Source: an uncultured Alphaproteobacteria bacterium (GTDB lineage: Bacteria > Pseudomonadota > Alphaproteobacteria > RF32 > CAG-239). Taken from it: DNA of 64,000 bases. Each line of letters opens with the position of its first letter. Position 1 is the first letter of the stretch. The notes below the pieces were generated by a model. The model was not told where the DNA came from, did not search any database, and saw nothing but the letters and a program-made list of their open reading frames with translations. Location: positions 80,485 to 144,484 of the forward strand of contig CABQIK010000002.1 of NCBI GenBank assembly GCA_902464275.1. Reading direction: 5' to 3'. The position numbers and the translations under genes were made by a program. Below, piece by piece: positions 1 to 64,000 of this stretch.

Positions 1-730
1 CACGGATACAACACATGATGTTGAATCCATGAATAGAGCGGTGGAACAAATGGTTAAAGAGGCCCTCGCTTGTACCGGTGTAGAAACGGTATTAAACGCA
101 AAAGAGGAAGAAGATATTTTTGACGAAACATTCCTGAAAGAATTGGAAGATGTCAAAATGCCCAATACTAAATTCCAGCTACTGGCCAAACTTCTGGGAC
201 AGGCAATAAAGGAATATGGTAAAGTTAATAAAGTTAAAGCCGAGCATTTTACAAAATTATTAAATGACACCGTGGATCAGTATAATACCCGCGATAAATT
301 AACCTTTACCAATGAAGTAGCAACAGATACTGTAAATGCTATTAGTGAGATGGTTGAGGAAAAAGTAACTTCTCTGACGGAAAAACTTCTTGATTTGTTT
401 AAGAGTTTGAAAAGAGATAAAGAAGAATTTAAAAAGCTCGGTATTACCTTTGAAGAAAAGGCATTTTATGACATTTTAGTTGATGTCCGGGACACTCACA
501 AATTTGAATATCCGGAGGAAAAATGTAAAATTCTGGCGCAGAGAATTAAAGAATTGGTTGAAAATGCGTCTTTATATGCGGATTGGATAAACAACGATAA
601 TATCCGTAATGGACTTGCTAGTGATTTAACTAAACTTCTGTATAAAAAAGGATATCCGCCAGAATGGGATGATGAAATATTCCAAAAGATATTAGAACAA
701 GTGGAAAACTTTAAGAAATATCAGGGATAA
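1..730 (+). CDS. hsdR: Type I restriction enzyme R subunit (HsdR), C-terminal part; 5' end outside window
   Basis: Frame is open from nt 2 (TDTTHDVES-MNRAVEQ...), so the M at 29 is internal. The helical C-terminal region, including EEKAFYDILV, resembles the conserved HsdR C-terminal (DUF3387-type) domain. Stop at 728-730. Confidence 0.65.
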   Translation, partial: TDTTHDVESMNRAVEQMVKEALACTGVETVLNAKEEEDIFDETFLKELEDVKMPNTKFQLLAKLLGQAIKEYGKVNKVKAEHFTKLLNDTVDQYNTRDKLTFTNEVATDTVNAISEMVEEKVTSLTEKLLDLFKSLKRDKEEFKKLGITFEEKAFYDILVDVRDTHKFEYPEEKCKILAQRIKELVENASLYADWINNDNIRNGLASDLTKLLYKKGYPPEWDDEIFQKILEQVENFKKYQG

Positions 731-739
731 GGAGATACA

Positions 740-2389
740 ATGTATTTTAGCTCTATAAAAATAAATAAATTTCGAGGATTAGAAAATCAGGAGATTTTCT
801 TAGGAAAATATGTCACTGTTATTTCAGGATTTAATCGAACGGGAAAATCCACAGTATTAGGACTATTAGCAAATAGTAGTGAAATCAAGGTAAAGGAGTG
901 CCGACCAATAAATACTAAGCAGTTTAATGCCGAGTTCAGTAAATTATTTAATGGTAGCGAAACTTTTGATAAAAGTGGTTCGGACAAACTTGAAATCTTT
1001 GTAAAAGATGATGATTGGAATCTTGTTGAAACTAGAAAATGTAGAACGACTTGGCAAAAACTTAAAGGAGTTAATAAAAAGAGATTCAGAGTGATTCCGT
1101 ACAAATGTGATACAAAAGGCAAAAAGATCAATGATGCAAAATTTTCTTATCCAGTTTTATACCTTGGACTTTCAAGGTTGTATCCATTGGGGGAATTAAA
1201 AGAAAAAAAGACAAAAGATGATAAAGAAGGTGTTAACATTATAAAAAAAGAAATAAAATTTCCTTCCGACGAGTATAAAGACTGGTATCAACAAAATTAT
1301 AAAAACATACTTTCAATAGAGGATAGTCTTATTATAAATAATTTTGATGAATATAGTATATCTTCCTTATCTAATTATAAGAAAACAGCAATCACAACAG
1401 AAGAATACGATTCTAACGCCAATTCTTCCGGAGAAGATAATATTGGTCAAATTTTATTATCTATTTTATCATTTAAAAAATTAAGAGAGACTAAACCCGA
1501 AACAAAAGGAGGATTGTTACTAATTGATGAATTAGATGCAACTTTACATCCTGTGGCGCAAATAAGACTTTTGGAATTATTAATAAAAAGTGCAAAGGAG
1601 TACAGCTTTCAGGTTGTATTTACAACTCATAGTTTAACTATATTATCTGAAGTTTGTTCAAAGATTCAACATAATGCGATGGAGGTTAATAATATAGAAT
1701 TAGCATATTTTAATAATGCAAATAGATACTTATCAATACAGCGAAATGCAGCCTATTGTGATATTGAAGCAAATCTACTAATAAAGAAGAAATCCAAAAA
1801 TTCTTATAAAATTAAAATTTTTTCAGAAGATGAGGAAGCCAGGTGGTTTTTCAAAAAAATATATCCTAAATACGATGATTTTGATTTAAAAAATATAAAA
1901 ATTGGTTGTGAGTCATTGATTTCTTTAATGAATGCAGATATAGAATATTTTTCCAGATCGATTATTATATTTGATGGCGATGTTGCGGACAATAAACTTG
2001 ATAACATAGACCAAATTTTTAAAAGAAATAAAAATTATATTAAACTACCAGCCCATAAGGAAGATGGTGCAAAAAGTCTTAATAATCCCGAAATGGAAAT
2101 ATATAACTATTTAATAAGTCTACCCAAAGATCATCCTTACTGGATAGATAATAATGAATCTGATTTTAACTATCGTTATATCTATGACCATGGACCTAAC
2201 AGTAAGGATTATGAGCATTTAGAAGCGAGACTAAGAGCAAAAAATTGGTTTAATGACAATCTAAATTCTATTGAACAGACCAGAGTGATGGATTATTGGA
2301 AACAAGATAATGATGAACTTTTGAAAAAATTCATCAATGACTTTGATGAAATCAATAATCGAATTATGAAAAAATTAATGTTAAAATAA
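740..2389 (+). CDS. RecF/SMC-type ABC ATPase with C-terminal Toprim-like region (OLD-family-like nuclease)
   Basis: 549 aa. Walker A GFNRTGKST, signature-like SSGED, Walker B LLLIDELDATLHP, H-loop FTTHS. C-terminal acidic motifs IFSEDEE and IIIFDGDV look Toprim-like. Starts 10 nt after the hsdR stop. Confidence 0.7.
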   Translation: MYFSSIKINKFRGLENQEIFLGKYVTVISGFNRTGKSTVLGLLANSSEIKVKECRPINTKQFNAEFSKLFNGSETFDKSGSDKLEIFVKDDDWNLVETRKCRTTWQKLKGVNKKRFRVIPYKCDTKGKKINDAKFSYPVLYLGLSRLYPLGELKEKKTKDDKEGVNIIKKEIKFPSDEYKDWYQQNYKNILSIEDSLIINNFDEYSISSLSNYKKTAITTEEYDSNANSSGEDNIGQILLSILSFKKLRETKPETKGGLLLIDELDATLHPVAQIRLLELLIKSAKEYSFQVVFTTHSLTILSEVCSKIQHNAMEVNNIELAYFNNANRYLSIQRNAAYCDIEANLLIKKKSKNSYKIKIFSEDEEARWFFKKIYPKYDDFDLKNIKIGCESLISLMNADIEYFSRSIIIFDGDVADNKLDNIDQIFKRNKNYIKLPAHKEDGAKSLNNPEMEIYNYLISLPKDHPYWIDNNESDFNYRYIYDHGPNSKDYEHLEARLRAKNWFNDNLNSIEQTRVMDYWKQDNDELLKKFINDFDEINNRIMKKLMLK

Positions 2390-2446
2390 TTCTGGCCAAA
2401 TAAAAATTTTTATGTTATAAAGGAGTTGTTATAAGAGGAAATATAT

Positions 2447-3304
2447 ATGCAAAACAATACACCACTTAGATACCCTGGAGGTAAAAGCAGAATAACAGGC
2501 TTTATCTCTAAAATTATAAAAGACAACAACATAATGAACGGTAGCTATGTTGAGCCTTTTGCTGGTGGGTGTGGTGTTGCGTTAAATTTGTTGTTGGAAG
2601 GAATTGTCAAGGAAATATACATAAATGACAAAGATCGTTCAATTTACGCTTTCTGGTATTCAATTCTAAATAATTGTAAAGAATTTGTTGAAAAAATAAA
2701 CTCTACGGATGTATCGGTTGAAGAATGGAAAAGACAACAGGAAATTCAAAAGAATAAAGAACAATGTGATTTGTTTGAATTAGGTTTTTCAACATTTTTC
2801 TTAAATAGAACAAATAGATCAGGTATTATTAAAGGCGGGATAATTGGTGGATTACAACAAAACGGACAATGGAAACTTGATGTCCGTTTTAACAAGAAAA
2901 AATTAATAGAAAAAATTTTGAAAATTGCTAGATATAAAGAGAGTATACATCTTTATAATTTAGATGCTGTTGATTTTTTAGATACAATTGTATCTCAATT
3001 AGATGTAACTAATACTCTATTTTATTTAGATCCTCCATATTATGTAAAAGGAGGACAACTTTATATGAATTACTTTAAACATGAAGATCATGTAAGAATT
3101 TTAAATGCTGTTAAGAAACTAAAGCATCATTGGTTAGTTTCGTACGATAATCATAAAGAAATTAACGAATTATATGACGGCATAAAAAATATAACATATC
3201 TGTTACGTTATACAGCAGGAACAAAATATAATGGATCAGAAATAATGTTTGCTAGTCCTGATTTGATATTCGACGAAACTGCACAGCCCTTAAAAATTAA
3301 GTAA
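2447..3304 (+). CDS. D12-class N6-adenine DNA methyltransferase (Dam-like)
   Basis: 285 aa with RYPGGKS, SAM motif EPFAGGCGV and catalytic DPPY (FYLDPPYY). RBS AAGAGGA lies upstream of the ATG. Confidence 0.88.
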   Translation: MQNNTPLRYPGGKSRITGFISKIIKDNNIMNGSYVEPFAGGCGVALNLLLEGIVKEIYINDKDRSIYAFWYSILNNCKEFVEKINSTDVSVEEWKRQQEIQKNKEQCDLFELGFSTFFLNRTNRSGIIKGGIIGGLQQNGQWKLDVRFNKKKLIEKILKIARYKESIHLYNLDAVDFLDTIVSQLDVTNTLFYLDPPYYVKGGQLYMNYFKHEDHVRILNAVKKLKHHWLVSYDNHKEINELYDGIKNITYLLRYTAGTKYNGSEIMFASPDLIFDETAQPLKIK

Positions 3305-3309
3305 CATGA

Positions 3310-4596
3310 TTATTTTTTAGAAAAATAATACTTCAGTATATCTGCAACACAATATGACAAATGCAATATATTATCTTTATCGTATGCTATTTCTCCATGT
3401 GCATATTTTGCTAACAATCCCTCTATATTCTCATTAGTATTCAACCAATTTTGTGTAATTACAGAGAGATTTAAGCATTCTTGAGACATTTCTTTTTTTG
3501 CTTTGTTAACGAAGTTTCCATATACATTCTTGTCCGAGGATATAATTTTTCTATTATTCTCTTTTTCAAATTGCTCGCGAGCAGCAAATTCCAGAAGTAA
3601 TCTTAAAGACATTCCTATAATAGGATAAATAATATCCTCTTTAATACTTTTATAAATTTCATCAATAGCTAAGTACAAATCATTTGTTTTTCCGGGTACT
3701 AAGCTCAAAGTTTCACCGAAAAGAGTCTCAGCTTTTTTTGCCCTTCTTGTTTTACGGTATACTTTTGTTTTATCAGCTTCTGGGGTTCCATAAGTAACAT
3801 TTTTAACTGGTCCCTTATTGTCTGTTTCAGAATATATGTTAATTCTATTTTCTATTCCAGTTTGAAGCTCCTTGATAGCCTCAATTGGATTTCCTCTATT
3901 TTTTCTGGTAGAAATATGTTCTTTATTAACAACTGAGACTACAGAATCTAACACCTCTTTAGCTTCATTTGGATTATATATACTAACCAGTTGGTTATTT
4001 TTTATTGCAAATCCCAATTTATGTAAATTATCTTTTTTCAACACTTCATTTTTTACAAAATCCTGATTCATACACTTATTATTCTCAATAATATGAGTGC
4101 TATCATTGATGATTAAAAAGTCAGACTTTTCCTTTCCTCTGTGTCTATATAAAAAATAATCTCTTTCTAATGCTTTCCATGATCCTGTTTCTACATGCTT
4201 TCTTTCAATATTATCTAGAGCTGTTTCTTTGTCACATACATTGCAAGGAATTTTATCTAAATTAAGGAAGTGTTCAATATTGCTAGGTAAGAACAATTTT
4301 CCCATAATTGATTGATATAATGTTTGATTTTGCAATATTTTAATTAGTGCAAGTCTTCTATTTCCGTCATAGACAATATAATCATCTTTATCTTTAACTA
4401 CAGTTGGAAGCTCACTAAAATCATAATGAGAGCCCATTTTATTTAAAAGTTTATCTAAGTTCCATTTTTCATGATCATCTTGAAGTGCATGTGATATAAT
4501 TTCAAAATCACTAGCTTCCTTATTAATAGGATCTCTTGGATTTTCACTCCATAAATGTAGTTTATTAATTTCTATATATTCAATTTGTTGTAACAT
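3310..4596 (-). CDS. ParB/Srx N-terminal-domain protein with long uncharacterised C-terminal region
   Basis: ENPRD and YDGNRR motifs fall within the first ~90 aa; the remaining ~340 aa are unassigned. The ORF track starts at TTG 4608; ATG 4596 is preferred, though neither has a strong SD. Converges on the methylase gene with 5 nt between stops. Confidence 0.65.
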   Translation of the reverse strand: MLQQIEYIEINKLHLWSENPRDPINKEASDFEIISHALQDDHEKWNLDKLLNKMGSHYDFSELPTVVKDKDDYIVYDGNRRLALIKILQNQTLYQSIMGKLFLPSNIEHFLNLDKIPCNVCDKETALDNIERKHVETGSWKALERDYFLYRHRGKEKSDFLIINDSTHIIENNKCMNQDFVKNEVLKKDNLHKLGFAIKNNQLVSIYNPNEAKEVLDSVVSVVNKEHISTRKNRGNPIEAIKELQTGIENRINIYSETDNKGPVKNVTYGTPEADKTKVYRKTRRAKKAETLFGETLSLVPGKTNDLYLAIDEIYKSIKEDIIYPIIGMSLRLLLEFAAREQFEKENNRKIISSDKNVYGNFVNKAKKEMSQECLNLSVITQNWLNTNENIEGLLAKYAHGEIAYDKDNILHLSYCVADILKYYFSKK

Positions 4597-4744
4597 AAAA
4601 CAGTCCAATAGGTATAAAAGTGTTAAAGATAAGTATGCGTATAGTAGGATATTATAATGAAAAATTCAAGAAAATACTATATTGTTTACTTTTTTATGGT
4701 ATTTGTAATCATATTTTTTTGCAAAAAAGGGATATTTATCTATC

Positions 4745-5209
4745 ATGATTAAAGTTCTGTTTGTATGTCTGGGGAATATTTGTCGGTCACCGATGGCGCA
4801 GTTTGTGTTTAAGCAAATGGTTAAGGAGCGCGGTTTGTCTGACCAGTTTGAAATTGATTCCGCCGCAACTGAAAGTTACAACGAAATGTGTCACGCCGGC
4901 ATTCATCATGGCACGCGCGAGATGTTGAAATCCATGCATGTGCCGTTCGAGGAGCATTATTCCCGCCGCATTCGTCCGCGCGATTATGTTTATTATGACT
5001 ATATTTTGGCGATGGATGGCAGCAACATTGAGGACATTCAATCACTTATAGGTCCAGATACGGGACACAAAATCCATCGTCTTCTTGATTTTACGAATAA
5101 TCCGCGCAATATTCGCGACCCTTGGTATACCGGCAATTTTGATGAGAGCTATTGTGATATTTACGAGGGCTGTCAGGCGTTTTTAGAACATTTATTGGAG
5201 GAGAATTAA
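4745..5209 (+). CDS. Low-molecular-weight protein-tyrosine phosphatase (LMW-PTP/ArsC fold)
   Basis: 154 aa with P-loop CLGNICRSP (CX5R-S) near the N-terminus and a DPWYTG loop near the C-terminus. Visibly GC-richer than its neighbours. Confidence 0.88.
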   Translation: MIKVLFVCLGNICRSPMAQFVFKQMVKERGLSDQFEIDSAATESYNEMCHAGIHHGTREMLKSMHVPFEEHYSRRIRPRDYVYYDYILAMDGSNIEDIQSLIGPDTGHKIHRLLDFTNNPRNIRDPWYTGNFDESYCDIYEGCQAFLEHLLEEN

Positions 5210-5213
5210 ATAA

Positions 5214-5972
5214 ATGAACTCTGAAATAGAATTAATTCCATTTATTAAACAAGCGCTCATAAATATAGAGACCAAAGAATTTAAAAGGACTAATAGTACA
5301 GCCATTTTATCTCTTAGAGTTTTATCTGGAGCGATTTTTGCGCTTTGCCGAGATGCTTTTACGTTATTGGAAAATAATAGAATATTTACAGCCTGCTCAT
5401 TAACATGTCAGGCGATTGAAGCGCAAATACAATTGTTATGTATTGATAAAATGTTTGATACAAAAGGCAGGGATTACTATGAATTTGCTTTTGTAGAACA
5501 ATTAAGAAGTTTATCAATAAATCCGCAATGGCAGGAGAAAACGCTTTTAAGAATGCACCACTATAATTGTGAAAGATTTTATACCGGTAAAGGTAAAAAT
5601 ACATCAGATATTGATAGCTATCATAAAAACTGGTATAGATCATTTGCTAACAGTATAAAAGACTTAAGCAAGATTGCTTTTCCTTATTTTAAGGAAATAT
5701 TTCATTCTCAAGGCATTGTTTTTGTAGAGGAAGATTTAGATATTGATTTGCTTTATGAAAATTACCAGACTTTATGTTCATTTAAGCATTTATCACCGTT
5801 TATTGTAGGAGAAACTTTCCAAGTACAAGGTAAATTACAAGAGGAACATAAGATTAATCACAAGGAAGTGGCTTTAACTAGTATATATACAGCACTTATA
5901 TCAGTAATATTAGTTCTTAATCGACATGGTGAACAAATACCAATTGAAGGATGTTTATTTAATAGAGCTTAA
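5214..5972 (+). CDS. Hypothetical protein (helical, no recognised motif)
   Basis: 252-aa ORF whose ATG lies 4 nt after the phosphatase stop. AT-rich composition unlike the phosphatase gene. Confidence 0.6.
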   Translation: MNSEIELIPFIKQALINIETKEFKRTNSTAILSLRVLSGAIFALCRDAFTLLENNRIFTACSLTCQAIEAQIQLLCIDKMFDTKGRDYYEFAFVEQLRSLSINPQWQEKTLLRMHHYNCERFYTGKGKNTSDIDSYHKNWYRSFANSIKDLSKIAFPYFKEIFHSQGIVFVEEDLDIDLLYENYQTLCSFKHLSPFIVGETFQVQGKLQEEHKINHKEVALTSIYTALISVILVLNRHGEQIPIEGCLFNRA

Positions 5973-6212
5973 TTTCTTTGCTTGATACTCAACTTTCAAT
6001 TCATTTTGGCATTGTTTGTAGCGGGTGGCCATTTGTTCTAATTTAAATTGCAGGCGGTTAAGGCGGTCGCGAGGTCTGACCGGTAGCGGATTACCGTAGG
6101 CATTTTTGAGTAAAGTTTCGATTTGAGTTAATGTGCGGCCGGCGTGGTAATAAACCATTACAAAGTTTGTCCGGTTGCTCGGTTTAATATCCTCGTATTT
6201 GTGCATTTTCAT
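5955..6212 (-). CDS. Small hypothetical protein (85 aa)
   Basis: ATG at 6212 preceded by AAAGGATATAC is preferred over the ORF-track start at 6266. GC-richer than flanks. The 3' end overlaps the convergent 5214..5972 ORF by 18 nt. Confidence 0.5.
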   Translation of the reverse strand: MKMHKYEDIKPSNRTNFVMVYYHAGRTLTQIETLLKNAYGNPLPVRPRDRLNRLQFKLEQMATRYKQCQNELKVEYQAKKLSSIK

Positions 6213-6331
6213 TGTATATCCTTTCGTTGCAATCCAATAGATGCTTGAAAATGAACAAAAGTCCAAAGAAATATTTAGTATTGCACTTTTATATTTTTTA
6301 GGATAGCCTCGCCTTAAATAGGAGAACTAAA

Positions 6332-7318
6332 ATGAGCTTATTTTTGGATGGCAAGCAGTATTTTGAAAAGAAATATACAAATGAAAGTAATTTTGAACAA
6401 ACTATTTATCAAAATTACAGAATGCTTTTTGGTAATAATACACTTTACATAAATTCAAAACAAAAGATTAAAACAAACACCCATAAAGGAACGATTCCTG
6501 ATGGATACCTTTTTGACTTTGAGTTAGAAGATTTTTATTTAGTTGAAGTAGAGTTAGCAAAACACGATGCTTATGATCATATCCTTCCTCAGATTACAAA
6601 ATTTTTTAATGCCTTGACTGAAAAGAGCAAAAAAGAGCTTATAGATAATATAGATCATATTATTAATTCTGATGAAAAACTAAAAAAAGAATTCCAAGAA
6701 CGTAATAAAGGTAAAGAAATTCACCGTACCATTTCTGATATCATCAATAATTCTTCAAAAATTTTACTTATTATTGATGATAATAATCCGTCGCTGAGAG
6801 AGATTAGTTCTCTCTATTCAGAGTGGGAAAATGTAAAAATTTTAGTAATAAAGGAATTTTCTGGTAAAGATAGATCAATTTTCACGTCTGAACCAGATTT
6901 TGCTATTTTGGATACTTCTGAATCTAATTTTGAAACAAGCATTGATGCATCAAATTCTGAATACACAGTAGAATATCACCTTCAAAATAGTAATAACTTC
7001 ATAAAGGATATATATAACTCTCTGGAAGAAAAATTGAAAAATTATCCAGAGATAGTGTTTAATGTACAAAAATATTATATTGCGCTGAAAAGGAAAAGAA
7101 ATTTTGCTTACTTAAAGCCCAAAAAGAACAGTTTAAAGATTGTTCTAAAGCTACCTTATAAACAAGTACTCTCCAAAGTGAAGCATTATCAAGTAAAGGA
7201 GTGTACACCTCCAGTGAAGAATTTTTATGGTGCAGATTGTTGTTGGATTAAAGTTGACAACGCAAATTATGTTGGTGAGGTCTTAAAAGTTTTAGAAGAA
7301 GCCTATCTATCAAATTAG
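6332..7318 (+). CDS. PD-(D/E)xK-like nuclease-fold protein with DUF5655-like C-terminal domain
   Basis: 328 aa. IPDGYLFDF ... FYLVEVELAKHD fits a PD-(D/E)xK core. The C-terminal YYIALKRKRNFAYLKPKKNSLKIVLKL region resembles DUF5655. RBS AGGAGAA. AT-rich. Confidence 0.6.
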   Translation: MSLFLDGKQYFEKKYTNESNFEQTIYQNYRMLFGNNTLYINSKQKIKTNTHKGTIPDGYLFDFELEDFYLVEVELAKHDAYDHILPQITKFFNALTEKSKKELIDNIDHIINSDEKLKKEFQERNKGKEIHRTISDIINNSSKILLIIDDNNPSLREISSLYSEWENVKILVIKEFSGKDRSIFTSEPDFAILDTSESNFETSIDASNSEYTVEYHLQNSNNFIKDIYNSLEEKLKNYPEIVFNVQKYYIALKRKRNFAYLKPKKNSLKIVLKLPYKQVLSKVKHYQVKECTPPVKNFYGADCCWIKVDNANYVGEVLKVLEEAYLSN

Positions 7319-7623
7319 TCCACTTCAATCCCCATGTAACGGCAGTATGAGGAACCGGACGGGTCAACGTAAAGTGTTGGCTTGCCTTGGCATTTTAAGG
7401 CAACTACTTGGCGGTGGTTTTCATCATCATAACCGCCTTTGCCGGATAAAAAGATGTAATCGTCAAGTGGTGATCGGCACACAGCATTATACCAGACCGG
7501 AGGCAGGTTGACCGTTTCTGCTACCATCACTTCTTCGGCCTGCACGTTATAGCGCTGACATAATTCCATAACTTCATCGATATCTGAGGGCTTCCGGACC
7601 ATGTAAATCTTAACTGTTTTCAT
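7315..7623 (-). CDS. Small hypothetical protein (102 aa)
   Basis: RBS AAAGGAAATAC precedes the ATG. GC-richer than flanks. The 5' leader is homologous to that of 5955..6212. No domain assigned. Confidence 0.55.
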   Translation of the reverse strand: MKTVKIYMVRKPSDIDEVMELCQRYNVQAEEVMVAETVNLPPVWYNAVCRSPLDDYIFLSGKGGYDDENHRQVVALKCQGKPTLYVDPSGSSYCRYMGIEVD

Positions 7624-8083
7624 TGTATTTCCTTTCGTTTGATACAGTGAATGCTTGGAAATGGGGCAATATCAAGTACAATATGACGTTTGTCGCACAA
7701 TTATTCAAAATTTCAGAGAAATACTGATTTTTTGAGCGGCTGTATTGGGCATACAGTGCTAGGAAAATTGGTGTTTATATGAAATTTTGAAGTTTGCCCT
7801 TCGGGTTTGCCTGCAAAAGTGTTCTGCTTTGTCATTAAACTTGAAAATATGCTCTATATTCTCGGCGTTTAACTCCGCGCATAACGCTTTTGCAGAGCAA
7901 ATGCAACAATGTTATACTGCACTTGGTATTGCCCGTCAGTCCAGTGAAAAAAACTATTTTCTTGAAAAAATCCCGAATTTTAGCGAAAAACTTAATGATT
8001 ATGTGATTTTTTCACACAATCTCTTGACTTTTTATTAAAAATGACATATATTTCGAAGACAACAGGTAAAAAAGGGGCAAAAA

Positions 8084-9373
8084 ATGTTATTAAGTTTCTC
8101 TGTGTCAAATTTCGGATCATTTAAAGAAAAAGCTACTTTTTCTATGTTTCCGGGGAAAATTTCCAAACAGCATGAAAACCATGTCTTAGGATGTATGCAA
8201 TATAAAGCATTAAAAGGGGCGGCTCTTTACGGAGCTAATGCCTCAGGTAAATCCAATTTTGTAAAAGCAATTGCGGCACTTAGAGCTATAATTGCAGGAG
8301 AACCTACCAAAAATTTGCTTTTAAATCAGTTTAAACTCGATAATTCGTACTCAGAAACTGAATTCGAGATTGTTTTTCAATATAATAAAGTAACATATCA
8401 ATATATTCTGCGCACAAATGGGGTTAATATTCCGTTTGAGCAATTAGCAATAGTCCAAAGATATGGGGAATTAAAGCCACTATTTACACGAGAAAATGAA
8501 AATGTAACGATAAGTTCCTTACTATCAAAAAGTGCAGATTGGTATAAAAATAGGACATTTCAGGCAACTAATGCTTATTTATTTAAGCTATGGCAGGATG
8601 GGATTATTCCAAATCAAAAAAAGATCAGTGGATCAAAGCATATTATCAATGCAATAGATTTCTTTTACAGGCTGTTTGTTATAACTCCACAAAGCCTTGC
8701 TAATCCTGTAGCTTTTTCTTTATTCTTCCAACGCAAAGATTTTCAATTGTTTTTGAAAAAATTATTACATGTTGCTGATTTGGGAATTACTGATATTAAA
8801 TGGGTACCTCTTTCAAAAGAAGATAGTGAGAAATATTTTAAGCAGGTAATATCAAGAATAAATGAACAACACGAATATGGAACAATTATATCGAAAAACG
8901 ATTTAGGCGAAGTGCTTGCTTTGGATATCAGTCCTTCCGGGCAAAAAGTTCATGCACTTAAAACAATACATAATGGTGTAGAATTTAACATTTCCGAGGA
9001 ATCTGCCGGAACAGTGCGCTTAATTGATTTAGCATTATCTTTCTTCTTTTTACAGGAGCAAGATATGTGTCTCATAATTGATGAGCTTGATTGCCATTTA
9101 CATCCGTTTTTGAGTAAATTCTTGCTTCAACATCATATGGAAACGACAGAAAACAAAGGACAATTAATTGTTACATTACATGATTTAAATTTAATGTCGC
9201 AAGAAATTTGGCGTACAGATGAAATATGGTTTGCAGAAAAACGCCAAGATGGTTCTACTGATCTGTATTCGTTATACCAGTTTTCTCCTCGCTTTGATAA
9301 AAATCTTCAGAAAGGGTATATGCAAGGAAAGTATGGCGCAATTCCTATGATAGGAGATTTCAAAGATGAGTAA
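8084..9373 (+). CDS. AAA_15/AAA_21-type ATPase (AbiLi/RloA-like)
   Basis: 429 aa with Walker A GANASGKSN, Walker B LIIDELDCHLHP and VTLHD. TTGACT -35 at 8024-8029. Confidence 0.8.
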   Translation: MLLSFSVSNFGSFKEKATFSMFPGKISKQHENHVLGCMQYKALKGAALYGANASGKSNFVKAIAALRAIIAGEPTKNLLLNQFKLDNSYSETEFEIVFQYNKVTYQYILRTNGVNIPFEQLAIVQRYGELKPLFTRENENVTISSLLSKSADWYKNRTFQATNAYLFKLWQDGIIPNQKKISGSKHIINAIDFFYRLFVITPQSLANPVAFSLFFQRKDFQLFLKKLLHVADLGITDIKWVPLSKEDSEKYFKQVISRINEQHEYGTIISKNDLGEVLALDISPSGQKVHALKTIHNGVEFNISEESAGTVRLIDLALSFFFLQEQDMCLIIDELDCHLHPFLSKFLLQHHMETTENKGQLIVTLHDLNLMSQEIWRTDEIWFAEKRQDGSTDLYSLYQFSPRFDKNLQKGYMQGKYGAIPMIGDFKDE

Positions 9374-9947
9374 TTTCGGACAGCGCTCGCAATTTAAGCT
9401 AATTATTCAGCTGTTTTTCGAGGGTAAAACGGAACTGGATTATTTGCAAAAGTTTATTCGTCAACGCAACAAGAATACATTAATTAGATTAAACAAGATA
9501 TTGATTAACCCTAATCCTCTGACTTTAGCGCAAGAGTCGGTAGAAAAGTTTGATGATTTAAAAATGAATAATTCTGAAGTATGGGTAGTGTTTGATCACG
9601 ATGGTAGAGATACGGAAGTTAGGAACGCTATTGATTATATAAATAAAAGCGGAAAAGATATTCATATAGCCTTTATGAAACCTTGTATTGAAATATGGCC
9701 TCTGATGCATAACGGAATTGATAATGTTACGACACCATCAGCGGCACAATCAAAACTAGAAAGCATTATGCCATCTTATGACCATGATAGAAATCCATAT
9801 TTCGATCTAGATAAAATGCAAAATTATGAAGGTGCGGTGGTAAAAGCAAAACAATGGCAAACGTCATTATCAGGCGATCCGGAATATAATTCTGCCAAAT
9901 ATGCAGGCATTTATAAATTAACTGAAAAAATAGCTGGTGTGGAATAA
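9366..9947 (+). CDS. RloB-family (Toprim-like) protein (AbiLii-like)
   Basis: 193 aa; the start overlaps the upstream stop by 8 nt. FEGKTELDY, VVFDHDGRD and KPCIEIW follow the RloB motif pattern (CEGxxTExxY / D.D / NPCFE.W). Confidence 0.75.
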   Translation: MSNFGQRSQFKLIIQLFFEGKTELDYLQKFIRQRNKNTLIRLNKILINPNPLTLAQESVEKFDDLKMNNSEVWVVFDHDGRDTEVRNAIDYINKSGKDIHIAFMKPCIEIWPLMHNGIDNVTTPSAAQSKLESIMPSYDHDRNPYFDLDKMQNYEGAVVKAKQWQTSLSGDPEYNSAKYAGIYKLTEKIAGVE

Positions 9948-10251
9948 TTTCTGATTTAATTATGGCGGAACTGCCATAATTAAAATCCACAAATCATCAT
10001 ATTTGCCCCGGTTAGTCCATTTTTATTGGACTTTCCGGAGCAAATACAACATTTTATAAAGTAAGTAGAAAAGTAAGGAGAAAAATTAAAACAAGTAAGG
10101 ATAAAAATAACTACCCAGAAAATATTATTTTTTAGTAGTATATCTGCAATCCTCGGGGATATGAAAAATACGAAGATACCGATTTTGAAAGCAATTTTAT
10201 AATTAATATTTGATATGATACGAAAAATAAACTGCTTTTTGAATTTTTATC

Positions 10252-10290
10252 TTGACTTTTTGTAGAAAAATGGTCCATATTTCTACAAAA
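10252..10290 (+). promoter_or_regulatory. Putative abiE promoter with overlapping 11-bp perfect inverted repeat (operator candidate)
   Basis: TTGACT at 10252-10257. Inverted repeat TTTTGTAGAAA (10258-10268) / TTTCTACAAAA (10280-10290) with an 11-nt spacer. A CATATT -10-like hexamer lies inside the repeat. The ATG is at 10302. Confidence 0.55.
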
Positions 10291-10301
10291 GAGAGGTTTA
10301 A

Positions 10302-10928
10302 ATGTCAGTAACTATAAAGGATAGAATACTTTATTTAATCCAAAAAAAAGGAAGAGGTATAGTATTTTCTTCTCAGGATTTTATACCAAAATTTAAAAGA
10401 TGGGAAGTTGATCGTTCTCTTACAGATTTGGAAAAAGAAGGCAAGATTGTTCGAATCATTCCAGGGCTGTATGCCTTTCCTAAGTATAGCCAGTTACTTA
10501 AAGAATATGTTGTACCTGATATAGGAACAATTGCTCAGGGCATCGCTCGCAAAAATGATTGGAAAATTTTTCCAGAAGGAAATACAGCTCTTCTTTACTT
10601 AGGTTTATCGACACAAGTGCCTGCTAAATATATTTACTTATCAAGCGGTAGGCACCGTAAGTATGATATAAACGGTACAATTTTGGAATTTAAGGAGTTA
10701 AATTCTAAAACTATTTCCATAAGTGATAAAAATACAAATCTTGTTGTTCAATCCATTGCTGCATTGGGGAAAATTGCCGCAAGTGAAGAGAGCTTTATTA
10801 AAAAACTCTCAAAGTGTTTTTCGCCGGAAGAATGGGTAAAGATTGAATACAAGGCCAAAAAAGTAACATCATGGATATTAGAAGTAATTGCAAAAGCAAA
10901 GGAATTTTCAAATGATGAAGATTATTAA
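10302..10928 (+). CDS. AbiEi/DUF6088-like type IV antitoxin (transcriptional regulator)
   Basis: 208 aa with a winged-helix-like N-terminus (..LEKEGKIVRIIPGLYAF..) and an LGLSTQVP motif. Located immediately upstream of an AbiEii gene. Confidence 0.75.
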   Translation: MSVTIKDRILYLIQKKGRGIVFSSQDFIPKFKRWEVDRSLTDLEKEGKIVRIIPGLYAFPKYSQLLKEYVVPDIGTIAQGIARKNDWKIFPEGNTALLYLGLSTQVPAKYIYLSSGRHRKYDINGTILEFKELNSKTISISDKNTNLVVQSIAALGKIAASEESFIKKLSKCFSPEEWVKIEYKAKKVTSWILEVIAKAKEFSNDEDY

Positions 10929-11964
10929 CTCATCAACGGAAGAAAGAAATCTTTTATTTACGAGAGTGTCTGAATCTACACATATCCCGCTTGCTATGGT
11001 TGAAAAAGACTTTTGGGTTTGCTTTGTGCTTGCGAGAATATTTTCTGATGCAGAATTAAGAGATGCATTACGCTTCAAAGGCGGCACCTCACTTTCTAAA
11101 GGCTACGGACTTATAAAGAGATTCTCTGAAGATTTAGATTTAATTTTGGATAAATCCCTTGTTCTTGGTGACGAAGATATTTTCAAATCCTCTTATAAAA
11201 AACAAAGAGAATTTTCAGATGTCATTTCGGAAAAAACAGCAACGTATATATCAACAATTTTGAAATCTAAAATAGAAAATGTTTTAAATGATGCAGTCAA
11301 AGTTTATACAGATGCTGAATATGCGGAGATAACACCTTCGTATAATCCGGGAAAGATTGACAATAAATCATTGCACATTGTTTATCCGAAATCAGCGAAT
11401 GATACATATTTGCGCCCGGATATATTGCTTGAAATCGGGATAATGTCAGCAAGAACTCCCTGTGAGGACAGAAATATTACATCCTATGTTGCTCAGACCT
11501 TTCCTCAACTTGCATTAGAATCTTGTAATGTACCAACAGTAAAACCTATTCGAACATTTTGGGATAAAGCAACAATTTTACATAGAGAATTTTATCGTCC
11601 GGCCACGAAATATAACAAGCAGACAGATTCAGAAGAACCAAATTATACACCGGTGCGATACTCTCGGCATTATCATGATTTGTATCAACTTGGAAATTCT
11701 TTTGTAAAGGACGAAGCTCTTGCTGATAGAAATTTGTTAGCTGATGTTGTGGATCGTAAAGACAAATTATATCATTGCCCATGGGCAAAATATGATGAGT
11801 GCCTTACAGGTAAAATGCATTTATTACCAAACGAAAATAACAAGAGTGTAATACAGGAAGATTATAAAGCTATGCAGAATATGATTTATGGAGAGGTTCC
11901 TTCTTGGGATGAGATAATAAAATATCTTACAGAATTGGAAAAAGAAATAAATCAGTGTAAATAA
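10912..11964 (+). CDS. AbiEii/AbiGii-family nucleotidyltransferase toxin
   Basis: Contains the KGGTSLSKGYGLIKRFSEDLDL signature. ATG 10912 (RBS AAGGAA) is preferred over 10888. Overlaps the antitoxin gene by 17 nt. Confidence 0.82.
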   Translation: MMKIINSSTEERNLLFTRVSESTHIPLAMVEKDFWVCFVLARIFSDAELRDALRFKGGTSLSKGYGLIKRFSEDLDLILDKSLVLGDEDIFKSSYKKQREFSDVISEKTATYISTILKSKIENVLNDAVKVYTDAEYAEITPSYNPGKIDNKSLHIVYPKSANDTYLRPDILLEIGIMSARTPCEDRNITSYVAQTFPQLALESCNVPTVKPIRTFWDKATILHREFYRPATKYNKQTDSEEPNYTPVRYSRHYHDLYQLGNSFVKDEALADRNLLADVVDRKDKLYHCPWAKYDECLTGKMHLLPNENNKSVIQEDYKAMQNMIYGEVPSWDEIIKYLTELEKEINQCK

Positions 11965-12177
11965 TTAAATGTCAATTTCAACACCTCAACCGTCTAAAAT
12001 GTTAGTCCGGGCGCGGGATATTCTTTATGTCATACAAACGAGCATTCATTACCGAAAAAGAACCGGTGGCGGACTGGGAAACATAAGTAGATATTGGCTT
12101 AAATCGGCGGCAGATAACAGATACTTTTGTGCTTTAAAGTATCCGTAATTGCCGTCTCTTACTCAATTCACCACCAT

Positions 12178-12209
12178 AAAAACCACTCTTTTTGCAAGAG
12201 TGGTTTTTT
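12178..12209 (+). terminator. Rho-independent terminator (13-bp stem)
   Basis: AAAAACCACTCTT-tttgc-AAGAGTGGTTTTT followed by T. Confidence 0.8.
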
Positions 12210-12374
12210 ATTATCCGCTGAGACCAAAACTTTATAATTTTTATAAAATCGGAAATTTCTCAAAATGCGCAAATATAGTTATCACACGGCGGTAAAATTT
12301 AGCTTGAAATTTTATGCTCAAAAGAGTATAAGGCTTTATATTTGTTAAACAACCCCATTCGTCGGAGATGCAAC

Positions 12375-13220
12375 ATGCCTAAAGTTTCGGTTTTAATGCC
12401 GGTATACAAAACTCAAGAAGCGCATTTGCGCGCGGCGATTGAAAGTATTTTAAGCCAAACTTTTACCGATTTTGAGTTTTTGATTTTAGACGATTGCCCT
12501 GACGAATCGCGAGAAGAAATTGTCTGCTCATATAATGACGAACGTATAAAATACGGCAAAAATACCCATAATCTCGGGATTTCGGCAAGCCGCAACAAAT
12601 TAATTGATATGGCGCAAGGCGAGTATCTGGCCGTTTTTGACCATGATGACATTTCGTTGCCGGAGCGTTTTGCCAAAGAGGTTGCTTATTTAGATGCCAA
12701 CCCGCAATGCGGCGTGGTAAGTTGCTCCTTTAAAAAGCTGATTGAAAATACCGTAAATGTTAACCCTGAAAACAATGAACAGATTACCCGCAAAATGTTT
12801 ATTTCATGCGCAATGCTGCATCCGGCGGCTATGATACGGAAATCTGTGCTTGACAACCTTAATTTGCGTTATGAAGAAAAATTTTCACCGGCGGAAGATT
12901 ATGCTCTGTGGTGCCGAATGATTGATAAAACCGAATTTCATAACCTGCCTGAAGTGTTGTTTTATTATCGTGACCATGCACAAAACACCACTCACAATCA
13001 GCTGCAAAAAATGCAGGATAAAACTTGTTTTATTCAAGCCTTTGCCCGCATTAACAACGCTGCTTTATGGAAGGGGATTGAGCAGCAAATACATTATGTT
13101 ACCCATATAAAAGTATTCGGCATACCGATGTTCAAAATTGTCCGTTGCGGCAAATATTCAAAATGCTATTTGTTTGACCGCATAACCATATATTATGCCA
13201 AAACCAAAGAGGTGATGTGA
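12375..13220 (+). CDS. Family 2 glycosyltransferase
   Basis: PKVSVLMPVYK, ILDDCPD and FDHDD motifs. ATG 12375 with GGAG 7 nt upstream is preferred over TTG 12342. Confidence 0.85.
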   Translation: MPKVSVLMPVYKTQEAHLRAAIESILSQTFTDFEFLILDDCPDESREEIVCSYNDERIKYGKNTHNLGISASRNKLIDMAQGEYLAVFDHDDISLPERFAKEVAYLDANPQCGVVSCSFKKLIENTVNVNPENNEQITRKMFISCAMLHPAAMIRKSVLDNLNLRYEEKFSPAEDYALWCRMIDKTEFHNLPEVLFYYRDHAQNTTHNQLQKMQDKTCFIQAFARINNAALWKGIEQQIHYVTHIKVFGIPMFKIVRCGKYSKCYLFDRITIYYAKTKEVM

Positions 13221-13242
13221 TGAAAAACGCTTTCACGCTTTA

Positions 13243-13301
13243 AAATACAACTTATGCACAGCACGGACTCGTAAATATTGCAAAAAAAAAACGCGTGATA
13301 A
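13243..13301 (+). promoter_or_regulatory. Pilin-cassette copy 1 (upstream blocks only), in front of a glycosyltransferase gene
   Basis: AATACAACTTATGCACAGCACGGACTCGTAAATATTGCAAAAAAAAAACGCG matches the cassettes at 19741, 31261, 48712, 57681 and 58595. It is followed by TGaTAATAT (an extended -10-like element). Confidence 0.7.
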
Positions 13302-13353
13302 TATTTTTTCAAAAGTAAACATTTTAAGAAAGTTTGTTTCATAGAGAAGTGAA

Positions 13354-14346
13354 ATGCCTAAAATTTCTGTAATTATGCCAGTATATAACACCAAATCTGA
13401 ATATTTTAAAGAAGCGATTCAGAGTATTTTATTGCAAACCTATAATAATTTTGAACTGATAATTGTTGATGACTGCTCAGATAGCTACATCAAAGACATT
13501 GTTTTACAATATAAAGACAATAGAATTTTTTATTATCGCACCGAACGAAATTCAGGAGCCGCAGCAGCAAGAAATTTGGCTATTTCTAAAGCTCGCGGCG
13601 AATTTTTGGCTTTTATGGATTCTGATGATGTCTCTTTGCCAAACAGATTTGAAGAACAGCTTAAGTATTTTCAACAAAATCCTCAAATTGGTTGTTTAGG
13701 TACAAACATTATTACAATAAGCGACACAATAAAAATGAAATTTCCAAAACATTTAAGGGGTACAGATATTGAGCAGTATTTGTTGTTTACCGGGTGTGCA
13801 TTTTGTCAATCAAGCGTTATGTTACGTAGAGAAATACTAGAAAAAAATAATATTAAGTACAATAGTCAATATGTTCCGGCTGAAGATTATGCATTGTGGC
13901 TTGACTTAGTCGGTAAAACAAAATTTGCCATTTTGGATAAGACTTTACTAAAATACCGTTATTATCCTGAAAACATTTCCAACAGACAAAAGTTCTTGCA
14001 AGAAAAGAAATGCGCTGAAGCTCAAATTGCGGCATTAGAAAAGTATTGCGAATTTAAACTTGACAATAAAGATTTATTGTTGTCTTTTTTCTATAAAAAA
14101 AGTTTACCGCTATCTGATTTGCAAGAATTAAATACTACCATAGATGAGTTAATTACAAAAATGAAAATGAATAACGTTTTTACACCTGCCGCTCTTAATA
14201 TTTTTAAGAGAAAATTTAAAAAACTATACTACCATACGCACAGTATAAAAGGGCAATGGCAACTCTTCAATTCACCAATTAACAAATTGCTGAATATTAA
14301 GTTGTCTTGCCGTTTGTTTTGTTTTATTACCAGAGGAATATTATAA
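13354..14346 (+). CDS. Family 2 glycosyltransferase
   Basis: [18 protein letters not shown] and MDSDD motifs. AT-rich. Confidence 0.85.
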
Positions 14347-15311
14347 TGAAAACAATTCTTGTAACCGGAGGGACCGGCTTTCTCGGGTCAAATCTTTGCA
14401 CTCGCCTGATTAATGAAGGCAATCGGGTGATTTGTGTAGATAATAACTACACAGGACGGATGAGCAATGTCAGCTCTATTCTCAATCATCCGAATTTTCG
14501 GTTTATTAAGCATGATGTTTGCAATCCTCTGGACGTTGATGACGAGAAGATTGACCAAATTTATAATATGGCTTGTCCGGCATCTCCTCCGGCTTATCAG
14601 GGCAGTTATTCCATCAAGACCACCAAGACCTGTGTTTTAGGCGCTATCAACATGTTGGAACTGGCTAAAAAACACCACGCCACCATTTTACAAACCTCAA
14701 CTTCTGAAGTTTATGGCGAGCCGTTGGTTCATCCGCAGGTAGAAAGCTATCGCGGCAATGTCAATCCTGATGGTATTCGCGCTTGTTATGATGAGGGCAA
14801 ACGCTGCGCCGAAAGTTTGTTCTTTGACTATTGGCGGCATGAGGGTGTGGATATTAAGGTTATTCGCATTTTTAATACTTACGGTCCCAATATGGATCCA
14901 AATGACGGACGCGTGGTGTCAAACTTTATCTGTCAGGCGCTTTCGGGGCAAGATATTACCATTTATGGCGATGGACACCAGACACGCTCATTTTGCTATG
15001 TTGACGATTTGATTGAAGCCATGATTCGGATGATGAACAGTCCGAAAGACTTTACCGGACCGGTAAACACCGGTAACCCCGGGGAATTTACAATTAAGGA
15101 GTTGGCGGAAATGGTTGTTGCTAAAATCGGCGGAAAATCTAAAGTTGTTTACAAGGATTTACCCTCAGACGACCCAACACAACGCCGTCCTGATATTACT
15201 TTGGCAAAAAACAAACTCGGCTGGGAACCCAAAATTAAACTCAGTGAAGGTTTAGACAGGACTATTGAATATTTCAAAACTCAAATTAATCTATTTAGGA
15301 AGGCTATGTAA
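14346..15311 (+). CDS. UDP-glucuronate decarboxylase (UDP-xylose synthase-type SDR)
   Basis: [16 protein letters not shown] Rossmann motif and YDEGKR catalytic motif. ATG 14346 overlaps the preceding stop (TAATG). Confidence 0.85.
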
Positions 15312-15312
15312 T

Positions 15313-16650
15313 ATGAAAGTAGGAATTATCGGAACAGGTTATGTTGGTTTACCCACCGGCGTTGGTTTGGCTGAACTTGGCAATCAGGTTGTATGTATTG
15401 ACCGCGAGCCGAAAAAAATAGAAGCTTTGCAAGCGGGTAAAATCACTTTGTATGAGGACGGGTTGGAGGACTTGTTCCACAAAAACGTCAAAGAAGGTCG
15501 TCTGCATTTTACAACTTCTATGCAGGAGGGCGTCTCTGATGCTGATTTAGTGATTATTGCAGTTGGCACACCGCCGCATCCGGTCACTAAAGAAGCGGAT
15601 ATGAAGTATATTCACGCTGCTGCAACCGAATTAGCGGAATATTTGACAGGATACACGGTTGTGGCTACCAAATCTACCGTTCCGGTCGGTACCGGCGATG
15701 TGGTTGAAGGGCTGATTGCCAAAAAGAATCCCAAAGCTGATTTTGACGTTGTTTCTTTGCCGGAATTTTTGCGGGAAGGTTTTGCCGTGCATGACTTCTT
15801 CCACCCTGATCGGATTGTCGTTGGCGCCAATACCGAAAAAGCCCGCAATGTTATTAAAGAGCTTTATAAGCCGTTTGAAGGCAAAACCAATATGCTGTTT
15901 GTTAAACGTCGGTCAAGCGAAACTATTAAATATGCTTCAAATGCTTTTTTAGCCATCAAAATCCATTATATTAATGAGATGGCCAATTTCTGCGAGAAAA
16001 CAGGGGCGGATATTACAGAAGTAGCCAAAGGTATGGGCTTGGACAGCCGTATCGGCAATCGTTTCTTGAACCCCGGTCCCGGCTATGGCGGAAGCTGTTT
16101 CCCGAAAGATACAATGGCCATGGCTTATATGGCACGCCAAAATGATGTTGATATGACCTTGATTAAAGCGGCAATTGACGGTAACACCAAACGCAAAAAA
16201 GACATGGCGGAAAGAATTCTTGAGGCGGTTAAAGGAATTGATAATCCGAAAATTGCCGTTCTAGGTCTGGCTTTCAAAGACGGAACCGATGACTGCCGCG
16301 AAAGTCCGGCAATGGAAATTGTCGGCAATCTGCTGGAAACCGGCGCGGATATTACCGCTTATGACCCTAAGGCTATGGAAACAGCCAAGCTCTTGGTCGG
16401 CGACAAGATTACATACGCCGCGGACATGTATGAGGCGCTCAAAGGAGCCGATGTGTTGGCGATTTTGACCGAATGGGGCGAGTTTAAAGAACTGGATTTA
16501 GCCAAAGCCGCCCAACTGATGAAACACAAAACCATTATTGACTGCCGTAATTTAATTGACACTGAACAAGCTGTGAAAAATGGCTTTAGGTATCAAGGAA
16601 TCGGGAAAAAACCGAAACAAAAAGATGATCGTTTGCAGGAGGCTGCATAA
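15313..16650 (+). CDS. ugd: UDP-glucose 6-dehydrogenase
   Basis: MKVGIIGTGYVGL NAD motif and GGSCFPKD catalytic Cys motif. RBS AGGAAGG. ATG 15313 is preferred over the ORF-track start at 15265. Confidence 0.9.
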   Translation: MKVGIIGTGYVGLPTGVGLAELGNQVVCIDREPKKIEALQAGKITLYEDGLEDLFHKNVKEGRLHFTTSMQEGVSDADLVIIAVGTPPHPVTKEADMKYIHAAATELAEYLTGYTVVATKSTVPVGTGDVVEGLIAKKNPKADFDVVSLPEFLREGFAVHDFFHPDRIVVGANTEKARNVIKELYKPFEGKTNMLFVKRRSSETIKYASNAFLAIKIHYINEMANFCEKTGADITEVAKGMGLDSRIGNRFLNPGPGYGGSCFPKDTMAMAYMARQNDVDMTLIKAAIDGNTKRKKDMAERILEAVKGIDNPKIAVLGLAFKDGTDDCRESPAMEIVGNLLETGADITAYDPKAMETAKLLVGDKITYAADMYEALKGADVLAILTEWGEFKELDLAKAAQLMKHKTIIDCRNLIDTEQAVKNGFRYQGIGKKPKQKDDRLQEAA

Positions 16651-16653
16651 AAA

Positions 16654-19600
16654 ATGAATTTTGACTATATTTGTAATCTTAATTTACCGACAGATGAGTA
16701 TGTTTCTGCTTTACAAGATTGGTTTATGAAACAAACTAAAAAGTATTTAAACATAGAAAACCCAACGACATTTAACGAAAAAATACAATGGTTAAAACTT
16801 TACGATTCAACACCATTAAAAGCTCAAACTACAGACAAATACCTCGTAAGAGATTGGGTTAAGAAAAAAATTGGTGAAGAATATCTTATTCCTTTACTAG
16901 GAGTATATAATAGTTTCGATGAGATCGATTTTGATAGTCTTCCAAATAAGTTTGTTATAAAAACAAATCATAGTAGCGGTTGGAATTGTGTCGTGACTAA
17001 CAAGAAGAATATAAATATAGATGAATTACGAGCCAAATTTAATTTATGGCTAAATACTAATTTTGCATTTATGTTTGGCTTTGAACTCCACTATAAAGAT
17101 ATAAAACCAAAAATTATTATTGAAAAATTTATCCAAAATAAATCCGGTATACTCTATGATTACAAATTTTGGTGTTTTAATGGAGAGCCTAAATATATTC
17201 AATTCCGAGATGATTGGAAAGCTGATTTAAAGATGGCTTTTTTTGATACCGAATGGAATAAACAAGAATTTCATTACGACCATCCGTTATATGAAAAAGA
17301 TTTACCAAAACCAGATAATTTATCTGAAATGTTAGACATTGCAAAGAAGTTATGTAAAGGATTTATGTTTGTTTGTGTTGATTTATATCGTTTAGATAAT
17401 GGCAAAATTTATTTTGGAGAAATGACCTATACTCGTTCTTCGGGAATAGCAAATTGGCAACCTGAGGAATGGAACAAAAAACTTGGAGAAATGATTAAAT
17501 TACCAAAAAACAAAGAGGAAATTATGAAAAAATGTAACTACAAAATTACTTATGAACCGAAGATTTCCGTCATAATACCTGTATATAATGTAGAAAAATA
17601 TCTGCCGAGATGCTTGGATTCGGTTATAAATCAAACATTGAAAGATATTGAAATTATCTGCATAAATGATGAATCTCCTGATAAGTGCAATCAAATTTTG
17701 ACAGAATATGCAAAACAAGATAAACGTATTATTGTTTTAAACCAAAAAAACAGCGGACAAGGAAGTGCGCGTAATCGTGGCTTAGAAGTCGCAAAAGGCA
17801 AGTATATCCAATTTTTGGATTCAGACGATTTTTATCAACCAAATTGCTGTGAAGAAATGTATAATATTATGGAAAAATACTCTGATGTGGATGTTGCTTG
17901 CTTTGATACTAATATTATTTACGAATCTTTCGAGGATAAAAAAGAAGAAGATGCATCGTATTTTAAAATGAATTTTTCAGGAATACAAAAAAACAAACCA
18001 AGTATGATTAGAAAATTAGATTGCAATTGTTGGAATAAAATTTTTCGAAAATCTTTTATTGACGAGTATGGTTTACGTTTTCCAGAGAAATTACATTTTG
18101 AAGATGTTGCTTTTTATTGGTTTTGGTTATCAAAATCTAAAAAAATTTATTTTTACAATAAAAAACTCACTAATTATATAAGAAGAAAAGGAAGTTTTCT
18201 AGGCGAAATATACACAAAGTCTAGTACACATATTTTCGAGATGTTTCACGTTTATGAGCTGATTTATACCGATCTTATAAAAAATAAAAAATTTGATAAT
18301 TACAAAGAAATGTTCTTACAACAGTATCTCAACAATTTCCGTTGGTTAAGGAATTGTTTTTCACATAATGTTACCCAAGAAAAGAGAAAATTAATTGACA
18401 AATGTTCAGTTTTTCTACAAACATGTGACATTAATCATTTGGAACTTTCATCTAGCGATAAAAAGTGTTTCGATAATATTATTAGCAAAAACTACTATTA
18501 TTTTGATGCTTATAATAATCATGAAATCGAAGAAGCTTTTCCTGTTTTTCCAAAAGATAGTATCAATATAGTCTTTTCTACTGATAATAATTATATTCCG
18601 TATTTGGCGGTAGCCATTTCTTCTATTATCGAAAATAGTTCGCCGGAGAATAACTATGATATAATTATTTTATATCAAGCTGTTTATGAATATCAAAAAC
18701 GGTTTATTTTATCAATGGTTGAAAAACATCAAAATATTTCTATACGTTTCTTTGATATGACACAATATATTAAAAATTTTGGTCTAGACAAGCTGTGTAC
18801 ACTCAACCATATCACACTATCAGCTTATTTCCGTTTATTTGTAGGGCAAATCTTTACAGAGTATAAGAAAATTTTATATTTAGATTGTGATTTGATAGTT
18901 ACAACTGATATAGCTCAATTATATCACTTAGATATCGGCAATTATCCGATTGCAGCTGCATTAGATACAACCATTAGCCATTCTCTTGTCGTTGGAGGAT
19001 TAAATACCAATGCATGGACAGCTTTTAGAAAATATATGTCAGAAACACTGAATTTTACAAGCCAAACAAAATATTTCAACTCAGGCGTCATGATTATTGA
19101 CATTGAAAAATTTAATGAAATGGATTTAGATTATTTAATCGATTTAGCTCAACGCAACAATAAGTTTTTCCATGATCAAAATGTTTTGAACGCTGCATTT
19201 GAAGGTAATTATTTCGAATTGTCACCAACGTGGAATTTTCAGTGGAATATTAAATTCCATAGTACGGATTATAAGTACGTTTTGTCACCAGATCTTCTTG
19301 CTTTTTATGAAGATCCTAGTATTCAGGCTAACATTGTTCACTACACCTCTCATGAAAAGCCATGGAAAAATCCCCACCATACATTTGCCAATATTTGGTG
19401 GGAGTATGCACGAAAAACGCCTTTTTATGAAATTTTCTTGAAAGATTTAAATTGCAACAAAATGGTGGCATCAGCATCAGACATAAATAAATCTCTTCTG
19501 TTGCAGATTTTATCATATAAAAAAGATAAACGGCGTTATTACCGGTATAAAATTCTTTCCAAAATAACCTTTGGTAATATGCGTAAATATTATAAACAAA

Positions 19601-19665
19601 AAAGAAAAGAACTAAAAGCATATCTTAAAAATATAGAAAGAATTATGAGAAATGAACAATCTTGA
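16654..19665 (+). CDS. Three-domain fusion: TupA-like ATP-grasp + GT2 + GT8 glycosyltransferase
   Basis: 1003 aa. N-terminal PTTFNEKIQWLKLYD (TupA-like ATP-grasp). Central ISVIIPVYN / INDESPD / LDSDD (GT2). C-terminal FSTDNNY / YLDCDLIV / NSGVMII / HYTSHEKPW (GT8). Confidence 0.8.
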   Translation: MNFDYICNLNLPTDEYVSALQDWFMKQTKKYLNIENPTTFNEKIQWLKLYDSTPLKAQTTDKYLVRDWVKKKIGEEYLIPLLGVYNSFDEIDFDSLPNKFVIKTNHSSGWNCVVTNKKNINIDELRAKFNLWLNTNFAFMFGFELHYKDIKPKIIIEKFIQNKSGILYDYKFWCFNGEPKYIQFRDDWKADLKMAFFDTEWNKQEFHYDHPLYEKDLPKPDNLSEMLDIAKKLCKGFMFVCVDLYRLDNGKIYFGEMTYTRSSGIANWQPEEWNKKLGEMIKLPKNKEEIMKKCNYKITYEPKISVIIPVYNVEKYLPRCLDSVINQTLKDIEIICINDESPDKCNQILTEYAKQDKRIIVLNQKNSGQGSARNRGLEVAKGKYIQFLDSDDFYQPNCCEEMYNIMEKYSDVDVACFDTNIIYESFEDKKEEDASYFKMNFSGIQKNKPSMIRKLDCNCWNKIFRKSFIDEYGLRFPEKLHFEDVAFYWFWLSKSKKIYFYNKKLTNYIRRKGSFLGEIYTKSSTHIFEMFHVYELIYTDLIKNKKFDNYKEMFLQQYLNNFRWLRNCFSHNVTQEKRKLIDKCSVFLQTCDINHLELSSSDKKCFDNIISKNYYYFDAYNNHEIEEAFPVFPKDSINIVFSTDNNYIPYLAVAISSIIENSSPENNYDIIILYQAVYEYQKRFILSMVEKHQNISIRFFDMTQYIKNFGLDKLCTLNHITLSAYFRLFVGQIFTEYKKILYLDCDLIVTTDIAQLYHLDIGNYPIAAALDTTISHSLVVGGLNTNAWTAFRKYMSETLNFTSQTKYFNSGVMIIDIEKFNEMDLDYLIDLAQRNNKFFHDQNVLNAAFEGNYFELSPTWNFQWNIKFHSTDYKYVLSPDLLAFYEDPSIQANIVHYTSHEKPWKNPHHTFANIWWEYARKTPFYEIFLKDLNCNKMVASASDINKSLLLQILSYKKDKRRYYRYKILSKITFGNMRKYYKQKRKELKAYLKNIERIMRNEQS

Positions 19666-19740
19666 ATTATATTTTCTCACGCCAAAACTTTCGGCGGTGA
19701 CGGATTGTGATGCAACCACCCCGCCTTCGGCACTTCTTAA

Positions 19741-19861
19741 TAGGGTGAAGTTTTTGCATTGTGCCAATACAACTTATGCACAGCGCTGACTCGTAAATAT
19801 TGCAAAAAAAAAACGCGAGCTAAAATCTTCTCAAACGTAACAATTTGAGGAGATTTTAGCT
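19741..19861 (+). promoter_or_regulatory. Pilin-cassette copy 2 (full length: extended upstream block, A10, -10-like hexamer, SD-burying inverted repeat)
   Basis: TAGGGT..TTTTGCATTGTGCCAATACAACTTATGCACAGCGCTGACTCGTAAATATTGCA(10)CGCGAGCTAAAATCTTCTCAAA-loop-TTTGAGGAGATTTTAGCT, then ATG. Confidence 0.8.
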
Positions 19862-20464
19862 ATGAAATCAGAAAACGGGCGGTCTATGGTGGAAATGCTT
19901 GGCGTTTTAGCAATTATTGGTGTCTTATCGGTCGGCGCGATTGCCGGATACAGCAAGGCGATGATGAAATATCGGCTCAATAAGCAAGCGGACCAACTCA
20001 GCTGGTTATTAAACGTATTATACCGCTATAAAGATATGTTCGGACACAGTAAAGGCTACTTTGTGCCTTACTTAAAAACACTTAATGAAATTCCGCAAGA
20101 GATGATTAAAGCTAATGACAGCCATATTTATGATACTTTCGGATTTTTATACTACATAAATACCGATAACTGCACTGATGAATTTTGCAGAGCATCTACT
20201 CTTCTTATTCAGTCGCCGACTAATTACAAAAATTTTGATGTATGCCATAATATTTTTGAAACAGCCAAAGCCTTTTCTACGCAGCTTTATTATTTTAGTG
20301 CTTGGTCCGGTGAAGCGGGCGGGTTAGATTACCTTTATGGTGATACTTATTGTTCGTCCGTCCGTAAATGTTTAAAAGATTTATCCCAAAATGATATGTA
20401 TGAAATTTGTAAAAACTGTGCCGAAAAAAGCTGTAATTTTTATTTTAAGTATGAAATTAAATAA
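19862..20464 (+). CDS. Prepilin-type (class III signal peptide) pilin-like protein, paralogue 1
   Basis: 200 aa. MKSENG-RSMVEMLGVLAIIGVLSVGAIAGY has Gly-1 and Glu+5 followed by a hydrophobic helix. Conserved VCHNIFETAKA core and C-terminal Cys pairs. Confidence 0.8.
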   Translation: MKSENGRSMVEMLGVLAIIGVLSVGAIAGYSKAMMKYRLNKQADQLSWLLNVLYRYKDMFGHSKGYFVPYLKTLNEIPQEMIKANDSHIYDTFGFLYYINTDNCTDEFCRASTLLIQSPTNYKNFDVCHNIFETAKAFSTQLYYFSAWSGEAGGLDYLYGDTYCSSVRKCLKDLSQNDMYEICKNCAEKSCNFYFKYEIK

Positions 20465-20475
20465 CTAGGCATAAA

Positions 20476-20509
20476 AAACACCCGTGGCCATATAGACAAA
20501 CGGGTGTTT
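20476..20509. terminator. Bidirectional hairpin terminator between convergent genes
   Basis: AAACACCCG ... CGGGTGTTT (9-bp stem, 16-nt loop). A/T runs on both sides. Confidence 0.6.
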
Positions 20510-20531
20510 CTGTTTTACAAATGCCAAGCCA

Positions 20532-21062
20532 TCAGCTGAGCGGGCCTTTTGGATTGTTCCAAATCGGGTACGCATAAGGTATTTCTGCCTTTGGTAGTTC
20601 CGGTTCTTCATAATCTTCGGGCTGTTCCGGCTCTTCAACCTCTTCTGACTCAGACTCTTCATCCGGTTCATGACACTGGGCAATAATTTCCATGATTTCA
20701 GGCATGGTAGCGGTGCCTTCCTGGTCATTAGTGAATGCGCTTTCTATATTGCTTTCTTTGTCAGAGGCCTTGTCAATAGCCTGACGCAAGGCAACATAGC
20801 CATCCATTTCATCCAGCAGATTAATCGCCTTAAAGCTTGTGTCATAATGCTCAATGAGAGCATCCAAACCTTTATTAAGCGCCCAAGGACCCAGTTTGGT
20901 TTGCCATTTACGTAAGATGTAATACATCTCGCAAATACCACAAACACTGGTCTGCTCATAGCCTAAAAATATTCCTATGCCAAGCGCAAGCGCTTTGTCG
21001 GCACGTTGTTCTGCTTCCTTCAACTTTTGAATTTGCAGTTTTTTTATATCTTCCATATCCAT
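20532..21062 (-). CDS. Hypothetical protein with acidic C-terminal tail
   Basis: 176-aa ORF with tail EPDEESESEEVEEPEQPEDYEEPE. No recognised domain. Confidence 0.55.
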   Translation of the reverse strand: MDMEDIKKLQIQKLKEAEQRADKALALGIGIFLGYEQTSVCGICEMYYILRKWQTKLGPWALNKGLDALIEHYDTSFKAINLLDEMDGYVALRQAIDKASDKESNIESAFTNDQEGTATMPEIMEIIAQCHEPDEESESEEVEEPEQPEDYEEPELPKAEIPYAYPIWNNPKGPLS

Positions 21063-21194
21063 AAAAATTTTGATTTAGACAAAAAATACCGCAAAATGAG
21101 ACAATAAGCAAGTAAAAAATGAAAAATTTTGCATTTTATGGTTTTATTTTGCAAAATAACCGCTATTATCTTGCTTAAAGGAGTTATCGCAAGT

Positions 21195-23174
21195 ATGCAG
21201 GAATTTAAAATAGTCAGCCCGTTTGAGCCGTCCGGCGACCAACCGGAAGCGATTAAAGAACTATGCGAAGGCTTAAAGCGCGGCGACCGCTCGCAAGTGC
21301 TGCTCGGCGTTACCGGCTCGGGCAAAACCTTTACCATGGCTAAAATTATTGAGCAATCAAAGCGCCCTGCCCTGATTATGGCGCCCAACAAAATTTTGGC
21401 GGCGCAGTTATACTCTGAAATGAAAGAATTTTTTCCTAATAACCGCGTGGAATATTTTGTTTCATACTACGATTACTATCAGCCGGAAGCTTATATTCCC
21501 AAAACCGACACCTATATTGAAAAAGACTCCGCGATTAATGAACAAATTGACCGTATGCGGCACGGCGCAACCCGCAATGTGTTAGAAGAAAACGATGTTA
21601 TTATCGTGGCCTCGGTTTCATGTATTTACGGTTTGGGCAGCATGGAGTCATACTCATCAATGGCGTTCGGCTTAAAAGTCGGCGATGTGCTTGACCCGCA
21701 GGATATTTACCGCAATTTGGCGGAACTGCAATATGAGCGCAATCAAATAAATTTTGTGCGCAGCACCTTCCGCGTCAACGGCGATACCTTAGATATTTTT
21801 CCGGCGCACTATGAAGACCGCGCGTGGCGGATTTCATTTTTCGGCGATGAAATTGAAAGCATCAGCGAAATTGACTCGCTTACCGGCAAAAAGACTGCCG
21901 AACTGAGCGAAATTACCGTTTATCCTGCCAATCACTATGTTACTCCGCGTCCGGCGCTTTCGCAGGCGATTACGCACATTCGTGAAGATTTGGGAATAAG
22001 ACTGCAGGAGCTTAAAGCCGAAAACAAACTTTTGGAAGCGCAGCGTTTAGAGCAGCGCACCCGTTTTGATTTGGAAATGCTTGAAAGCACCGGTCACTGC
22101 AAAGGCATTGAAAACTACTCGCGCTATTTAACCGGCCGCGCTCCGGGAGAACCGCCGCCGACTTTGTTTGAATATTTGCCGAAAAACGCGCTGTTGTTTG
22201 TTGACGAGAGCCATATTTCCGTGCCGCAAATCGGAGCAATGTTCCGCGGCGACTTTAACCGTAAAAGCACGCTGGCCGATTACGGCTTCCGTTTACCATC
22301 ATGTATTGACAACCGCCCGCTCAAGTTTGAAGAATGGGACCGCATGCGTCCGCAAAGTATTTTTGTTTCCGCCACCCCCGGCGATTGGGAGCTTGAGCAA
22401 AGCAAAGGCGTATTTGCCGAACAGGTAATTCGCCCGACCGGTTTAACCGACCCGATGTGTTTGGTGCGTCCGGTTGAAAACCAAATTGATGACTTAATGA
22501 ACGAGTGTAAAAAGACCGCCGCCAACGGCGAGCGGGTGTTGGTTACTACCTTAACCAAAAAAATGGCGGAAGATTTAACCGAATACCTCAAAGATAACGG
22601 CTTAAAAGTGCGTTATCTGCACTCGGATATTGACACCTTAGAGCGTATTGAAATTATCCGCGACCTGCGCTTGGGCGTATTTGATGTTTTGGTTGGCATT
22701 AACTTGTTGCGCGAAGGTTTGGATATTCCGGAATGTTCGTTGGTGGCAATTTTGGACGCCGACAAAGAAGGGTTTTTGCGCTCCACCCGCTCTTTAATTC
22801 AGACTATCGGGCGCGCGGCGCGCAATGCGCACGGGCGCGTAATTTTATATGCCGACAAAATCACCGGCTCCATTAAAGCTGCGCTTGATGAAACCAACCG
22901 CCGCCGCGAAAAACAAATCAAGTATAATATTGAACACGGCATTACCCCGCAAACCATTAAAAAGAGCATTTCTTCCACCTTAAAAGAAATGACTGAAACC
23001 GACTTTGTAAAAGATGATGCGGCAAGTAAAGAAGATGTTAAAAATATTGAAAAGAAAATTAAAGAATACACCAAATTAATGAAAGAAGCCGCGCTCAATC
23101 TGGAATTTGAACAAGCGGTTATCTACCGTGACAAGCTCAAAGAGCTTGAAGCATTAGCCATTAAAAATTTATAG
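21195..23174 (+). CDS. uvrB: Excinuclease ABC subunit B
   Basis: [28 protein letters not shown] Walker A, helicase motifs and a C-terminal UVR domain. ATG 21195 with RBS AAAGGAG is preferred over 21129. Confidence 0.95.
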
Positions 23175-23301
23175 TTTAAAAAACAATCACTTAAATTCTT
23201 ATTGTACAGCCTTGCCTAAGGTGTATTAATTTTAATCTTGACTTTTGAAAAATAATATATTAAATATCATACTGTAATAACAATATTAACAGGAGTCTAC
23301 T

Positions 23302-24363
23302 ATGAATAATATGAATAATCTTGCTTTACAGCAAAGAAAACGCCTTACAACCACTGCTAAAAAGTGGCTCGGCAACAGCTACCGTCCTAATTCGCTATAT
23401 CCTCAAAGAGATACGAAATTCTATTTGGGTGAAAAATATATTCCGTATGATTCATCTATAGAAACGGAAGATAGCTCTAATAACAAACTGTATAATGAAA
23501 TCATGAGTAATCCAAACCCGGATTACTCTTTAGATGACAATAAATCAAAAAATACCGAAAACCCATTTTCAAACAATCCGCTTAGTATTAATCCTAAGCC
23601 GACACAAAATATGTGGAACAAACTCAGCAATCCAAATTCTGAAAATGAATTTCAAAACAAATGTGTTGATTTCGGTACGCAAGAAACAATTAATACAAAC
23701 CCTTATTTCAAAAACAATAACACTAACGTAAATTCATTAAATGACTTATCTTCTTATGATAACCATTTAAGCGAACGGGAAAGAAGAGCCGCTATTGTAA
23801 ATGACCAACCTCTTAGATTAAAATTAGCCCCAAGCACAGAAACAGAAGTTATTTGGCCAGAAAAACACACGATTCCTTTTTTGGGTAAATTGTATGTAAA
23901 TAAATATAACAATTTGATAGAAGAGGCTGCTCAAAAATATGACATAGACCCCGATTTATTAAAAGCAACAATGTTTACTGAAATGAGTACAGGACATAAA
24001 TTTGGTTTAAATAACCTTGCAGATATACTTCACCGCTCCGATTCACAAAGCCCAATGAACATAAATGGTAAATTATGGGGTAATATTGGCAACCAACATT
24101 ATAACACGTATGAACCAGAGCAAAATATTGAAGCTGCCGCAAATTTACTTAAGCATCTGCAACAAGCAGTGCCAAATCCTAATGATTATGCGGCAATCGG
24201 CTCATTGTGGCATAATTTAAGCACTGATAAATTAGATTATATCGGACTTAGAATACATGATGCTTATATGCGAAAATTGTGGGAAAAAAGTGCCACTTCA
24301 AAAACACTACCTAAGAATATTTATAATTATATTTTTAATACTTTATTTGGTCATTATTATTAG
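23302..24363 (+). CDS. Lytic-transglycosylase (SLT family 1)-like protein with Asn/Pro-rich N-terminal half
   Basis: 353 aa with no obvious signal peptide. The C-terminal half shows SLT motif order: YNNLIEEAAQKYDIDPDLLKATMFTEMS (E-S), PMNIN, NIEAAANLL, AIGSLWHN. TTGACT -35 at 23239-23244. AT-rich. Confidence 0.6.
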   Translation: MNNMNNLALQQRKRLTTTAKKWLGNSYRPNSLYPQRDTKFYLGEKYIPYDSSIETEDSSNNKLYNEIMSNPNPDYSLDDNKSKNTENPFSNNPLSINPKPTQNMWNKLSNPNSENEFQNKCVDFGTQETINTNPYFKNNNTNVNSLNDLSSYDNHLSERERRAAIVNDQPLRLKLAPSTETEVIWPEKHTIPFLGKLYVNKYNNLIEEAAQKYDIDPDLLKATMFTEMSTGHKFGLNNLADILHRSDSQSPMNINGKLWGNIGNQHYNTYEPEQNIEAAANLLKHLQQAVPNPNDYAAIGSLWHNLSTDKLDYIGLRIHDAYMRKLWEKSATSKTLPKNIYNYIFNTLFGHYY

Positions 24364-24544
24364 TAATTTAGTATAATCTCGGATTAATTTTTATTAGATA
24401 TTGTTGAAATATATAATAAAAACTCATAAAATCCATAAAAATATATTTAGTATTCATAAAACTTCTTAAGGTCTAAATTAAATATTGATTTAGACCTTAA
24501 GTTGTGATATGGATAATTAACAACAATTTATAAAGGACTTTAAG

Positions 24545-25237
24545 ATGACAGAAAAAAATACAGCAGAGATTAAAAAAACTGATATTAAAGCCAGCTGCTT
24601 AAAAACACTCAAGAAATTTACAGCCTTCTTAAAAGCGGATATTAAAGGCAGCGATTTCAAAACGCTCAAAGGTCTTATAACCGCTTTACGTTATTTGTTG
24701 TATATCGTGCTTTATGCTAAATTTTTGTATATGATGAATATTTTAACTCATGACACATTGGATACAGATTTTTATGAGGCGTGTGTTCCTGTCGGCTTTT
24801 TTAACATTTATTCGGCGGAACCTGTTACCTATTTTACCATTTTCAGCTTTTTAGAAAGCTACGCGCATGTAAATCTTGCCGGAGATATGCATTTATGCCT
24901 GCCAAGCGCGTATTATTTTGTGGTTTTGGCATGGTATTTTCTTTTGTTTTATACCGCATTTAAAATCTTGTCATTTTGCGTATTGTGGAAAAAATTACCT
25001 TGGAAGTATGTAATTTTAGAAATTTGCGGATTGATAATTTGTCTTTCATATCATGACTTTATGGTTTTAATTCAATATGGAAGATACGGCTTAATTCCGT
25101 TTTACCTGCTCGGGACTATAATTTGCACATTTTATATGTGGGTATTTTTACTGATAGGTTGGGCGATATTAAAATTCATCGGTTATATATATCATTTGCT
25201 TGTAGCACCGCTGATCAGCCGGCTTAGAAGTAAATAG
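24545..25237 (+). CDS. Polytopic membrane protein, tandem paralogue A
   Basis: 230 aa with ~5 hydrophobic segments. The C-terminal 44 aa are identical to paralogue B. Confidence 0.7.
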   Translation: MTEKNTAEIKKTDIKASCLKTLKKFTAFLKADIKGSDFKTLKGLITALRYLLYIVLYAKFLYMMNILTHDTLDTDFYEACVPVGFFNIYSAEPVTYFTIFSFLESYAHVNLAGDMHLCLPSAYYFVVLAWYFLLFYTAFKILSFCVLWKKLPWKYVILEICGLIICLSYHDFMVLIQYGRYGLIPFYLLGTIICTFYMWVFLLIGWAILKFIGYIYHLLVAPLISRLRSK

Positions 25238-25275
25238 TATTATCATACTTAGCACAGTTTATAAATGGTTTTAAA

Positions 25276-25842
25276 ATGACAGAAGAAAACAAAGATAATA
25301 ACAGATTAAAAACGCGCCAAGAGTTTATAACCGTTTTACATTATTTATTGTATATCGTGCTTTACGGCGCTTTTGTGTATATAATATTAAGTTTAAATCA
25401 TGACGATTTTATAGATTGGCATGCGACGTGTACTTCTGTCGGCAGTTTTAACATTAATTCAGCAGACCCAATCACCGACTTTACCATTTTCAGTTTTTTA
25501 GATAACACTGCAAACTTAAATTTCGCAGGAGAGATACATTTATGCTTACCGAAAATGTTCGGATTTATGCTTTTAGTTTGGTATTTTTTTGTATTGTATA
25601 TGATATTTAAAACCTTATCATTTTCTATGTTGCCACCCCAAAAGCGGCGAATGTTTGACATTTTAGAAATTTGCGGATTGATAATTTGTCTTTCGTATCA
25701 TGATTTTATGGTTTTAATTCAATACGGAAGATACGGTTTAATTCCGTTTTATCTGCTCGGGACTATAATTTGCACTTTTTATATGTGGGTAATAATGCTG
25801 TTAAGGTGGATAATATTTAAATTGTTTGCCAAACACTATTGA
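25276..25842 (+). CDS. Polytopic membrane protein, tandem paralogue B
   Basis: 188 aa. Shares YLLYIVLY... and ILEICGLIICLSYHDFMVLIQYGRYGLIPFYLLGTIICTFYMWV with paralogue A. Confidence 0.7.
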   Translation: MTEENKDNNRLKTRQEFITVLHYLLYIVLYGAFVYIILSLNHDDFIDWHATCTSVGSFNINSADPITDFTIFSFLDNTANLNFAGEIHLCLPKMFGFMLLVWYFFVLYMIFKTLSFSMLPPQKRRMFDILEICGLIICLSYHDFMVLIQYGRYGLIPFYLLGTIICTFYMWVIMLLRWIIFKLFAKHY

Positions 25843-25863
25843 TTATCAGATTTAACGCTAACA

Positions 25864-25897
25864 AAAACTCCGCCGACCAAAGCCGACGGAGTTTTTT
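25864..25897. terminator. Bidirectional terminator between paralogue B and rplI
   Basis: AAAACTCCG ... CGGAGTTTT stem with A/T runs on both sides. Confidence 0.6.
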
Positions 25898-25918
25898 ATT
25901 TTTGCCATAAATCAGGCA

Positions 25919-26404
25919 TTATTCCTGACTGAAAGCTTTTTCCTGCTTAGCAGCTTCATCAGCGGTTCTGGCAACGTTTACCAAAATGGTCTGTGAAACT
26001 TCAGGGTGCAGGTTAAGTTTTACTTGATAAATACCTAAATCTTTAATCGGTTTTTCAAGGAAAACATAACGGCGTTCAACGTCAAAGCCGGCTTCGTTAA
26101 TTGCAGCGGCAATGTCACGAATGGTAACAGAACCGTACAACTGACCGGTTTCAGCGGCTTGACGAATAAGAACAGCCTTAAAGCCTTTAAGAGCTTCGGC
26201 TTTTTCTGAAGCTTTTTCAAACAATGCTTTGTTGTGAGCTTCAAGCTCGGCTTTTTGCTTTTCAAAGAAAGCAACGTTAGCTTCGGTAGCACGCAAAGCT
26301 TTGTTTTGCGGCAACAGGTAGTTACGAGCGTAACCGTTTTTAACGTTTACTTTGTCGCCCATTTTACCTAATTTTTCAACGTGTTCAAGAAGAATGACTT
26401 CCAT
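25919..26404 (-). CDS. rplI: 50S ribosomal protein L9
   Basis: MEVILLEHVEKLGKMGDKVNVKNGYARNYLLP. Lies in the rpsF-rpsR-rplI operon order. Confidence 0.95.
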   Translation of the reverse strand: MEVILLEHVEKLGKMGDKVNVKNGYARNYLLPQNKALRATEANVAFFEKQKAELEAHNKALFEKASEKAEALKGFKAVLIRQAAETGQLYGSVTIRDIAAAINEAGFDVERRYVFLEKPIKDLGIYQVKLNLHPEVSQTILVNVARTADEAAKQEKAFSQE

Positions 26405-26419
26405 ATTTTCACCCTCCCC

Positions 26420-26644
26420 TTACATAGCCACATACGGCAACAAGCCGATGTAACGCGCGCGTTTAATAGCACGAGCCAATTCTCTCTGCTTTTTGGCAGA
26501 AACTGAAGTAATGCGGCTCGGAATGATTTTGCCTTTTTCCGAAATAAAACGGGAAAGAAGCTTAACGTCTTTATAGTCAATTCTCAAAGCGTTTTCACCG
26601 GAGAAAGGACAAGATTTTCTTTTAAAAAATGATTGTTTTGCCAT
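26420..26644 (-). CDS. rpsR: 30S ribosomal protein S18
   Basis: [45 protein letters not shown]. Confidence 0.95.
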
Positions 26645-26655
26645 TTTGTTTCTCC

Positions 26656-27003
26656 TTAAGCTTCAACTTCGGCTTCAACAGCGGCAACATCTTCATCTGA
26701 AGACATTTCGTTGTTAAATTCATCAACTTTAATGGTCATATAACGAATAACGTCTTCGTTTAATCTCATCAAGCGTTCATACTCAAAGATTGCTTTGGCA
26801 GGAGCAACAATGTTTAACAAAACATAATGTCCCTTGCGGTTTTTTTTGATACGATAAGCAAGGTTTTTCAAACCCCAGTTATCAACTTTTACAACTTCGC
26901 CGCCTTCTTTTTTAAGAGCTTCGCTCAAATCTGAAACGAGGCTGTTTACTTGAGAAGCGCCGAGGTCCTGACGTGCAATAAGCACGCTCTCGTAATTTGC
27001 CAT
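26656..27003 (-). CDS. rpsF: 30S ribosomal protein S6
   Basis: [14 protein letters not shown]...[21 protein letters not shown]. Confidence 0.93.
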
Positions 27004-27193
27004 ATAAAATTCTCCTTATGGATTCTCAACAAATAGACGCTTGCGCGTCCGGTTAAATGTATAGCCGCAAAAAACTTTCTGCGGCAAGGACAAGCGTTAA
27101 TATAGCGCAAAACTTTATTTTTGCAAGCATTTTTTTATAAAGACTATTTTAACAAATTAAGTTTATGCTTGAGGTATATGTTATAAGGATTTT

Positions 27194-27520
27194 ATGCGCA
27201 TGAAAAACTTTAAAATATTAGGCTTTGCCGCTGTGTTGGCTTTGCTTGCGGGCTGTGCTCATCAAGAAGAAGTGCCGGTTAAAAACGTGCCTTTGTTTCA
27301 AGATGAGGCTATTGCTTTGCAAAACTTAAAATCACGCGTGGTGGTTTATTGCTTTACTTCCGCCGATTATCAGGCTGACGACTGTGCCAGACGCTTTGAA
27401 TCACAAGGCTTTGTACGCCTTAAAGATATTCCGAAACTGCCGGCGGAGTTTGACTTTTTAAAAGGCGATACATACCCTACCCGTCGTTGGCGCAAAGATG
27501 AATTGGTTCCAAGGTGGTAA
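27194..27520 (+). CDS. Small lipoprotein
   Basis: Signal peptide with lipobox LLAGC. Confidence 0.65.
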   Translation: MRMKNFKILGFAAVLALLAGCAHQEEVPVKNVPLFQDEAIALQNLKSRVVVYCFTSADYQADDCARRFESQGFVRLKDIPKLPAEFDFLKGDTYPTRRWRKDELVPRW

Positions 27521-27526
27521 CTGCCG

Positions 27527-29044
27527 ATGCAAGCCAAAATTAAAACCATAGCTTTTAGCGGATTAGATGTTCCCGACGTTGATGTGCAAATTCAGCTCAG
27601 CGCGGGGATTCCTGCTTTTACAATCGTGGGGCTGCCCGATAAGGCGGTCGCCGAAAGTAAAGAGCGGGTGCGCGCCGCGTTTCAGGCTATCGGCATCAGT
27701 TTTCCGGCCAAACGCATTACCATTAATTTAGCGCCCGCCAATTTGCTTAAAGAAGGCTCGCACTTTGACCTGCCGATTGCCGTCGGCATTTTAACCTGTA
27801 TGGAAATTTTGCCGCAGGAAGAACTCTCCGAATATATTGTGTTGGGCGAACTCGGGCTTGACAACTCGGTTATGCCGGTAAACGGCGTGCTGCCGGTGGC
27901 AATTAAAGCCAACCGCGAAAATAAAGGTATTATTTGCCCGGAGCAACAAGGAAGCGAAGCGGTTTGGGGCGGACTTAAAAATATTGTGGCAACACCGAGT
28001 TTGCTTGCGTTAATTAATCATTTTAAGGGGATTCAGACTCTGCCGCAACCGGTTGCCAAACGGCGCAAAGAGCAAATAAGCGGGCTTGATTTGGCTGATA
28101 TTAAAGGACAAGAGAGCGCTAAACGCGCGCTTGAAATTGCCGCCGCCGGCTCGCACAACATGTTAATGGTCGGACCTCCGGGAGCCGGAAAATCAATGCT
28201 GGCTTCGCGGCTTACTTCCATTTTGCCGCCTTTGAGCGCGGAAGAAGCGCTTGAAACCTGCATTATTCATTCAGTAGCCGGCGAATTAAAAGACGGCGAG
28301 CTTGACTTTACTCGTCCGTACCGCGACCCGCACCATAATGCCTCAACTTCGGCTTTGGTCGGCGGCGGGCGCAAAGCTATGCCCGGTGAAATTTCACTAG
28401 CGCATAACGGAGTTTTGTTTTTAGACGAGCTACCCGAGTTTAACCGCAGCACCTTAGAAGCGTTGCGTCAACCGCTTGAAAACGGTTGCGTTACAGTTTC
28501 AAGAGCCGAATATCATCATACTTATCCGGCGCGTTTTCAGCTGATTGCCGCCATGAATCCGTGCCGTTGCGGATATTTGGGTTTTGCAGGGCAAGAATGC
28601 CCGAAAGCACCGCAATGCGCCGCAGAATATCAGGCCAAAATTTCCGGCCCGTTATTAGACCGTATAGACATTCATGTTTTTGTGCCGCCGGTCAGCCCGT
28701 GGGAAATTTTTGAGCAAGTCAAAGGCGAATCGTCAGAAACCGTACGCAAACGCGTAATTACGGCTCGCGAAATTCAAAAAGAACGTTTTATAAAATTCGG
28801 ACGCCCCGAATTGTTGACCAACTCGCAATTAAAAGGCGACCTTTTAGAAGACGCAGTGCAACTTGACAACGAGGCGCAAAAGCTTTTAATCCGCTTTGCA
28901 GAGCAATTTAAGCTCTCGGCTCGCGGGTATCATCGCACATTACGATTAGCAAGAACGATTGCAGACTTGCAAAATGAAACAAAAGTGCTTAAAATGCATA
29001 TCGCCGAGGCATTAAATTATCGGCGCATTATGCCGGCAAAATAA
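27527..29044 (+). CDS. comM: Mg-chelatase-like AAA+ protein (YifB/ComM family)
   Basis: N-terminal Lon-protease-like domain, Walker A GPPGAGKS and Walker B VLFLDELPEF. Confidence 0.9.
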   Translation: MQAKIKTIAFSGLDVPDVDVQIQLSAGIPAFTIVGLPDKAVAESKERVRAAFQAIGISFPAKRITINLAPANLLKEGSHFDLPIAVGILTCMEILPQEELSEYIVLGELGLDNSVMPVNGVLPVAIKANRENKGIICPEQQGSEAVWGGLKNIVATPSLLALINHFKGIQTLPQPVAKRRKEQISGLDLADIKGQESAKRALEIAAAGSHNMLMVGPPGAGKSMLASRLTSILPPLSAEEALETCIIHSVAGELKDGELDFTRPYRDPHHNASTSALVGGGRKAMPGEISLAHNGVLFLDELPEFNRSTLEALRQPLENGCVTVSRAEYHHTYPARFQLIAAMNPCRCGYLGFAGQECPKAPQCAAEYQAKISGPLLDRIDIHVFVPPVSPWEIFEQVKGESSETVRKRVITAREIQKERFIKFGRPELLTNSQLKGDLLEDAVQLDNEAQKLLIRFAEQFKLSARGYHRTLRLARTIADLQNETKVLKMHIAEALNYRRIMPAK

Positions 29045-29061
29045 ATTACAGGAGATTAAAA

Positions 29062-31185
29062 ATGAAAATGTTAAAGCCGTCTAAACTTTTACTTTTTTCT
29101 TTGATAACAGCCGTTATCACCGGACTTGCCGGGTTTGACGGCGTTTCGGCAGCCTCACGGCAGTCGGCTTACACCGTGCGCGATATGATGGCGCGCCGCG
29201 GTCGTCCGCCCAAGAGCGTGACCAAGCCCGCCAAACGCACCACTCCTAAAGTTATCCGCAAATCGGCCGCGGAAGGCTCTTATACCAATGTCGGAACCAG
29301 TAATGCCGCCGGTTTTGAACAAACCGTATTGCTTAACAAAGACGGGAGCTTGTTTCCGGGCGGTCCGTGCGTTGAGTGCCAAACCGGTCCGATTGATAAA
29401 GACGGCAGTTTGTTTCCGGGCGGCTCCTGTGTAAATTGTCAGACCGGCCCGCTCATTGACACCGGCCCCTGCATTGATTGTCAGACCGGCCCGCTTATTG
29501 ACACCGGTCCGTGCGTAAACTGCGAAAAGCCCAAACCGCTTATTGCCAATTATGCCATTCCTTATACTCCGTATATTTATCAGTCGGTGGAGCGTAATTG
29601 CTGCGCCATGGCTCCGCTTTATTTGGAACATGTTGACTTTAACCTTGCCAATGTGCCGAATAACGGACCGGAAAAACTCGGTAATTATCGTTTCAGAATT
29701 TTCGGGTGCCGCCGTTATGATAAAGAAGCCATATTAAACCGCGGTCGCATAATGGAAAAAGATATGAACTTCTCGCAAATTTTTGAAGAAGTTACCGGCG
29801 ATTGCTACAATCTGGTTAAAATGCCTGATGATTTGTGCCTGCAAACCACTCCTTCTCCGTTGCCTGAATATATTTTAACTGCGGAAATCACCAACTTCTT
29901 TATGAACGTGTGCGACGGTTATGACTGGCAAGACGTTCAAAAGCAAAACGCGCGCACCGGTTCGGCTGAAATGACGGTTACGTGGCGCTTGACCAACCTT
30001 ACCAAGACCAAAGTTTTGTGGGAAGGGCAAACCACCGGTTACAGCGACTTAGACAACGGCGCTGCCAATGGCGAAATTAAGCTAGTGGAAGACGCTTTTG
30101 CCGATGCCGCAAGCAATTTAAGCACCATGCCGGGATTTGAAGATCAGCTTATGGTTCGCTTAACGCCGGAAGAATTAACCGAACAGCGCAACGCCTTAAT
30201 TGATGAAGAAATTGCCTTAAATCCGGCCAAATGCCGTTTTGAGGAAGAGCTTACTCAGGTTAAAAACTGCGAAATAAGCCGTCCGGAAAGCGATATTAAC
30301 CAATGCCCGGCTTATATTGAGCAAAAATCAGGCGTGGTTTCAGATTATGAATTGTTTGATAATGTGGTGGTTGAAAACAGCGGCGTTGTTTCAGACGGCG
30401 ATTGCGCCAAAGTTGACGACACTTGGGTTGACATGCAGCAAAACACCACTTCATTTGACAGTCTGTGCATTGTTGACAGACCTCCGTATGAAACATTAAG
30501 TCCCGAAAATTTATATAAAGTCAGAGCCTCTGTGGTTGAAATTAACGGTAACGCCGGTAAAAAAGGCGCCGGTCTGATTATTTCAGAGTCGTTTGTTTTA
30601 ACTTCAGCCGATTTGGTTGATAAAACTAACAATCATTACCAAATTAAAACCATTAACGGCAAAGAGCTGACCGGTCATGCGGTACGCGTAAATCCGGCTA
30701 AAAACATTGCGTTGATTATGCTGGATACACCTACCGAATATACCCCGCTTTCATTGAATTTAGACTTGCCGAAAGTAAACCAAAGCGGCTTTATGGTGCT
30801 TGGCGTGCTTGACGTGCCGACTTTCAGCGATGGCGAAAACTACATTGACAACAGCGGTAAAGTTGCCGGATACCGTTATTCGGAAGACAAAGGTTCAGAA
30901 ATCATGATGAACACTTTTGTACAAAATGTTACCATCGGCGGCATTTTGATTGATGCCAACGGTACCGTTAACGGGGTGGCTCATTCCGGTAAAAAGACTG
31001 ACAGCGGTATGGATTTGTTCCTGCCAACCGAAACCGCTTTGCGCAGCGTCGGGCTCTCAATTTGTGAAAAACTTTACGCCAAACCGAGTCCGTGGCAGCA
31101 AACGGTTTATAAACCGGTGACCGAAAAAATTATGGCTCCGGCGCCTAAAGCTCCTGAAGCCATGAAAGAAAAAGACCGCAAATAA
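29062..31185 (+). CDS. Secreted protein: Cys-rich CxxCQTGP repeats + central domain + trypsin-like C-terminal domain that appears to lack the catalytic triad
   Basis: 707 aa with a signal peptide. The C-terminal GAGLIISESFVLTSADLV / KNIALIML / VTIGGILID aligns by eye with the TxAHV / DIALL / GDSGGP positions, with H, D and S all replaced. Confidence 0.6.
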   Translation: MKMLKPSKLLLFSLITAVITGLAGFDGVSAASRQSAYTVRDMMARRGRPPKSVTKPAKRTTPKVIRKSAAEGSYTNVGTSNAAGFEQTVLLNKDGSLFPGGPCVECQTGPIDKDGSLFPGGSCVNCQTGPLIDTGPCIDCQTGPLIDTGPCVNCEKPKPLIANYAIPYTPYIYQSVERNCCAMAPLYLEHVDFNLANVPNNGPEKLGNYRFRIFGCRRYDKEAILNRGRIMEKDMNFSQIFEEVTGDCYNLVKMPDDLCLQTTPSPLPEYILTAEITNFFMNVCDGYDWQDVQKQNARTGSAEMTVTWRLTNLTKTKVLWEGQTTGYSDLDNGAANGEIKLVEDAFADAASNLSTMPGFEDQLMVRLTPEELTEQRNALIDEEIALNPAKCRFEEELTQVKNCEISRPESDINQCPAYIEQKSGVVSDYELFDNVVVENSGVVSDGDCAKVDDTWVDMQQNTTSFDSLCIVDRPPYETLSPENLYKVRASVVEINGNAGKKGAGLIISESFVLTSADLVDKTNNHYQIKTINGKELTGHAVRVNPAKNIALIMLDTPTEYTPLSLNLDLPKVNQSGFMVLGVLDVPTFSDGENYIDNSGKVAGYRYSEDKGSEIMMNTFVQNVTIGGILIDANGTVNGVAHSGKKTDSGMDLFLPTETALRSVGLSICEKLYAKPSPWQQTVYKPVTEKIMAPAPKAPEAMKEKDRK
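29338..29523 (+). repeat. In-frame degenerate tandem repeats encoding Cys-rich units
   Basis: KDGSLFPGGxCVxCQTGPID occurs twice, followed by TGPC(I/V)(D/N)C(Q/E).. units. Confidence 0.8.
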
Positions 31186-31208
31186 ACGGTTTGTCAGGTA
31201 ATAAATTA

Positions 31209-31246
31209 ATCGGTGACGGCTTTCCGGCTATCACCGATTTTTTTGT
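31209..31246 (+). terminator. Rho-independent terminator
   Basis: ATCGGTGA ... TCACCGAT followed by TTTTTTT. Confidence 0.75.
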
Positions 31247-31260
31247 TCCGTTATTTTGCA

Positions 31261-31380
31261 TAGGGTTTATTTTGCATTGTGCCAATACAACTTATGCACA
31301 GCGCTGACTCGTAAATATTGCAAAAAAAAAACGCGAGATAAAATCTTCTCAAAACTAACTTTTTGAGAGGATTTTAGCTC
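31261..31380 (+). promoter_or_regulatory. Pilin-cassette copy 3 (full length)
   Basis: Same blocks as copy 2. Inverted repeat GAGATAAAATCTTCTCAAAA / TTTTGAGAGGATTTTAGCTC abuts the ATG at 31381. Confidence 0.8.
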
Positions 31381-32016
31381 ATGTATACACAATCCGGAAG
31401 AAGTATGGTTGAGATGCTCGGAGTTCTGGCGATTATCGGGGTGCTGTCAGTTGGCGCTATTGCCGGTTACGGAAAAGCTATGTTCAAGTACAAACTTAAC
31501 AAACAAACCGAACAATTAAATCAGGTTATCGGTGCCATCGTGCGCTATAAAAGCAGTTTACTGCTTAATCCCAATCCGGCGGATGATACCAATCTAAGCG
31601 ACTTTCAATTAGTGTCATTACTTAAAAAGCTCGGTGAAATTCCAAAAGAGATGTATACATCCAGTGATGTATACATCAAAGATGCTTTCGGCACTCAATA
31701 TTATGTTTATAATCGTAACACTCATAAGAACATGGTTTTTTTACGAACTCGTAGCATGGATCGTAATGACAGCTCTTTTCAGATTTGTAAAAATTTATAC
31801 TTAATCGCCAAAGAATGGCACCAAGAATTACATTCTATACGTGTTGCAGCTTATAAAGGCGATGATTTTGACAGCCAAGGAACATATTGCGGCGATAACA
31901 CTCTAAATTCATATTGTTTTAAACGCATTAAAGATTTACGATTAACCGACCTTGACGATATTTGCCGAACCGCCGCTGAAGAGCAAGGCTCATATTCGGT
32001 TATGTTATATTTTTAA
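31381..32016 (+). CDS. Prepilin-type pilin-like protein, paralogue 2
   Basis: 211 aa. MYTQSG-RSMVEMLGVLAIIGVLSVGAIAGY, plus the ICKNLYLIAKE core and C-terminal Cys residues. Confidence 0.8.
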   Translation: MYTQSGRSMVEMLGVLAIIGVLSVGAIAGYGKAMFKYKLNKQTEQLNQVIGAIVRYKSSLLLNPNPADDTNLSDFQLVSLLKKLGEIPKEMYTSSDVYIKDAFGTQYYVYNRNTHKNMVFLRTRSMDRNDSSFQICKNLYLIAKEWHQELHSIRVAAYKGDDFDSQGTYCGDNTLNSYCFKRIKDLRLTDLDDICRTAAEEQGSYSVMLYF

Positions 32017-32117
32017 CAACCTAACTTATGCACCGCCTGCCAAAAAAATGTTTATTTTTTGCGCAAATAAGTTATATTCGCCTATATTTTGATTTAATTT
32101 TGAGATATGGTGACGTT

Positions 32118-32789
32118 ATGAAAAAAACTTTTTTATCCCCGTTTTTTACTCCCGTAGCATTTAGTGTTTGTTGGAGCGCTGTTTTGGCGGTTGTTTTAAT
32201 ATTTTTCCCCGAACAAAAATTTTTAATTACCGAGGACGGCGAAATTATTGAGCTGTTTACCAACATCGGTTATATTTTGATGTTGGCGACTATGTTGTTT
32301 TTATCTAAAGATTACACCGATAAAATTACCTCATGGGGAATTTATTTATTTTTGGGAATTTGCGCCTTTTTGCGCGAAGCGGGCATTCAGCACCATTTGT
32401 CACGCACCGATTCAACCCCGTTTAAGTCACGTTTTTTCTTGAATCCGGACAATCCGTGGGGTGAAAAAATTGTGTTCGGGTTGCTCTTGCTCGTTGTTTT
32501 CGGGGCAATACTTTATTTAGGCATTAAGTATGCCAAACATTTGGTAACCTCATTTTTTAAGCTCAATACCGTTACATGGTCTACCGCGGTTTTGTGCACC
32601 ACTTTGGTATTTGCCAAATTTGCCGACCGCTTTCCGGGAAATTGGCGTCATAATCATGACGGAGAACTGCTCCCGCGCGAACAAATTGAAATTTGGTCTT
32701 TACTGGAAGAAAGCTCGGAAATGTTTTTGCCTTATTTGGTAGTTATCATTATGGTTCAATACCATTTGCTTAAAAGCAAACAGCAATAA
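32118..32789 (+). CDS. Polytopic membrane protein, unknown function
   Basis: ATG 32118 (MKKTFLSPFF...) is preferred over 32028. ~6 hydrophobic segments. Confidence 0.6.
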   Translation: MKKTFLSPFFTPVAFSVCWSAVLAVVLIFFPEQKFLITEDGEIIELFTNIGYILMLATMLFLSKDYTDKITSWGIYLFLGICAFLREAGIQHHLSRTDSTPFKSRFFLNPDNPWGEKIVFGLLLLVVFGAILYLGIKYAKHLVTSFFKLNTVTWSTAVLCTTLVFAKFADRFPGNWRHNHDGELLPREQIEIWSLLEESSEMFLPYLVVIIMVQYHLLKSKQQ

Positions 32790-32792
32790 CTT

Positions 32793-32821
32793 AAACGCCG
32801 GTTTTTAACACCGGCGTTTTT
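32793..32821. terminator. Bidirectional terminator
   Basis: AAACGCCGGT-ttttaac-ACCGGCGTTT followed by TT. Confidence 0.75.
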
Positions 32822-32823
32822 AA

Positions 32824-33801
32824 TTACAGATTACGATTAACTCTTAAATAATGGACAATGCAGAAAACCGCCCAAAACTGCTCAAATATTTCATCAAACT
32901 TATCTTTATCTAAATGAGTTTTGAAAAATTCGCACGGCTCAAACATATCCTCGCGCGTTTCAACGGACAATAAAACTCTGTTGGCATACATGCCGAGCTG
33001 AATGCTTTTGCCGTTAAACGCCTCTTTTAAATTGATTAAACGTTTAACAAAACCAGGAAGAAGTAAATTGCGCGCTTCTTCCGCGTTGCCGGTATAAACC
33101 TCAAAATATTTATCCGATAAATCATCATCGGGCTTAAAGCGGGTGAGGCCATCAAAAGTTTTACCTTTACTGAACATGCCGCCGTTTTTGAGCACAATGG
33201 TTTGCGCCGTGAAGGGCTTGTTTAAGTCTATTTCAATCGCAATTCCCTGAAATACAATTTTTTCCGTGCGTTTGCCTTTAACCATGTTTATGTTTTTCAT
33301 GGTTTGCTCGCAAACGGTAACCATAGTATCGGCATATTTACCGAAAAAGGCGTCTTCGGCTGAAATTTCATCGTATTTCGGAAAAATCAGGCTCATTTCC
33401 ATCAATTTTTGATTTATCGGCTGCCCGTGGCGGTATCTGAAGCCGTCAAAAAACTTGGCAAACAACTCCATAGAATCGTTTGTAACCTGCGCGCGATATT
33501 TTTTTACCGGCAGGCGAATGGCATAAATCATTCCCGCCATTAAAAATACCAGAATTCCCCAACTGACGCTTGAATGAACATGATTGTTAAAAAAGTAAAT
33601 AAACAATCCGGTCATCGGCACTAAAAATAATGAGAGCCATATTAAAAACCAAAACTGGCTGACGCATTTTAACCTGATGTCTTCTTTTTTCTTTAAGAAC
33701 GGAGCTAAAACTTGTTCATAATAGCCGTCAAATTTTGATTTAAATTCAGCATGTTGCCAAATTTCTTCGCTATTGTCTTCTTCTGTTATATCAACCGACA
33801 T
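32824..33801 (-). CDS. Membrane protein, layout resembling DUF3137 family (tentative)
   Basis: 325 aa. Cytosolic N-terminus, two adjacent TM helices (FWFLIWLSLFLVPMTGLFIYFF, ILVFLMAGMIYAI), then a soluble C-terminal domain. Confidence 0.55.
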   Translation of the reverse strand: MSVDITEEDNSEEIWQHAEFKSKFDGYYEQVLAPFLKKKEDIRLKCVSQFWFLIWLSLFLVPMTGLFIYFFNNHVHSSVSWGILVFLMAGMIYAIRLPVKKYRAQVTNDSMELFAKFFDGFRYRHGQPINQKLMEMSLIFPKYDEISAEDAFFGKYADTMVTVCEQTMKNINMVKGKRTEKIVFQGIAIEIDLNKPFTAQTIVLKNGGMFSKGKTFDGLTRFKPDDDLSDKYFEVYTGNAEEARNLLLPGFVKRLINLKEAFNGKSIQLGMYANRVLLSVETREDMFEPCEFFKTHLDKDKFDEIFEQFWAVFCIVHYLRVNRNL

Positions 33802-33929
33802 TTATGTAAACCCTGTTTTATTATTTAAACTTGAGTAATATTATAAAACATGGTTGGTAAACAAATATTAAAATTATTTTCATTTTTAGCTGATAAGTTG
33901 GCAATAATTTATCAATCGGGGCTGAACTT

Positions 33930-35156
33930 ATGCTTAACGTTATTTGGATTTTGTTTTTTCTGCTTTCATTTGCCGCGGCTTGTTTTCAGGCTTTTATCGG
34001 CGGCAACCCGCTGATTTGGACTGAAGTTATTAATGCTTTATTTACCGCGGCAAAATCGGCCTTTACCATTGCCATAAACTTAACCGGTATGCTGTGCCTG
34101 TGGCTCGGGCTGTTAAAAATTGCCGAAAAATCAGGCTTAACCGATTTGCTTGCCCGCGGACTTGTTCCGTTATTTAAAAAGATTATGCCGGAAATTCCGG
34201 AACATCACCCCGCAATCGGCTCTATGGTTATGAATATTGCCGCCAATATGTTAGGTCTTGATAACGCCGCAACCCCGATGGGTCTTAAAGCCATGGAGCA
34301 AATGCAAGAACTTAACCCGCGCAAAGATACCGCCTCAAATGCTGAAATTATGTTTATGGTGATTAATGCCTCCGCCGTAACCATTATCCCGATTAATATT
34401 TTAATGTATCGGGCAGAGCTTGGTTCCGCTAATCCGTGCGCGGTGTTTATCCCGATTTTAATTGCCACCGCCGCCTCAAGTTTAGCCGGATTTTTGGCAG
34501 TGGCAATCGTGCAAAAACTGCCGATATTTAATCGGATGGTATTTGCTTATTTACTCGGATTTGCCCTGTTTATCGGCGGTCTGGCTTATTATTTTGCAAG
34601 CCTTGACGATGCGGTGCGGTTAACCTATTCGGAAAGCGCCGGAAACTTTATTTTATTTTTTACGGTCGCCGCTTTTATTGCTTATGGCGCCGCCAAACGC
34701 CTTAATGTTTATGAAACTTTTATAACCGGCGCCAAAGAAGGTTTTGATATTGCCGTAAAAATTATTCCATATTTGGTGGCGATGCTTGCCGCCATTGCCG
34801 TATTGCGCGCTTCCGGCGTTATGGAGATGTTTGTTGCCGGAGTGGCCAAAATAGTCAGTTTTGCCGGTATTGACACCGGTTTTGTTCCGGCGTTGCCGAC
34901 AGCATTTATAAAACCGCTTTCCGGCAGCGGCGCACGCGCCATGATGATTGAAACCTTGCAAACCTACGGAGCCGACAGCTTTGCCGGATTTGTGTCTTCC
35001 GTTATTCAAGGCTCAACTGAAACCACTTTTTATGTTTTGGCGGTATATTTCGGCGCCATTAAAGTGATTAAAACGCGGCACGCCCTGCCCTGCGCGCTAT
35101 TTGCCGATTTGGTCGGAATTATTACCGCAATATACGTTTCATATTTATTTTATTAA
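33930..35156 (+). CDS. Nucleoside-recognition-domain membrane protein (SpmA/SpmB-like fusion)
   Basis: MLNVIWILFFLLS... and GLDNAATPMGLKAMEQM motifs. ~10 TM segments. Confidence 0.75.
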   Translation: MLNVIWILFFLLSFAAACFQAFIGGNPLIWTEVINALFTAAKSAFTIAINLTGMLCLWLGLLKIAEKSGLTDLLARGLVPLFKKIMPEIPEHHPAIGSMVMNIAANMLGLDNAATPMGLKAMEQMQELNPRKDTASNAEIMFMVINASAVTIIPINILMYRAELGSANPCAVFIPILIATAASSLAGFLAVAIVQKLPIFNRMVFAYLLGFALFIGGLAYYFASLDDAVRLTYSESAGNFILFFTVAAFIAYGAAKRLNVYETFITGAKEGFDIAVKIIPYLVAMLAAIAVLRASGVMEMFVAGVAKIVSFAGIDTGFVPALPTAFIKPLSGSGARAMMIETLQTYGADSFAGFVSSVIQGSTETTFYVLAVYFGAIKVIKTRHALPCALFADLVGIITAIYVSYLFY

Positions 35157-35168
35157 AGGATTTTTAGC

Positions 35169-35609
35169 ATGAAAGCTCTTTTGCAACGAGTTAAATATGC
35201 CGGCGTTACGGTAAACGGCAAACAAGTTTCACACATCGGGCAAGGCTTGCTGATTTTTTTAGGCATAGCCAAAAACGACACGGCCGCGCAAGCTGATTTT
35301 TTAGCTAAAAAAGCCGCTAATCTGCGGATTTTTGAAGATGAAAACAAAAAAATGAATCTATCAGTACAAGATATTAAAGGCGAAGTTTTGGTAGTTTCGC
35401 AGTTTACGTTGGCAGGCGACACTTCTCGCGGCAATCGTCCGGGGTTTGAAACCGCCGCCGCTCCGCAAGACGCTGATGTTTTGTATGAATATTTTTCAGA
35501 ACAGCTGCGCAGCGTTCACCATCTGCCGGTACAAAACGGCATTTTTCAGGCCGATATGCAGGTTGAACTTTTAAACGACGGTCCGGTTACTTTTATGCTG
35601 GAAAAATAG
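35169..35609 (+). CDS. dtd: D-aminoacyl-tRNA deacylase
   Basis: MKALLQRV... and SQFTLAGDTSRGNRPGF motifs. Confidence 0.92.
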   Translation: MKALLQRVKYAGVTVNGKQVSHIGQGLLIFLGIAKNDTAAQADFLAKKAANLRIFEDENKKMNLSVQDIKGEVLVVSQFTLAGDTSRGNRPGFETAAAPQDADVLYEYFSEQLRSVHHLPVQNGIFQADMQVELLNDGPVTFMLEK

Positions 35610-35640
35610 CATACAATAATCGGAAGAATAAAAATATCGG

Positions 35641-36555
35641 TTATTCGGCACTATCGTCAGATTCTGAGAGGGGGCGGCCTAAAGCTTGTTTTTCCTGACG
35701 CAGTTGTTCATTATGTTCAATTTTGCGCAGCACGTTAGCGCCGGCGGTTTCAATCAGCTTATTTAAAAGCCGCGCGGCGGTTTGTTGTTCATCTTCTTCC
35801 GCTCCAAAGAGCACAAAGCGGTTTTGATACTCGTTTACAATTTCATTTTTTAAACCGGTAACGTCTAAAGATACCACCATTTGCAAGCGTTTATGCGCCG
35901 CGTCTAAATTATCAACTTTAGCTTTTAAAACTTTAGGGGTTATAACATAGTCGGCAATTTCAGCATCTTCGGTTAAGTAAAAATACTGATTGTTTGCAAA
36001 CTGCTCTTGTAACATTTGCGCATATTTTTTTGATTGGGCGCCGGTATAATATTCAAGCGGCATAATGCGCACAAGCGCCAAGCTTTCAGGGTTAGCCGGT
36101 TTAATATCAACCTCGTTTTTGACCTCGGCAACAACCTCAGCCACTTCTTCGGGAGTGGCTTCTTTGACGGGTTGTTCCCGTTCAATAAATTCCGCCTGCA
36201 CTTTTTCAATGGCGGTTGGCGATAAATAACCGTTAATCTCAACGCAAACTTTATCAGAATCTGACGGCGCGGTTGAAGAAGATAAATCTTCAATATATTC
36301 ATCAACCAAACGATAAACGAGCACGTTTACATCATGCTCGTTTAAAATACTTTTGGCGCGCGCCAACTCAGCTAATTTTTTAACGCCTAAAAACACCGCC
36401 TTATCTGCGGCGCGAACGCGAGTACTGGCTTTACTTTCGCCCTCAATAACCTTTTCACAGGCATTACCGTATATCGGCAACGCCTGTGTTTTTGTATTTT
36501 GGGCATGCGCCGACATTATTATACCGGCGCATAAAAAAGCAAGCAACAGCCTCAT
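35641..36555 (-). CDS. Secreted protein, unknown function
   Basis: Signal peptide MRLLLAFLCAGIIMSAHA. Lies 3 nt downstream of the 36559..37371 lipoprotein gene on the same strand. Confidence 0.65.
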   Translation of the reverse strand: MRLLLAFLCAGIIMSAHAQNTKTQALPIYGNACEKVIEGESKASTRVRAADKAVFLGVKKLAELARAKSILNEHDVNVLVYRLVDEYIEDLSSSTAPSDSDKVCVEINGYLSPTAIEKVQAEFIEREQPVKEATPEEVAEVVAEVKNEVDIKPANPESLALVRIMPLEYYTGAQSKKYAQMLQEQFANNQYFYLTEDAEIADYVITPKVLKAKVDNLDAAHKRLQMVVSLDVTGLKNEIVNEYQNRFVLFGAEEDEQQTAARLLNKLIETAGANVLRKIEHNEQLRQEKQALGRPLSESDDSAE

Positions 36556-36558
36556 TGA

Positions 36559-37371
36559 CTATAACCAAATTTTGTTGTTATCGGTTTGTTTGATAACTTC
36601 AGTCCATTCATTGAGCTTTTTACCTTTGAGGTCATATAATGAAGTGGTGTATTTAATGGCCGGAACGTTTTTGCTCGGGGTATCAAACCAATCAGCTTCA
36701 GTGGCAAGGTAATAATCAGCATCGGCCAAATTGTCGGTTACGGTAAAAGTGTATGAATTGGAAAGGTTGCGTTTTAAGGTATTAACGCCGTTTTCAATAC
36801 CGGCCGGCAAATCAGTGCTTTTAACAACCGGATTTTGAACATAAAGTTTTACATTCGGGCGACTTTGATAAAGCGAGGATGTGTCTTGCAACATACGGCT
36901 TAACGTGCGGTTAGCAGCCAACTTATAAGCTTCAGGCATAGCCGGAATTATAACTTTTGCCGGAGCGGGTTCCGCCTGATATGAAACCTGCTGATTTTTA
37001 AATGTTTGGCAGTTACCGCAGCCGCAATTTAAGGTTTGACCGTCCGTTTCGCACTCACGGCGCGGTTTGGGTTGAGCAACGGTTTCAGTTACGCGCGGGC
37101 GCAAAACTTCGCGGCAGGGATCGGGACGATATGCGCAGCGGCACGGGTTAACCTCAGTTTTAACTTCCTGACAAGGGCAAGGTTTCGGTTCAGCCTTTTC
37201 ACACGGAGAAGCCTTAACTTCCTGACACGGACAAGGCGCCGGTTCGGCCTTAACTTCCTGACAAGCGCACGGCGCGGGTTCGGCCGCAACCTGAGCTTTT
37301 TCGGTTTGACAATTTTTATGGGCACAAGCGGCTAATGTAACAACCAATGCCAAAGCCATAAGTTTTTTCAT
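36559..37371 (-). CDS. Lipoprotein with Cys/Pro-rich PCxCQEVK repeats
   Basis: Lipobox LAAC. Repeats are AEPAPCACQEVK, AEPAPCPCQEVK and AEPKPCPCQEVK. C-terminal globular domain. Confidence 0.7.
   Translation of the reverse strand: MKKLMALALVVTLAACAHKNCQTEKAQVAAEPAPCACQEVKAEPAPCPCQEVKASPCEKAEPKPCPCQEVKTEVNPCRCAYRPDPCREVLRPRVTETVAQPKPRRECETDGQTLNCGCGNCQTFKNQQVSYQAEPAPAKVIIPAMPEAYKLAANRTLSRMLQDTSSLYQSRPNVKLYVQNPVVKSTDLPAGIENGVNTLKRNLSNSYTFTVTDNLADADYYLATEADWFDTPSKNVPAIKYTTSLYDLKGKKLNEWTEVIKQTDNNKIWL
37135..37284 (-). repeat. In-frame repeats encoding (A)EPxPCxCQEVK units
   Basis: Three near-identical units are visible in the translation. Confidence 0.75.
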
Positions 37372-37520
37372 TACTTTCCTCCTTAATTTGTAAAAGATGC
37401 GCTTATATTAGACATTTTTTTGATAAAAATCAATTTTTATTTTTATATAGTCGCTTTTATTGATTTATCATTTGCCTTTTGTAAAAAAATAAGATAAATT
37501 CGCCCTCATTGAGGTAAAAT

Positions 37521-37958
37521 ATGGTTATAACTTTTTCAGCTGTTTTGGCTTTAATGTTGGTTTTAATTAAGCCTTTGCAACGCAATCCGTTTTTTTTGAT
37601 ATATTTCGGATTGCTTATCGGCGCGGCTTATTACATGGAAACATATATGTTCAAGCTTCCGCTGTTTTCGCCCAAGCTGATATGGGTGTTTGTGCTTTTG
37701 CATATTGTTATTATTAATTTGGTAACAATTATTGCCTACGGAACCGACAAAAAAGCCGCAATTAAAGGGCAATGGCGCGTGCCGGAAATGCAGCTCCACA
37801 CATTAGAACTATTGGGAGGCTGGGTCGGAGCCTTTGCGGCGCAAAAAATTTTTCATCACAAAACCAAAAAGAAAAGTTATCAATCTTTGTTTTGGCTTAC
37901 GCTGATTATTCAGTTGACCGCGGTTTATTACATCGCTAAATTTTTACACATCTTTTAA
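37521..37958 (+). CDS. DUF1294-family membrane protein
   Basis: YGTDKKAAIKGQWRVPEMQLHTLELLGGWVGAFAAQKIFHHKTKK. Confidence 0.8.
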   Translation: MVITFSAVLALMLVLIKPLQRNPFFLIYFGLLIGAAYYMETYMFKLPLFSPKLIWVFVLLHIVIINLVTIIAYGTDKKAAIKGQWRVPEMQLHTLELLGGWVGAFAAQKIFHHKTKKKSYQSLFWLTLIIQLTAVYYIAKFLHIF

Positions 37959-37977
37959 CAAGCAGGACTTATATTCT

Positions 37978-39744
37978 ATGGCAAAAAGCGTACCGGTTGA
38001 ACTTAAAATGAGTTTTCATGAGCATTACAAGGCAATGTGGCCTTTTGTAAAGCCTTATGCCTTCAGAGCCTTAATGGCAATTTTAATCACCATTCCCATC
38101 GGGGCGCTTGATTCGGTGGTGGCGCTTGCCTTAAAGCCGTATATGGATATTGTTTTGGTGGATAAATCATCACAATCGCCGGCTTATATTCCGTTTTTGA
38201 TTATTGCCTTTACCTCAGTGCAAGGGTGCTTAAATTATGCCGCGACTTATTTGAACACTTGGGTCGGCACTAAAATAAACCATGATGTTAAACGGGCGTT
38301 ATTTAAAAAACTGCTCTGTTTGGAAACATCGTTTTTTGACACCAACGACTCGGGCGTGGTTATTCAGCGCTTTTCAACCGACTGCGACACTGCCTGCACC
38401 GGTTTGTTAGAAAACTTAAAAACCTTTTTCTCGCGGTTTTTCTCTTCAGTTTCATTAATCGGGGTGCTGATTTACAACTCATGGCAGCTTTCAATTATCG
38501 CCATTGTGTTTTTACTCGGCGCTTTACTGCCGCTTTCATCGGTTAAGCGGCGGATTAAAAAAAGCATTGCCCGCAATGTGGAAGAAACCACCAAAATTTA
38601 CACCAATTACAATGAATCGCATAACGGCAGCAAAACCATTGCCGCTTACAATCTGCAGTCATACATTTACAGCCGCTTTGACGCAACTTTGCGGGTGATT
38701 TTCAAATTAACCATGAAAGTGGTTCAGCGCACCGGTTGGATGACCCCTTTAATGCACATTATTGTTTCGGCCGGTATCGGCGGAGTTATCTGGTATGGCA
38801 GCACGCTTATTGTTGAGGGTAAAATTTCAGCCGGAAACTTTGTGTCGTTTATCACGGCTTTGGTTTTGCTGTACACTCCGATTAAAAGCATCGGCAAAAG
38901 CTATAACAATGTGCAGGTTTCGTTTTTGGCGATTGAGCGCATTATAGACATTTTAAGAATTAAGCCGCAGATTGAAAACTGCGAAAAACCGAAAACTTTA
39001 CAAAAAATCAGCAAAGGAATTAGGTTTGAAAACGTTTGCTTTGAATATGTGCCCGGCTGTCCGGTTTTGAAAAACATTACCTTAGACGTTCCGGCAGGTT
39101 CCAATGTGGCGATTGTCGGCAACTCGGGCGGCGGAAAAACCACGTTGGTTAATTTGCTACCGCGCTTTTATGACGTTACTTCCGGGCAAATTTTAATTGA
39201 CGGGGTTAATATCAAAAAATATTCGTTAGAATCGCTGCGTGACAACATTGCCGTGGTATTTCAAGACAACTTTTTATTTTCAGGCACCATCAGAGAAAAT
39301 ATTTTGCTCGGCAAGCCCGATGCCACGGAAGCTGAAATTTTTGACGTGCTGAAATTGGTATATTTGGATAAATTTGCGGCCGGATTAAAAGACGGCTTAG
39401 ACACTGAAATCGGCGAACGCGGAGCCGTGCTTTCCGGCGGGCAAAAACAGCGCCTTGCCATTGCCCGCGCGTTAATCAAAGACGCTCCGATTGTTATTTT
39501 GGACGAGGCAACCTCCGCGCTTGACAATAAGTCTGAAGCCGTAGTGCAAAAAGCGATTGAAAACCTTATGGCGCGCCGCACCGTGTTTGTAATTGCGCAC
39601 CGTTTGTCAACCATTAAAAATGCCGGACAGATTATTGTGGTTAACGACGGACAAGTGATTGAAAGCGGCACGCACGCTGAATTGCTCAAAAAGTCAAACG
39701 GCGCTTACACCGCTTTGTATAACGCGCAGTTTAAAAACGCCTAA
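37978..39744 (+). CDS. ABC exporter, fused permease/ATPase (MsbA-like)
   Basis: 588 aa. Six-TM N-terminal half, Walker A GNSGGGKTT, signature LSGGQKQR and Walker B IVILDEATSALD. Confidence 0.88.
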   Translation: MAKSVPVELKMSFHEHYKAMWPFVKPYAFRALMAILITIPIGALDSVVALALKPYMDIVLVDKSSQSPAYIPFLIIAFTSVQGCLNYAATYLNTWVGTKINHDVKRALFKKLLCLETSFFDTNDSGVVIQRFSTDCDTACTGLLENLKTFFSRFFSSVSLIGVLIYNSWQLSIIAIVFLLGALLPLSSVKRRIKKSIARNVEETTKIYTNYNESHNGSKTIAAYNLQSYIYSRFDATLRVIFKLTMKVVQRTGWMTPLMHIIVSAGIGGVIWYGSTLIVEGKISAGNFVSFITALVLLYTPIKSIGKSYNNVQVSFLAIERIIDILRIKPQIENCEKPKTLQKISKGIRFENVCFEYVPGCPVLKNITLDVPAGSNVAIVGNSGGGKTTLVNLLPRFYDVTSGQILIDGVNIKKYSLESLRDNIAVVFQDNFLFSGTIRENILLGKPDATEAEIFDVLKLVYLDKFAAGLKDGLDTEIGERGAVLSGGQKQRLAIARALIKDAPIVILDEATSALDNKSEAVVQKAIENLMARRTVFVIAHRLSTIKNAGQIIVVNDGQVIESGTHAELLKKSNGAYTALYNAQFKNA

Positions 39745-39747
39745 AGA

Positions 39748-40233
39748 TTATTGCACGAACATGGTCGGAAACAGCACCTGACGCGGCGACATATTCTGCG
39801 TGAGCACCGCTTTGAATATCGGATACATCTGCTCGCACTCGCTCACCGCAATAGAAAAGACCTGCTCCAACTTGCCGAAAAAGTCAGATTCATCAGGATT
39901 AATAATCAACGAATGTTTAAACATCGGCATTTTGCGCTCATTCCAATATGAAAAATGGCCAAGCCACATATCTTCATTGACCAACGCGAGCAGTTCAAAA
40001 ATTTTACCGGTATCGGCAGTCGGCGAATCTATGTTCATCAGGCATGAAATGTGCAAACAGCGCAGATGTTCTTCCCAGGCAAAAAAGAGCAACATGTTAT
40101 CCCATTTGCCTTCAACCTCAGCCACAACTTCAGTAGAACTGCGGCGCTCAAACTCTACCGATTTTCCTTGAAACATATTTTCAACGGCGTCTATCGGATT
40201 GTATATCGGTTTGGTTTGTATTGCCGAAAACAT
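39748..40233 (-). CDS. YbjN-like domain protein (tentative)
   Basis: ATG at 40233 (MFSAIQTKP...) is preferred over 40299. ~160 aa and soluble. The family call is tentative. Confidence 0.5.
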   Translation of the reverse strand: MFSAIQTKPIYNPIDAVENMFQGKSVEFERRSSTEVVAEVEGKWDNMLLFFAWEEHLRCLHISCLMNIDSPTADTGKIFELLALVNEDMWLGHFSYWNERKMPMFKHSLIINPDESDFFGKLEQVFSIAVSECEQMYPIFKAVLTQNMSPRQVLFPTMFVQ

Positions 40234-40474
40234 TCGGGTGTCCTTAAATTTTGATAAATTAACTGCTTTTACAGTGCAACAGCGAGTCGTTTCAGGCAAT
40301 AAAGTTTAAAAAGTTTTCCACCATATTCACAACAACAAAAAAATCTTTTAAAAAATATCGTTTTTTTTCAATACTATACAAAAAACAAGGGTAAATAAAA
40401 ATTTTTATATGTGGATTATCTGAAGTTTTTTAATATACTCTTAAACAAAATAAAAAAACGGTAAAGGATATTTT

Positions 40475-41284
40475 ATGAACGGTTTAGCTTACCCCGATAT
40501 TTCGCCGATTATATTTTCAATCGGTCCGCTCGCCGTGCGTTGGTATTCAATGGCATATTTGTTCGGCATTGTTGCGGCGTGGTTTTTGGTATCACGAAAT
40601 ATCAAAAAATTTAGTCTGCCGATTTCAAAAGCGGCTTTGGAAGATATGGTGTTTTATATCACGCTCGGTATTGTTTTGGGCGGGCGCCTCGGTTATGTGC
40701 TGTTTTACGGGCGCGATATGTTTGCCGAAAATCCGCTTGAAGTTTTTGCAATTTGGCACGGAGGAATGTCTTTTCACGGCGGAATCATCGGCGTAATTGC
40801 AGCCACCTATCTGGTTACCAAAAAATATAATTACAAATTTTTGAGCATTACCGACCTGATAGCGCTTTATGCTCCTATCGGGATTTTTTGCGGACGCTTG
40901 GCTAATTTTGTTAATGACGAGCTTTGGGGCAGAGTGGCTGACGTGCCGTGGGCAATTAAATTTCCGGCGGGAGGATATTTACCGCGCCATCCGTCACAGT
41001 TATATGAAGCCGCGCTTGAAGGTTTGCTTTTGTTTATAATTTTAAATTTGCTATGGCAAAAGCAATGGGTACGGCAACACACCGGCTTTACTTCGGGGCT
41101 GTTTTTGCTCGGTTACGGCATGTTCCGGGCATTTTTGGAGCAATTTCGCGAACCTGACGCGCAACTCGGCTTTATTTTTGCGCATATCACCATGGGGCAG
41201 CTGCTTTCGCTTCCGTTTATTTTACTGGGAATCGCATTGTTGTTTGTTGCCGCAAAGCGCAGCGATATTGACCTTAAACTTTAA
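40475..41284 (+). CDS. lgt: Prolipoprotein diacylglyceryl transferase
   Basis: WHGGMSFHGGIIG, GRLANFVNDELWGR and HPSQLYEA motifs. Confidence 0.93.
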   Translation: MNGLAYPDISPIIFSIGPLAVRWYSMAYLFGIVAAWFLVSRNIKKFSLPISKAALEDMVFYITLGIVLGGRLGYVLFYGRDMFAENPLEVFAIWHGGMSFHGGIIGVIAATYLVTKKYNYKFLSITDLIALYAPIGIFCGRLANFVNDELWGRVADVPWAIKFPAGGYLPRHPSQLYEAALEGLLLFIILNLLWQKQWVRQHTGFTSGLFLLGYGMFRAFLEQFREPDAQLGFIFAHITMGQLLSLPFILLGIALLFVAAKRSDIDLKL

Positions 41285-42429
41285 GCCTCAGAAGTTAAGT
41301 TTTGAGTAAACTTATAAGCCTTTTGCACTTTTTCACGCGTGCGGGTTAAAACCACTTCGGCATCGGCATCGCTGCGTTTTTTCTCGGAAATTCCGGCGGA
41401 GACGGTAATAACCTCTTTTACCGGTTTGCGGCCTAACATAAATTCAGAACCGGCAATGCTGCGGCGAATAGTTTCAAGATATTCGCGCCCTTGTTTTTTA
41501 TTTTCATTTTTGAAAATTAAAACAAATTCATCATCGTTGTAGCGATAAATAGCGGCGCCGGTATCGGCTTCTTCAATTTTGTTAACAATCATTTTGGTGA
41601 GCATGTCGGTTTTGCGCGCGCCGTAAACCATGCGTATTTTTTCGTAATTATCAATATAAATTACCCCTAAAGCATACTTTAGCGGAAACGATGATTTAGA
41701 ATGACGATAATACGCGGCGCGGCTGTATACTCCGGTTAAAGCATCGCGCAACAAGCCATATAAAAACGCATGCAAAGAGGCTGAGAGCAAAATAAATGAC
41801 GAAGCGGCAAAAAAGATGGCCACCGCGGCGGGCGAATCGGCGTAAAACATAGCAAAACCGATACTGATTAAAGCAAAGGTCATGCCGGCATTTTTAATGG
41901 TGTTATTGCAGCTTTGCCAAATAAGCGCCGCCAAAATTACCGCAATCCACTCCGCGCCGATTAATGAAATGTAATTAAGCGAGACGGTCGGCATAAAATA
42001 TTCGGCTTTTTCTATTAAAAACGCCTGAAACAATATTGCGCACAAGCAATAAAAATTGTTTTCATTATTTAGAGAGCCATCATCACGAATTAAAAAAAAC
42101 AGCCAATTAAGCGGCAGCAAAATTAAAAGCAACTCCCATGAAGGCGTTGTGGTAAAGCTTATGCCGCAGCTTATTTTCAAATTGTTAAGGGTTAAACCGG
42201 CAATGAGGAGCCAAATTGTTATAAATATTGTTTTGGTTTGCTGCAAAAAAAGTAAAAAGGCAATGTTTATGCCGCAAAAAACATAAAACAGAACATACCA
42301 CATTACATTTTGTTCCGGCGCAAAATTAAGCGCGGAGCAAAAATAAAAAAATGCCGCGGCAAACACAGCCGCCGGAATATATGACGTTTTGGTATCGGCA
42401 AGCAGTTTACCGAACAGGTCAGCAAACAT
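41281..42429 (-). CDS. Membrane-anchored GGDEF-type domain protein with degenerate active-site motif
   Basis: ~230-aa polytopic N-terminus. The C-terminal domain has DALTGVYSRAAY but the signature reads RYNDDEF instead of GGDEF. Confidence 0.75.
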   Translation of the reverse strand: MFADLFGKLLADTKTSYIPAAVFAAAFFYFCSALNFAPEQNVMWYVLFYVFCGINIAFLLFLQQTKTIFITIWLLIAGLTLNNLKISCGISFTTTPSWELLLILLPLNWLFFLIRDDGSLNNENNFYCLCAILFQAFLIEKAEYFMPTVSLNYISLIGAEWIAVILAALIWQSCNNTIKNAGMTFALISIGFAMFYADSPAAVAIFFAASSFILLSASLHAFLYGLLRDALTGVYSRAAYYRHSKSSFPLKYALGVIYIDNYEKIRMVYGARKTDMLTKMIVNKIEEADTGAAIYRYNDDEFVLIFKNENKKQGREYLETIRRSIAGSEFMLGRKPVKEVITVSAGISEKKRSDADAEVVLTRTREKVQKAYKFTQNLTSEA

Positions 42430-42477
42430 AAAAAACTCCTTTAACGTTTTGATGCTTTGCTATAACACAACTTTGGT

Positions 42478-43560
42478 TTAAATTTTATTTACGCATTTTA
42501 AAATAGAGCTGTCGCCGTATGAATAAAAACGATAGCGCTCATTTATGGCATGCTGATAAGCCGCTTTCATGCGTTCGGTACCGGCAATGGCGCAAATAAG
42601 CATAAATAAAGTTGACTTCGGCAAATGAAAGTTGGTGATAATCATATCTATAATTTTAAACTTGTAGCCGGGAGTAATAAAAATATCGGTTTCGCCGGCA
42701 AACGGGTGCAAAACGCCTTTTTCATCGGCGGCGCTTTCAAGCAGACGAACCGAGGTGGTGCCAACGGCGATAATGCGGCGGCCTTCTTGTTTGGCTTTAT
42801 TGATTATAGCGGCGGTCTGCTCTGAAATTATGCCGTATTCGGCGTGCATTTTATGATCTTTGGTATCTTCGGTTTTAACCGGCAAAAAAGTTCCGGCGCC
42901 AACATGCAAAGTTAAAAACACTTTGGTAACGCCTTTTTTATCAAGCGCGTTTAACACATTTTGCGTAAAATGCAATCCGGCAGTGGGAGCGGCAACCGCG
43001 CCGTCATATTTGGCATAAACGGTCTGATAATTTTCTTTGTCATTATATTTGTTCCAAAGCCCCTGCCCCGGTTTGTCACGCTTAATATAAGGCGGAAGCG
43101 GCATAGAACCGTATTTTTCAAGCATGCGGCCAAGCGCGTCAACTTCACAGGTAAATTGCAGTAAAACGCCGTCCTCGCCGTTTTTTTCAAGCACAATGGC
43201 GGAAAAATCAGAATCTTCCGCCGCAATTTCATCAGTATAAAACTCAACTTCATCACCTGGTTTTAAGCGTTTGGCATTTTTTACAAACGACCACCAGGCT
43301 TTGCCGTCTTCAGGGTGGTAAAGCGTAACTTCAACCAAAGCATCACCGCGCTTGCCGTACAAACGCGCCGGAATAACTTTGGTATCATTAAAAACCAAAA
43401 CATCGCCCTTTTGCAAAATGTCCGGCAAATCATAAAAATGGCGGTCATTAATTTCATTTTCTTTTGACAAATCCAACAAGCGGGACGAATCGCGCGGATT
43501 AACCGGTTCTTTGGCAATTAAATCTTTGTCCAGTTCAAAATCAAAAACATCTACCTTCAT
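42478..43560 (-). CDS. queA: S-adenosylmethionine:tRNA ribosyltransferase-isomerase
   Basis: MKVDVFDFELDKDLIAKEPVNPRDSSRLL and LPPYIKR motifs. 360 aa. Confidence 0.93.
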   Translation of the reverse strand: MKVDVFDFELDKDLIAKEPVNPRDSSRLLDLSKENEINDRHFYDLPDILQKGDVLVFNDTKVIPARLYGKRGDALVEVTLYHPEDGKAWWSFVKNAKRLKPGDEVEFYTDEIAAEDSDFSAIVLEKNGEDGVLLQFTCEVDALGRMLEKYGSMPLPPYIKRDKPGQGLWNKYNDKENYQTVYAKYDGAVAAPTAGLHFTQNVLNALDKKGVTKVFLTLHVGAGTFLPVKTEDTKDHKMHAEYGIISEQTAAIINKAKQEGRRIIAVGTTSVRLLESAADEKGVLHPFAGETDIFITPGYKFKIIDMIITNFHLPKSTLFMLICAIAGTERMKAAYQHAINERYRFYSYGDSSILKCVNKI

Positions 43561-43775
43561 GGTTACACCCTAAATTTTATTGTATTTTAGGCGGTTATAG
43601 TATATGATGCTTAACAAAGCAAGCAATTTTTACACTTAAAATTTTATTTTTAAAAATATAAAAATATTTTTCGCTAAAATTTGCATTTTTTGACAAAAAA
43701 GCTATTGAAAATCAAAATATTTTATTGTATACTGCGAACAATCAGAAACTTTTTTACACACGGGAGTGCTTAATT

Positions 43776-46700
43776 ATGGCAAAGAACGCTAAAGTTAAAA
43801 TGGATTTGAATGAAGCTGTTACGATTTTGCAGGGTGAAACTATCGCCAAAGCAAAAGGCGCGGACGGCTATTCGGCGGCAGAAGTAAAAGAGGCATTAAA
43901 GATTGTTAAAGCGCAAGATCCGGACAATCAGGTTTTGTATCAGTATATGCTTATTACCGTGTTTCAACCGGTTAAAGCGCAAGATCCGGACAATCAGGTT
44001 TTGCATGTTTATAATGAACAGGCTAAAAATGCCCAAAATACCGCGGGCAAAACAAATGCCGAAACAACTTCTAAAACCGGTAAAAAAACCGGCGCCAAAA
44101 AAGCGGCTAAACCTGCTAAAAGCGCAAACAAAGCTCAGGTTTTGCGTTCTGATGCTTCCGACAATAAAAAACCGGATTTTAACGAGGCCGTCACCATTTT
44201 GCAAGGCGAGGCTATTGCCAGAGCCAAAGGCGCAGAAGGTTTTTCAAAGGCTGAAGTTGAAGAAGCTCTTAAAATTGTTAAGGAGCAAGACCCTGACAAT
44301 AAGGTATTAAACATTTACATGCAACAAGCAAAAAATGCCGAAAAAGCCGAGAGTATCCCTGTAAAAAATGAAAATTCCGCTGATAAAAAGGCTGAAAATA
44401 AAAAGGCTGAAAACAAGCTTGAAAACGTTTCTGCGCAAAATGCCGAAAATCGGCAGGTTTTGCGTCCGGTTCCTCCGGCAGAGTCCATGAGCTTAGACGA
44501 GGCGGTTGCCATTTTGCAAGGCGAGGCTATCGCGGCCTTAAACGGCGCCGACGGATTTTCGCAAAGCAAAATTCAGGAAGCCTTGAAAGTTGTGCAGGAT
44601 AAAGACCCGAATCATCCGGCTTTAAAAGCTTATCAGGAACAGCTTGCCAACTTTGAAAAAGCCAACAAGCTGCAATCAAACAATCCGGTAATTTACGCGC
44701 AAAACTCAGAAGACACTGACTTTACGCTCAGAGGCTACACTTTTGATAAGTTTACCGAAAGCTCTGAAAATGACGACATTCGCGAATATATTGGCAATAC
44801 GGAGCTTACTGACAGCGTCAGCGGCAAAGTTTTGGAAGCTCAGGAACGCAAAGATTATCTTAACCTGATTTTTGAAGGCGCTAAGTTAAAAACCGAAACC
44901 TCATTAATAGGTGATGAAAAGTACGCCAAATTAAGCAATGCCCAGAAAATTAAGACGATTAAAGCAGAGCTTAAAACTATTTTCTTTGCTGACTTTGCCC
45001 GCACTGCCATTGCGTCAGATTTAGAAAAGCCAACCACTTTGGAGCAACGTATCGGCTCTAAAGAATATAAAGATTATATTCTGCGTCAATCACAAAAAGC
45101 TTCGGGCATTATGCAAAAAATTGTCAGCGGCGGTCAAAAGATTAAAATTAAAACCGACGCCATTTTGGCTTCATGCGCCGATACCGCGGCTCAGACCGAA
45201 CAATATATTAAAGGCCTGAGATTAAAAGCTCAGCAAGCTGTTGCGCAAGCTTCGCAATCGGCTAAAAACGGAGCGCAAAAAGCTTCAGACAATATACGTA
45301 ATGATTTTAACAAAATAGCCGACCGCTTGCAGAAACATAAAAACAATTTTGAGCAGCTGGCTAACAATGTTTCAAAAAATCGTTATCAAATTTTCAAGAA
45401 TATTAAAGGAAGTTTCAGTGATAACAAAATTAAATTGTTTGGCAATGTTGCCGCTAACGCCGCATTCGGTTATGTGACGGCGGCTGCCGCTTCCGGCGCG
45501 GTTGCCGGCGCAGCTGCTCCGGTATTGGTTCCGGCCGTTGCCGCTTATGCGGTATATCATGCCGCCGGTTCATTGGTATATCCGGTTGTGGCGGAAATTC
45601 GCAAAATCAACCGTCAAAAACGAGAAGCCGGTGAAGCGACCTTGCCGTTTATGCAAGCCTTAAAGCAAGCTTGGAAAAATAAAACCGAGTCTCGTAAAAA
45701 CAGACGCACCTATATTGTCAGCGTCTTAATCAACACCGCTGTTGCCGCCGGTGGTTTTGCATGGTTGAAAGACGGTTTGGAAGCCGCCGATGCCGCCGCA
45801 GCGTTGACTGACGGAGTTAAAGACGGCTTGAACGTTACTTTAGCATCCAGCATTGCCGAAACTCGTCATGCTATCAGTATGGGACGCGCAGGCGCCGCCA
45901 CCATGGCGCAGTTAGCAGATGCAGGTGTTGCTTACGGCGTTTCAGTTGCCGACCCGCAAAACTTAGAGAAAAAAGCCGAGGCTAAACAAACCGCGATTGC
46001 CGCTTTGATCGGTATGGGCTTAAACGCCGCCGCTCAGGGCTTGAGTTCGGCATTGCAAAATATTAACACCGCTAACGGCGAAATATCAGATGTGCTCTCA
46101 TCAGATAATGGCACCCCTGCTCCGGTTAACAATCCGGTTAATGACGATGGAATTGTAAATCCGGTAACCGGCGCTCCGGTTAACAATCCGGAAGCAAATG
46201 ATGTTGCCCCCGCTCCGAGTGCAGGCGATAATGTTACTGATATTGCCGACACCACTAATGACGCCTCTGTTGCTCCTAAACCAAACTTTGTTAAAGGTTT
46301 GTGGAATAAGTGGTTTGGCGGCAGAAGTAATGATGAAGCCCCTTCAACCCCGATTGTCGGCGACGGCAGAAACCCTGACGGAAGTTGGCAGGTTTCAGAC
46401 GGAAACGGCGATGCCGTTAATATTGTGGATAATGGCGGCAACGCAGGCGATGTTGATGTTGCAACCAATGGCGGAAATGTTCCTGCCGGTTTATTCCCGA
46501 GAGAATATAATCAGGATATGGGCATCAGCCAAAGAGAATATAACACTTTGGTTAATACCACTGAAGGCACGCTTAAAGCCGCAACCGGCGAAGAAGTTAC
46601 TTTGGACAGAGCTTACAGCAATCTCAGCGGCTCTATGGATCAATTTAAAGGCAGAACCGAAGAAGAAATTATGTACAAATATAACCGCTTGTATGCCTTT

Positions 46701-47459
46701 ATGCGTAAGGCTTACAGCGTTGGGGACGGAACCTTGCGCGAAACCCCGTCAGGCAGCGAGTATTTAACTTCTCGTTTCAGCAACATTAATATTCCTGGCA
46801 TGAATGAAGATAAAATGTCGCAGTTGGTTGATTTTGCTAAGGATAACACCTATGCAAACAAAGCTGAACTTAAAGAAGGACTAAATAAACTCTTCCCTGA
46901 AGGGTTAAGCAACAAAGATATGACAGCATTGATTACAACTATTCACAGCAACCAACGCTTTAACCAATACCAGTCTGAAATGGAAGCCTTAACCAAACTG
47001 CTTGGTTGCGGTGAAAAAATCAGCAATGAAGATGCTTTGGCTATCAACAAAATGTTAGATAATACCGACGCTTTGCTCGCAACCGGTAAAGCTCACACTC
47101 AGTTGACCGGTTTGAGCCTGGCTAAAGATTGCAACGATGATGACGGAGAATGGATACGCGTTGCTGTTCAGCCGAAAGAAGTTCCGCTTCCGGAAACTCC
47201 TGAACTTGGCGATGCCGAATTACCTGATGACGAGATTGTAATTGCCGCTGCTCCGCAAATGCAGTTGCAACCGGATGAAGGTTTGCAGGTTGAACCGATG
47301 GCTGCTCCAACTGAACAACCGCAAGACGGCGTTGAAAAAATTGTCGGTGATAAAATGTCACAAGTCAGAGGCGAAAACGAACCCGATTATCGCAAGCCGG
47401 TATCGGATAGAAAAGCCGCCCGCTTATTGAAGAGAATTAACAGCGGTTCTCGTGAATAA
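43776..47459 (+). CDS. Large (1227 aa) repeat-containing membrane-associated protein, unknown function
   Basis: ATG 43776 with RBS GGGAG is preferred over 43725. Three ~45-aa modules (NEAVTILQGExIA.AKGA.G(Y/F)S.AEV.EALKIVK.QDPDN.VL). Ala-rich hydrophobic segments mid-protein. Acidic, Pro-rich C-terminus. Confidence 0.75.
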   Translation: MAKNAKVKMDLNEAVTILQGETIAKAKGADGYSAAEVKEALKIVKAQDPDNQVLYQYMLITVFQPVKAQDPDNQVLHVYNEQAKNAQNTAGKTNAETTSKTGKKTGAKKAAKPAKSANKAQVLRSDASDNKKPDFNEAVTILQGEAIARAKGAEGFSKAEVEEALKIVKEQDPDNKVLNIYMQQAKNAEKAESIPVKNENSADKKAENKKAENKLENVSAQNAENRQVLRPVPPAESMSLDEAVAILQGEAIAALNGADGFSQSKIQEALKVVQDKDPNHPALKAYQEQLANFEKANKLQSNNPVIYAQNSEDTDFTLRGYTFDKFTESSENDDIREYIGNTELTDSVSGKVLEAQERKDYLNLIFEGAKLKTETSLIGDEKYAKLSNAQKIKTIKAELKTIFFADFARTAIASDLEKPTTLEQRIGSKEYKDYILRQSQKASGIMQKIVSGGQKIKIKTDAILASCADTAAQTEQYIKGLRLKAQQAVAQASQSAKNGAQKASDNIRNDFNKIADRLQKHKNNFEQLANNVSKNRYQIFKNIKGSFSDNKIKLFGNVAANAAFGYVTAAAASGAVAGAAAPVLVPAVAAYAVYHAAGSLVYPVVAEIRKINRQKREAGEATLPFMQALKQAWKNKTESRKNRRTYIVSVLINTAVAAGGFAWLKDGLEAADAAAALTDGVKDGLNVTLASSIAETRHAISMGRAGAATMAQLADAGVAYGVSVADPQNLEKKAEAKQTAIAALIGMGLNAAAQGLSSALQNINTANGEISDVLSSDNGTPAPVNNPVNDDGIVNPVTGAPVNNPEANDVAPAPSAGDNVTDIADTTNDASVAPKPNFVKGLWNKWFGGRSNDEAPSTPIVGDGRNPDGSWQVSDGNGDAVNIVDNGGNAGDVDVATNGGNVPAGLFPREYNQDMGISQREYNTLVNTTEGTLKAATGEEVTLDRAYSNLSGSMDQFKGRTEEEIMYKYNRLYAFMRKAYSVGDGTLRETPSGSEYLTSRFSNINIPGMNEDKMSQLVDFAKDNTYANKAELKEGLNKLFPEGLSNKDMTALITTIHSNQRFNQYQSEMEALTKLLGCGEKISNEDALAINKMLDNTDALLATGKAHTQLTGLSLAKDCNDDDGEWIRVAVQPKEVPLPETPELGDAELPDDEIVIAAAPQMQLQPDEGLQVEPMAAPTEQPQDGVEKIVGDKMSQVRGENEPDYRKPVSDRKAARLLKRINSGSRE
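43905..44003 (+). repeat. Perfect 33-bp direct repeat (43905-43937 and 43971-44003) separated by 33 nt, inside the CDS
   Basis: GTTAAAGCGCAAGATCCGGACAATCAGGTTTTG occurs twice. It encodes VKAQDPDNQVL twice, with YQYMLITVFQP in between. Confidence 0.9.
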
Positions 47460-47481
47460 CATTTTATCAATGATATAAACC

Positions 47482-47515
47482 AAAAGCTCCGATAGCAATA
47501 TCGGAGCTTTTTTTG
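47482..47515 (+). terminator. Rho-independent terminator
   Basis: AAAAGCTCCGATA-gcaa-TATCGGAGCTTTT followed by TTT. Confidence 0.85.
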
Positions 47516-47551
47516 CGATATATTTTTTATGATATATAAATATCGGGGAAT

Positions 47552-47581
47552 AAAAAACCGCCTCTGAAAAATCAGAGACGG
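47552..47581 (-). terminator. Rho-independent terminator of the SPFH gene
   Basis: On the minus strand it reads CCGTCTCTGA-ttttt-CAGAGGCGG-TTTTTT, with one G-U pair. Confidence 0.75.
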
Positions 47582-47595
47582 GAAAAATATTTTTA

Positions 47596-48411
47596 TTATT
47601 TAGTGCCGAGATTAATAAATGGCACGGTGTTGCCCATCATGTATTGAGGTAATTCACCGTTCCACTTCAGCACAGCCTCATATTCTGTGAGGCCTTTGTT
47701 TTTGGCCAAAGCCTGAGATTTAATCTCCATGGCTTCAGCCTCAGCCTTGGCGGCAATAACCGTTTGCTGCGCTTCCTCTTGAATCCTTTTTGTATTGTTG
47801 ACGGCCTCCTGAGCTTTTTGCTCGGCAATGACCTTGTCTTCAATCGCCTTTTCAAAATTATCGCTATAGTCTATATTAATAAACATAAACGAGATATTTT
47901 GAATGAATTCAGAATTCATTTTTTCACGCAAGCATGCGATTACCGCATCGGTAGCAACATCACGGTTGCTGACCAACTCTTGGGCCGGCCATTTACCAAT
48001 GACATCTCTGAGTGCCGCATCCAAAATCGGTGTGACGATCTTAGACTCATAATCCATGCCGATTGTCTCGTACAAAACGTTGACTTTGGTAGGATTGAGC
48101 TCATAGGTGAACGCAAACTTCATTTCTGCAGTCTGCATATCACTGGTATAAGTTGCTCCCGGCGCCTCAAACTTTTTGGTTCTGACGTCCATTTCCACCA
48201 TACGAGAGATAAACGGCCACTTAAAGCCGATACCGTTCGTATAAGAACGTGGAGCCACCTTGCCGAGTGTTACCAGAACACCGCGGTGTCCAGGCGAGAC
48301 CACGTAAATGGAACTGGCAATCAGCATCAACATGAACAGAGATATAACTCCGATGATGGACCACTTCACGATAGTCTTGGTTCTCTTCTGCTGCTCTTCG
48401 TAATAACCCAT
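47596..48411 (-). CDS. SPFH/Band 7 (prohibitin-like) membrane protein
   Basis: N-terminal TM helix, VVSPGHRGVLVTLGKV, and a C-terminal coiled-coil with AEQKAQEA. Confidence 0.88.
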   Translation of the reverse strand: MGYYEEQQKRTKTIVKWSIIGVISLFMLMLIASSIYVVSPGHRGVLVTLGKVAPRSYTNGIGFKWPFISRMVEMDVRTKKFEAPGATYTSDMQTAEMKFAFTYELNPTKVNVLYETIGMDYESKIVTPILDAALRDVIGKWPAQELVSNRDVATDAVIACLREKMNSEFIQNISFMFINIDYSDNFEKAIEDKVIAEQKAQEAVNNTKRIQEEAQQTVIAAKAEAEAMEIKSQALAKNKGLTEYEAVLKWNGELPQYMMGNTVPFINLGTK

Positions 48412-48711
48412 AATTTAATATTTTTAATTAATGCTTCAGCACAACCGGTTAAACATACGGTTTGATTTAATGTTGATTGTTCTTTTTTCATAAAACAAAA
48501 TTTTTGATTCTAATCTGATCCCTAAAGTACGCAACTTTATACCTGAAACAGGCGGGCGGTCTCGCAGAAGACTCTTTATCAAAAATTTCTGGTATCAGCG
48601 CGTTGGTAAACCAAACACGGTAATACTTTCATTATAAATAAGTTACAACAACAGTTAAATAAACTTTGTATATAGTTTTACAAAAATCACAATACTTTTT
48701 TGTCTAATATT

Positions 48712-48810
48712 AAATACAACTTATACACAGCACGGACTCGTAAATATTGCAAAAAAAAAAGCGCGAGCTAAAATCTTCTCAAAACTAACTTTTTGAGAGG
48801 ATTTTAGCTC
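48712..48810 (+). promoter_or_regulatory. Pilin-cassette copy 4
   Basis: AAATACAACTTATACACAGCACGGACTCGTAAATATTGCA(10)GCGCGAGCTAAAAT... The 20-bp inverted repeat 48765-48784 / 48791-48810 has one G-U position and abuts the ATG. Confidence 0.8.
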
Positions 48811-49581
48811 ATGTATACATATTTTAGCCGCTTTTTACACAACACTCTGTCACGCACCGGTATAAAAGAGGTGTTCACCTCTTCTTTGTCACTCTCCGAC
48901 TTGATCGGAGAGTCCAGGTCAAACCAAGTAGCTAATTTGTCCCACCTGGATTATCGGGTCAAGCCCGATAATGACAACATAGAGAATGCTGGACGTAGTA
49001 TGGTAGAAATGCTTGGGGTGTTGGCGATTATCGGGGTGCTGTCAGTCGGCGCTATCAGCGGTTACTCTAAGGCAATGTTCAAGTATAAATTAAATAAACA
49101 ATCAGAGCAGTTAAGCACCATCATTAACGCCTCAATTCGTTATTATAATGATTTGCGGCTAATAAGTTCTGAAGGTGAATACAATTTAATCCCGATACTT
49201 GATAAACTCGGTGAAATTCCAAAAGAAATGATAGTACAAAATAATAATTGGATTCTTAAAGATGTGTTTGACACCACCATAAACATTTATTATCACAATA
49301 CAAACTATCTGGGCATAACTGATTTGATTGATAAAAGCAGTAGAAGTATGGAAATTTGCCGCAATATTATTATCACCGCAAAAGAAAATCACGCCGATAT
49401 TTACCAAATATTTTTCCGCAATGATTATAGCGATAAACAAGAATATTCACGCCACATAAGCGGGGACAAAATATGTGGTCCGGCAAATGTTTGTTTGAAA
49501 GATATGAGCATAAAACAAATTGATGACGCTTGCAGTTTTTGCGCCTCTGATAAATGTTGGCTTTACATTCAGCTCATGTAA
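48811..49581 (+). CDS. Prepilin-type pilin-like protein, paralogue 3, with 57-codon insertion in the leader peptide
   Basis: 256 aa. MYT + 57 inserted codons + GRSMVEMLGVLAIIGVLSVGAISGY. The downstream part is a normal family member (EICRNIIITAKEN, C-terminal Cys residues). May be impaired in processing. Confidence 0.6.
   Translation: MYTYFSRFLHNTLSRTGIKEVFTSSLSLSDLIGESRSNQVANLSHLDYRVKPDNDNIENAGRSMVEMLGVLAIIGVLSVGAISGYSKAMFKYKLNKQSEQLSTIINASIRYYNDLRLISSEGEYNLIPILDKLGEIPKEMIVQNNNWILKDVFDTTINIYYHNTNYLGITDLIDKSSRSMEICRNIIITAKENHADIYQIFFRNDYSDKQEYSRHISGDKICGPANVCLKDMSIKQIDDACSFCASDKCWLYIQLM
48820..48990 (+). mobile_element. 171-nt in-frame, hairpin-rich insertion (REP/REPIN- or RPE-like small element candidate)
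   Basis: It replaces the 6 nt CAATCC of paralogue 2. Three hairpins at 48866-48883, 48891-48913 and 48951-48971; the second and third have mutually complementary loops (CTTGA / TCAAG). Confidence 0.4.
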
Positions 49582-49635
49582 ATTTCTGTTTATTTTTCCC
49601 GCAAAGCGCGTTATATATATTGTCATGAGGGAAAA

Positions 49636-51441
49636 ATGGCAGATATTAAACACGGCTTGGAAGTTTTAAAAAACAACGTAAAAATCGCCCCGCAAAATCC
49701 GGGGGTTTACCGCATGATAAGCAAAAACGGCGAGGTTTTGTACGTCGGAAAAGCCAAAAACATAAAAAAACGAATCGTAGCTTACACCAAGTTTGACAAG
49801 CTCCCGCTCCGTTTACAGCGCATGGTGGCGGAAGTTGACCGCATGGAGTTTATTATTGTTGAAAACGAGGCCAAAGCTCTGCTGATGGAAAACGAGCTGA
49901 TTAAGCGTTTTTCGCCGCGGTTTAATATTTTGCTCAAAGACGACAAAACTTTTCCGCACTTAATGATTAACCCCCATGAAGATTATCCGGCATTGCGCAA
50001 ACAGCGCGGCAAACGCAGCGGCAACTGTCGTTATTTCGGACCGTTTGTTAACGCCTCGGCGGTTAATAACGTTATGGATATTATTCAAAAGGCTTTTTTA
50101 CTCCGCTCTTGCCGCGACTCTGATTTTAAGAACCGACAGCGCCCTTGCCTGCTTTATCAAATAAAACGTTGCTCCGCACCGTGCGTTAATAAAATCAGCA
50201 AAGAAGATTACCGCGCATTGGTTAATGACGTGATAGATTTTTTGGAAGGCAAAAACACTAAAATTCAGGACGAATTATCAAAAAAAATGCTTGCCGCCAG
50301 CGAGCGTTGCGAATATGAACTTGCCGCCGTTTACCGCGACCGAATCCGCGCGCTTACCGCTATTCAAACCGGCAATTTGGTTGAATACTCAGGCTTACAG
50401 TCGGTTGATATTATCGGCATGGCCCGCAAAGGCGGCCTGATTTGCATTCAGCTGTTTATTGTGCGCGGCGGACAAAATTGCGGCAACGTGCCGTATTTTC
50501 CGGAACAAACCGATGACGCAAGCGACGCGGAAATTTTGGAGGCTTTTATCAGCGAATTTTACGGCAATCATATTCCGCCCAAAGAAATTTATATTTCAGA
50601 GCTGCCGGAAAACACGGAGTTTTTGGAAGAAGCCATCGGGGTTAAAATTTATAATTACACCCGTGGCATTAAAGCTAAACTGATTGAAAACGCCAAAGAA
50701 AACGCTTTGGCGGCGATTGAGCGCAAAATTGCCGAAAACGCCTCGGTTAAAAGCAATTTGGCGGAGTTGGTTAAATATTTCGGGCTGCCGAATCCGCCAA
50801 AACGAATTGAAATTTACGATAACTCGCATTTTCAGGGCAGTTACGCCATCGGCGCCATGGTGGTGGCAACTCCGGAGGGTTTTGATAAAAAAGCATACCG
50901 CACTTTTAACATTAAAAATCCTAACGTCACTAATGATGACTTTGCGATGATGAAAGAGGTTTTAACCCGCCGCTTTGAAAAAATGACGCCGGAGAATCGC
51001 CCCGATATAATTTTGCTTGACGGCGGATTGGGGCAGCTCCACGCCGTGCACGAATGTTTAAAAGATTACGATTTAACCGGCATTACGATTATTGCCATTT
51101 CCAAGGGGCCGGACAGAAACGCCGGTAAAGAATTTTATCATGTTTTGGGGCGCGAAAGTTTTGCATTGCCGTATCGTTCGCCGATTGCGTTTTATTTGCA
51201 AAATTTGCGCGATGAGGCGCACCGTTTTGCCATCGGCACCCACCGCAAAAAACGCGGCAAGTCGGTTTATAAATCGCGTGTTGATGAAATTGAGGGAATC
51301 GGCGCCAAACGCAAGCGCGATTTGTTAAATCATTTCGGCTCGGCGGAAGAAATTGCGCAAGCGGGCGTGCCCGATTTAATGAAAGTTGAAGGAATTAGTA
51401 AAAAAACAGCTGAAAAAATTTATAATTTCTTCCATAAATAA
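49636..51441 (+). CDS. uvrC: Excinuclease ABC subunit C
   Basis: GIY-YIG motif (GVYRMISKNGEVLYVGKAKNIKKR), UVR domain and a C-terminal HhH. RBS GAGGGA. Confidence 0.95.
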   Translation: MADIKHGLEVLKNNVKIAPQNPGVYRMISKNGEVLYVGKAKNIKKRIVAYTKFDKLPLRLQRMVAEVDRMEFIIVENEAKALLMENELIKRFSPRFNILLKDDKTFPHLMINPHEDYPALRKQRGKRSGNCRYFGPFVNASAVNNVMDIIQKAFLLRSCRDSDFKNRQRPCLLYQIKRCSAPCVNKISKEDYRALVNDVIDFLEGKNTKIQDELSKKMLAASERCEYELAAVYRDRIRALTAIQTGNLVEYSGLQSVDIIGMARKGGLICIQLFIVRGGQNCGNVPYFPEQTDDASDAEILEAFISEFYGNHIPPKEIYISELPENTEFLEEAIGVKIYNYTRGIKAKLIENAKENALAAIERKIAENASVKSNLAELVKYFGLPNPPKRIEIYDNSHFQGSYAIGAMVVATPEGFDKKAYRTFNIKNPNVTNDDFAMMKEVLTRRFEKMTPENRPDIILLDGGLGQLHAVHECLKDYDLTGITIIAISKGPDRNAGKEFYHVLGRESFALPYRSPIAFYLQNLRDEAHRFAIGTHRKKRGKSVYKSRVDEIEGIGAKRKRDLLNHFGSAEEIAQAGVPDLMKVEGISKKTAEKIYNFFHK

Positions 51442-51501
51442 AATTTTTATTCTATACTGTGCTCAGTTTTGCAAAATTAACTATTATAAAAAGGGAATGA
51501 A

Positions 51502-52200
51502 ATGTACAATTTGCCTAATTTGTTGACGATTTCCAGAATTGTGGTAATTCCGGTTATCTTTTTATCACTTTACATTAACTCATTTTGGTGGACGATGTTT
51601 ATCGCCGTTTTGTTTGTTGCCGCCGCCGTTACCGATTATTTTGACGGATATTTGGCGCGCAGCCGCAATGAAACATCCGCTTTCGGACGCCTGCTTGACC
51701 CGATTGCCGACAAGCTGTTAGTTGCTTCGGCATTGGTGGTTATTTTAGCCAAACCGAACATGGTTTGGAGCACCTTAACTTATATTCCGGCATTTATTAT
51801 TCTTTGCCGCGAAATTTTGGTTTCGGGTCTGCGTGAATTTTTGCGCGAAGTTAATGTCGGGCTGCCGGTTACTCGCCTTGCAAAATGGAAAACCGGTTTT
51901 CAGATGACCGCACTTTCCATGATGCTGTTCCACGGGCTGTGGATTTGGCCTTATTTGGGCGAATTTTTACTTTGGATTGCCGCCGCTTTAACCTTTATTA
52001 CCGGCTATCAATATTTTCAAAAAAGCGTTGACTACATTAAAACGCTTGAAAAAGCCAAAACGGTTGAAGCTAAAATTGTGATTAAACCGCAAGCTAAAGC
52101 CGTTAAAAAAGCGGCAAAGAAAACGGCAGCTAGAAAGGCTCCGGTTAAAAAAGCCGTTTCAGCTAAAAAATCAACCAAGAAAGCCACCGCTAAAAAATAA
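51502..52200 (+). CDS. pgsA: CDP-diacylglycerol--glycerol-3-phosphate 3-phosphatidyltransferase with Lys/Ala-rich C-terminal tail
   Basis: DYFDGYLAR...G..LDPIADK CDP-alcohol phosphatidyltransferase motif. The last ~50 aa are AKKAAKK-type. Confidence 0.88.
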   Translation: MYNLPNLLTISRIVVIPVIFLSLYINSFWWTMFIAVLFVAAAVTDYFDGYLARSRNETSAFGRLLDPIADKLLVASALVVILAKPNMVWSTLTYIPAFIILCREILVSGLREFLREVNVGLPVTRLAKWKTGFQMTALSMMLFHGLWIWPYLGEFLLWIAAALTFITGYQYFQKSVDYIKTLEKAKTVEAKIVIKPQAKAVKKAAKKTAARKAPVKKAVSAKKSTKKATAKK

Positions 52201-52202
52201 TC

Positions 52203-52892
52203 ATGGATAAAAACAAATTTCACATACTTGTTGTTGATGACGACACACGATTACGCAATCTGCTCCGGCGTTTTTTGCAGGAGCAGAATTTTGCGGTCTC
52301 AGTTGCCAAAGATGCGGCTGAAGCTCGTATGTTTATTGATGAGTATAAATTTGACTTGTTGATTGTTGATGTAATGATGCCTAACGAAAGCGGCATTGAG
52401 TTTTTAACTGCGCTGCGCAAAGAAAACAATGTTCCGGTGATTATGCTTACTGCCATGGGCGAGCCTGATGACCGCATTTCAGGCTTAGAGGCGGGGGCAG
52501 ATGACTACCTGCCCAAACCGTTTGAGCCCAAAGAGCTGGTTTTACGCATTAAAAACATTTTGAAACGCGCGCCGAAAAACACCGAAAATAAAGATTTGCC
52601 GCTTAATTTAGGCCTATGTCTTTATGACGCGGTTAAAAAAGAACTGACCAACAAACAGGGCGAAATTATTCATATCACGCCGGTTGAGCAAATGTTGCTT
52701 AATGTTTTAAGCCAAAAGCCGGGGCAGATTTTTACGCGTGAAAAACTGGCGGAAATTTTAGGAGCCGGACAAAGCCCGCGCTCTATTGACGTGCAAATTA
52801 CGCGTCTGCGCAAAAAAATTGAAAAAGATTCAAAAAATCCGCGTTATCTGCAAACCATTCGCGGCAAGGGCTATATGCTCTTGCCTGAATAA
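52203..52892 (+). CDS. OmpR-family response regulator
   Basis: Receiver domain (ILVVDDD, DLLIVDVMMP) plus a winged-helix output (IDVQITRLRKKIE, RGKGY). Confidence 0.9.
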   Translation: MDKNKFHILVVDDDTRLRNLLRRFLQEQNFAVSVAKDAAEARMFIDEYKFDLLIVDVMMPNESGIEFLTALRKENNVPVIMLTAMGEPDDRISGLEAGADDYLPKPFEPKELVLRIKNILKRAPKNTENKDLPLNLGLCLYDAVKKELTNKQGEIIHITPVEQMLLNVLSQKPGQIFTREKLAEILGAGQSPRSIDVQITRLRKKIEKDSKNPRYLQTIRGKGYMLLPE

Positions 52893-52923
52893 ATACAATA
52901 CATTAAAATAAAGGAGTTACCGT

Positions 52924-54279
52924 ATGCATATTGTATTTCCTAAAAAAGTTGAAGGCACTATGCGCTATTTAAAGCTTAAACTGTTGCCTAAAACTTTGTT
53001 TTTCAGAACCATGCTGTTAATTTTTATTCCGCTGATTGTGGTGCAGGTGGTTTCAATTATTGCTTATTTTAACGGCAGTTGGGGCAAAGTCGGGCGCCGT
53101 CTTTCCGATAACCTCAGTTCAAACATGGCGTTTATCGTGCAGCTGACCGAACAAAATCCCGATAACTTTGCCGAAGTGCAAAAACTGGCAAAATCAGTTT
53201 ATCAGCTTGATGTTGAATATTTTGACAACGATGTTAAGCACTCCGAAAGAATTAAAACTTCGCGCAATTATCGTCTGGTTACCGAGTTTTTTGAGCGCGC
53301 CTTAAAAAATGATTTTCCGAATGCGGAAACATCAACTTATTTAACTGACGGACGCGCAATTTTAATTACGTTGGTTGATACGGAAAAAGGTTTGTTTAAG
53401 TTTACCACCTCAACCAAAAACATTTTCAGCACCTCGGTCTTCGGGTTTATTGCATGGATGATAGGCACCTCGTTGCTGCTGTTTGCGGTGTCGGCGCTGT
53501 TTTTACGCGTGCAGGCTCGTTCCATTAAGCAGTTGGCGGAAGCCGCCGAAGATTTCGGTAAAGGTATTGACACCCCGTTTAAGCCGTACGGCTCGTCAGA
53601 AGTGCGCAAAGCCGGTATCGCTTTTACCAAAATGAAAGAGCGTATTAATCGTCAAATTTCAGAGCGCACGCAGATGTTGGCCGGCGTTTCGCATGACTTG
53701 CGCACTCCGCTCACTCGTATGAAGCTGCAACTTGCAATGCTGCCGAAAAACGAAGAAAATAAAGAATTTATTGAAGATATTTCTGAAATGGAAAAAATGC
53801 TTGACGGCTATTTGGCATTCGTCAGCGGCGAAGGCGGCGAACCCAATACCTTTGTTGATATGAACGAACTTATTTTGAGCATTTTAAATAAATTCCGCAA
53901 CTCAAAAACCATGATTCGTTATTCAACCAACGATCAGGTCAGCGCTATTCAAGGGCGCGAACAAGCCTTGAAGCGCGCGGTTACCAACATTATTTCCAAC
54001 GCCTTTTATTATGGCAAAACCGTTGCGGTTGCCTTAGAAAGCAACAGTAACAAAATGGAAATTTCAGTTGAAGATGACGGTCCGGGCATTCCGGCCGACA
54101 AGCGCGAAGACGTATTTAAGGCCTTTTACCGCATTGAAGGTTCGCGCAATAAAGAAACCGGCGGCGTGGGCTTGGGTTTATCAATCGCCAAAGACATTAT
54201 TGTTTCGCACGGCGGAACTATTGAGCTCGGCGATAGCAGTATGGGAGGCTTGAGGGTACTCATTTCTATTCCCTTATAA
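52924..54279 (+). CDS. EnvZ-type sensor histidine kinase
   Basis: Two TM segments, HAMP, H-box SHDLRTPLTRM, N-box NAFYYG and G-box GVGLGLSI. RBS AAGGAG 7 nt upstream. Confidence 0.9.
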   Translation: MHIVFPKKVEGTMRYLKLKLLPKTLFFRTMLLIFIPLIVVQVVSIIAYFNGSWGKVGRRLSDNLSSNMAFIVQLTEQNPDNFAEVQKLAKSVYQLDVEYFDNDVKHSERIKTSRNYRLVTEFFERALKNDFPNAETSTYLTDGRAILITLVDTEKGLFKFTTSTKNIFSTSVFGFIAWMIGTSLLLFAVSALFLRVQARSIKQLAEAAEDFGKGIDTPFKPYGSSEVRKAGIAFTKMKERINRQISERTQMLAGVSHDLRTPLTRMKLQLAMLPKNEENKEFIEDISEMEKMLDGYLAFVSGEGGEPNTFVDMNELILSILNKFRNSKTMIRYSTNDQVSAIQGREQALKRAVTNIISNAFYYGKTVAVALESNSNKMEISVEDDGPGIPADKREDVFKAFYRIEGSRNKETGGVGLGLSIAKDIIVSHGGTIELGDSSMGGLRVLISIPL

Positions 54280-54307
54280 CTCTCACATACGAAAATATGT
54301 GTTCAAA

Positions 54308-54336
54308 TAAAAGCCGAAATTTCGGCTTTTATTTTT
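54308..54336 (+). terminator. Rho-independent terminator
   Basis: AAAAGCCGAAATTTCGGCTTTT followed by ATTTTT. Confidence 0.85.
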
Positions 54337-54441
54337 GCCTTGACTTATGCTAAAAAAGCGGATATAAGGCTTTTTGAAAACCCGAGAACCTTTTGTATTA
54401 AAAGGTTTTAAATAACTAATAACTAACCGGAGATTTTAAAA

Positions 54442-54576
54442 ATGAAAAGAACATATCAGCCCAGCAAGCTCATCAGATCACGTCGTCACGGTTTCCGTAC
54501 CCGCATGGCTACAGTTGGCGGACGTAAAGTTTTGGCCGCTCGTCGTTTGAGAGGTCGTAAAAAACTTTCTGCTTAG
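54442..54576 (+). CDS. rpmH: 50S ribosomal protein L34
   Basis: Hand translation gives [44 protein letters not shown] (44 aa; below the ORF-track cutoff). RBS GGAG. TTGACT-N17-TATAAG promoter at ~54344-54372. Confidence 0.93.
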
Positions 54577-54580
54577 TTTT

Positions 54581-54991
54581 GTGATGAATAAAATCATTGT
54601 CTTAAAAAAGAGAAAAGATTTTCTGAGAGCTGCCAAAGGTGTCAGAATGGTTGTTTCAACGGCTATTTTGCAGGCAGCTCGCAGTTTATCTGAAGAAGAT
54701 GTTCCCTTTAAGGTCGGCTTTACCGCGTCAAAAAAAATCGGCAAAGCATATTTTCGTAACCGCGCAAAACGCCGATTAAGAGCCGTTGTTCGCGAAGTTT
54801 TTCCTGAACTCGCTCTGACTAATACGGAATATGTTTTAATCAGCCGCTTTAACACTGCTTACTGCCCGTATCAAAATTTAAAAAATGACATAAAATGGGC
54901 GTTAAAGAAAGCCAACAAAATTTTATCGGCAGAGAATCAATCCGCAGAAGATGAAAACACCGCAACGGAAAGCTCCGAACAGGATAAATAG
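54581..54991 (+). CDS. rnpA: Ribonuclease P protein component
   Basis: Position after rpmH. Basic protein with a [21 protein letters not shown] (RNR-motif) region. GTG 54581 or ATG 54584. Confidence 0.88.
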
Positions 54992-55002
54992 AGTTTTTTA
55001 AG

Positions 55003-55233
55003 ATGAAAAACCTGTTAATTTTACTTGTTAAATTTTATCAGAAATTTGTTTCGCCATTATGCGGCGGGTGTTGCCGTTTCAGACCCACCTGCTCGCAATA
55101 TATGATTGAGGCGCTGCAAATTCACGGCGTTATTAAAGGCTTGTATTTAGGGATTAAGCGCATATTAAAATGCCATCCGTGGGGCGGTTCCGGCTACGAC
55201 CCTGTCCCGCCGAAAAGAGCAAAAAAATTTTAA
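55003..55233 (+). CDS. yidD: Membrane protein insertion efficiency factor YidD
   Basis: YQKFVSPL....CRF.PTCSQY..EAL..HG..KG..L...RILKCHPW motifs. Confidence 0.92.
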
Positions 55234-55331
55234 TCAACAAGCGCGGCAGAATCGTTTTATATACTTGCCTTTAGGCAAAATTTATACTACAAACAAAGAA
55301 ATATGTACGATATTTAAGGAGTTTACAAAAA

Positions 55332-56996
55332 GTGAAAGAAGAAACAAGAGGCCTTTTGGCGGCTATTATGCTGTCTGTTTTGATTATTTTTGCAGTCAAT
55401 TACTTTTTTCCGGCCAACGAACCGGAATATACCGTTCAACAACAAAAACAAGCACCGGCAGTCGCCGCTGACACAACTTCGCAAGAAACCGCAACTTTGC
55501 TGTCTGCCGATGAAGTTGTTAAAGCCGAAAAACGAGTACCGATTAAAAATGCAAGCATTAACGGCAGTTTGCGGTTAAAAGGCGCCCGCTTTGACTATTT
55601 GAATTTGACCAAATATAAAGAAACTCTTGAAGATAACAGTCCTGATGTTGAACTTTTGTATCCGGCAGGCACTGAAGGTCAATATTTTGCCGAGCTTGGC
55701 TGGCTCAGCAACAACTCTGACTTAAAGCTTCCGACCTCAGAGAGCGAGTGGTCTCTTAAAGGAACTGAATTAACTCCGCAATCGCCGATTACGCTTGAAT
55801 GGGACAACGGGCAAGGTTTGCGCTTTATCCGCACTATCTCAGTTGACGAAAATTATTTGTTTAATATTACGCAAACAGTGGTAAACAATACCTCTGAAGA
55901 TGTGGTTTTGTATCCGTACGGACTTATAAGCCGCTCGTTTAAGGGCGAAGCATCACGCCAAAGCGCCGTTGTGCACCAAGGTATCAGCAGTGTTATTGAC
56001 GGCTCGCTAGAAGAAATTAAATACAAAAACTTAAAAGAAAACAAGCCGGAAACATTTGAAGTTTCAGAAGGTTGGGCAGGTTTTTCCGACCGCTATTGGT
56101 TTACGGCGTTTATTTTTAACGGCACGCAAAAAAATGACTTAAAATTTACCAACAACGGCAATGATTTGTTCCAAATTGATTACCGCAGCGCGCCGCTCAC
56201 GATTGCCGCAGGCGCCGCCGCTTCTGAAAATATGCGCTTTTTTGCGGGCGCCAAAGAGATTAAGCTGCTTGATGAATACGCTGACAAAGCCAACATCAAA
56301 AAATTTGACTTAGCGGTTGATTTCGGATGGTATTACTTTTTAACCAAGCCGTTCTTTTATATTTTAACGTTCTTGTATGGTATTATCGGCAATATGGGTT
56401 GGGCAATTTTGCTGTTCGCCGCCCTGCTCCGCTTGGCAATGTTCCCGATTGCCAATAAATCATACGACAGTATGTCAAAAATGAAAAAAATTCAGCCCAA
56501 AGTGGCGGAATTGCAAGAAAAATACAAAAGCGACAGAGCTTTATTGCAGCAAGCAACCATGGATTTATACCGTCGCGAAAAGATTAATCCGGCATCAGGA
56601 TGCTTGCCGATGTTTATTCAAATTCCGGTATTCTTTTCATTATATAAGGTGCTGAACATTTCAATAGAAATTCGCCACGCACCGTTTATCGGCTGGATTA
56701 AAGACTTGTCGGCACCTGATCCGCTCACCATTTCAGTATGGTCGCATATTCCGTTACCATCGCTTTTGGATATTGGTGTTTGGCCGATTTTGATGGGTTT
56801 GACCATGTGGATGCAGCAAAAACTTAATCCGACACCAGCTAACAAAGATCAAGCTCGTATGTTTGCGCTTATGCCGCTGATTTTTACCTTAATGTTAGGG
56901 CATTTTGCTTCCGGTTTGGTTATTTACTGGACTTTGAGCAACGTTCTTTCAATTTTGCAGCAGCGCGCCATTATGCGTAAAAACGGAGTTAAATAA
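55332..56996 (+). CDS. yidC: Membrane protein insertase YidC (long periplasmic P1 domain, Gram-negative type)
   Basis: 554 aa with a GTG start and RBS AAGGAG. The C-terminal 5-TM core contains GCLPMFIQIPVFFSLY. Confidence 0.93.
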   Translation: MKEETRGLLAAIMLSVLIIFAVNYFFPANEPEYTVQQQKQAPAVAADTTSQETATLLSADEVVKAEKRVPIKNASINGSLRLKGARFDYLNLTKYKETLEDNSPDVELLYPAGTEGQYFAELGWLSNNSDLKLPTSESEWSLKGTELTPQSPITLEWDNGQGLRFIRTISVDENYLFNITQTVVNNTSEDVVLYPYGLISRSFKGEASRQSAVVHQGISSVIDGSLEEIKYKNLKENKPETFEVSEGWAGFSDRYWFTAFIFNGTQKNDLKFTNNGNDLFQIDYRSAPLTIAAGAAASENMRFFAGAKEIKLLDEYADKANIKKFDLAVDFGWYYFLTKPFFYILTFLYGIIGNMGWAILLFAALLRLAMFPIANKSYDSMSKMKKIQPKVAELQEKYKSDRALLQQATMDLYRREKINPASGCLPMFIQIPVFFSLYKVLNISIEIRHAPFIGWIKDLSAPDPLTISVWSHIPLPSLLDIGVWPILMGLTMWMQQKLNPTPANKDQARMFALMPLIFTLMLGHFASGLVIYWTLSNVLSILQQRAIMRKNGVK

Positions 56997-57640
56997 TGAA
57001 GCTGAAACCGATTTTTGACAAGGAAACTTTAGAACCGGGGCGGAAACTTTTTTGCGAGCCTTGCAACTTTGTGCTCGGCGCCGCTGAGCTCCATCAGCTG
57101 CCGGATGGAAATATGCCGGAAGTGGCTTTTATCGGTCGGTCAAATGTTGGTAAATCAAGCTTGATTAACGCCTTGTTTAATCGCAACAACCTAGCTAAAA
57201 CCTCATCTACTCCGGGGCGCACTCAGCAGCTTAATTATTTTAATCTTAACAATAAGCTCTATTTGGTTGACCTTCCGGGGTATGGTTTTGCCAAAGCTCC
57301 CACCAACGTGGTAAAAAAATGGCATGAAGTTATTTTTACTTATCTGCAAGGACGCCCTAATTTAAGAAAGGTTTTTTTGCTTGCGGATTCCAATTTGGGA
57401 ATTAAAAAATCAGATTCTGAAATGATGGATATGCTAGATAAAGCCGCGGTGCCATATCAGGTTATTTTTACCAAATGCGACCGCATAAGTAATAAAGAAC
57501 TATACGAAACCATGGACGAGGTTGCCACATTGCTAAAAAAACATGCGGCCGCGCATAATGTGATTATTTACACCAGCGCTTCTAAAAAAATAGGGCTTGA
57601 AAACGTGCGGGCAGAAATAGCAAACTTGCTCCAAAATTAA
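56996..57640 (+). CDS. engB: Ribosome biogenesis GTPase EngB/YihA
   Basis: GRSNVGKSSLINAL (G1), DLPGYG (G3) and TKCD (G4). The start overlaps the yidC stop. Confidence 0.92.
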   Translation: MKLKPIFDKETLEPGRKLFCEPCNFVLGAAELHQLPDGNMPEVAFIGRSNVGKSSLINALFNRNNLAKTSSTPGRTQQLNYFNLNNKLYLVDLPGYGFAKAPTNVVKKWHEVIFTYLQGRPNLRKVFLLADSNLGIKKSDSEMMDMLDKAAVPYQVIFTKCDRISNKELYETMDEVATLLKKHAAAHNVIIYTSASKKIGLENVRAEIANLLQN

Positions 57641-57680
57641 AAAAATCCTAACTATTTACGAGTAAAATGGTTTTAATCAG

Positions 57681-57770
57681 AATACAACTTATGCACAACA
57701 TAGACTCGTAAATATTGCAAAAAAAAAACGGCGTCTATAATGTTTTATTATAGCACTTTAGAGAGGATTT
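57681..57770 (+). promoter_or_regulatory. Pilin-cassette copy 5 (divergent 3' part)
   Basis: AATACAACTTATGCACAACATAGACTCGTAAATATTGCA(10)CGGCGTCTATAATGTTTTATTATAG. A TATAAT at the same offset lies inside a different 7-bp hairpin. SD GAGAGGA. Confidence 0.75.
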
Positions 57771-57773
57771 TTG

Positions 57774-58493
57774 ATGATAAATACACAATCAGGAAGAAGT
57801 ATGGTGGAGATGCTCGGCGTTTTGGCGATTATCGGGGTCTTATCCGTGGGGGCGATTGCCGGATACAGCAAGGCAATGATGAAATACAAACTCAATAAAC
57901 ATGCTGAGCAGATGAATCAGATTATGGCGGCAATCAGTCGTCACACCGGTTCTTTTAAGAATATCCAATACGAAAGTTTTGTTACAGGCGCATTTACTAA
58001 AATGGGAGAATTTCCAAGTGAAATGTCTCAAGACAATAATACTGTAAGTGTTTATGATATTTTTAAAAATCGTATATCTGTTGTATATTCTCCAAAAACT
58101 TCAAGCTCCAACCATAGTGCTCAGAATGAAATCAGGTTAGATTATTATTTATCCACTGACAGCAATACCGCTGTTGAGCTGTGTCGTTCATTGTTTGTTG
58201 CCGCCAAAGAGCAAAGCGGCGAGTTACACCGGATATTTACTACGACTAGCAGTAGTCCAAACGACCAAAACCAATATTACGGCGATAAGTATTGCACTAA
58301 CAACTGCATTAAAAATCTTAGTATGAACACTATCGGCAATATCTGCGCGAATGCTCAAGGTAAATCAAGTAATATCCGAGATAATGACATGGCCGGCGAA
58401 ATGTCATTATCCACCTTCGGATTAAGTATCGGTGGCTCTGATGATACCAGCAACAATATTGATAGCATAAACTTTGTGTGGAAAGCTGACTAA
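57774..58493 (+). CDS. Prepilin-type pilin-like protein, paralogue 4
   Basis: M(I)NTQSG-RSMVEMLGVLAIIGVLSVGAIAGY with the ELCRSLFVAAKEQ core. ATG 57774 (6 nt after GAGAGGA) is preferred over TTG 57771. Confidence 0.8.
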   Translation: MINTQSGRSMVEMLGVLAIIGVLSVGAIAGYSKAMMKYKLNKHAEQMNQIMAAISRHTGSFKNIQYESFVTGAFTKMGEFPSEMSQDNNTVSVYDIFKNRISVVYSPKTSSSNHSAQNEIRLDYYLSTDSNTAVELCRSLFVAAKEQSGELHRIFTTTSSSPNDQNQYYGDKYCTNNCIKNLSMNTIGNICANAQGKSSNIRDNDMAGEMSLSTFGLSIGGSDDTSNNIDSINFVWKAD

Positions 58494-58523
58494 GAAGTTA
58501 TTTGAACATAGCTTAGATATTAC

Positions 58524-58559
58524 AAAAAATGTTGCAAATTTGAATTTGCAACATTTTTT
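58524..58559 (+). terminator. Perfect 17-bp-arm palindrome / terminator
   Basis: AAAAAATGTTGCAAATT-tg-AATTTGCAACATTTTTT. The right half-site is repeated at ~58572-58587. Confidence 0.65.
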
Positions 58560-58594
58560 GCAATATTTTTTAAATTTGCAACATTTTTGGGTAT

Positions 58595-58689
58595 CCACAA
58601 CTTATACACACCCCGGACTCGTAAATATTGCAAAAAAAAAACGCGAGCTAAAATCTTTTCAAAACAACTAATTTGAGGAGATTTTTATT
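58595..58689 (+). promoter_or_regulatory. Pilin-cassette copy 6
   Basis: CCACAACTTATACACACCCCGGACTCGTAAATATTGCA(10)CGCGAGCTAAAATCTTTTCAAA...TTTGAGGAGATTTTTA, then ATG at 58690. Confidence 0.8.
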
Positions 58690-59352
58690 ATGAAATCAGA
58701 AAACGGCAGAAGTATGGTGGAAATGCTTGGCGTGCTCGCTATTATCGGCGTTTTATCTGTCGGGGCTATCAGCGGATACTCCAAGGCCATGTTTAAGTAT
58801 AAGCTCAACAAACAGGCGGAAAGTTTCAGCATGCTGTTAAATGAGGCGATAATGCTTTTGCCTGATTTAGAGCGTCATTACGGTAAAAACGTTACAACCC
58901 GCAATAACCTGAATGACTTTTTCTATAAAGCCAACCTGTTGCCGGACGGTATGACTTATAATGCGGCGGATAACCGTATTTATGATATATTTAAGAACAA
59001 AATTCTGTTGCATTATACTATGTCTATTCATGGCGACGGCAGCACATCAACGGACTATTATATGGCGATTGAAACGAATCACGCGGGCGGCACAATCAGC
59101 GGGCAAAATAACGAAATTTGCCGCAATATATTTCTTGTCGCCAAAGAAAACGCCCAAAATATTTTAAGTATAGAAATGCGCTCCACCAGAACAGACGGAT
59201 ATTCCACAGTAATATTACGCGGCGGACGTCATCCAACCTCAAACACTTTAAGCAAAGCCTCTATAAAGCAAATTAATGACACGTGCTCTTCATGCAATGC
59301 GGAAAAGGGTTGCGAAATCTTTTTAGTTATAAATGAAGCGCCCAACCCGTAA
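58690..59352 (+). CDS. Prepilin-type pilin-like protein, paralogue 5
   Basis: 220 aa. MKSENG-RSMVEMLGVLAIIGVLSVGAISGY, the EICRNIFLVAKEN core, and C-terminal CSSCNAEKGC. Confidence 0.8.
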   Translation: MKSENGRSMVEMLGVLAIIGVLSVGAISGYSKAMFKYKLNKQAESFSMLLNEAIMLLPDLERHYGKNVTTRNNLNDFFYKANLLPDGMTYNAADNRIYDIFKNKILLHYTMSIHGDGSTSTDYYMAIETNHAGGTISGQNNEICRNIFLVAKENAQNILSIEMRSTRTDGYSTVILRGGRHPTSNTLSKASIKQINDTCSSCNAEKGCEIFLVINEAPNP

Positions 59353-59492
59353 ATTATACGCAGGTTTGCCGGTTTTTATATTTTTGACTTGAAAAATTAA
59401 TCTTTAATGCTAAATTAGCGATTGATTAAAGATTTTATCTATGCCTGTGCGGGGCGGTCCGCACGCTTTCTGCCGATGTGCGGCAGAAATAA

Positions 59493-60521
<1,029 letters not shown>

Positions 60522-60608
60522 TTATAAACCTTTAATCCCCGCCGCAAATGCTTATTTATTTAAGCATAAAGTTTACGGCGGGGAATCTTTTAACAGAAAG
60601 GAAAATCT

Positions 60609-61820
60609 ATGCAACAGTACAGAACTCTTGAAGATTTGAACAACTTAAACGGCAAAGTAGTTATGCTCCGCGCTGACTTAAACGTGCCGATGGATGAAAA
60701 TTTTAATGTTACCAACACCGCTCGTATTGACCGCACCGTTCCGACCATTAAATATTTAATGGATAAAGGCGCCAAAGTTGTGGTTATTTCACACTTCGGA
60801 CGTCCGGAAGGCAAAGGCGATATGAAAAACTCATTAAGCCACATTGTGCCTGATTTGCAAAAAGCTTTGGGGCACAAAGTTGTGTTTGTTGATGACTGCA
60901 TCGGTCCGAAAGTTGAGCAAGCTATTAAAAATATGAAAGCCGATGAAGTTTTATTGCTTGAAAATCTGCGTTTTTATGATGAAGAGAAAAAAGGCAATGC
61001 CGAATGGGCAAAAGAATTGGTTAAACCGGCTGATGTTTATGTATCAGACGCCTTTTCAACCGCGCACCGCGCCCACGCCTCAATGGTTGCCGCCGCTGAG
61101 CAGCTTCCGTCGGTTATGGGCTTGTTAATGGAAGAAGAAGTTGACGCCTTAACCAAAGGCCTGAACAATCCGGAGCGCCCGTTGATGGCGATTGTCGGCG
61201 GTTCAAAAGTTTCAACCAAACTTGACCTCTTGAATAATCTGGTTAAAAAAGTTAACAAATTGGTTATCTCCGGCGGTATGGCTCACACCTTTTTGAAGGC
61301 TCAGGGTTTTGACGCCATTAACGAAAAAAATTCGTTGGTTCAGCCTGATATGATTGAAACCGCCAAAGAAATTATGGAAACCGCCAAAGCCAGCAACTGC
61401 GAAATTATCTTGCCGTGCGACCTGGTTGCCGCTAAAGAATTTAAGCCCAATGCCGAACACAAAACCGTTGACTTGGAACATATTCCGGCTGAAGGTTGGG
61501 AATTGCTTGACATTGGCGAAAAGAGCATTGCTCAAATTAATGCCAAATTGGAAGAATGCAAAACTTTGGTTTGGAACGGCCCGTTGGGCGTGTTTGAAAT
61601 GAAACCGTTTGACAACGCTACCAACAAAGTTGCGCAAAAAGCCGCTGAATTAACCGCTGCCGGAAAACTTACTTCCGTTGCAGGCGGCGGCGATACCGTT
61701 TCCGCTTTGGCTAATGCCGGCGTTGCCAACAAGTTTACTTATATTTCAACCGCGGGCGGCGCTTTCTTAGAATGGATGGAAGGCAAAGAACTCCCCGGAG
61801 TTGCCGTAATGAAAAAATAA
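60609..61820 (+). CDS. pgk: Phosphoglycerate kinase
   Basis: RADLNVP, HFGRPEGKG and STAGGAFLEW motifs. Confidence 0.96.
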   Translation: MQQYRTLEDLNNLNGKVVMLRADLNVPMDENFNVTNTARIDRTVPTIKYLMDKGAKVVVISHFGRPEGKGDMKNSLSHIVPDLQKALGHKVVFVDDCIGPKVEQAIKNMKADEVLLLENLRFYDEEKKGNAEWAKELVKPADVYVSDAFSTAHRAHASMVAAAEQLPSVMGLLMEEEVDALTKGLNNPERPLMAIVGGSKVSTKLDLLNNLVKKVNKLVISGGMAHTFLKAQGFDAINEKNSLVQPDMIETAKEIMETAKASNCEIILPCDLVAAKEFKPNAEHKTVDLEHIPAEGWELLDIGEKSIAQINAKLEECKTLVWNGPLGVFEMKPFDNATNKVAQKAAELTAAGKLTSVAGGGDTVSALANAGVANKFTYISTAGGAFLEWMEGKELPGVAVMKK

Positions 61821-61845
61821 GTTTTTCATTCCTGTTTAAAACTCA

Positions 61846-61875
61846 CCCCTTGAGCCAAAACTCAAGGGGTTTTTA
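61846..61875 (+). terminator. Rho-independent terminator
   Basis: CCCCTTGAG-ccaaaa-CTCAAGGGG followed by TTTTT. Confidence 0.85.
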
Positions 61876-61973
61876 TTAACTTAGCAACAACTTTCATGAG
61901 GAAAAGTGTATGTTTTGGGCGAATTTTCGTAAGGAAAAGTGTGAAGCCTCGCGGCAATCGCAAGCAATATCCG

Positions 61974-62999
61974 CTACTTAAACTCTTTAGGATATACTTT
62001 GCCTCCGTCTTTGAGCAGAGAAGCATCGCCGCGTTTAAATTTATAGCGTGATTTTTGCCCGAGATTACGTTCATAAATTTCGCCCATGTTACCAACATCA
62101 GTAATGGCATTACGAACCCAGTCCGGTTTTAAGCCGAAATTTTGCCATACTTCACTGTTTTCACCAAGCAGGTTGCGAACCGATTCATCATCTACGGATT
62201 CAATATCGGCAATGTTATTTTTGCTGATACCCTTTTCTTCCGCTAAATACAGCGCGTTTATAACCCACTTTAATTTAGCCGCCAACATATAATTTTTGGG
62301 GCTGACAAAAGCATAAACCGGCTTATAGGCAAATTCTTCAGGCAAAACCCGCACGCCTTTTTGCTTGCCGTCAAACATCATGTCTTTTAAAACCGTGCCC
62401 TGAGCGGTAAGCAACTCGCACCGTTTGAGCAAAAATGACATACGCGCTTTATTGAAGGAATTAAACGGTAAAATCCGCAAATTAAGTTTGTACTTGGCGT
62501 TATAAGATTTTAAATCAGGCAAATACTCAGCCTCAGCGGAAACGCAAACTTTTTTGCCGTTAAAATCTTCCATGGATTTAACATCTTCAGGCGCGTCTTT
62601 AGCGGCAAACATCTGGCGGTCATAATACAGCAAACCGACTTCTTCTGCCTGCCCTTTGCCCTGCATGGCAAGCGAATATTTTCCGCCGCTGAGCATAACA
62701 TCAATCAAACCGGCTTGCAATGCTCCGGCCGCCTGATAAGAACGGGTATCGGTAATTTTAAACCGGTCGCCGTCGCCCAAAATTGCCCAGGCAAGCGCGC
62801 GGCATATATCCGCGTCAAAGCCTTGCCATCTGCCGTCTTTTTTGTAGGCATAGGTATTAACGCTTAAATCAGAACCGCAGCTTAACACTTTGCCGTTTAA
62901 AATTTGTTCGGGTTTAACTTCTGCCGCTTGTGCGGAGCAAATTGCCGCATTAAAAAAAATTGCCGTTAAAAATAAATTTAATTTCATTTTATTAACCAT
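61974..62999 (-). CDS. Periplasmic amino-acid ABC transporter substrate-binding protein (family 3, AapJ-like)
   Basis: Signal peptide (start ATG 62999 or 62987). WQGFDADICRA and GLIDVMLSG motifs. Confidence 0.75.
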   Translation of the reverse strand: MVNKMKLNLFLTAIFFNAAICSAQAAEVKPEQILNGKVLSCGSDLSVNTYAYKKDGRWQGFDADICRALAWAILGDGDRFKITDTRSYQAAGALQAGLIDVMLSGGKYSLAMQGKGQAEEVGLLYYDRQMFAAKDAPEDVKSMEDFNGKKVCVSAEAEYLPDLKSYNAKYKLNLRILPFNSFNKARMSFLLKRCELLTAQGTVLKDMMFDGKQKGVRVLPEEFAYKPVYAFVSPKNYMLAAKLKWVINALYLAEEKGISKNNIADIESVDDESVRNLLGENSEVWQNFGLKPDWVRNAITDVGNMGEIYERNLGQKSRYKFKRGDASLLKDGGKVYPKEFK

Positions 63000-63049
63000 T
63001 TGATGTTAAAGTGTATTACATATAATACCGTTATATTAGGGCATTTTTT

Positions 63050-63709
63050 ATGAAAAGTAAGTTTTTTTTGCAAGTTATCACAGTTGTTTTAAGCTTTTTT
63101 GCCTTGGCGCAAACAGCAAGCGCGGCGCCGGTTGAAAAAGAAACCGCCGTCAGGTGGGCAAACGATACCGGTTCGCGGCTGATTGAGGCCTTGGGCAATC
63201 CTGACCTTGAAAGCAAATACGCCGTGCTTGATAAAATGTTTGCCGATGACGTTGACGGCGACTACATCGCCCGTTTTACAATAGGCAAATATTGGAAAGA
63301 AATGAGCTCTGAACAGCAACAAAATTACACTGCTTTATTTAAGCGCTACATGCTGAGTCTGTATAAAAATTATCCGCTTGATTTTGAAACCGACGGGATT
63401 AATTTTACCATAACTTCCGTTCGGGTCGGCACTAATCAGACCAGTGTTTTTTGCACCGTTAATCTGCCGGAGCAGATGGCAAGCGAAAATTTTGACCATG
63501 TTAATTTAGAATTTACCTTAACTAAAGATAACGGCAAAATTAAAATCCGCGATCTTAAAATCGGCGAAAGCAGCCTGCTTCTGACTTACCGCGGGCGGTT
63601 TTATCAAATGATGAAAGACGCCGATGAAGATTTTGAGTGGTTTTTGGAAGATTTAGAAACACTCACCGTTTCAAACGAGCGCAACGCCGAGCAAAATTTA
63701 GAACTGTAA
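63050..63709 (+). CDS. mlaC: MlaC/Ttg2D-family phospholipid-binding periplasmic protein
   Basis: Signal peptide. DGDYIARFTIGKYWKEMSSEQQQNYTALFKRYMLSLY is typical of the family. Confidence 0.78.
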   Translation: MKSKFFLQVITVVLSFFALAQTASAAPVEKETAVRWANDTGSRLIEALGNPDLESKYAVLDKMFADDVDGDYIARFTIGKYWKEMSSEQQQNYTALFKRYMLSLYKNYPLDFETDGINFTITSVRVGTNQTSVFCTVNLPEQMASENFDHVNLEFTLTKDNGKIKIRDLKIGESSLLLTYRGRFYQMMKDADEDFEWFLEDLETLTVSNERNAEQNLEL

Positions 63710-63732
63710 CCTTTTTTGATTTTTTGAGTTGA

Positions 63733-64000
<268 letters not shown>

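Follow-up and report, generated by a model that had tools for sequence, protein, structure and literature searches.

Within the window analyzed here, the whole 64,000-nt stretch of an uncultured Alphaproteobacteria contig, the genes for a predicted OLD-family ATPase-nuclease (the ATPase), a D12-class DNA methyltransferase (the methylase) and a ParB-like protein lie side by side downstream of a type I restriction gene, with the following features:

29 to 730, forward: C-terminus of HsdR, the type I restriction subunit, 233 aa (Pfam T1RH-like_C, 2.6e-50; PADLOC REase_I, 1.5e-38)
728 to 4605, both strands: three-gene cassette, a DNA block common to related strains and the most AT-rich stretch of the window
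740 to 2389, forward: predicted OLD-family protein, 549 aa, with N-terminal ABC ATPase, C-terminal Toprim domain and conserved helical tail of ~110 aa (Pfam, Foldseek, PHROGs)
827 to 853, forward: Walker A, G30-F-N-R-T-G-K-S-T38 (G30, N32, G35, K36, S37 and T38 invariant in 21 homologues)
1514 to 1552, forward: Walker B and D-loop, LLLIDELDATLHP, aa 259-271 (D263, E264, D266, H270 and P271 invariant in 21 homologues)
1823 to 1981, forward: predicted Toprim catalytic core, from SEDEE (E363, D364, E366) to D412-G-D414 (residues invariant in 21 homologues; full-length fold match to OLD nucleases)
2447 to 3304, forward: D12-class (alpha) DNA methyltransferase, PD-Lambda-5_B subfamily, 285 aa (PADLOC PD-Lambda-5_B, 1.5e-122, full length)
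3310 to 4596, reverse: predicted PD-Lambda-5_A-like protein, 428 aa, with ParB/Srx-type N-domain, helical middle and HEPN-like C-terminal helical domain (PADLOC, hhalign, Foldseek)
3313 to 3699, reverse: HEPN-like C-terminal helical domain, aa 300-428 (R332, R340, K397, H400 and G401 invariant in the alignment; structure model helical)
4354 to 4545, reverse: ParB/Srx motifs ENPRD (aa 18-22) and DGNRR (aa 77-81) (E18, N19, P20, R21, D22, D77, G78, N79, R80 and R81 invariant in 18 homologues)

Boundaries of the cassette and its neighbors

The three open reading frames, motifs, spacings and AT-richness given in a preliminary description of this locus are all real. As described there, the ATPase gene directly follows hsdR: between the hsdR stop (728-730) and the ATPase ATG at 740 lie 9 nt that include a GGAG ribosome-binding site. 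The ATPase-to-methylase gap is 57 nt, and the methylase and ParB-like stop codons are convergent, with 5 nt (3305-3309) between them. The shared composition also held up, with GC contents of 28.2, 29.1 and 28.6% for the ATPase, methylase and ParB-like genes vs. 43.9% for the gene at 4745, and the block 728-4605 (28.5% GC vs. 39.3% for the window) is the most AT-rich 3.9-kb stretch in the window. In blastn comparisons with loci of close relatives, 728-4605 is 83% identical over 3879 nt to L002/L003, the sequence upstream being unrelated, while the match to L001 spans 740-5184. Because similarity to L002/L003 is limited to 728-4605 and the block has one composition, the three genes behave as one module, as had been proposed; recurrence in four other lineages (below) points the same way. 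Neither a UvrD-type nor a DUF4435 gene lies within the block, in agreement with the earlier remark that GajB and DUF4435 partners are missing.

The surrounding window is a chromosomal defense island, not a prophage, with type I restriction-modification (R-M), AbiL and AbiE near the cassette; an RloB gene at 9366-9947 is part of the separate AbiL pair. The hsdM-hsdS-hsdR operon (HsdR of 1077 aa) is complete in identical metagenome copies. The suggested attachment of the module to this operon is not conserved in the loci of relatives, where the upstream R-M varies: L001 carries another type I system, L002/L003 have type III, and upstream of most distant loci no R-M is present. The HsdR gene is context, not a conserved member of the three-gene module.

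This arrangement also bears on the possibility that the ATPase guards the upstream R-M as PARIS, PrrC or RloC do, sensing phage anti-restriction proteins that knock out the type I enzyme and responding with Toprim cleavage of tRNA or DNA and abortive infection, with the methylase and ParB-like protein forming a separate PD-λ-5. In the window (type I) as well as in L002/L003 (type III), the restriction-subunit stop lies 9 nt ahead of the ATPase start, and in L001 a different hsdR ends 117 nt ahead of it; a further locus (L135) has a PD-λ-5-like pair inside a type I operon. Moreover, OLD-ABC modules have been described as backup effectors for BREX and R-M (PMC12839542), and P2 Old and PARIS are abortive-infection tRNases set off by anti-defense proteins (PMC12445682, PMC11464382). 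However, most homologues, including those in the E. coli P2 hotspot, a Clostridium prophage end, L004-L007 and viral contigs, have no R-M gene upstream, and the invariant neighbor of the ATPase is the D12 methylase rather than an R-M system, and we consider a guard role unlikely.

Identity of the three proteins

Profile and structure comparisons identify the 549-aa ATPase as a predicted OLD-family ABC-ATPase/Toprim protein, in line with the earlier "OLD-like" label. It matches Pfam AAA_15 (5.5e-16) and AAA_21 (8e-11), and its best Foldseek match is the Thermus scotoductus OLD 6p74 (2e-11, 517 columns), followed by GajA and the retron Eco8 OLD. The protein corresponds over its full length to PHROGs phrog_3940 (7e-125), annotated there as function unknown; PADLOC matches are generic only, with the ATPase-Toprim_I-B model covering aa 245-436, and neither PADLOC nor NCBIfam holds a dedicated model for the family. 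The previously quoted motifs (GFNRTGKST, SSGED, LLLIDELDATLHP, TTHS, SEDEE, FDGDV) are present and mostly invariant across the family. In addition to the residues listed above, the homologue alignment gives invariant positions in the ABC signature NSSGEDN at aa 228-234 (N228, S229, G231, D233) and in the H-loop TTHS at aa 295-298 (H297, S298), so that no predicted catalytic residue of the ABC or Toprim domain varies. The ATPase fits no published OLD class.

The methylase also matches PADLOC MTase_II (5.9e-104) and Pfam MethyltransfD12 (7.7e-23), and the motifs reported for it, EPFAGG (motif I, aa 36-41) and DPPY (motif IV, aa 195-198), do not vary across the family. Its designation as a Dam-type N6-adenine methylase stands at the family level (D12), but its score misses the NCBIfam dam cut-off, and among solved structures its nearest relative is the N4-cytosine (m4C) enzyme M.CbeI (7m6b, 5.7e-33).

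The third open reading frame, given as 430 aa, is real and convergent on the methylase, but measures 432 aa from a TTG (3310-4608, reverse strand) or 428 aa from the ATG at 4596 where homologues begin. Its predicted ParB/Srx nature draws on the ENPRD and DGNRR motifs and on a fold match, with Foldseek returning ParB N-domains at a probability of 0.99 and HEPN weakly (2hsb, TMt 0.52); the suggested Pfam ParBc search was empty, as were the other Pfam and NCBIfam searches. The canonical Rx4-6H motif is absent from the HEPN-like domain in the homologue alignment; a HEPN domain is listed for PD-Lambda-5 in the literature. Nineteen PADLOC PD-Lambda-5_A models match the protein (best 1.2e-14, aa 12-347), and hhalign aligns its N-terminal 255 aa with a canonical PD-Lambda-5_A at a probability of 92.7, which identifies it as a putative distant PD-Lambda-5_A.

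On these matches, the methylase and ParB-like protein are assigned to PD-λ-5 (components PD-Lambda-5_A and PD-Lambda-5_B in PADLOC and DefenseFinder), a system already named and experimentally validated by Vassallo et al. 2022 (PMC9519451), in which it gave broad protection against phages in E. coli. The cloning host required deletion of mrr, implying an active methylase (PMC9519451). The preliminary description had regarded the whole combination as unnamed, which, as far as we found, applies to the methylase-OLD pair but not to the methylase with the ParB-like protein (PMC9519451).

Linkage and recurrence in other genomes

A PD-Lambda-5_B-type methylase accompanies the ATPase homologue at 60/60 loci (38 ATPase-anchored and 22 methylase-anchored), at identities down to 27%. 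Among the ATPase-anchored loci (27-87% identity) it is present in 38/38; in 37 it is the immediate neighbor, with both gene orders represented, and in L011 it lies 1.5 kb off. Among prophage contigs anchored on a full subfamily methylase (60 loci), 22 have the ATPase, 18 a ParB-like match (custom HMM) and 8 more a PADLOC-verified PD-Lambda-5_A. Both the methylase-OLD and the methylase-ParB-like linkages were obligate in the loci examined, and the ATPase does not score as any complete single-gene system known so far. Methylase and ATPase co-diverge weakly (Mantel r = 0.26, p about 0.01). Collectively, the methylase and OLD-type ATPase-nuclease form a widespread two-gene module, for which we found neither a published name nor a functional test in the literature.

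The three-gene form occurs in at least five lineages and five gene orders, with a single methylase in each (A, ATPase; M, methylase; P, ParB-like protein; > and < give gene direction):

Window and L001-3: A>M><P
L039: P>A>M
L044/45: P>A><M
L131/132: A>P>M
L127/128: P>M>A

In the window, two unrelated putative effectors flank one methylase common to both. The nearest relatives of the window ATPase and methylase belong to an A+M pair (L004), while the L039 and L132 methylases are nearest to P+M pairs; the component phylogenies conflict, which implies more than one assembly of the three-gene form. This form is so far confined to the short ParB-like subfamily, and since none of the 60 methylase-anchored prophage loci carries both effectors, it is a minority configuration.

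The same absence would be expected if the locus held two independent neighbors, a PD-λ-5 pair and a class 1-type OLD nuclease sufficient by itself and acting without the methylase, as could occur in a defense island with type I R-M, AbiL and AbiE; class 1 OLD proteins are able to defend alone (PMC10568477, PMC13261556). The constant company of this ATPase family with the methylase subfamily, at all 38 ATPase-anchored loci and at a further 22 reached from the methylase, argues against independence, as do the E. coli P2 prophage old/tin hotspot, where the methylase-OLD pair is a two-gene cassette with nothing else, the single methylase in all five three-gene arrangements, and a block boundary that takes in all three genes. 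We regard independence as quite unlikely.

Many homologues reside in prophage accessory sites and prophage ends, including a Clostridium prophage end, and the block appears horizontally acquired. Type II R-M systems can behave as selfish addiction modules. These points would suit methylase-nuclease pairs that serve primarily in addiction or competition between mobile elements (post-segregational killing, superinfection exclusion), the methylase being the antidote to a toxic nuclease. Such a role is compatible with defense, but PD-λ-5 protects against phages experimentally (PMC9519451) and the window cassette sits in a chromosomal defense island outside any prophage; of the alternatives, this one seems to us the least probable.

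Proposed mechanism and comparison with known systems

The three-gene block is best read as an anti-phage cassette gained by horizontal transfer. That 728-4605 is modular and methylation-based, one methylase marking self DNA and two effectors depending on the mark, is in our judgment fairly probable, and the modification-dependent self/non-self logic proposed earlier remains the most economical interpretation. A methylase and effector in convergent or tight layouts are typical of R-M systems, which favors the cassette reading. The PD-Lambda-5_B-type methylase would modify a short common motif on host DNA, thus protecting it, and unmodified incoming DNA would be recognized by one or both effectors. 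The OLD-family ABC-ATPase/Toprim nuclease, forming a two-gene module with the methylase, may be licensed by ATP binding or hydrolysis to cleave either unmodified DNA (direct restriction) or tRNA (abortive, as reported for P2 Old and PARIS; PMC12445682, PMC11464382). The PD-Lambda-5_A-like protein, with its ParB/Srx NTPase-like N-domain and HEPN-like C-domain, would be a second, mechanistically different arm, acting with the methylase as PD-λ-5, whose type of action was termed "RM+Abi" by Vassallo et al. (PMC9519451); the effectors may also cooperate beyond sharing the methylase.

Counted against the cassette reading are the lack of a recognizable methyl-reading or target-recognition domain in either effector, the weak HEPN fold match without Rx4-6H, the partial PD-Lambda-5_A homology, the low Mantel correlation, the m4C specificity of the closest solved methylase relative, and recent OLD work describing triggers unconnected with methylation, e.g., RecBCD inhibition and anti-restriction proteins.

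Among known systems, PD-λ-5 shares the full-length PD-Lambda-5_B methylase, an adjacent convergent gene with the same ParB-like N-terminal region, and a two-gene R-M-like logic common in prophages and defense islands. The A protein of this locus, however, comes from a distant subfamily of short proteins (about 430 aa), whose alignment with canonical A extends only over the N-terminal two thirds or less, and the locus adds an OLD-family gene outside the PD-λ-5 definition. Class 1 OLD proteins (P2 Old, Thermus scotoductus OLD 6p74, Vibrio OLD, E. coli YbjD) similarly combine ABC ATPase and Toprim in one polypeptide and include the best structural match, and E. coli homologues of the ATPase occupy the P2 old/tin hotspot. 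Members of class 1 nevertheless stand alone by definition, whereas a D12 methylase always adjoins the present family; resemblance in sequence does not extend beyond the ATPase motifs (about 16% identity to 6p74), the segment inserted between Walker A and ABC signature is predicted, at low confidence, to be partly beta-rich, and the conserved helical C-terminal tail is the family's own.

Gabija GajA (class 2), the retron Eco8 effector (class 3) and PARIS AriA/AriB (class 4) also couple an OLD-type ABC ATPase to a Toprim nuclease in phage defense, with ATP or nucleotide state likely gating the nuclease, but the window ATPase has a DNA methyltransferase as partner in place of the GajB helicase, reverse transcriptase/ncRNA or split DUF4435 protein. 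As in type II R-M, a small methylase (cf. the MTase_II match) adjoins a putative nuclease, convergent or in tandem; the putative nucleases here are not PD-(D/E)XK, HNH, GIY-YIG or PLD enzymes but ATP-dependent OLD-type and ParB/HEPN-like proteins with one methylase common to both. GmrSD, DndB and SspE-type DUF262 proteins likewise fuse a ParB/Srx-type N-domain with DGxxR to a C-terminal effector in DNA-modification-based immunity, yet they carry HNH/DUF1524 or other partners and attack modified DNA or work with phosphorothioation, whereas the protein at this locus is partnered by an amino-methyltransferase and ends in a HEPN-like C-domain.

Layout and setting of the three-gene block

The three open reading frames of the block lie where the preliminary description had placed them. 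Only the start of the third, which it had put at 4608, moves, because homologue starts place the ATG at 4596:
740-2389, forward strand, OLD-like ATPase, 549 aa
2447-3304, forward strand, D12 methylase, 285 aa
3310-4596, reverse strand, ParB-like protein, 428 aa

The motifs originally quoted from these proteins are all present, and homologue alignments show most of them to be invariant within each protein family. The ORF upstream of the ATPase gene encodes the C-terminal part of a type I HsdR (Pfam T1RH-like_C, 2.6e-50), whose stop codon is followed by a 9-nt spacer with a GGAG ribosome-binding site and then the ATPase start; 57 nt separate the ATPase and methylase genes, and the convergent stop codons of the adjacent methylase and ParB-like genes are 5 nt apart. 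Identical copies of the locus from at least four metagenome samples carry an hsdM-hsdS-hsdR operon (HsdR of 1077 aa) followed by the three genes. Among such copies (L136-L139) the upstream hsdS differs by sample and the flanking genes are the same, with a 372-aa form that has a clear Methylase_S match versus a 370-aa form with a weak match, which suggests that the specificity subunit of this type I system varies. The reported AT-richness of the three genes is borne out (28.2-29.1% GC, with the block more AT-rich than any other 3.9-kb stretch of the window, whose mean is 39.3%); scans of this AT-rich DNA for sigma-70 promoters (38 promoter-like sites versus 28 expected) and for terminators (none found) were uninformative.

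The block behaves as a cassette, and DNA similarity to L002 and L003, two close relatives with the same three genes, spans exactly 728-4605 (83%). Upstream of it stand the type I HsdR in the window, an unrelated type I system in the close relative L001, and a type III mod/res pair in L002 and L003, and attachment to a type I operon thus holds for the window but is not a conserved property. In a minority reading the OLD-like protein would act as a guard of the R-M system beside it, in keeping with the position of the block directly after a restriction subunit, with a 9-nt gap, in two different contexts, and with one locus (L135) in which a pair of ParB-like and methylase genes lies within a type I operon.

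The type I R-M system, the cassette, an AbiL pair and an AbiE pair form a defence island that takes up the first 12 kb of the window; polysaccharide biosynthesis genes and uvrB (21129-23174) follow beyond it. Downstream of the cassette the island contains:
4745-5209, low-molecular-weight phosphotyrosine phosphatase gene, 43.9% GC, between AT-rich island genes
5214-5972, 252-aa protein, AT-rich, no family match
6332-7318, DUF5655 protein, AT-rich, weak PADLOC PDC-S18 match (7.5e-10)
7315-7623, reverse strand, 102-aa ORF, 46.6% GC, no match in Pfam, PADLOC or NCBIfam
8084-9947, complete AbiL-type pair, AbiLi ATPase (PADLOC, 2e-75) and overlapping RloB/AbiLii Toprim protein (Pfam RloB, 5.7e-17)
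10302-11964, AbiEi-like (DUF6088/AbiEi_4) and AbiEii nucleotidyltransferase toxin pair

The DUF5655 and 252-aa genes may also serve in defence. In L002 and L003 the DUF5655 gene has a SIR2 gene as its neighbour. All three close relatives retain the phosphatase gene beside the cassette, with other genes intervening in L002 and L003, and the 102-aa ORF is conserved in L001 at 73% DNA identity.

The OLD-like ATPase and the methylase beside it

Motifs, Toprim residues and full-length fold matches agree in identifying the ATPase as OLD-like, as first proposed. Its Walker A, ABC signature, Walker B and H-loop residues do not vary among 21 homologues, nor do the Toprim residues E363 and D412-G-D414 (DxD); in Pfam, AAA_15 and AAA_21 score above their cut-offs and Toprim gives no match. 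The best Foldseek match of the structure model (pLDDT 76) is the Thermus scotoductus OLD protein (6p74, 2e-11, 517 columns), followed at full length by GajA and the retron Eco8 OLD effector. PADLOC returns only generic matches (NsnB, HEC-04, AriA, GajA, ATPase-Toprim_I-B), NCBIfam returns nothing above its cut-offs, and in PHROGs the protein corresponds over its full length to phrog_3940 (7e-125), annotated as of unknown function. The family is large: clustered at 50% identity, it has 674 representatives at E ≤ 1e-30.

The methylase is PD-Lambda-5_B (PADLOC PDLC04018, 1.5e-122, aa 2-280 against model positions 2-280 of 291), with a D12 domain (Pfam PF02086, 81.9 bits versus a 22-bit cut-off) and with motifs I (FxGxG) and IV (DPPY) invariant in the family alignment. 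The "Dam-type" label given to it earlier fits this domain and these motifs but not NCBIfam dam (TIGR00571), against which it scores 72.4 bits versus a cut-off of 114.85. Its nearest solved structure is M.CbeI (7m6b, 5.7e-33), an alpha-class N4-cytosine (m4C) methyltransferase, with DpnM (3e-10) and Dam (about 3e-4) as weaker solved relatives, so the modified base cannot be read off from membership of the D12 class. For PD-λ-5, the defence system after which the methylase model is named, cloning in an mrr-deleted host is compatible with m6A without proving it. The family is well conserved, its central loop region included, which suggests that specificity may be similar throughout. Kinship with the non-specific adenine methylase M.EcoGII was rejected, since that enzyme is of the beta class and of a different family.

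The linkage between ATPase and methylase is obligate in the loci collected with the ATPase: a D12 methylase accompanies it in all 38, across 27-87% ATPase identity, and a check for co-occurrence as neighbours in other genomes thus came out in favour of a conserved pair. The two genes are adjacent, in either order, in 37 of these loci and 1.5 kb apart in the remaining one (L011), and the subset of methylases tested were PD-Lambda-5_B at 1e-96 to 1e-123. Large MmeI/Eco57I-type (type IIG) R-M genes directly adjoin the cassettes in several loci that are not related to one another (L004-L006 and L131/132).

A genome scan with the ATPase as single protein recovered one close relative only. Similar pairs occur in prophages, including the end of a Clostridium butyricum prophage and, in 15 of 5426 complete E. 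coli genomes, the site between the replication endonuclease and portal genes of P2-like prophages (the old/tin hotspot), where the cassette is annotated merely as "DNA adenine methylase" and "AAA family ATPase":
4470582-4473142 of NZ_CP032204.1 (E. coli AR_0013, L129), methylase and OLD-like ATPase cassette in the P2-like prophage hotspot

Phage P2 itself carries old and tin at this position; L129 thus has a different OLD-type defence gene in place of the P2 one, accompanied by a methylase. A search of E. coli genomes for the canonical PD-Lambda-5_A locus of L074 gave no match.

The ParB-like protein and the alternative partnerships

The combination of three genes had been described as unnamed, which holds for the methylase-OLD pair, for which we found no name, but not for the methylase and ParB-like pair, which adds a new and distant member to PD-λ-5. 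The latter system was found by functional selection in E. coli, where it gave unusually broad protection; it needed an mrr-deleted cloning host, was called a compacted RM+Abi system, and has been tested for phage protection as the E. coli prototype only (PMC9519451). Another paper lists a HEPN domain for it. The ParB-like protein matches 19 PADLOC PD-Lambda-5_A models, the best at 1.2e-14 over aa 12-347, a distant relationship, and hhalign aligns it with canonical PD-Lambda-5_A at probability 92.7 over the N-terminal 255 aa only. It belongs to a short, distant PD-Lambda-5_A subfamily of about 430 aa.

Within this family the ParB/Srx motifs ENPRD (NPR) and DGNRR (DGxxR) are invariant. Foldseek matches the N-domain of the structure model (pLDDT 81.5) to ParB CTPase N-domains at a probability of 0.99 but with E = 7e-3 and low TM scores; Pfam ParBc gave no match to the protein, nor did PDB sequences to its family. 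The C-domain is helical in the model, with a weak best HEPN match (2hsb, TMt 0.52, probability 0.6); R332, R340, K397 and H400 are conserved there, and the canonical HEPN Rx4-6H motif is absent from the family alignment. The same pairing of ParB-like protein and methylase occurs in L040, L041-43, L126 and L133-135. In L135 (5001-10317) it sits between hsdS and hsdR, with two ThsB-like TIR genes just upstream.

Anchoring on the methylase instead, we examined 60 loci on prophage contigs that have the full subfamily methylase. The ATPase is present in 22 of them, a ParB-like match to a purpose-built HMM in 18, and a PADLOC-verified PD-Lambda-5_A in eight more; this narrow HMM missed canonical PD-Lambda-5_A proteins, and PADLOC assigned to that family eight of the ten neighbours tested from the 20 loci with neither partner. 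No locus of the 60 has the ATPase together with a ParB-like or PD-Lambda-5_A protein. The methylase subfamily thus has two alternative partners of comparable frequency, only one of these partnerships is named, and the near-equal pairing with OLD-type and named A proteins would make PD-λ-5 one half of a wider modular family.

Searching from the short ParB-like subfamily, we found all three genes with a single methylase in five of 11 sampled lineages, and the ParB-like and methylase pair only in the other six. Gene order varies:

Gene order in three-gene loci (A, ATPase; M, methylase; P, ParB-like protein; > and <, gene direction)
Window and L001-3: A>M><P
L039 (Pasteurellaceae): P>A>M
L044/45: P>A><M
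L131/132: A>P>M
L127/128: P>M>A

In the window, ATPase and methylase come closest to those of L004, an ATPase-methylase pair (53% and 61%), and in L039 and L132 the methylases are nearest to those of ParB-like-methylase pairs and the ATPases to that of an ATPase-methylase pair. These discordant relationships point to repeated assembly of the three-gene form. Co-divergence is modest, with r = 0.26 (p about 0.01) between methylase and ATPase and r = 0.73 (p about 0.03) between methylase and ParB-like protein. The OLD-like gene is split into ORFs of 458 and 80 aa in L131 (3414-4995) and intact at 529 aa in L132 (3406-4995), from another sample; the split is due either to an error in sequencing or to one effector having been inactivated naturally.

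Proposed mechanism and comparison with known systems

We tentatively propose, at a little under an even chance, that the ATPase belongs to an undescribed, methylase-linked OLD class and is the ATP-driven Toprim restriction or abortive arm of an R-M-like system, in which the methylase family is an interchangeable self-marking hub for an OLD-type effector, a ParB/HEPN-type (PD-λ-5) effector, or both. The methylase would mark self DNA, as in R-M systems, and the OLD-like protein would be an ATP-gated Toprim nuclease that acts when the methyl mark is missing. Its target could be DNA, as with the class 1 enzymes of Thermus and Vibrio, or tRNA, in an abortive response, as with P2 Old and PARIS (PMC10568477, PMC12445682, PMC11464382). 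The ParB/HEPN-like protein would provide a second, different effector arm, and where both effectors are present a single epigenetic mark would control two immune responses that differ in mechanism. The three-gene form would exemplify a defence system assembled around one modification enzyme that its effectors share, which bears on how direct and abortive layers of immunity co-operate.

OLD nucleases are widespread, and work on their triggers is still in progress; the classes described so far are told apart by the partner, which may be absent or may be a helicase, a retron or a split Toprim protein. A class always found beside a DNA methyltransferase would bring a built-in self/non-self signal and a simple genetic handle, since the methylase could be switched on or off. 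Present defence-finding tools would label the methylase of such loci as orphan or type II and the ATPase as generic. PADLOC v2 and NCBIfam hold no dedicated model for the methylase-OLD pair, the P2-hotspot papers do not mention it, and we regard it as unnamed on the basis of these sources, PHROGs and the OLD reviews. The ABC ATPase classification of Krishnan et al. 2020 reportedly may describe ABC-ATPase-anchored R-M-like systems.

Readings of the ATPase as part of Gabija, PARIS, AbiL, Septu or a retron were rejected because the defining partners are missing. Class 1 OLD proteins stand alone, whereas this family adjoins a D12 methylase in all 38 ATPase-anchored loci and in 22 methylase-anchored ones. 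Class 2 (Gabija) has the UvrD/PcrA-like helicase GajB, which is found neither in the block nor in related loci, and PADLOC GajA models match only the ATPase motifs. Class 3 (retron) has a reverse transcriptase and an ncRNA; the block has no reverse-transcriptase ORF and the window no Rfam family. In class 4 (PARIS/AbiL) the ATPase and a DUF4435/RloB Toprim protein are separate, whereas here both are fused; AriA and AriAB models match only partially in PADLOC, and the RloB protein of the window (9366-9947) pairs with AbiLi (8084-9373), in agreement with the initial statement that the ATPase has no such partner. Type II R-M systems, finally, have a restriction endonuclease of known fold, while neither the ATPase nor the ParB-like protein has a Pfam endonuclease match, and no endonuclease model occurs among the best 25 of 79 PADLOC matches to the ATPase or among those to the ParB-like protein. 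The methylase-OLD pairing fits none of the reviewed OLD classes, be it standalone, Gabija, retron or PARIS.

Follow-up and report, generated by a model that had tools for sequence, protein, structure and literature searches.

A non-coding module of about 115 bases recurs nearly letter for letter within the 64,000-nucleotide stretch of DNA analyzed here (hereafter the window), and this cassette is most likely a shared promoter plus leader that has been held unchanged by selection. Its central 26-mer, GACTCGTAAATATTGCAAAAAAAAAA, matches the + strand of the window exactly at six positions (13266, 19788, 31306, 48735, 57703, and 58616), and no match was obtained in 100 shuffles used as controls. 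A MAFFT alignment and a repeat finder (family D4) both reveal the same layout in all six copies, in which ACAACTTAT(G/A)CACA is followed by a 5-nt variable window and then by the 26-mer. The start of this layout can also be written (A)TACAACTTAT(G/A)CACA, and the 26-mer usually continues into CGCGAGC, a TAnnAT hexamer, about 35 nt and the start codon. Among the window copies the variable 5-mer is GCACG twice, GCGCT twice, ACATA once and CCCCG once; the hexamer (TAAAAT in four copies, TATAAT and TAATAT in one each) lies 15 nt 3' of TTGCAA, or 16 nt in copy 4. Copies 2 and 3 have about 30 additional upstream bases in common in the MAFFT alignment. The six copies, the invariant 26-mer, the flank layout with its 5-nt window and the hexamer at a fixed offset, all put forward in the original prediction, are thus borne out.

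Architecture, distribution and downstream genes

The features of the focal copy (copy 2, whose orthologue in another species is L023:3699) and the extent of the other copies are listed below.

19767-19861, + strand: cassette copy 2, from ATACAACTTAT to the base before the ATG of the pilin-like gene 19862-20464
19767-19782, + strand: upstream conserved block ATACAACTTAT(G/A)CACA, proposed factor-binding site, from a profile of about 108 copies; position about -67 to -52, assuming a start 7 nt after TAAAAT
19783-19787, + strand: variable 5-nt window, GCGCT in copy 2, free to vary
19788-19799, + strand: GACTCGTAAATA block, containing GACTC (a GANTC site)
19800-19805, + strand: proposed -35 hexamer TTGCAA, invariant in all canonical copies
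19804-19813, + strand: A10 tract, which together with CGCGAGC (19814-19820) gives the 15-nt spacer
19821-19826, + strand: proposed -10 hexamer TAAAAT
19818-19861, + strand: leader inverted repeat of copy 2 (5' arm 19818-19835, loop 19836-19843, 3' arm 19844-19861), the Shine-Dalgarno (SD) sequence GAGGAG at 19847-19852 being within the 3' arm
13245-13353, + strand: cassette copy 1, preceding the GT2 / UDP-sugar operon 13354-19665; leader non-canonical, TAATAT at 13299-13304
31285-31380, + strand: cassette copy 3, preceding the pilin-like gene 31381-32016; TAAAAT at 31339-31344
48714-48810, + strand: cassette copy 4, preceding the gene 48811-49581; an additional G after the A-run gives a 16-nt spacer
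57682-57773, + strand: cassette copy 5, preceding a pilin-like gene starting at 57771 or 57774; TATAAT at 57736-57741, no SD-pairing hairpin
58595-58689, + strand: cassette copy 6, preceding the pilin-like gene 58690-59352; TAAAAT at 58649-58654

At least 115 further copies were found on at least 95 stretches from four other MAG species of uncultured gut Alphaproteobacteria; the scan used an exact 24-mer and one genome per species, and the counts are lower bounds. Although deposited as Lachnospiraceae, one of the four MAGs shares synteny with the window, at 86-91% nucleotide identity. Assemblies of a sister clade (GCA_017464685, GCA_017408505, and related ones) contain different cassettes that have GACTC-N7-TTGC-A(n)-CG...TATGAT in common, so that even there the GACTC is kept 7 nt upstream of TTGC. 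A metagenome-wide scan with the degenerate pattern GACTC-N3-B-N3-TTGCA8 returned chance matches only, from unrelated environments and none adjoining a pilin gene. Rfam yielded nothing in the window at gathering thresholds, with sub-threshold hairpin noise around copy 4 only, and nothing was found in the literature on the pilins of this lineage or on the cassette.

In the window, the cassette is present at all five ORFs encoding the pilin-like sequence G-RSMVEMLGVLAIIGVLSVGAI, in agreement with the claim that it precedes every pilin-like gene; copy 1, on the other hand, does not stand before a pilin. The operon behind copy 1 comprises four genes, encoding a GT2 glycosyltransferase (first), a homologue of NAD-dependent sugar-nucleotide dehydratases/epimerases, a UDP-glucose 6-dehydrogenase and a 1003-aa multi-domain glycosyltransferase. 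Behind copy 4 the pilin N-terminus does not lie at the start of the gene as had been assumed: a leader of 60 codons, consisting of palindromic modules, separates the ATG from GRSMVEML. Among the fetched loci, an exact cassette precedes all 67 pilin-like genes with sufficient upstream sequence. About 102 copies among the matches listed had a readable downstream gene; in 41 of these cases the gene is pilin-like with a leader of 5-6 residues, and in 48 it is pilin-like with a leader of 25-91 residues, i.e. about 89 type IVb-like pilins in total. The remaining downstream genes encode GT2 enzymes, Cys-rich proteins with a signal peptide and a 674-aa protein, all these classes being mutually non-homologous, and truncated copies precede nothing. 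No link between the 5-mer variant and the class of the downstream gene was seen among the compared copies. The cassette marks pilins mainly, yet it is not exclusive to pilin genes.

The invariant G|RSMVEMLGVLAIIGVLSVGAI segment corresponds to a class III signal peptide (G-1, E+5, hydrophobic helix). The AlphaFold model of the pilin-like protein (pLDDT 83.7) is matched by Foldseek to the type IVb pilins TcpA, CofA and longus with a probability of 1.0 and TM values of 0.58-0.61; the Pfam N_methyl score is 16 bits, below the cut-off of 21. Judged by this signal peptide and by the predicted pilin fold, the pilin-like genes downstream qualify as type IVb pilin genes. The family is very large, with at least 7,900 relatives in the database (7,910 of the 8,000 candidates scored), and the density of pilin-like genes in the window is one per 10-13 kb.

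Purifying selection on the cassette

The cassette is under purifying selection at the nucleotide level. For 73 pilin-linked copies, the 60 nt of the cassette core were compared with the 24 codons starting at the G of GRSMVE. These codons specify a near-invariant peptide, yet every synonymous codon is in use: Gly is encoded by GGT, GGA, GGG and GGC in 30, 27, 10 and 6 copies, respectively, Arg by CGG in 31 and by AGA in 25, and Ser by TCT in 35 and by AGT in 24, so that the synonymous divergence originally pointed out, with an Arg-Ser pair (CGG TCT vs. AGA AGT) as its example, applies to the whole set. Averaged over pairs of copies, identity reaches 0.91 in the cassette core and only 0.46 at third codon positions. 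The outcome that had been named in advance as contradicting constraint, a cassette no more conserved than the synonymous sites of the adjacent coding sequence, does not hold. Differences between cassettes are nearly all found at six free positions, namely the R position (G in 58 copies, A in 50) and the 5-mer, which occurs in 21 variants with mostly transitional changes, GCACG being present in about half of the copies.

Four cross-species orthologous pairs of cassettes were compared as well (copy 2/L023, copy 3/L054, copy 5/L022, and copy 5/L068). The 39 constrained positions display 0 differences out of 156, R and the 5-mer display 11 out of 24 (46%), and the DNA upstream of TACAAC is unalignable. 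Between neighboring housekeeping orthologues of the window species and the MAG species, 20-31% of third positions differ (identity 0.69-0.80). We attribute the identity of the cassettes to selection because the free positions diverge while the constrained ones stay fixed, and the proposal of nucleotide-level constraint, as opposed to mere recent duplication, is thereby upheld. Moreover, the R, 5-mer and CGCGGAG variants are each found in all four species, which implies that the copies pre-date the species split and were not simply homogenized.

We regard it as very improbable that the cassette is a repeat without regulatory function, travelling among pilin genes and owing its identity to the spread of a mobile element, to gene conversion or to recombination. 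Such an origin would be in line with the many contigs that end at the cassette, with variant frequencies that are somewhat different between species, and with a MITE-like element bearing terminal inverted repeats beside or inside about one third of the copies. It would also be in line with locus L107, where the same pilin gene, identical in sequence, sits behind a different upstream gene and flank and has a different 5-mer; this switch points to a recombination breakpoint inside the cassette, which thus serves as a recombination substrate. Conversion, however, would have homogenized the embedded free positions and the constrained ones alike, which is not what the orthologues display; in addition, the polymorphisms are trans-specific, the cassette has one orientation only relative to the downstream gene, and searches of plasmid and phage collections did not find it. 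The examined copies of the cassette itself show neither terminal inverted repeats nor target duplications: the attributes of MITE and REP elements (terminal inverted repeats, target-site duplication, both orientations) are those of the adjacent MITE and not of the cassette. As a separate observation, real MITE- and REPIN-like elements accompany the cassette.

Promoter readings and the leader inverted repeat

We read the cassette, with a confidence only a little above the balance point, as a portable promoter of the sigma-70 type with its leader, shared by a pilus/surface regulon in a single lineage of uncultured gut Alphaproteobacteria. Housekeeping RNA polymerase of the sigma-70 type would use TTGCAA as the -35 and TAAAAT as the -10 element across the A-tract-rich spacer of 15 nt, and transcription would start at A residues about 7 nt 3' of TAAAAT, giving a leader of about 35 nt, predicted to be unstructured, with a strong SD sequence. 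The invariant 33 nt 5' of the -35 element (ATACAACTTATRCACA-N5-GACTCGTAAATA, about -67 to -36) most likely bind a dedicated activator or other factor, which may offset the sub-optimal spacer and co-regulate all members. We infer promoter activity, start site, the existence of this factor and the role of the hairpin from sequence comparison.

TTGCAA agrees with TTGACA at four of six positions, TTG being intact, and it is kept in sister and diverged copies as well as in the canonical ones. The second hexamer is TAAAAT in 102 copies, TAATAT in three, TACAAT in two, and TAGAAT and TATAAT in one each; T1, A2, A5 and T6 are kept in 109 of 111 copies and variation is limited to positions 3 and 4, at which a -10 element tolerates changes. 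This pattern holds despite unrelated leaders (TATAAT in copy 5, TAATAT in copy 1, TACAAT in L071 and L081), and copies 1 and 5, where the hairpin is absent, keep everything through the -10. The promoters of orthologous nitroreductase-like genes from two species (L084 and L077) retain TTATGCACA, TATTGCAA, a 16-nt spacer and TA(A/C)AAT, and have lost AAC, CGT, GACTC and the A-run. In the sister clade the distance from TTGC to the hexamer is 20-21 nt despite a different composition of the interval, A11-12 plus a 5-nt GC block instead of A10 plus 7 nt. The cassette has a sharp left boundary, which in many cases immediately follows the preceding gene's terminator hairpin, and different copies have unrelated flanks.

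The spacer measures 15 nt in 87 copies, 14 in 15, 16 in 6 and 17 in one, its mode thus lying outside the 17 +/- 1 nt of sigma-70 promoters. In cassette-free upstream regions of the clade (n = 242), TTGnnn/TAnnnT pairs peak at 16-17 nt, with 18 and 19 matches as compared with about 3-4 in shuffles of these regions, and the real regions have a shoulder of 10 matches at 15 nt; TTG/TA pairing is therefore the native promoter grammar of the clade, in which 15 nt is short but used. Several findings nevertheless count against the sigma-70-type promoter. The spacer, including the 15 copies with 14 nt, is shorter than the 16-17 nt optimum of the same genomes; one sister-clade copy with A9 would have a spacer of 12 nt; the site was not called by a generic promoter scan; and conservation over nearly all of about 60 nt goes well beyond the needs of RNA polymerase by itself. 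Moreover, CTTCTCAAA, just 3' of the -10, is conserved and can pair with the SD region, many of its changes being U.G-compatible; the simplest explanation is that these bases are transcribed, which would place the start upstream of TAAAAT.

An inverted repeat in the leader had been missed in the original prediction. In most copies GAGCTAAAATCTTCTCAAA pairs with TTTGAG(A/G)(G/A)GATTTTAGCTC over a loop of 8-10 nt, and the resulting repeat of 14-19 bp buries the SD sequence in its 3' arm, extends to the ATG and includes the -10 hexamer in its 5' arm. Folding gives -23.6 kcal/mol for copies 2 and 3 (z -6.7 to -8.6) and -11.8 kcal/mol for copy 6, and no SD-pairing structure was found on folding copies 1 and 5; the 44-nt leader is unstructured when folded by itself (-2.7 kcal/mol). 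Among 91 distinct copies, pairing occurs in about 97% of cells at the inner 14 pairs and in roughly half of them at the outer five. The length and sequence of the loop vary freely, which argues against a protein-binding palindrome, and the changes in the stem are mostly C-to-U or A-to-G, compatible with pairing of the + strand RNA, the variable columns having U opposite A or G, whichever the partner. A covariation test was not significant (shuffles reached the observed pairing in 14/500 and 17/500 cases), because U pairs with both purines. As regards an SD-sequestering leader or RNA thermometer, most copies have an SD-pairing stem, which copies 1 and 5 lack and which has no Rfam match. With a sigma-70-type start, the 5' arm would overlap the -10 and the bases following it, so that the stem would form only in read-through or upstream-initiated RNA; in such RNA it may lock the ribosome-binding site and limit translation to transcripts from the cassette's own promoter. 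The conflict over the role of this inverted repeat is the main reason why our confidence in the sigma-70-type promoter is not higher.

The hairpin would take on a different meaning if the cassette were a promoter for an ECF-type or other alternative sigma factor, which we find rather unlikely, with CAACTT as -35, CGTAAA as -10 and transcription initiating close to TTGCA. Transcripts would in that case carry a 5' UTR of about 85 nt that includes the A-tract and the whole hairpin, and in it a stem of -12 to -30 kcal/mol would sequester the ribosome-binding site until opened, acting as a strong translational lock on every transcript. This would account for a stability far beyond that of shuffles, for the paired inner stem with its pairing-preserving changes, for the persistence of anti-SD/SD pairing in the diverged leaders of L084 and L077, and for an A-tract of A9-A12 in the sister clade, since such variation is more tolerable in a UTR. 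No canonical copy departs from AAC or CGT, the trinucleotides of ECF promoters, and the variable 5-mer would fall inside a partly variable spacer. The usual distance from AAC to CGT in ECF promoters is 16-17 nt; here it is 18 nt, and 19 in three copies, and the two trinucleotides are not conserved among all members. Indeed, CGT is absent from the sister-clade type B2 and both AAC and CGT are absent from L077, whereas these diverged and sister copies retain TTGCAA and a -10-like hexamer (TAnAAT), and the AACTTAT of a second pilin clade precedes the start codon by only about 25 nt, which rules it out as a -35 there. Nor does the ECF promoter explain why substitutions in the hexamer follow T-A-x-x-A-T or why its distance from TTGC is fixed, and the lock would be lacking in copies 1 and 5, which have no SD-pairing hairpin; the non-significant covariation weighs against it as well. 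Comparative data thus support the sigma-70-type promoter, with its short spacer and upstream site, as the better fit of the two readings originally offered. Sigma-54 promoters are common for pilin genes, and a match to GG-N10-GC (TGGCAC-N5-TTGCA) was rejected on account of wrong spacing, the nearest GG and TGCAC being 13 and 18 nt upstream of TTGCA, respectively. A GcrA/CcrM reading of GACTC was likewise rejected: such promoters have a methylatable GANTC (YGAKTCK) at about -20/-30 or at +5 to +30 of the start (PMC4647560, PMC9976885), and the site here would be at about -45 (sigma-70) or about -14 (ECF), outside the allowed positions. GANTC is under-represented (1109 observed vs. about 2317 expected), no more than other palindromic 5-mers. 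The conserved GACTC may still mark a candidate site for a factor sensitive to methylation.

The A-tract itself has two further possible explanations. Its length is A10 in 101 copies, A9 in 15, A11 in four and A12 in one, and slipped-strand changes in a homopolymer of 9-12 A, placed exactly within the proposed spacer, might turn individual pilin genes on at a spacer of 16-17 nt and off at 14-15 nt, in the way that changes in spacer length switch vlp of Mycoplasma hyorhinis, and also maa2 and vmm (PMC2268961). Differences in tract length among paralogues (A9-A12), and A9, A11 and A12 with identical flanks in the sister clade, would agree with such phase variation. It is nonetheless quite improbable and not supported by the comparison of consensus assemblies, in which rare switching within populations would be hidden: A10 is found in 9/9 orthologous loci from other samples, tract length is equal in 4/5 cross-assembly orthologous pairs, one sister-clade locus has A11 in 4/4 assemblies, and the sharp A10 mode together with the constant spacing across clades indicates selection for a single length. 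It is scarcely credible that the A-run and the hairpin form an intrinsic terminator on the minus strand that stops antisense transcription into the 5' end of the pilin gene. The minus strand does have a 19-bp stem followed by GCG and T10, and in the truncated copies L066:744, L075:4085 and L039:7998- the A-run abuts an unrelated hairpin ending a convergent gene. However, a terminator scan makes no call, because 3 nt separate the stem from the T-run, the stem is absent in copies 1 and 5, a downstream convergent gene is not consistently present, and none of the conservation 5' of the A-run would be accounted for.

The cassette as a probable shared promoter

The cassette clearly belongs to a known kind of element, the shared or 'mobile' promoters of multigene families, and not a new mechanism; the family is new, very large and well resolved among such promoters. 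By sequence alone it defines a likely regulon of pilins, a candidate glycosylation operon and secreted Cys-rich proteins. The suggestion of a dedicated regulon signal for a surface-protein family stands insofar as the cassette is shared and constrained, and has to be widened beyond pilin genes. It provides a cis-regulatory handle on uncultured and poorly understood gut Alphaproteobacteria that devote a striking share of their coding capacity to type IVb-like pilins, and can be used for finding regulon members in MAGs, for seeking the cognate factor and for reading pilin expression in metatranscriptomes. In addition, it offers an unusually clear natural instance in which dispersed non-coding copies are identical through purifying selection and not through recent duplication. 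A var-like system is conceivable, if clearly unlikely, in which dozens of dispersed type IVb-like pilin genes of a gut commensal, all with the same activator-dependent and deliberately sub-optimal promoter, would be expressed one or a few at once; this restriction might stem from a dedicated factor in limiting supply, from rare slippage of the A-tract or from recombination between cassettes, with the hairpin silencing read-through transcripts. If true, antigenic or adhesin variation of pili would be programmed here by a mechanism undescribed in Alphaproteobacteria.

Among known systems, the promoter-bearing MITEs (Correia, ERIC, REPIN) are likewise dispersed short repeats able to supply promoters; the cassette differs from them in its single orientation and in having neither terminal inverted repeats nor target duplications. 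The type IVb pilin promoters of tcpA (ToxT) and bfpA (PerA) are activator-dependent, with activators of the AraC type binding directly 5' of the -35 element. They are comparable to the cassette through the TcpA/CofA fold of the downstream proteins and, by position only, through the conserved block 5' of the -35, whereas here dozens of independent pilin genes are involved and not one operon. The vlp genes of M. hyorhinis and its relatives are each preceded by a highly conserved promoter region whose -35/-10 spacer contains a homopolymer (PMC2268961). They thus share with the present family the combination of a surface-protein multigene family, one conserved promoter per gene and a spacer homopolymer; in contrast to vlp, the cassette has a shorter tract (A10) without hypervariable length at orthologous loci, and its genes, dispersed among housekeeping genes and not clustered, encode type IVb-like pilins. 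Putative mobile promoters have been described by Matus-Garcia, Nijveen & van Passel (2012) as near-identical upstream DNA of at least 50 nt before non-homologous genes, shared by related species, with no Rfam family or known mobile element behind them (PMC3575422). The cassette likewise occurs with at least 80% identity over at least 50 nt before non-paralogous genes, i.e. those of pilins, GT2 operons, Cys-rich secreted proteins and the 674-aa protein. Its family is far larger (at least 115 copies in four MAGs, as against mostly pairs in that survey) and is dominated by one paralogous gene family. Moreover, whereas the survey left open the choice between selection and recent duplication (PMC3575422), the question can be answered here, in favor of selection.

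Recombination, truncation and putative insertion at the cassettes

The pilin protein and leader encoded behind the cassette at L107:1427, a locus fetched from outside the window, are identical to those behind the copy whose 26-mer lies at window position 58616. The gene upstream differs, being zeta-toxin-like in the former and the pilin at 57771 in the latter, as do the cassette's R base (G/A) and variable 5-mer, which places a recombination breakpoint within the cassette at L107:1427. Three further copies (L066:744, L075:4085 and, on the minus strand, L039:7998) are cut off exactly 3' of the A-run and drive no gene. In each, the A-run adjoins the end of a convergent gene, formed by an unrelated hairpin rich in GC and then a T-run, so that in these three cases the A-run would also provide the upstream arm for bidirectional termination.

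About one third of the cassettes are immediately preceded by a MITE-like element, for which the following positions can be listed.

L040:894-977, MITE-like element
L008:5033-5115, MITE-like element
L076:2081-2174, MITE-like element
L078:57-290, MITE-like element
L025:7650-7955, MITE-like element
L082:5376-5649, MITE-like element
L035:883, minus strand, MITE-like element
window 19700-19745, inverted fragment of the MITE-like element

It occurs in two sizes, short (~55 nt) and long (230-280 nt), with terminal inverted repeats AATTCCC..GGGGTGGT and ACCACCCC..GGGGAATT, and in at least seven cases is flanked on both sides by a direct duplication of ATACAACTTATGCACAGC, 18-20 nt in length. A full cassette copy remains intact on its 3' side, and judging from the sequences the element looks as if it had been inserted at the variable 5-mer.

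Upstream signals in related genomes

A divergent cassette relative precedes, in two species, an orthologous gene (L084:2964 and L077:3210) encoding a 194-residue, nitroreductase/SagB-like protein with a signal peptide. This relative reads TTATGCACA-N17-TTGCAA-N16-TA(A/C)AAT; it lacks the A-run and GACTC, and the anti-SD/SD pairing is retained in the leader. Two other types of cassette, B1 and B2, belong to the sister clade (L096, L098, L231-L237) and have GACTC-N7-TTGC-A(9-12)-CGGTT-TATGAT in common. One of each lies in divergent orientation around position 9750-9950 of L231, and non-pilin genes are also found behind B2 cassettes.

Another clade of pilins (JGI sample 3300010163, GCA_037193785) carries a conserved upstream signal different from the cassette, (G/A)AACTTATT(G/A)TGAAATGTTAGGAGAT, immediately 5' of the start codon.

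L097:9700-10010, other conserved pilin upstream signal
L228:100-180, other conserved pilin upstream signal
L229:8760-9000, other conserved pilin upstream signal
L230:1-310, other conserved pilin upstream signal

REP-like palindromes (GTCATCGCGAGGAGCGGAGCGACGA...) are located upstream of this signal, and some genes of the clade have tandemly repeated leaders.

Composition, bin assignment and repeats in other genes

In the 630 kb made up of the window and L001-L095, GATC shows strong depletion, with 366 occurrences against the ~2,300 expected from base composition, and GANTC and CTNAG are each depleted about two-fold, which suggests restriction-modification pressure. The CAVBCV01 contigs (e.g. 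L023, L054, L068) belong to an assembly deposited as 'Lachnospiraceae bacterium'. They show synteny and 86-91% nucleotide identity to the alphaproteobacterial window, and at least 37 cassette copies are present in the assembly; this bin appears to be mislabelled.

Three other regions of the window contain repeats.

24545-25842, tandem duplication forming adjacent paralogous genes (24545-25237 and 25276-25842), period 647-650 nt, identity 74-88% (repeat families D6, D7, D9)
29320-29504, tandem repeats inside the large ORF 29062-31185, which has a trypsin-like domain and Cys-rich repeats of 60 nt and 42 nt
43810-44533, tandem repeats of ~310-370 nt inside the large ORF 43725-47459 (1244 aa), for which no Pfam match was found

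Palindromic modules in long pilin leaders

Leaders of 25-91 residues, found in the gene behind the fourth cassette of the window and in 47 other genes of L001-L095, consist of tandem palindromic DNA modules translated in frame.

48811-48990, plus strand, palindromic-module leader of the copy 4 gene

The copy 4 leader has a folding energy of -55 kcal/mol (z -4.1). One hairpin type is found in either orientation, with the loop TCAAG or CTTGA, and encodes, for example, the peptides LDYRVKPDND/LDTPVKPECD and SLSDLIGESR/SYSGLTRISR. Since at least four stem variants occur with full compensation (TTATCGGG/CCCGATAA, CACTCCGG/CCGGAGTG, CCATCGGG/CCCGATGG, TATTCGGG/CCCGAATA), it is in all probability the hairpin that is under selection in these modules, not the peptide. 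Even so, the long leaders are open and in frame in 48 of ~51 cases. The modules are confined to these pilin leaders and resemble, inserted in frame, REPIN doublets or Rickettsia palindromic elements.

Follow-up and report, generated by a model that had tools for sequence, protein, structure and literature searches.

The window analysed here, a 64-kb stretch of DNA, carries six copies of a cassette of about 105 nt in which an upstream block, TTGC, a tract of 9 to 12 A residues, the box CGCGAGC, the hexamer TAAAAT, a hairpin, and an ATG follow one another in this order. Prepilin-like genes lie downstream of most cassette copies. The fourth copy in the window precedes one such gene on the plus strand (48811–49581), which encodes a protein of 256 amino acids with an N-terminal extension of about 60 residues before a G/RSMVEMLGVLAIIGVLSVGAI motif. 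This motif is visible, and the matches to the Pfam N_methyl and NCBIfam pseudopilin models fall below their cut-offs. Relatives of the copy 4 gene number more than 7,700; one, 72% identical, is named pseudopilin PulG by a source. Beyond the window, at least 105 distinct copies of the cassette occur in four species-level gut MAGs, where it is repeated approximately 25 to 35 times per genome ahead of a paralogous pilin-like family. A search of the whole window against Rfam returned no matches at the gathering score, and permissive thresholds applied to 48650–48900 gave only sub-threshold matches to generic long hairpins (miRNA precursors).

The hairpin of copy 4 ends exactly at the start codon. 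Its left (5') arm, GAGCTAAAATCTTCTCAAAA (48765–48784), pairs with the right (3') arm, TTTTGAGAGGATTTTAGCTC (48791–48810), across the 6-nt loop CTAACT (48785–48790), forming a stem of 20 pairs, one of them U·G (T48776 opposite G48799), and followed immediately by the ATG at 48811. An earlier note on this DNA had described the repeat in these terms (20 bp, a single T-G position, a 6-nt loop, the ATG next), and both sequence and folding confirm it. The left arm carries the anti-Shine-Dalgarno stretch TCTTCTC (48774–48780) and the right arm the Shine-Dalgarno (SD) sequence GAGAGGA (48795–48801). The plus-strand RNA of copy 4 folds with −30.6 kcal/mol, compared with a mean of −11.0 (sd 2.7) for dinucleotide shuffles (z = −7.3), none of 200 of which folded as well; as a control, 48 other ORFs of the window had 5' regions averaging −8.1 kcal/mol (sd 4.5). 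Given these values and a median unpaired probability of 0.00 for the SD across 97 lineage 1 leaders, the SD is predicted to be base-paired in long transcripts. A second complement of the CGCGAGCTAAAAT box lies within codons 4 to 7 of the copy 4 gene (ATTTTAGCCGC, 48821–48831), and in copies without AGCTC before the ATG it is this coding-region box that pairs with the outer left arm (27 of 97 copies).

The other 5 copies in the window, all on the plus strand, vary in how much of this structure they keep. Copy 2 (19765–19861) has an 18-bp hairpin at 19818–19861 (−23.6 kcal/mol) ahead of a pilin-like gene at 19862–20464, and copy 3 (31283–31380) has a hairpin at 31335–31380 (−21.5 kcal/mol), containing the one A/G mismatch that the earlier note had reported, ahead of a pilin-like gene at 31381–32016. 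Copy 6 (58593–58689), which precedes the pilin-like gene at 58690–59352, was also said to keep the structure, and this is only partly so: the 14-bp core remains (58650–58685, −11.8 kcal/mol) and the outer 5 bp are lost. In copy 5 (57680–57773; pilin-like gene 57774–58493), the hexamer TATAAT (57736–57741) pairs with ATTATA in a short hairpin, CTATAAT/ATTATAG, within 57733–57756, which leaves the SD unsequestered. Copy 1 (13243–13353) has the same promoter, with TAATAT at 13299–13304, and no hairpin over the SD; it lies upstream of a GT2 / sugar-nucleotide / glycosyltransferase operon (13354–19665). The different hairpin of copy 5 and the missing one of copy 1 had both been noticed before.

The left arm of the hairpin also contains the −10-like hexamer of what appears to be a promoter. 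In copy 4 the conserved upstream block AAATACAACTTATACACAGCACGGACTCGTAAATA (48712–48746), with two near-invariant sub-blocks, ACAACTTAT and GACTCGTAAATA, flanking a variable 10-nt stretch, is followed by the −35-like hexamer TTGCAA (48747–48752), an A10 homopolymer in the spacer (48751–48760), and TAAAAT (48769–48774). Identity in the upstream block extends over the 6 copies of the window and more than 100 from MAGs, and the block could possibly be an activator or UP-type site. TTGCAA is invariant in all lineages, all of which have a homopolymer in the −35/−10 spacer (TTGC-A9–13-(CG box)-TAnnAT), the tract measuring 7 to 12 in lineage 1 copies and 9 to 13 in other lineages. The −10-like hexamer fits TAnnAT in 115 of 116 copies, with eight variants (TAAAAT, TAATAT, TACAAT, TACTAT, TAGAAT, TATAAT, TATGAT, and TAAGAT) whose changes are confined to positions 3 and 4. 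A promoter scan at copy 4 gave TTGCAA-16-TAAAAT, and the modal spacer from TTGCAA to TAnnAT is 15 nt in every lineage (82/102, 10/12, and 3/6 copies in three lineage groups), composed of A10 + 7 nt versus A12 + 5 nt. Because TAnnAT is kept at a fixed distance from TTGCAA, the hexamer is probably a true sigma-70 −10 element, in line with the −10-like reading of the earlier note. TTGCAA also occurs ahead of a tRNA gene, in the arrangement TTGCAA-N17-TATATT. The spacers of other promoter-like sites in the window are mostly 16 to 17 nt, longer than the modal 15 nt of the cassette, which makes the promoter assignment, or the usual activity state of the promoter, uncertain.

Three other readings of the same region were rejected. 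An ECF-like upstream promoter, whose start the earlier note had mentioned and which would read CAACTT-N15/16-TCGTAA, is not conserved: other lineages have GACTCTTTAAAATTGC or TCCTTTTAAAGTTGC, both without the CGT motif, and keep only (G)ACTC-N7-TTGC. A sigma-54 reading of GGAC...TTGC has, by inspection, a spacing 3 nt too long and a GG that is not conserved, and a CtrA box in the loop (TTAAC) has no TTAA 7 nt upstream.

From sigma-70 geometry, transcription of copy 4 is predicted to start at 48781 on the plus strand, the first purine, 7 nt past the −10 hexamer, after the pyrimidine-only CTTCTC and at the first A of CAAAA. In lineage 1, moving the 5' end to the predicted start raises the median unpaired probability of the SD from 0.00 to 0.50. 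In lineage 2, part of the 5' strand of the hairpin lies downstream of the predicted start, and a weak SD-pairing stem remains in the predicted own transcript (about −5.9 kcal/mol; SD unpaired 0.21 versus 0.14).

Comparison of the copies bears on whether the repeat is a feature of RNA or of DNA. The 14-bp core is paired in 94 of 95 standard copies, and in the alignment used here (A2) paired positions account for 87% of cells overall and about 98% of those in the core, compared with 41 to 65% when the partners are slid by 1 to 3 columns. Stem imperfections are overwhelmingly U·G. Among one-sided changes in the core there are 110 wobble cells versus 19 unpaired cells. The T-opposite-G pattern first described in the window extends to 79 distinct related copies. 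Folding is stronger on the plus strand than on the minus strand in 93 of 98 lineage 1 copies and in 12 of 12 lineage 2 copies (−17.9 versus −12.8 and −15.95 versus −5.4 kcal/mol, respectively); the background difference between plus and minus strands in the window is only −1.1. Loops differ among copies both in length (5 to 10 nt) and in sequence, and the stems stay paired. Lineage 2 has a hairpin of other sequence in the same layout, in which GAUUUCGUUUAAAGUCC pairs with GGAGAUUUUAGAUGAAAUU and the stem begins in the final 3 nt of the −10 hexamer and spans both the SD and the AUG. Altered hexamers are likewise met by a matching downstream complement, with TATAAT/ATTATA in window copy 5 and TAGAAT/ATTCTA in a further copy (L111 10001). 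Lineages 3 and 5 share the promoter core and show no significant hairpin (z about 0).

Folding and covariation analysis of the copies had been proposed in the earlier note. The folds are strong and strand-specific, as described above, and the close similarity of the copies leaves formal covariation weak: lineage 1 has 5 pairs with double changes, a number matched by 262 of 500 shuffles, with only the cell count standing out (1/500), and lineage 2 has none. With covariation this weak, the argument rests on strand asymmetry, the wobble bias, the variability of the loops, and the recurrence of the layout across lineages. Together these argue for the inverted repeat acting as a plus-strand RNA structure, with a DNA operator disfavoured, and they back the earlier suggestion of selection at the RNA level.

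The reading that we consider best, and to which we give a probability of roughly 0.5, is that the hairpin insulates translation of the downstream gene from transcripts that begin elsewhere. The plus-strand hairpin is predicted to bury the SD of the pilin-like gene, and in the sister lineage the AUG as well. The DNA of the anti-SD arm overlaps the putative sigma-70-type promoter of the cassette, comprising TTGCAA, a 15 to 16-nt A-tract spacer, and TAAAAT. If the left-arm hexamer is a real −10 element, transcripts from the cassette's own start would lack the anti-SD arm and leave the ribosome binding site (RBS) free; those entering from upstream would carry both arms, fold (with about −12 to −30 kcal/mol), and go untranslated. 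Protein output would then be tied to the firing of the cassette promoter, whose spacer has the length-variable poly-A tract. That own transcripts are translatable and read-through transcripts silent was already the idea of the earlier note, and we infer the same, with an exact precedent documented in phage T4 and discussed below.

Read-through into the cassettes is plausible, since a co-directional ORF lies upstream of 5 of the 6 window cassettes and a terminator-like hairpin occurs within 200 nt upstream in only 32 of 99. Hairpin strength shows no link to the presence of an upstream terminator-like site (−17.3 with and −17.4 without), and copy 4, which has the most perfect stem, follows a divergently oriented gene, where the least read-through is expected. 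If translational insulation is correct, it would account for how individual pilin-like genes, dispersed among housekeeping operons (uvrB, uvrC, yidC, engB, gap), could be kept silent. Translation would then be conditional on the promoter from which the RNA came, in bacteria that only gut metagenomes have revealed.

The most serious competitor, which we consider unlikely, is that the hairpin belongs to the genuine 5' UTR. The conserved upstream block would then direct initiation ahead of the left arm, within the A-tract or immediately before it, and every mRNA would contain the SD-sequestering stem. Such a stem would call for a trans-acting opener (an sRNA pairing to the left arm that the copies share, a helicase, or RNase III cutting the 20-bp helix), or would serve mainly as an mRNA-stabilising 5' stem-loop. 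In keeping with a start this far upstream, pairing extends to the CGCGAGC box right after the A-tract in about 78% of lineage 1 copies, where the box pairs with AGCTC before the ATG or with first-codon boxes, and the upstream block of approximately 35 nt shows very strong conservation in lineage 1 and partial conservation in lineages 3 and 5. The 15-nt spacer is also suboptimal for sigma-70. However, no convincing promoter lies upstream, the "ECF-like" CGT is specific to lineage 1, and in lineage 2 conservation reaches only about 12 nt beyond TTGC on the upstream side. A 5' UTR of this kind would not explain why TAnnAT is strict, TTGCAA invariant, and the spacer length compensated, and the 64-kb window contains no free-standing copy of either arm that could be a possible opener RNA.

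It is improbable that the repeat is functionless, a passive rider on cassette duplication and gene conversion. The copies are indeed very similar, which makes conservation alone weak evidence, and the lack of significance in the formal covariation analysis agrees with passive spread. On such a view, however, stems would hardly be expected to stay paired while loops and flanks vary, nor stem variation to be biased to wobble-compatible changes, and both lineage 2 and several variant copies repeat the layout with other sequence.

A function of the repeat as DNA is more improbable still. It could be a palindromic operator for a dimeric repressor spanning −10 to +30, the alternative raised in the earlier note, or a cruciform, driven by supercoiling, in which the −10 element is hidden. 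The repeat overlaps the −10 and start region, the classic position of an operator, cruciform extrusion is conceivable for its AT-rich arms of 20 bp and 6-nt spacer, and the minus strand of copy 4 still folds with −26 kcal/mol. Yet the distance between the arms varies by several nucleotides and the loop sequences differ, changes that a dimeric DNA-binding protein would not tolerate. The mismatches are nearly all T/G, which become A/C on the opposite strand, and the plus-strand bias given above is so strong in lineage 2 that its minus strand barely folds. Complementarity also runs unbroken for 14 to 20 bp, beyond short half-sites, and persists when the arms change between lineages and variants.

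We see very little chance that the function lies on the minus strand, where the hairpin followed by GCG and T10 might act as an intrinsic terminator of antisense transcripts returning through the pilin gene. The T10 run does begin 3 nt past the stem on that strand, but a terminator scan of 48400–49000 was empty on both strands, the wobble pairs turn into A·C mismatches, and in lineage 2 a gap of 8 nt separates the T-run from a minus-strand stem of about −5 kcal/mol. Lineages 3 and 5, moreover, have the A-tract without the hairpin. An intrinsic terminator was rejected as a class: the plus strand has no U-run after the stem, and on the minus strand 3 nt (lineage 1) or 8 nt (lineage 2) lie between the T-run and the stem, which is AT-rich.

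The slightest chance of all belongs to the RNA thermometer of the earlier note, taken here as a fourU or ROSE type element that would open the SD at host temperature: a pyrimidine stretch does pair with AGGA/GGAG through U·G, the UCUU opposite AGGA recalling fourU, but thermometers are short and imperfect and melt near 37 to 42 °C, whereas the helix of 14 to 20 contiguous pairs is far too stable, with the SD in copies 2, 4, and 6 still at least 97% paired at 60 °C in silico (unpaired probability at most 0.03) and the helix predicted to be closed above this temperature, and an origin in gut metagenomes presumably means a near-constant temperature.

Translational insulation of the kind preferred here has counterparts outside cellular surface-protein genes. 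In phage T4, the genes e (lysozyme), soc, 49, and I-TevI each have a hairpin that sequesters the RBS and whose 5' strand contains a late promoter, and long transcripts are translated approximately 100-fold less well (PMC3014915). The cassette resembles this arrangement in that the SD and/or AUG lies in the helix and the putative promoter in the DNA of the 5' strand, so that proximal transcripts are predicted to lack this strand and longer ones to be silent. It differs in lying in a cellular chromosome and not a phage, where it is known from its sequence, in a sigma-70-like promoter with both −35 and −10 elements in place of the gp55 late promoter of T4, and in its repetition per genome before a paralogous family with a variable poly-A in the spacer. 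Insertion sequences offer a second parallel. Davis, Simons and Kleckner reportedly described in 1985 a "fold-back inhibition" of read-through transcripts in IS10 and IS50. For IS200, an RBS-occluding stem-loop that protects from impinging transcription is cited in PMC3196728. In these elements, too, one arm lies upstream of the element's own start, so that only externally initiated transcripts hide the ribosome site, and some add an upstream terminator as a second layer, comparable to the terminator-like hairpins before about a third of the cassettes. Unlike them, the cassette is not mobile, has neither terminal inverted repeats nor a transposase, and serves a surface/secretion-type protein. 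An insulating RBS hairpin with an internal promoter is thus a known trick. If true, a device of T4 and insertion sequences would be used wholesale by a cellular genome for a large family of surface/secretion proteins.

The poly-A tract has a parallel of its own. In Mycoplasma hyorhinis, a poly-A tract lies in the promoter of every vlp gene (PMC10502178). As in vlp, a surface-protein multigene family has near-identical A-run promoters, and the tract of the cassette differs in length between copies and, at the same locus, between samples: among the 9 loci sampled in at least two metagenomes, 3 differ by one A, a difference that may also reflect homopolymer assembly error. The copy 4 locus is identical in 3 further samples and so is uninformative on tract length. 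The two systems differ in that switching of the cassette is hypothetical and vlp promoters are not reported with an RBS-sequestering hairpin. We tentatively put forward, as a possibility, that each of the approximately 30 pilin-like genes of these uncultured gut Alphaproteobacteria is an independent, tightly closed stochastic switch, in which a hypermutable poly-A would set the −35/−10 spacing and the anti-SD arm would keep an OFF copy protein-free despite read-through from neighbouring housekeeping genes. To our knowledge, slipped-strand phase variation coupled genome-wide to translational insulation is undescribed for any cellular surface-protein family. The combination of poly-A tract and hairpin suggests a mechanism of surface variation in an abundant uncultured gut lineage.

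The cassette also explains why the assemblies of these genomes break at cassette sites, and it provides a ready motif for finding this regulon in metagenomes. A metagenome scan with AAAAAAAAACGGTTTANNAT for cassettes outside lineage 1 gave no real cassette in 120 loci among the matches listed. Also among the matches listed were two unrelated TTTTGC-A9 sites.

The inverted repeat that an earlier note on this DNA placed directly against a start codon is present in copy 4, one of six window occurrences of a promoter/leader cassette of ~105 nt, and forms the 3' third of that cassette. A left arm, GAGCTAAAATCTTCTCAAAA (48765-48784, + strand), pairs with a right arm, TTTTGAGAGGATTTTAGCTC (48791-48810, +), across the loop CTAACT (48785-48790, +), giving 20 pairs including one U·G, and the ATG follows at 48811 (+). 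The predicted plus-strand RNA fold is -30.6 kcal/mol, compared with a mean of -11.0 for dinucleotide shuffles (z = -7.3; 0 of 200 shuffles equal) and of -8.1 (sd 4.5) for 66-nt 5' regions of 48 other ORFs in the window. The 5'-most part of the cassette is an upstream block of ACAACTTAT, 10 variable nt and GACTCGTAAATA; 3' of this lie a promoter part (TTGC, an A-tract, CGCGAGC and TAAAAT) and then the hairpin part (CTTCTCAAA, loop, TTTGAGRRGATTTT(AGCTC), ATG).

The claim that copies 2, 3 and 6 retain the structure stands for the first two, which have long stems at 19818-19861 (+, -23.6 kcal/mol) and 31335-31380 (+, -21.5 kcal/mol), the latter with the A/G mismatch ascribed to it, but in copy 6 no more than a 14-bp core remains (58650-58685, +, -11.8 kcal/mol). 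Also as described, CTATAAT/ATTATAG replaces the usual hairpin in copy 5, and the Shine-Dalgarno (SD) sequence of copy 1 has no hairpin covering it. The 14-bp core (AAAAUCUUCUCAAA with UUUGAGGAGAUUUU) is paired in 94 of 95 standard copies among the matches listed. In an alignment of 79 distinct sequences, standard pairs make up 87% of all cells and ~98% of core cells, falling to 41-65% when the partner columns are slid by 1-3 positions. The loop varies between copies in sequence and in length (5-10 nt). Most changes in the stem affect one side and still allow a wobble pair (110 core cells vs 19 unpaired), in keeping with the earlier reading of the imperfections as T opposite G, that is, U·G in plus-strand RNA; both SD versions, GAGAGGA and GAGGAGA, pair with UCUUCUC via a shifted U·G.

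True double changes occur in 5 pairs and 23 cells, a cell count reached by 1 of 500 shuffles but a pair count reached by 262 of 500, and classical covariation is weak in lineage 1, the window-type cassettes, because the copies are so alike. Stronger evidence comes from strand asymmetry: 93 of 98 lineage-1 copies have the more stable fold on the plus strand (mean -17.9 vs -12.8 kcal/mol on the minus strand), and the background plus-minus difference in the window is only -1.1. No Rfam family matched the window or the cassette region.

Contigs encoding more distant homologues represent related lineages, and all of these have in common only the promoter core (G)ACTC-N7-TTGC-A9-13-CGGTT-TAnnAT. Lineage 2 (leaders MKF..GRS) has a long hairpin of different sequence, GAUUUCGUUUAAAGUCC with GGAGAUUUUAGAUGAAAUU, whose stem begins in the last 3 nt of the hexamer and spans both SD and AUG (-12 to -18 kcal/mol, z ~-2 to -4). 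Its plus strand folds better in 12 of 12 copies (-15.95 vs -5.4 kcal/mol), the minus strand hardly folding because the stem has many G·U pairs; the outer stem is invariant in these 12 copies and so offers no covariation. No significant hairpin forms in lineages 3 and 5 (z ~0). Variant hairpins include that of window copy 5, where TATAAT pairs with ATTATA, and others adjoining the SD in public loci carrying cassettes: TAGAAT with ATTCTA in L111 (10001), and AAGCTAAAAT with ATTTTAGCTT in L028 and L035. The outer left arm, CGCGAGCT, is paired in ~78% of lineage-1 copies overall and pairs with a first-codon box in 27 of 97, frequently in copies without AGCTC ahead of the ATG; this box is TTTTAGCCGC in ..FSRF.. 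leaders and AGCTTGCGG in LAKLA and QSLR leaders. The CGCGAGCTAAAA box after the A-tract is complementary to both of these, in the first codons of three leader classes (window 48821-48831; many MAG copies), giving an alternative or enclosing outer stem where AGCTC is missing.

The hexamer in or beside the left arm reads TAnnAT in 115 of 116 copies, and its eight variants (TAAAAT, TAATAT, TACAAT, TACTAT, TAGAAT, TATAAT, TATGAT and TAAGAT) vary at positions 3 and 4 alone. The hairpin pairs all six positions alike, and pairing therefore cannot explain this pattern, which is the one expected of a sigma-70 -10 element and bears out the description of TAAAAT as -10-like. TTGCAA is invariant and also stands upstream of a tRNA gene, where 17 nt separate it from TATATT. 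The spacer from TTGCAA to the hexamer is 15 nt at modal tract length in every lineage, composed of A10 plus a 7-nt box in lineage 1 and of A12 plus a 5-nt box in the others, a compensation that speaks for a place of the A-tract between two promoter elements. In copy 4 one extra G makes the spacer 16 nt, and spacers of 16-17 nt prevail at the other promoter-like sites of the window. The 15-nt spacer may mean that the promoter has low activity, that it needs an activator on the upstream block, or that its state is biased towards OFF. An ECF-like start further upstream, as once suggested, is not borne out, since the motif is not conserved among the lineages compared and its CGT is seen in lineage 1 only. 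Ordinary promoter-like sites before a tRNA gene and other genes likewise have TTGCAA and an A-rich spacer (minus strand at ~8450 in the public locus L097; window 4712-4724(-) and 27114-27126(-)), the spacers being 16-17 nt long and the -10 hexamers TATATT or TACCAT, and TTGCAA thus seems to be a usual -35 element in these organisms.

Transcription is predicted to start ~7 nt 3' of the hexamer, at the first purine past a pyrimidine-only stretch (48781 in copy 4), and the cassette's own mRNA in lineage 1 would accordingly open with AAAACUAAC.., without the anti-SD UCUUCUC. With this start the median predicted probability of an unpaired SD is 0.50, against 0.00 for RNA initiated upstream. Plus-strand pairing is kept for nucleotides upstream of the predicted start, which implies that RNAs running through the promoter must exist and matter; a co-directional ORF lies upstream of 5 of the 6 window cassettes, and terminator-like sites occur in the 200 nt upstream of only ~1/3 of cassettes. 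In the simplest model, the hairpin would silence translation of such read-through transcripts and thereby restrict protein synthesis to firing of the cassette promoter. This RNA-level insulator, dependent on a transcript's promoter of origin and already put forward in the earlier note, is the best-supported explanation, to which we give a probability of roughly one half; the SD would be freed by the proposed start, itself a prediction.

The cassette hairpin would follow a logic like that of IS10 and IS50, which occlude the ribosome site in impinging transcripts. The same occlusion is described for IS200 (PMC3196728), and the same logic is documented for the T4 genes e, soc, 49 and I-TevI, where read-through transcripts are documented to be silent and own transcripts translated (PMC3014915). 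The mechanism class is thus already known from T4 and insertion sequences. The hairpin is confirmed and belongs to a regulon-wide cassette in an uncultured gut lineage, and what is new is the repeated use of the mechanism ahead of a cellular pilin-like family, within a promoter with a variable poly-A spacer.

The main rival, a riboregulator or 5' stabiliser in a native leader that starts upstream of the left arm, would account for the pairing of the CGCGAGC box and for the strongly conserved upstream block, but it appears unlikely, as there is no conserved promoter upstream and it leaves the TAnnAT pattern and spacer compensation unexplained. A DNA operator or cruciform, the earlier alternative, is contradicted by the variable arm spacing, by mismatches that are almost all T/G and by the lineage-2 strand asymmetry. 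An RNA thermometer, also suggested before, is excluded in silico, the SD being predicted to stay paired at 60 C, and a minus-strand terminator (stem plus T10) fails on a terminator scan of 48400-49000 that found no such site on either strand and on the unfitting lineage-2 geometry.

The A-tract is A10 in all six window copies (13282-13291, 19804-19813, 31322-31331, 48751-48760, 57719-57728 and 58632-58641, all +). Among the matches listed, lineage-1 copies have A10 (n = 83), A9 (n = 15), A11 (n = 4) or A12 (n = 1); most copies of other lineages have A12, and related copies range from A7 to A13. At 3 of 9 loci found in several metagenomes (L097/L101, L111/L112 and L233/L234) the tract differs by one A between otherwise identical flanks, a difference that could be homopolymer assembly error; three further samples show no difference at the copy-4 locus. 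The tract resembles the phase-variable homopolymer-tract promoters of M. hyorhinis vlp genes (PMC10502178) and is a candidate site of slipped-strand phase variation.

Behind 5 of the 6 window cassettes a prepilin-type N-terminus, G/RSMVEMLGVLAIIGVLSVGAI, is encoded, all matches of these genes to N_methyl or pseudopilin models being sub-threshold, and the genes are dispersed between housekeeping genes such as uvrB, uvrC, yidC, engB and gap. Copy 1 instead precedes a glycosyltransferase and sugar-nucleotide operon. An exact cassette 21-mer occurs in at least 96 stretches from four species-representative gut MAGs, labelled Alphaproteobacteria, Proteobacteria and Lachnospiraceae, the last label probably being wrong. 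There are ~25-35 copies per genome and at least 105 distinct copies in total, and the pilin-like protein family has >7,700 matches, nearly all unannotated.

Many family members carry N-terminal extensions of 25-70 aa ahead of the prepilin cleavage motif G/RSMVEML (window 48811-48990; relatives P0003, P0007, P0014 and others), and prepilin leaders this long are unusual. The extension classes are few and conserved (MKSYFSRFLHH.., MFIKKIANWFDLD.., MNNKINQSLR.. and MNLFDFFNFF...), with the same first residues in short- and long-leader forms of one lineage, e.g. MKFNELGRSMVEML vs MKFNELGRSFFRKMV...GRSMVEML. In the copy 1 region (13243-19665) the cassette promoter without an SD hairpin is followed by genes for a GT2 glycosyltransferase, an NAD-dependent sugar dehydratase/epimerase, UDP-glucose 6-dehydrogenase and a 1003-aa protein with ATP-grasp, GT2 and GT8 domains, which may act in glycosylation under common control with the pilin-like genes; the MAG copy L001 likewise lies upstream of a GT2 gene. 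Public contigs often start or stop within the cassette (L018, L020, L036, L066, L070, L071, L103, L235 and others), so short-read assemblies of these genomes evidently break at this ~100-nt repeat. At 4085-4150 of the public locus L076, the upstream block, TTGC and A10 are followed directly by CTCCGGTTCGTTTAAGAATCGGAGTTTTT, a terminator-like hairpin between A and T runs, with no -10, cassette hairpin or pilin gene, and this looks like a truncated or recombined cassette.

Elsewhere in the window, a 647-nt tandem duplication (24545-25842; repeat families D6-D8) is formed by neighbouring paralogues of 230 and 188 aa whose DNA, upstream regions included, is 74-88% identical. Three coding regions contain in-frame repeats, tandem or dispersed, with units of 53 nt (37160-37302, minus-strand ORF 36559-37371), 60/42 nt (29320-29504, in ORF 29062-31185, a trypsin-like peptidase) and 43 nt (43905-44319, in a 1244-aa ORF without a Pfam match), which suggest repetitive protein segments. 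G+C is 30-33% over most of 1-20000 (39% in 12-16 kb) vs 37-46% in 20001-64000; the low-GC part, in which the glycosyltransferase operon sits, may have been acquired horizontally as a polysaccharide or glycosylation island.

Follow-up and report, generated by a model that had tools for sequence, protein, structure and literature searches.

The window, by which we mean the whole 64-kb stretch of DNA that was analysed, contains five paralogous genes for pilin-like proteins (starting at 19862, 31381, 48811, ~57771 and 58690), and the third of these, which lies immediately upstream of uvrC, carries an insert in its leader-coding segment (Table 1). A 5' cassette of ~110 nt is found upstream of all five paralogues and also upstream of a glycosyltransferase gene at 13354, and the sequence G|RSMVEMLGVLAIIGVLSVGAI (residues 61-82 of the 256-aa protein) recurs at four further sites in the window, all of them in the other paralogues, whereas 0 sites would be expected by chance. 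When the paralogues are aligned, conservation of the 5' cassette runs to ATGTATACA and resumes at the Gly codon. Between these two points the gene at 48811 has 171 nt and the four other paralogues have 6 nt, so that it is longer by a net 165 nt; the DNA alignment thus confirms the preliminary description, which had reported an in-frame segment of this size between cassette ends matching those of paralogue 31381. The insert shows no stop codon in the frame of the gene and 4, 4, 4, 1 and 4 stops in the other five frames. Such an open frame arises by chance in 4.8% of mononucleotide shuffles of the insert and in 17% of the frames of random 171-nt stretches of the window. The G+C content of the insert is 45%, compared with 39% for the window. 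The 5' cassette does not seem to hold a sigma-54 promoter, a reading discarded on account of incorrect GG-to-GC spacing and an unconserved GG, and a tRNA/tmRNA scan found none.

Table 1. Features of the pilin-like gene at 48811 and of its insert (window coordinates; "." marks features without an assigned strand).
Feature	Position	Strand	Basis or remark
5' cassette common to the pilin-like paralogues	48712-48810	+	Repeat families, alignment
Promoter-like TTGCAA-16-TAAAAT inside the 5' cassette	48747-48774	+	Promoter scan
20-bp inverted repeat, from the -10 box through the Shine-Dalgarno sequence to the start codon	48766-48810	+	Fold -30.6 kcal/mol, z -7.4
Pilin-like gene	48811-49581	+	ORF call, 256 aa
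Start codon and first three codons (ATGTATACA, MYT)	48811-48819	+	Identical in paralogue 31381
Insert, 57 stop-free codons, in place of the 6 nt of the short-leader paralogues	48820-48990	+	Alignment, frame count
5' module of the insert, encodes YFSRFLHNTLSRTGIKEVFTSS	48820-48884 (65 nt)	+	Variable between copies
Hairpin 1, AAGAGGTG-tt-CACCTCTT	48866-48883	+	Sequence; some sub-types only
Core near-palindrome, four-way junction, 95 nt	48885-48979	.	Self inverted match, folds, covariation
Outer stem TTGTC/GACAA	48886-48890 with 48973-48977	.	Core fold
Left hairpin (hairpin 2), ACTCTCCGA-cttga-TCGGAGAGT	48891-48913	.	Sequence, core fold
Middle stem TCCAGG/CCTGGA	48914-48919 with 48944-48949	.	Core fold
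Spacer, 24 nt	48920-48943	.	Enclosed by the middle stem
Right hairpin (hairpin 3), TTATCGGG-tcaag-CCCGATAA; in the core as ATTATCGGG-TCAAG-CCCGATAAT	48951-48971; in the core 48950-48972	.	Sequence, core fold
3' linker to the Gly codon (end of ...NIENA)	48980-48990	+	Varies between copies; elsewhere SLCAG, SICTG and others
Predicted class-III-signal-like motif, Gly(-1) at 48991-48993, then RSMVE(+5)MLGVLAIIGVLSVGAI	48991-49053	+	Amino acids invariant in 5 paralogues
Putative mature protein, long N-terminal helix, then globular alpha/beta domain	48994-49581	+	AlphaFold model

Class III signal peptides are characterized by Gly(-1), Glu(+5) and a run of ~21 hydrophobic residues (PMC4471445). All of these are present in the 256-aa protein, and G|RSMVEMLGVLAIIGVLSVGAI is invariant in 5/5 paralogues. 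The leaders described for type IV prepilins are hydrophilic and cytoplasmic, measure 6-26 aa and are cut on the cytoplasmic side (PMC4471445). The protein thus resembles type IV prepilins in Gly(-1), Glu(+5) and a hydrophobic helix of ~21 residues, and differs from them in its Arg(+1), in hidden Markov model scores below threshold (N_methyl, 13.9-15.6 bits against a cutoff of 21.2; IV_pilin_GFxxxE, 10-15.1 against 16.3) and in the length of its leader, 61 aa, which lies outside the described range and is exceeded in related genes by leaders of up to 86-87 aa. The four other paralogues in the window have leaders of 6-7 aa; the preliminary description had given ~62 aa against 6-8 aa. In the AlphaFold (AF2) model, residues 1-62 are disordered (pLDDT <50) and are followed by a helix at 63-111 and a confidently modelled globular domain. 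The pilin fold is unconfirmed, as a Foldseek search with this model gave no significant match in the PDB, and Pfam detected no prepilin peptidase or pilus machinery in the 20 ORFs of the window that were tested. Both the pilin identity and the cleavage of the leader are predictions from a sub-threshold motif match, and "pilin-like" is a reasonable but unproven label in view of the model scores, the Foldseek result and the tested ORFs.

Three hairpins had been noted in the insert, and all three are present at the positions given in Table 1. Conservation across copies of the element extends to hairpins 2 and 3 and to two long-range stems, but not to hairpin 1. The conserved part is a 95-nt core in the order TTGTC, left hairpin, TCCAGG, spacer, CCTGGA, right hairpin, GACAA, which folds into a four-way junction composed of the outer stem and three hairpins. 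The fold energy of the core is -41 to -44 kcal/mol on either strand (z ~ -6.6). For the whole leader it is -57 kcal/mol as RNA (z -4.0), with z -6.0 as DNA, compared with shuffled controls. Because the element is palindromic, the core has the same structure and both loop sequences (CTTGA and TCAAG) in either orientation. The 5' module holds a truncated arm-like CTGTCAC...CCGG in addition to the sub-type-specific hairpin 1. At gathering thresholds, Rfam gave nothing on the element, whether the window or 12 loci of other taxa were searched, and at permissive E-values the interval 48600-49100 gave only chance miRNA-like hairpin matches.

The exact 256-aa protein was found on 9 contigs from several separately accessioned assemblies, and between assemblies of different samples the DNA of the region is 100% identical over 1.2-1.3 kb, with contig names in the styles of SPAdes (NODE) and MEGAHIT (k119). 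That the insert is an assembly artefact or a repeat chimera might be suspected, since contigs of several assemblies break at or inside the cassettes or elements; given the recurrence of the same protein and the same DNA across samples and across NODE and k119 contigs, we regard the probability of this as negligible. The junctions of the insert, for which the preliminary description had considered misassembly, recur in several separately accessioned assemblies, and the insert is no misassembly.

Three states of the locus upstream of uvrC were observed. Genomes with a 94.7% identical uvrC have an allele of 201 aa with a 6-aa leader, MNIQSG. The syntenic relative GCA_963594125.1 (93%) has a 234-aa allele whose element is without the left hairpin; the spacer of this element is inverted and a half-unit has been added. 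The element is retained in variants of the same gene that are 96-99% identical. A search of JGI metagenomes for an empty-site allele with the gene's own synonymous signature gave 0 matches, a result that carries no information, since most of what is available for this organism comes from ENA assemblies. In another genome, a different gene (locus L007) carries an element that is one base off the window copy, the 3' linker excepted, and the flanks of the two differ at synonymous sites. A further candidate (P0030) was considered as an element-bearing orthologue of paralogue 31381 and rejected because their identity is 69% and their flanking genes differ.

More than 7,600 database proteins resemble the 256-aa protein. 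Among the best 120 of them, 89 have leaders of the form ...SLSDLIGESRSNQVANLSHLDYRVKPDND (orientation A), leaders of another form are seen in 4 and short ones in 14; a long leader is thus present in at least 93 of the best 120 homologues, whose mature domains are only ~50% identical. Using the pattern TCCGACTTGATCGG-N30-60-GTCAAGCC and one genome per species, we found at least 118 stretches. Four related low-G+C alphaproteobacterial MAGs bear at least 8-14 copies each, almost all in leaders of the pilin-like family, and the 64-kb window has no second copy of the insert. The element is therefore multicopy in related genomes and single in the window. The preliminary description had held that a unique segment, together with homologous long leaders in orthologues, would speak for an ancestral extension; the element is multicopy in related genomes, long homologous leaders are indeed common, and close relatives have empty or restructured sites. 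In an independent second scan, this time of metagenome contigs, 8 loci were recovered, of which 7 are gene-borne and 1 stands in a non-pilin context. When the 57-aa peptide was compared with 1.84 billion representative proteins, only 21 were matched, and all 21 matches are N-terminal (residues 4-57 or nearby) in the pilin-like family or are truncated or antisense artefacts. Coding copies are therefore restricted to the pilin-like family.

About half of the copies in the four MAGs, among the matches listed, lie on the strand opposite to the gene, so one and the same leader position can hold the core in either orientation. The peptide of orientation B, ...SYSGLTRISRWNKFATWFDLDTPIKSECD, is unrelated to that of orientation A. 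Among the matches listed in related MAGs, 21 gene-borne copies are in orientation A and 15 in orientation B; each orientation uses a single frame (21/21 and 15/15, respectively), and 35/36 copies are stop-free. Gene-borne copies elsewhere are thus in frame too, a point that the preliminary description had raised. At four loci (L036, L058, L086 and L088) the spacer is inverted independently of the arms, and the number of modules, the orientation of the spacer and the 5' module vary freely among copies. Extra half-units (...SLKPDND) come in multiples of three bases and bring leaders to 86-87 aa.

The presence of both core orientations at one leader position, together with the independently inverted spacers, is what would be seen if a recombinase flipped the core or the spacer at high frequency and so produced phase-variable leaders. 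Several observations make such a programmed switch very improbable. The two orientations are distinct sequence sub-types, and the A-type TTATCGGG stem is absent from orientation B, in whose frame it would introduce a stop. If the window copy is flipped, TAA appears in the B frame exactly where B copies carry ATATTCGGG/CCCGAATAT in place of TTATCGGG/CCCGATAA, and a simple flip would therefore truncate the protein. In all B copies both strands of this stem are altered, and it reads ATATTCGGG/CCCGAATAT or CCATCGGG/CCCGATGG. In addition, no recombinase gene adjoins the element among the window ORFs tested, no locus was seen in both orientations, and the leader would be removed anyway.

The pattern of nucleotide changes points to the level at which the element is constrained. 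Within the element, diversity at codon positions 1/2/3 is 0.16/0.10/0.10 in orientation A and 0.12/0.15/0.15 in orientation B. The adjacent sequence for the N-terminal helix, with its invariant amino acids, has values of 0.15/0.07/0.53. Third-position diversity in the element (0.10-0.15) is thus five times below that of the neighbouring helix sequence (0.53), and conservation falls sharply at the 3' edge of the element. Since third positions are conserved like first and second positions, what is constrained is the nucleic acid, together with an open frame, rather than the peptide. Among 36 gut-type MAG copies, 98% of the cells at stem positions are paired, compared with 30-39% in slid controls, and seven pairs are changed on both sides. 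The covariation score of these 36 copies is 0.164, compared with 0.067 in shuffles, and 0/500 shuffles reach 0.164. A wider set of 113 unique copies, drawn from many taxa, has several stem positions at which all four Watson-Crick pair types are found. The covariation of the stems can be seen in the encoded peptides, in which L...E is replaced by H...V, and Y...N by H...G or I...Y. The compensatory stem changes and the lack of codon periodicity show that the element is kept as a foldable nucleic-acid structure; the use of one frame per orientation, and the avoidance of stops with compensating stem changes, show that it is also kept open for translation.

These data bear directly on the idea that the long leader is an old coding extension, a propeptide with a role of its own, and that the short leaders arose by deletion. 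The highly conserved long-leader peptide in at least 93 of the best 120 homologues, with mature domains at ~50% identity, is what this idea would predict. We nevertheless consider it extremely improbable, because codon-position periodicity is lacking, the amino-acid changes follow the stem pairing, the two orientations encode unrelated peptides and non-coding copies exist. Moreover, disorder is predicted for the leader, and the 61-aa peptide gave no family in NCBIfam or Pfam at E-values up to 10.

Copies outside genes are found both in a close relative and in other taxa. In the syntenic 93% relative (locus L088), the whole composite unit forms an intergenic tandem array with a period of 199 nt and ~2.5 copies, placed directly after an intrinsic terminator and unattached to any pilin-like gene. 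The 5' module is also part of the repeat unit in this array. The tandem copies are 2 nt shorter and have stops in the coding frame, so that they are not ORF-compatible. An alphaproteobacterial MAG (locus L105) has an intergenic copy with a nearly identical spacer. The architecture GTCAT-hairpin(CTTGA)-ATCC...spacer...GGAT-hairpin(TCAAG)-ATGAC is shared by elements in Brevundimonas, Xanthobacter (as tandem arrays), Robiginitomaculum, Micavibrio, Paracaedibacteraceae, Nitrospirota, Thermodesulfovibrio and others; the terminal inverted repeats are TTGTCA...TGACAA here and GTCAT...ATGAC in these other taxa. Placement there appears to be mostly intergenic or at gene ends in the low-G+C members, where the ORF context is informative. 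Long spurious ORFs are common in high-G+C genomes, and the ORF-context statistics of such genomes were therefore set aside as uninformative.

Pfam found no transposase or RAYT among 20 window ORFs, and a tblastn search of all loci with an IS200 TnpA sequence, a weak test, found no transposase. No target-site duplication is visible at the element junctions. A limited literature search found no published description of the repeat family, and a full-text search of papers for the core sequences gave only chance primer matches.

Four known kinds of repeat are close enough to be compared. A REPIN, as outlined in PMC3337134, is a REP doublet, that is, two inverted hairpins around a spacer. The element shares with REPINs, at least as they are presented there (PMC3337134), two imperfect-palindrome hairpins in inverted order, a short spacer, a fold-back of ~100 nt, multiple copies and conservation of the structure. 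It differs in that its two hairpins have different stems and in its extra modules and half-units. REPINs are also usually extragenic, whereas in the related MAGs, among the matches listed, there are 36 gene-borne copies and one intergenic array; and REPINs are mobilized by a cognate RAYT, a single-copy IS200-like Y1 transposase that usually has REPs on its flanks, which was not found here among the 20 window ORFs or, by the weak tblastn test, in the loci searched. The reading first proposed for this segment, a REP-doublet or REPIN-like palindromic element in a predicted removable leader, gains support from its multiple copies in related genomes, the in-frame position of other copies, the recurrence of the junctions across assemblies, the empty or restructured sites of close relatives, the extragenic copies and the occurrence of the same architecture elsewhere.

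Rickettsia palindromic elements (RPEs) are palindromic repeats of ~100-150 bp that lie in frame in alphaproteobacterial genes and are translated within the host protein (PMC10969869), and the element resembles them in being a palindromic repeat translated in frame within a host ORF. RPEs occur in many unrelated genes, whereas the coding copies here are found only in the leader of one family; of the resemblance to RPEs noted earlier, the in-frame translation therefore stands and the spread over unrelated genes does not. Unlike RPEs, the element is used in both orientations, and its insertion site lies outside the mature fold, in a segment that is presumably cut off. A sequence relationship with RPEs is absent: NCBIfam includes RPE models, and no NCBIfam family matches the peptide.

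ERIC, Correia and other bacterial MITEs are co-transcribed, fold in the mRNA and have occasional intragenic in-frame copies (PMC10969869). The element has in common with ERIC and Correia its short terminal inverted repeats, a stable fold-back and co-transcription with host genes; it departs from MITEs in its highly non-random placement, and no target-site duplication, parent IS or IHF site was recognized. Palindromic amphipathic repeat coding elements (PARCELs), in the outline given by PMC2996958, are translatable from either strand, a property shared by the present repeat. As outlined there, PARCELs are repeated in tandem within genes and make up the body of the protein, whereas here there is a single leader unit and the constraint is on the nucleic acid. 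The element is best described as a variation on in-frame palindromic repeats, REPIN-like by its architecture and RPE-like by its in-frame translation.

Overall, it is probable, though by no means certain, that the insert is a composite palindromic repeat of REPIN/MITE-like architecture tolerated in a dispensable leader of pilin-like proteins. The 171-nt segment would be one repeat unit, with two inverted REP-like hairpins bearing the complementary loops CTTGA and TCAAG, a spacer of ~25 nt, short terminal inverted repeats and an extra 5' module, and it would belong to a family of the same architecture that is widespread in Alphaproteobacteria and is also found in Nitrospirota and others. In an uncultured low-G+C alphaproteobacterial lineage whose pilin-like family has expanded greatly, the repeat would have become established in the leader-coding segment of these genes. 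This segment is the one part of the gene where extra residues should be harmless, because the leader is cytoplasmic, predicted to be disordered and upstream of the predicted cut site at Gly(-1). The outcome for the protein would be a leader of 61 aa instead of 6-7 aa and an unchanged mature protein.

The near-exclusive placement in one gene family fits duplication and recombination better than active transposition. Spread and loss among paralogues would occur mainly through homologous recombination between the 5' cassette and the N-terminal helix sequence, as suggested by the placement at one site, the conserved flanks and the near-identical element in the L007 gene. Because long leaders are common in the family (at least 93 of the best 120 homologues), the window copy itself may come from recombination between paralogues and not from fresh transposition. 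The element, or its spacer alone, could have been flipped by recombination between its own inverted arms, and any transposition would presumably need an enzyme acting in trans.

Host selection for the structure would explain equally well why conservation ends so sharply at the 3' edge and why compensatory changes recur. It is conceivable that the element has been exapted as a cis-acting structure, the host keeping the four-way junction either in the mRNA, where it could affect translation initiation or elongation, stability or processing, or in the DNA, as a recombination or protein-binding site by which the large surface-protein family would be coordinated or diversified; the open frame would then be a mere side condition. 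The nucleotide-level constraint with its abrupt boundary, the compensatory changes in gene-borne copies, the identity of structure and loops in either orientation, the very stable fold in the first 180 nt of the coding region and the occupation of the same site in dozens of paralogues of several species are all in line with exaptation. Against it, 4/5 window paralogues and the orthologue in close relatives do without the element, the number of modules, the spacer orientation and the 5' module vary freely, no Rfam family matches, and homologous elements elsewhere are scattered, mostly intergenic or at gene ends, like selfish repeats. We hold exaptation to be a real possibility, although the less likely reading. 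The same tentative standing applies to the proposal that the element is an exapted, either-orientation module and the first characterized member of an undescribed REPIN-like family extending from Alphaproteobacteria to Nitrospirota. If exapted, the element would be an mRNA-level regulator or a DNA recombination module in dozens of pilin-like genes per genome, within a large, fast-diversifying surface-protein family, and prepilin-type leaders of 60-87 aa, two to three times the longest described, would be a by-product.

In-frame palindromic repeats are best known from Rickettsia, and the same principle is now seen in uncultured, apparently gut-associated alphaproteobacteria. It is worth noting that the repeat is restricted to a signal leader, can be used in both orientations and has its hairpin pairing and its open frame constrained together, which is unusual. 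The case thereby provides a clean natural setting in which to study the coexistence of selfish or structured DNA with coding sequence. It implies that prepilin-type leaders can far exceed the described 6-26 aa, if they are processed at all. A widespread family of palindromic repeats, unrepresented by any Rfam model, is also indicated. Finally, in practical terms, such cassettes and elements interrupt metagenome assemblies and give rise to inflated or antisense ORF calls.

The pilin-like genes constitute one family: five paralogues lie within 64 kb, and databases contain more than 7,600 relatives. The N-terminal helix is invariant across the five paralogues, and the globular domains, which are only ~40-50% identical, have confident AlphaFold models and no match in the PDB. 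The promoter cassette of ~110 nt lies upstream of five pilin-like genes and also of an operon of GT2 glycosyltransferase and sugar-nucleotide genes. This shared cassette suggests that the surface-protein family and the glycosylation cluster are under common regulation.

The 5' cassette of every paralogue keeps a near-perfect inverted repeat of 17-20 bp (GAGCTAAAATCTTCTCAAAA / TTTTGAGAGGATTTTAGCTC), which extends over the promoter-like -10 box, the Shine-Dalgarno sequence and the start codon. When folded as RNA, the repeat gives z values of -6 to -7.4. Provided that transcription starts just after TAAAAT, the 5' arm would be mostly untranscribed, favouring a DNA operator over an RNA hairpin.

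In a comparison of L004, a locus from another genome, with window positions 47596-48811, the region upstream of the pilin-like gene next to uvrC is homologous only as far as the cassette. The gene upstream of this cassette is a Band-7 gene in the window and gpsA in L004, and the Band-7 gene is absent from L008, a locus of GCA_963594125.1. Genome rearrangement breakpoints therefore fall at these cassettes. Metagenome contigs also break repeatedly at the 5' cassette or within the palindromic element: two loci (L002 and L003) both begin 334 nt upstream of the gene, and numerous contigs of CALETM and JAJWCP stop partway through the element. These repeats thus fragment assemblies and yield ORF calls that are truncated or antisense, for example the database proteins P0121 and P0126. 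GCA_963594125.1 (CAVBCV01; L008, L025, L036 and others) carries the label 'Lachnospiraceae bacterium'; its synteny with the window, at ~93% identity, and the Alphaproteobacteria labels of the other related MAGs indicate that this name is probably a taxonomic error.

One pilin-like gene from elsewhere (L133) has its 5' cassette replaced, and the first codon of the element core now serves as the TTG start of its ORF; this copy may be silent or lack a promoter. Further, unrelated long-leader types of 44-62 aa occur within the pilin-like gene family, and two of them have a small hairpin, TGTAC-N8-GTACA, in common. Short structured inserts may generally use the leader of these genes as a landing site. 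In Xanthobacter tagetidis, a high-G+C version of the element is found in tandem arrays of 2-5 copies that are 150-350 nt apart.

Locations of the features described (window positions unless a locus is named)
Feature	Positions	Database proteins
Pilin-like paralogues	19862-20464, 31381-32016, 48811-49581, 57771-58493, 58690-59352	
Promoter cassette	13243-13349, 19765-19871, 31283-31389, 48712-48819, 57680-57776, 58593-58699	
Cassette inverted repeat	48766-48810, 31337-31380, 19818-19861, 58646-58689	
GT2 glycosyltransferase/sugar-nucleotide operon	13354-19665	
Cassette-replaced pilin-like gene	L133:2201-2971	
Other long-leader types	L074:2590-2720, L018:2397-2535	P0010, P0022, P0025, P0119
X. 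tagetidis tandem arrays	L021:5400-6610, L051:6828-7264, L030:5316-5753	
Defence-island-like cluster	740-2389, 2447-3304, 8084-11964	
1,244-aa protein gene	43725-47459	
Tandem paralogous genes	24545-25237, 25276-25842	

Elsewhere in the window, a defence-island-like cluster contains AAA_15/AAA_21 ATPases, a D12-class (Dam-like) adenine methyltransferase, an RloB-like protein and an AbiEi/AbiEii toxin-antitoxin pair. There is a GATC site within the left hairpin of the palindromic element. A protein of 1,244 aa with no Pfam match on record bears an N-terminal motif, ...EAVTILQGEAIA...DPDN..., that occurs as three repeats (repeat families D8 and D11). Two paralogous genes in tandem, also without a Pfam family, contain the repeat families D6, D7 and D9, at a spacing of 647-650 nt and with 74-88% identity.
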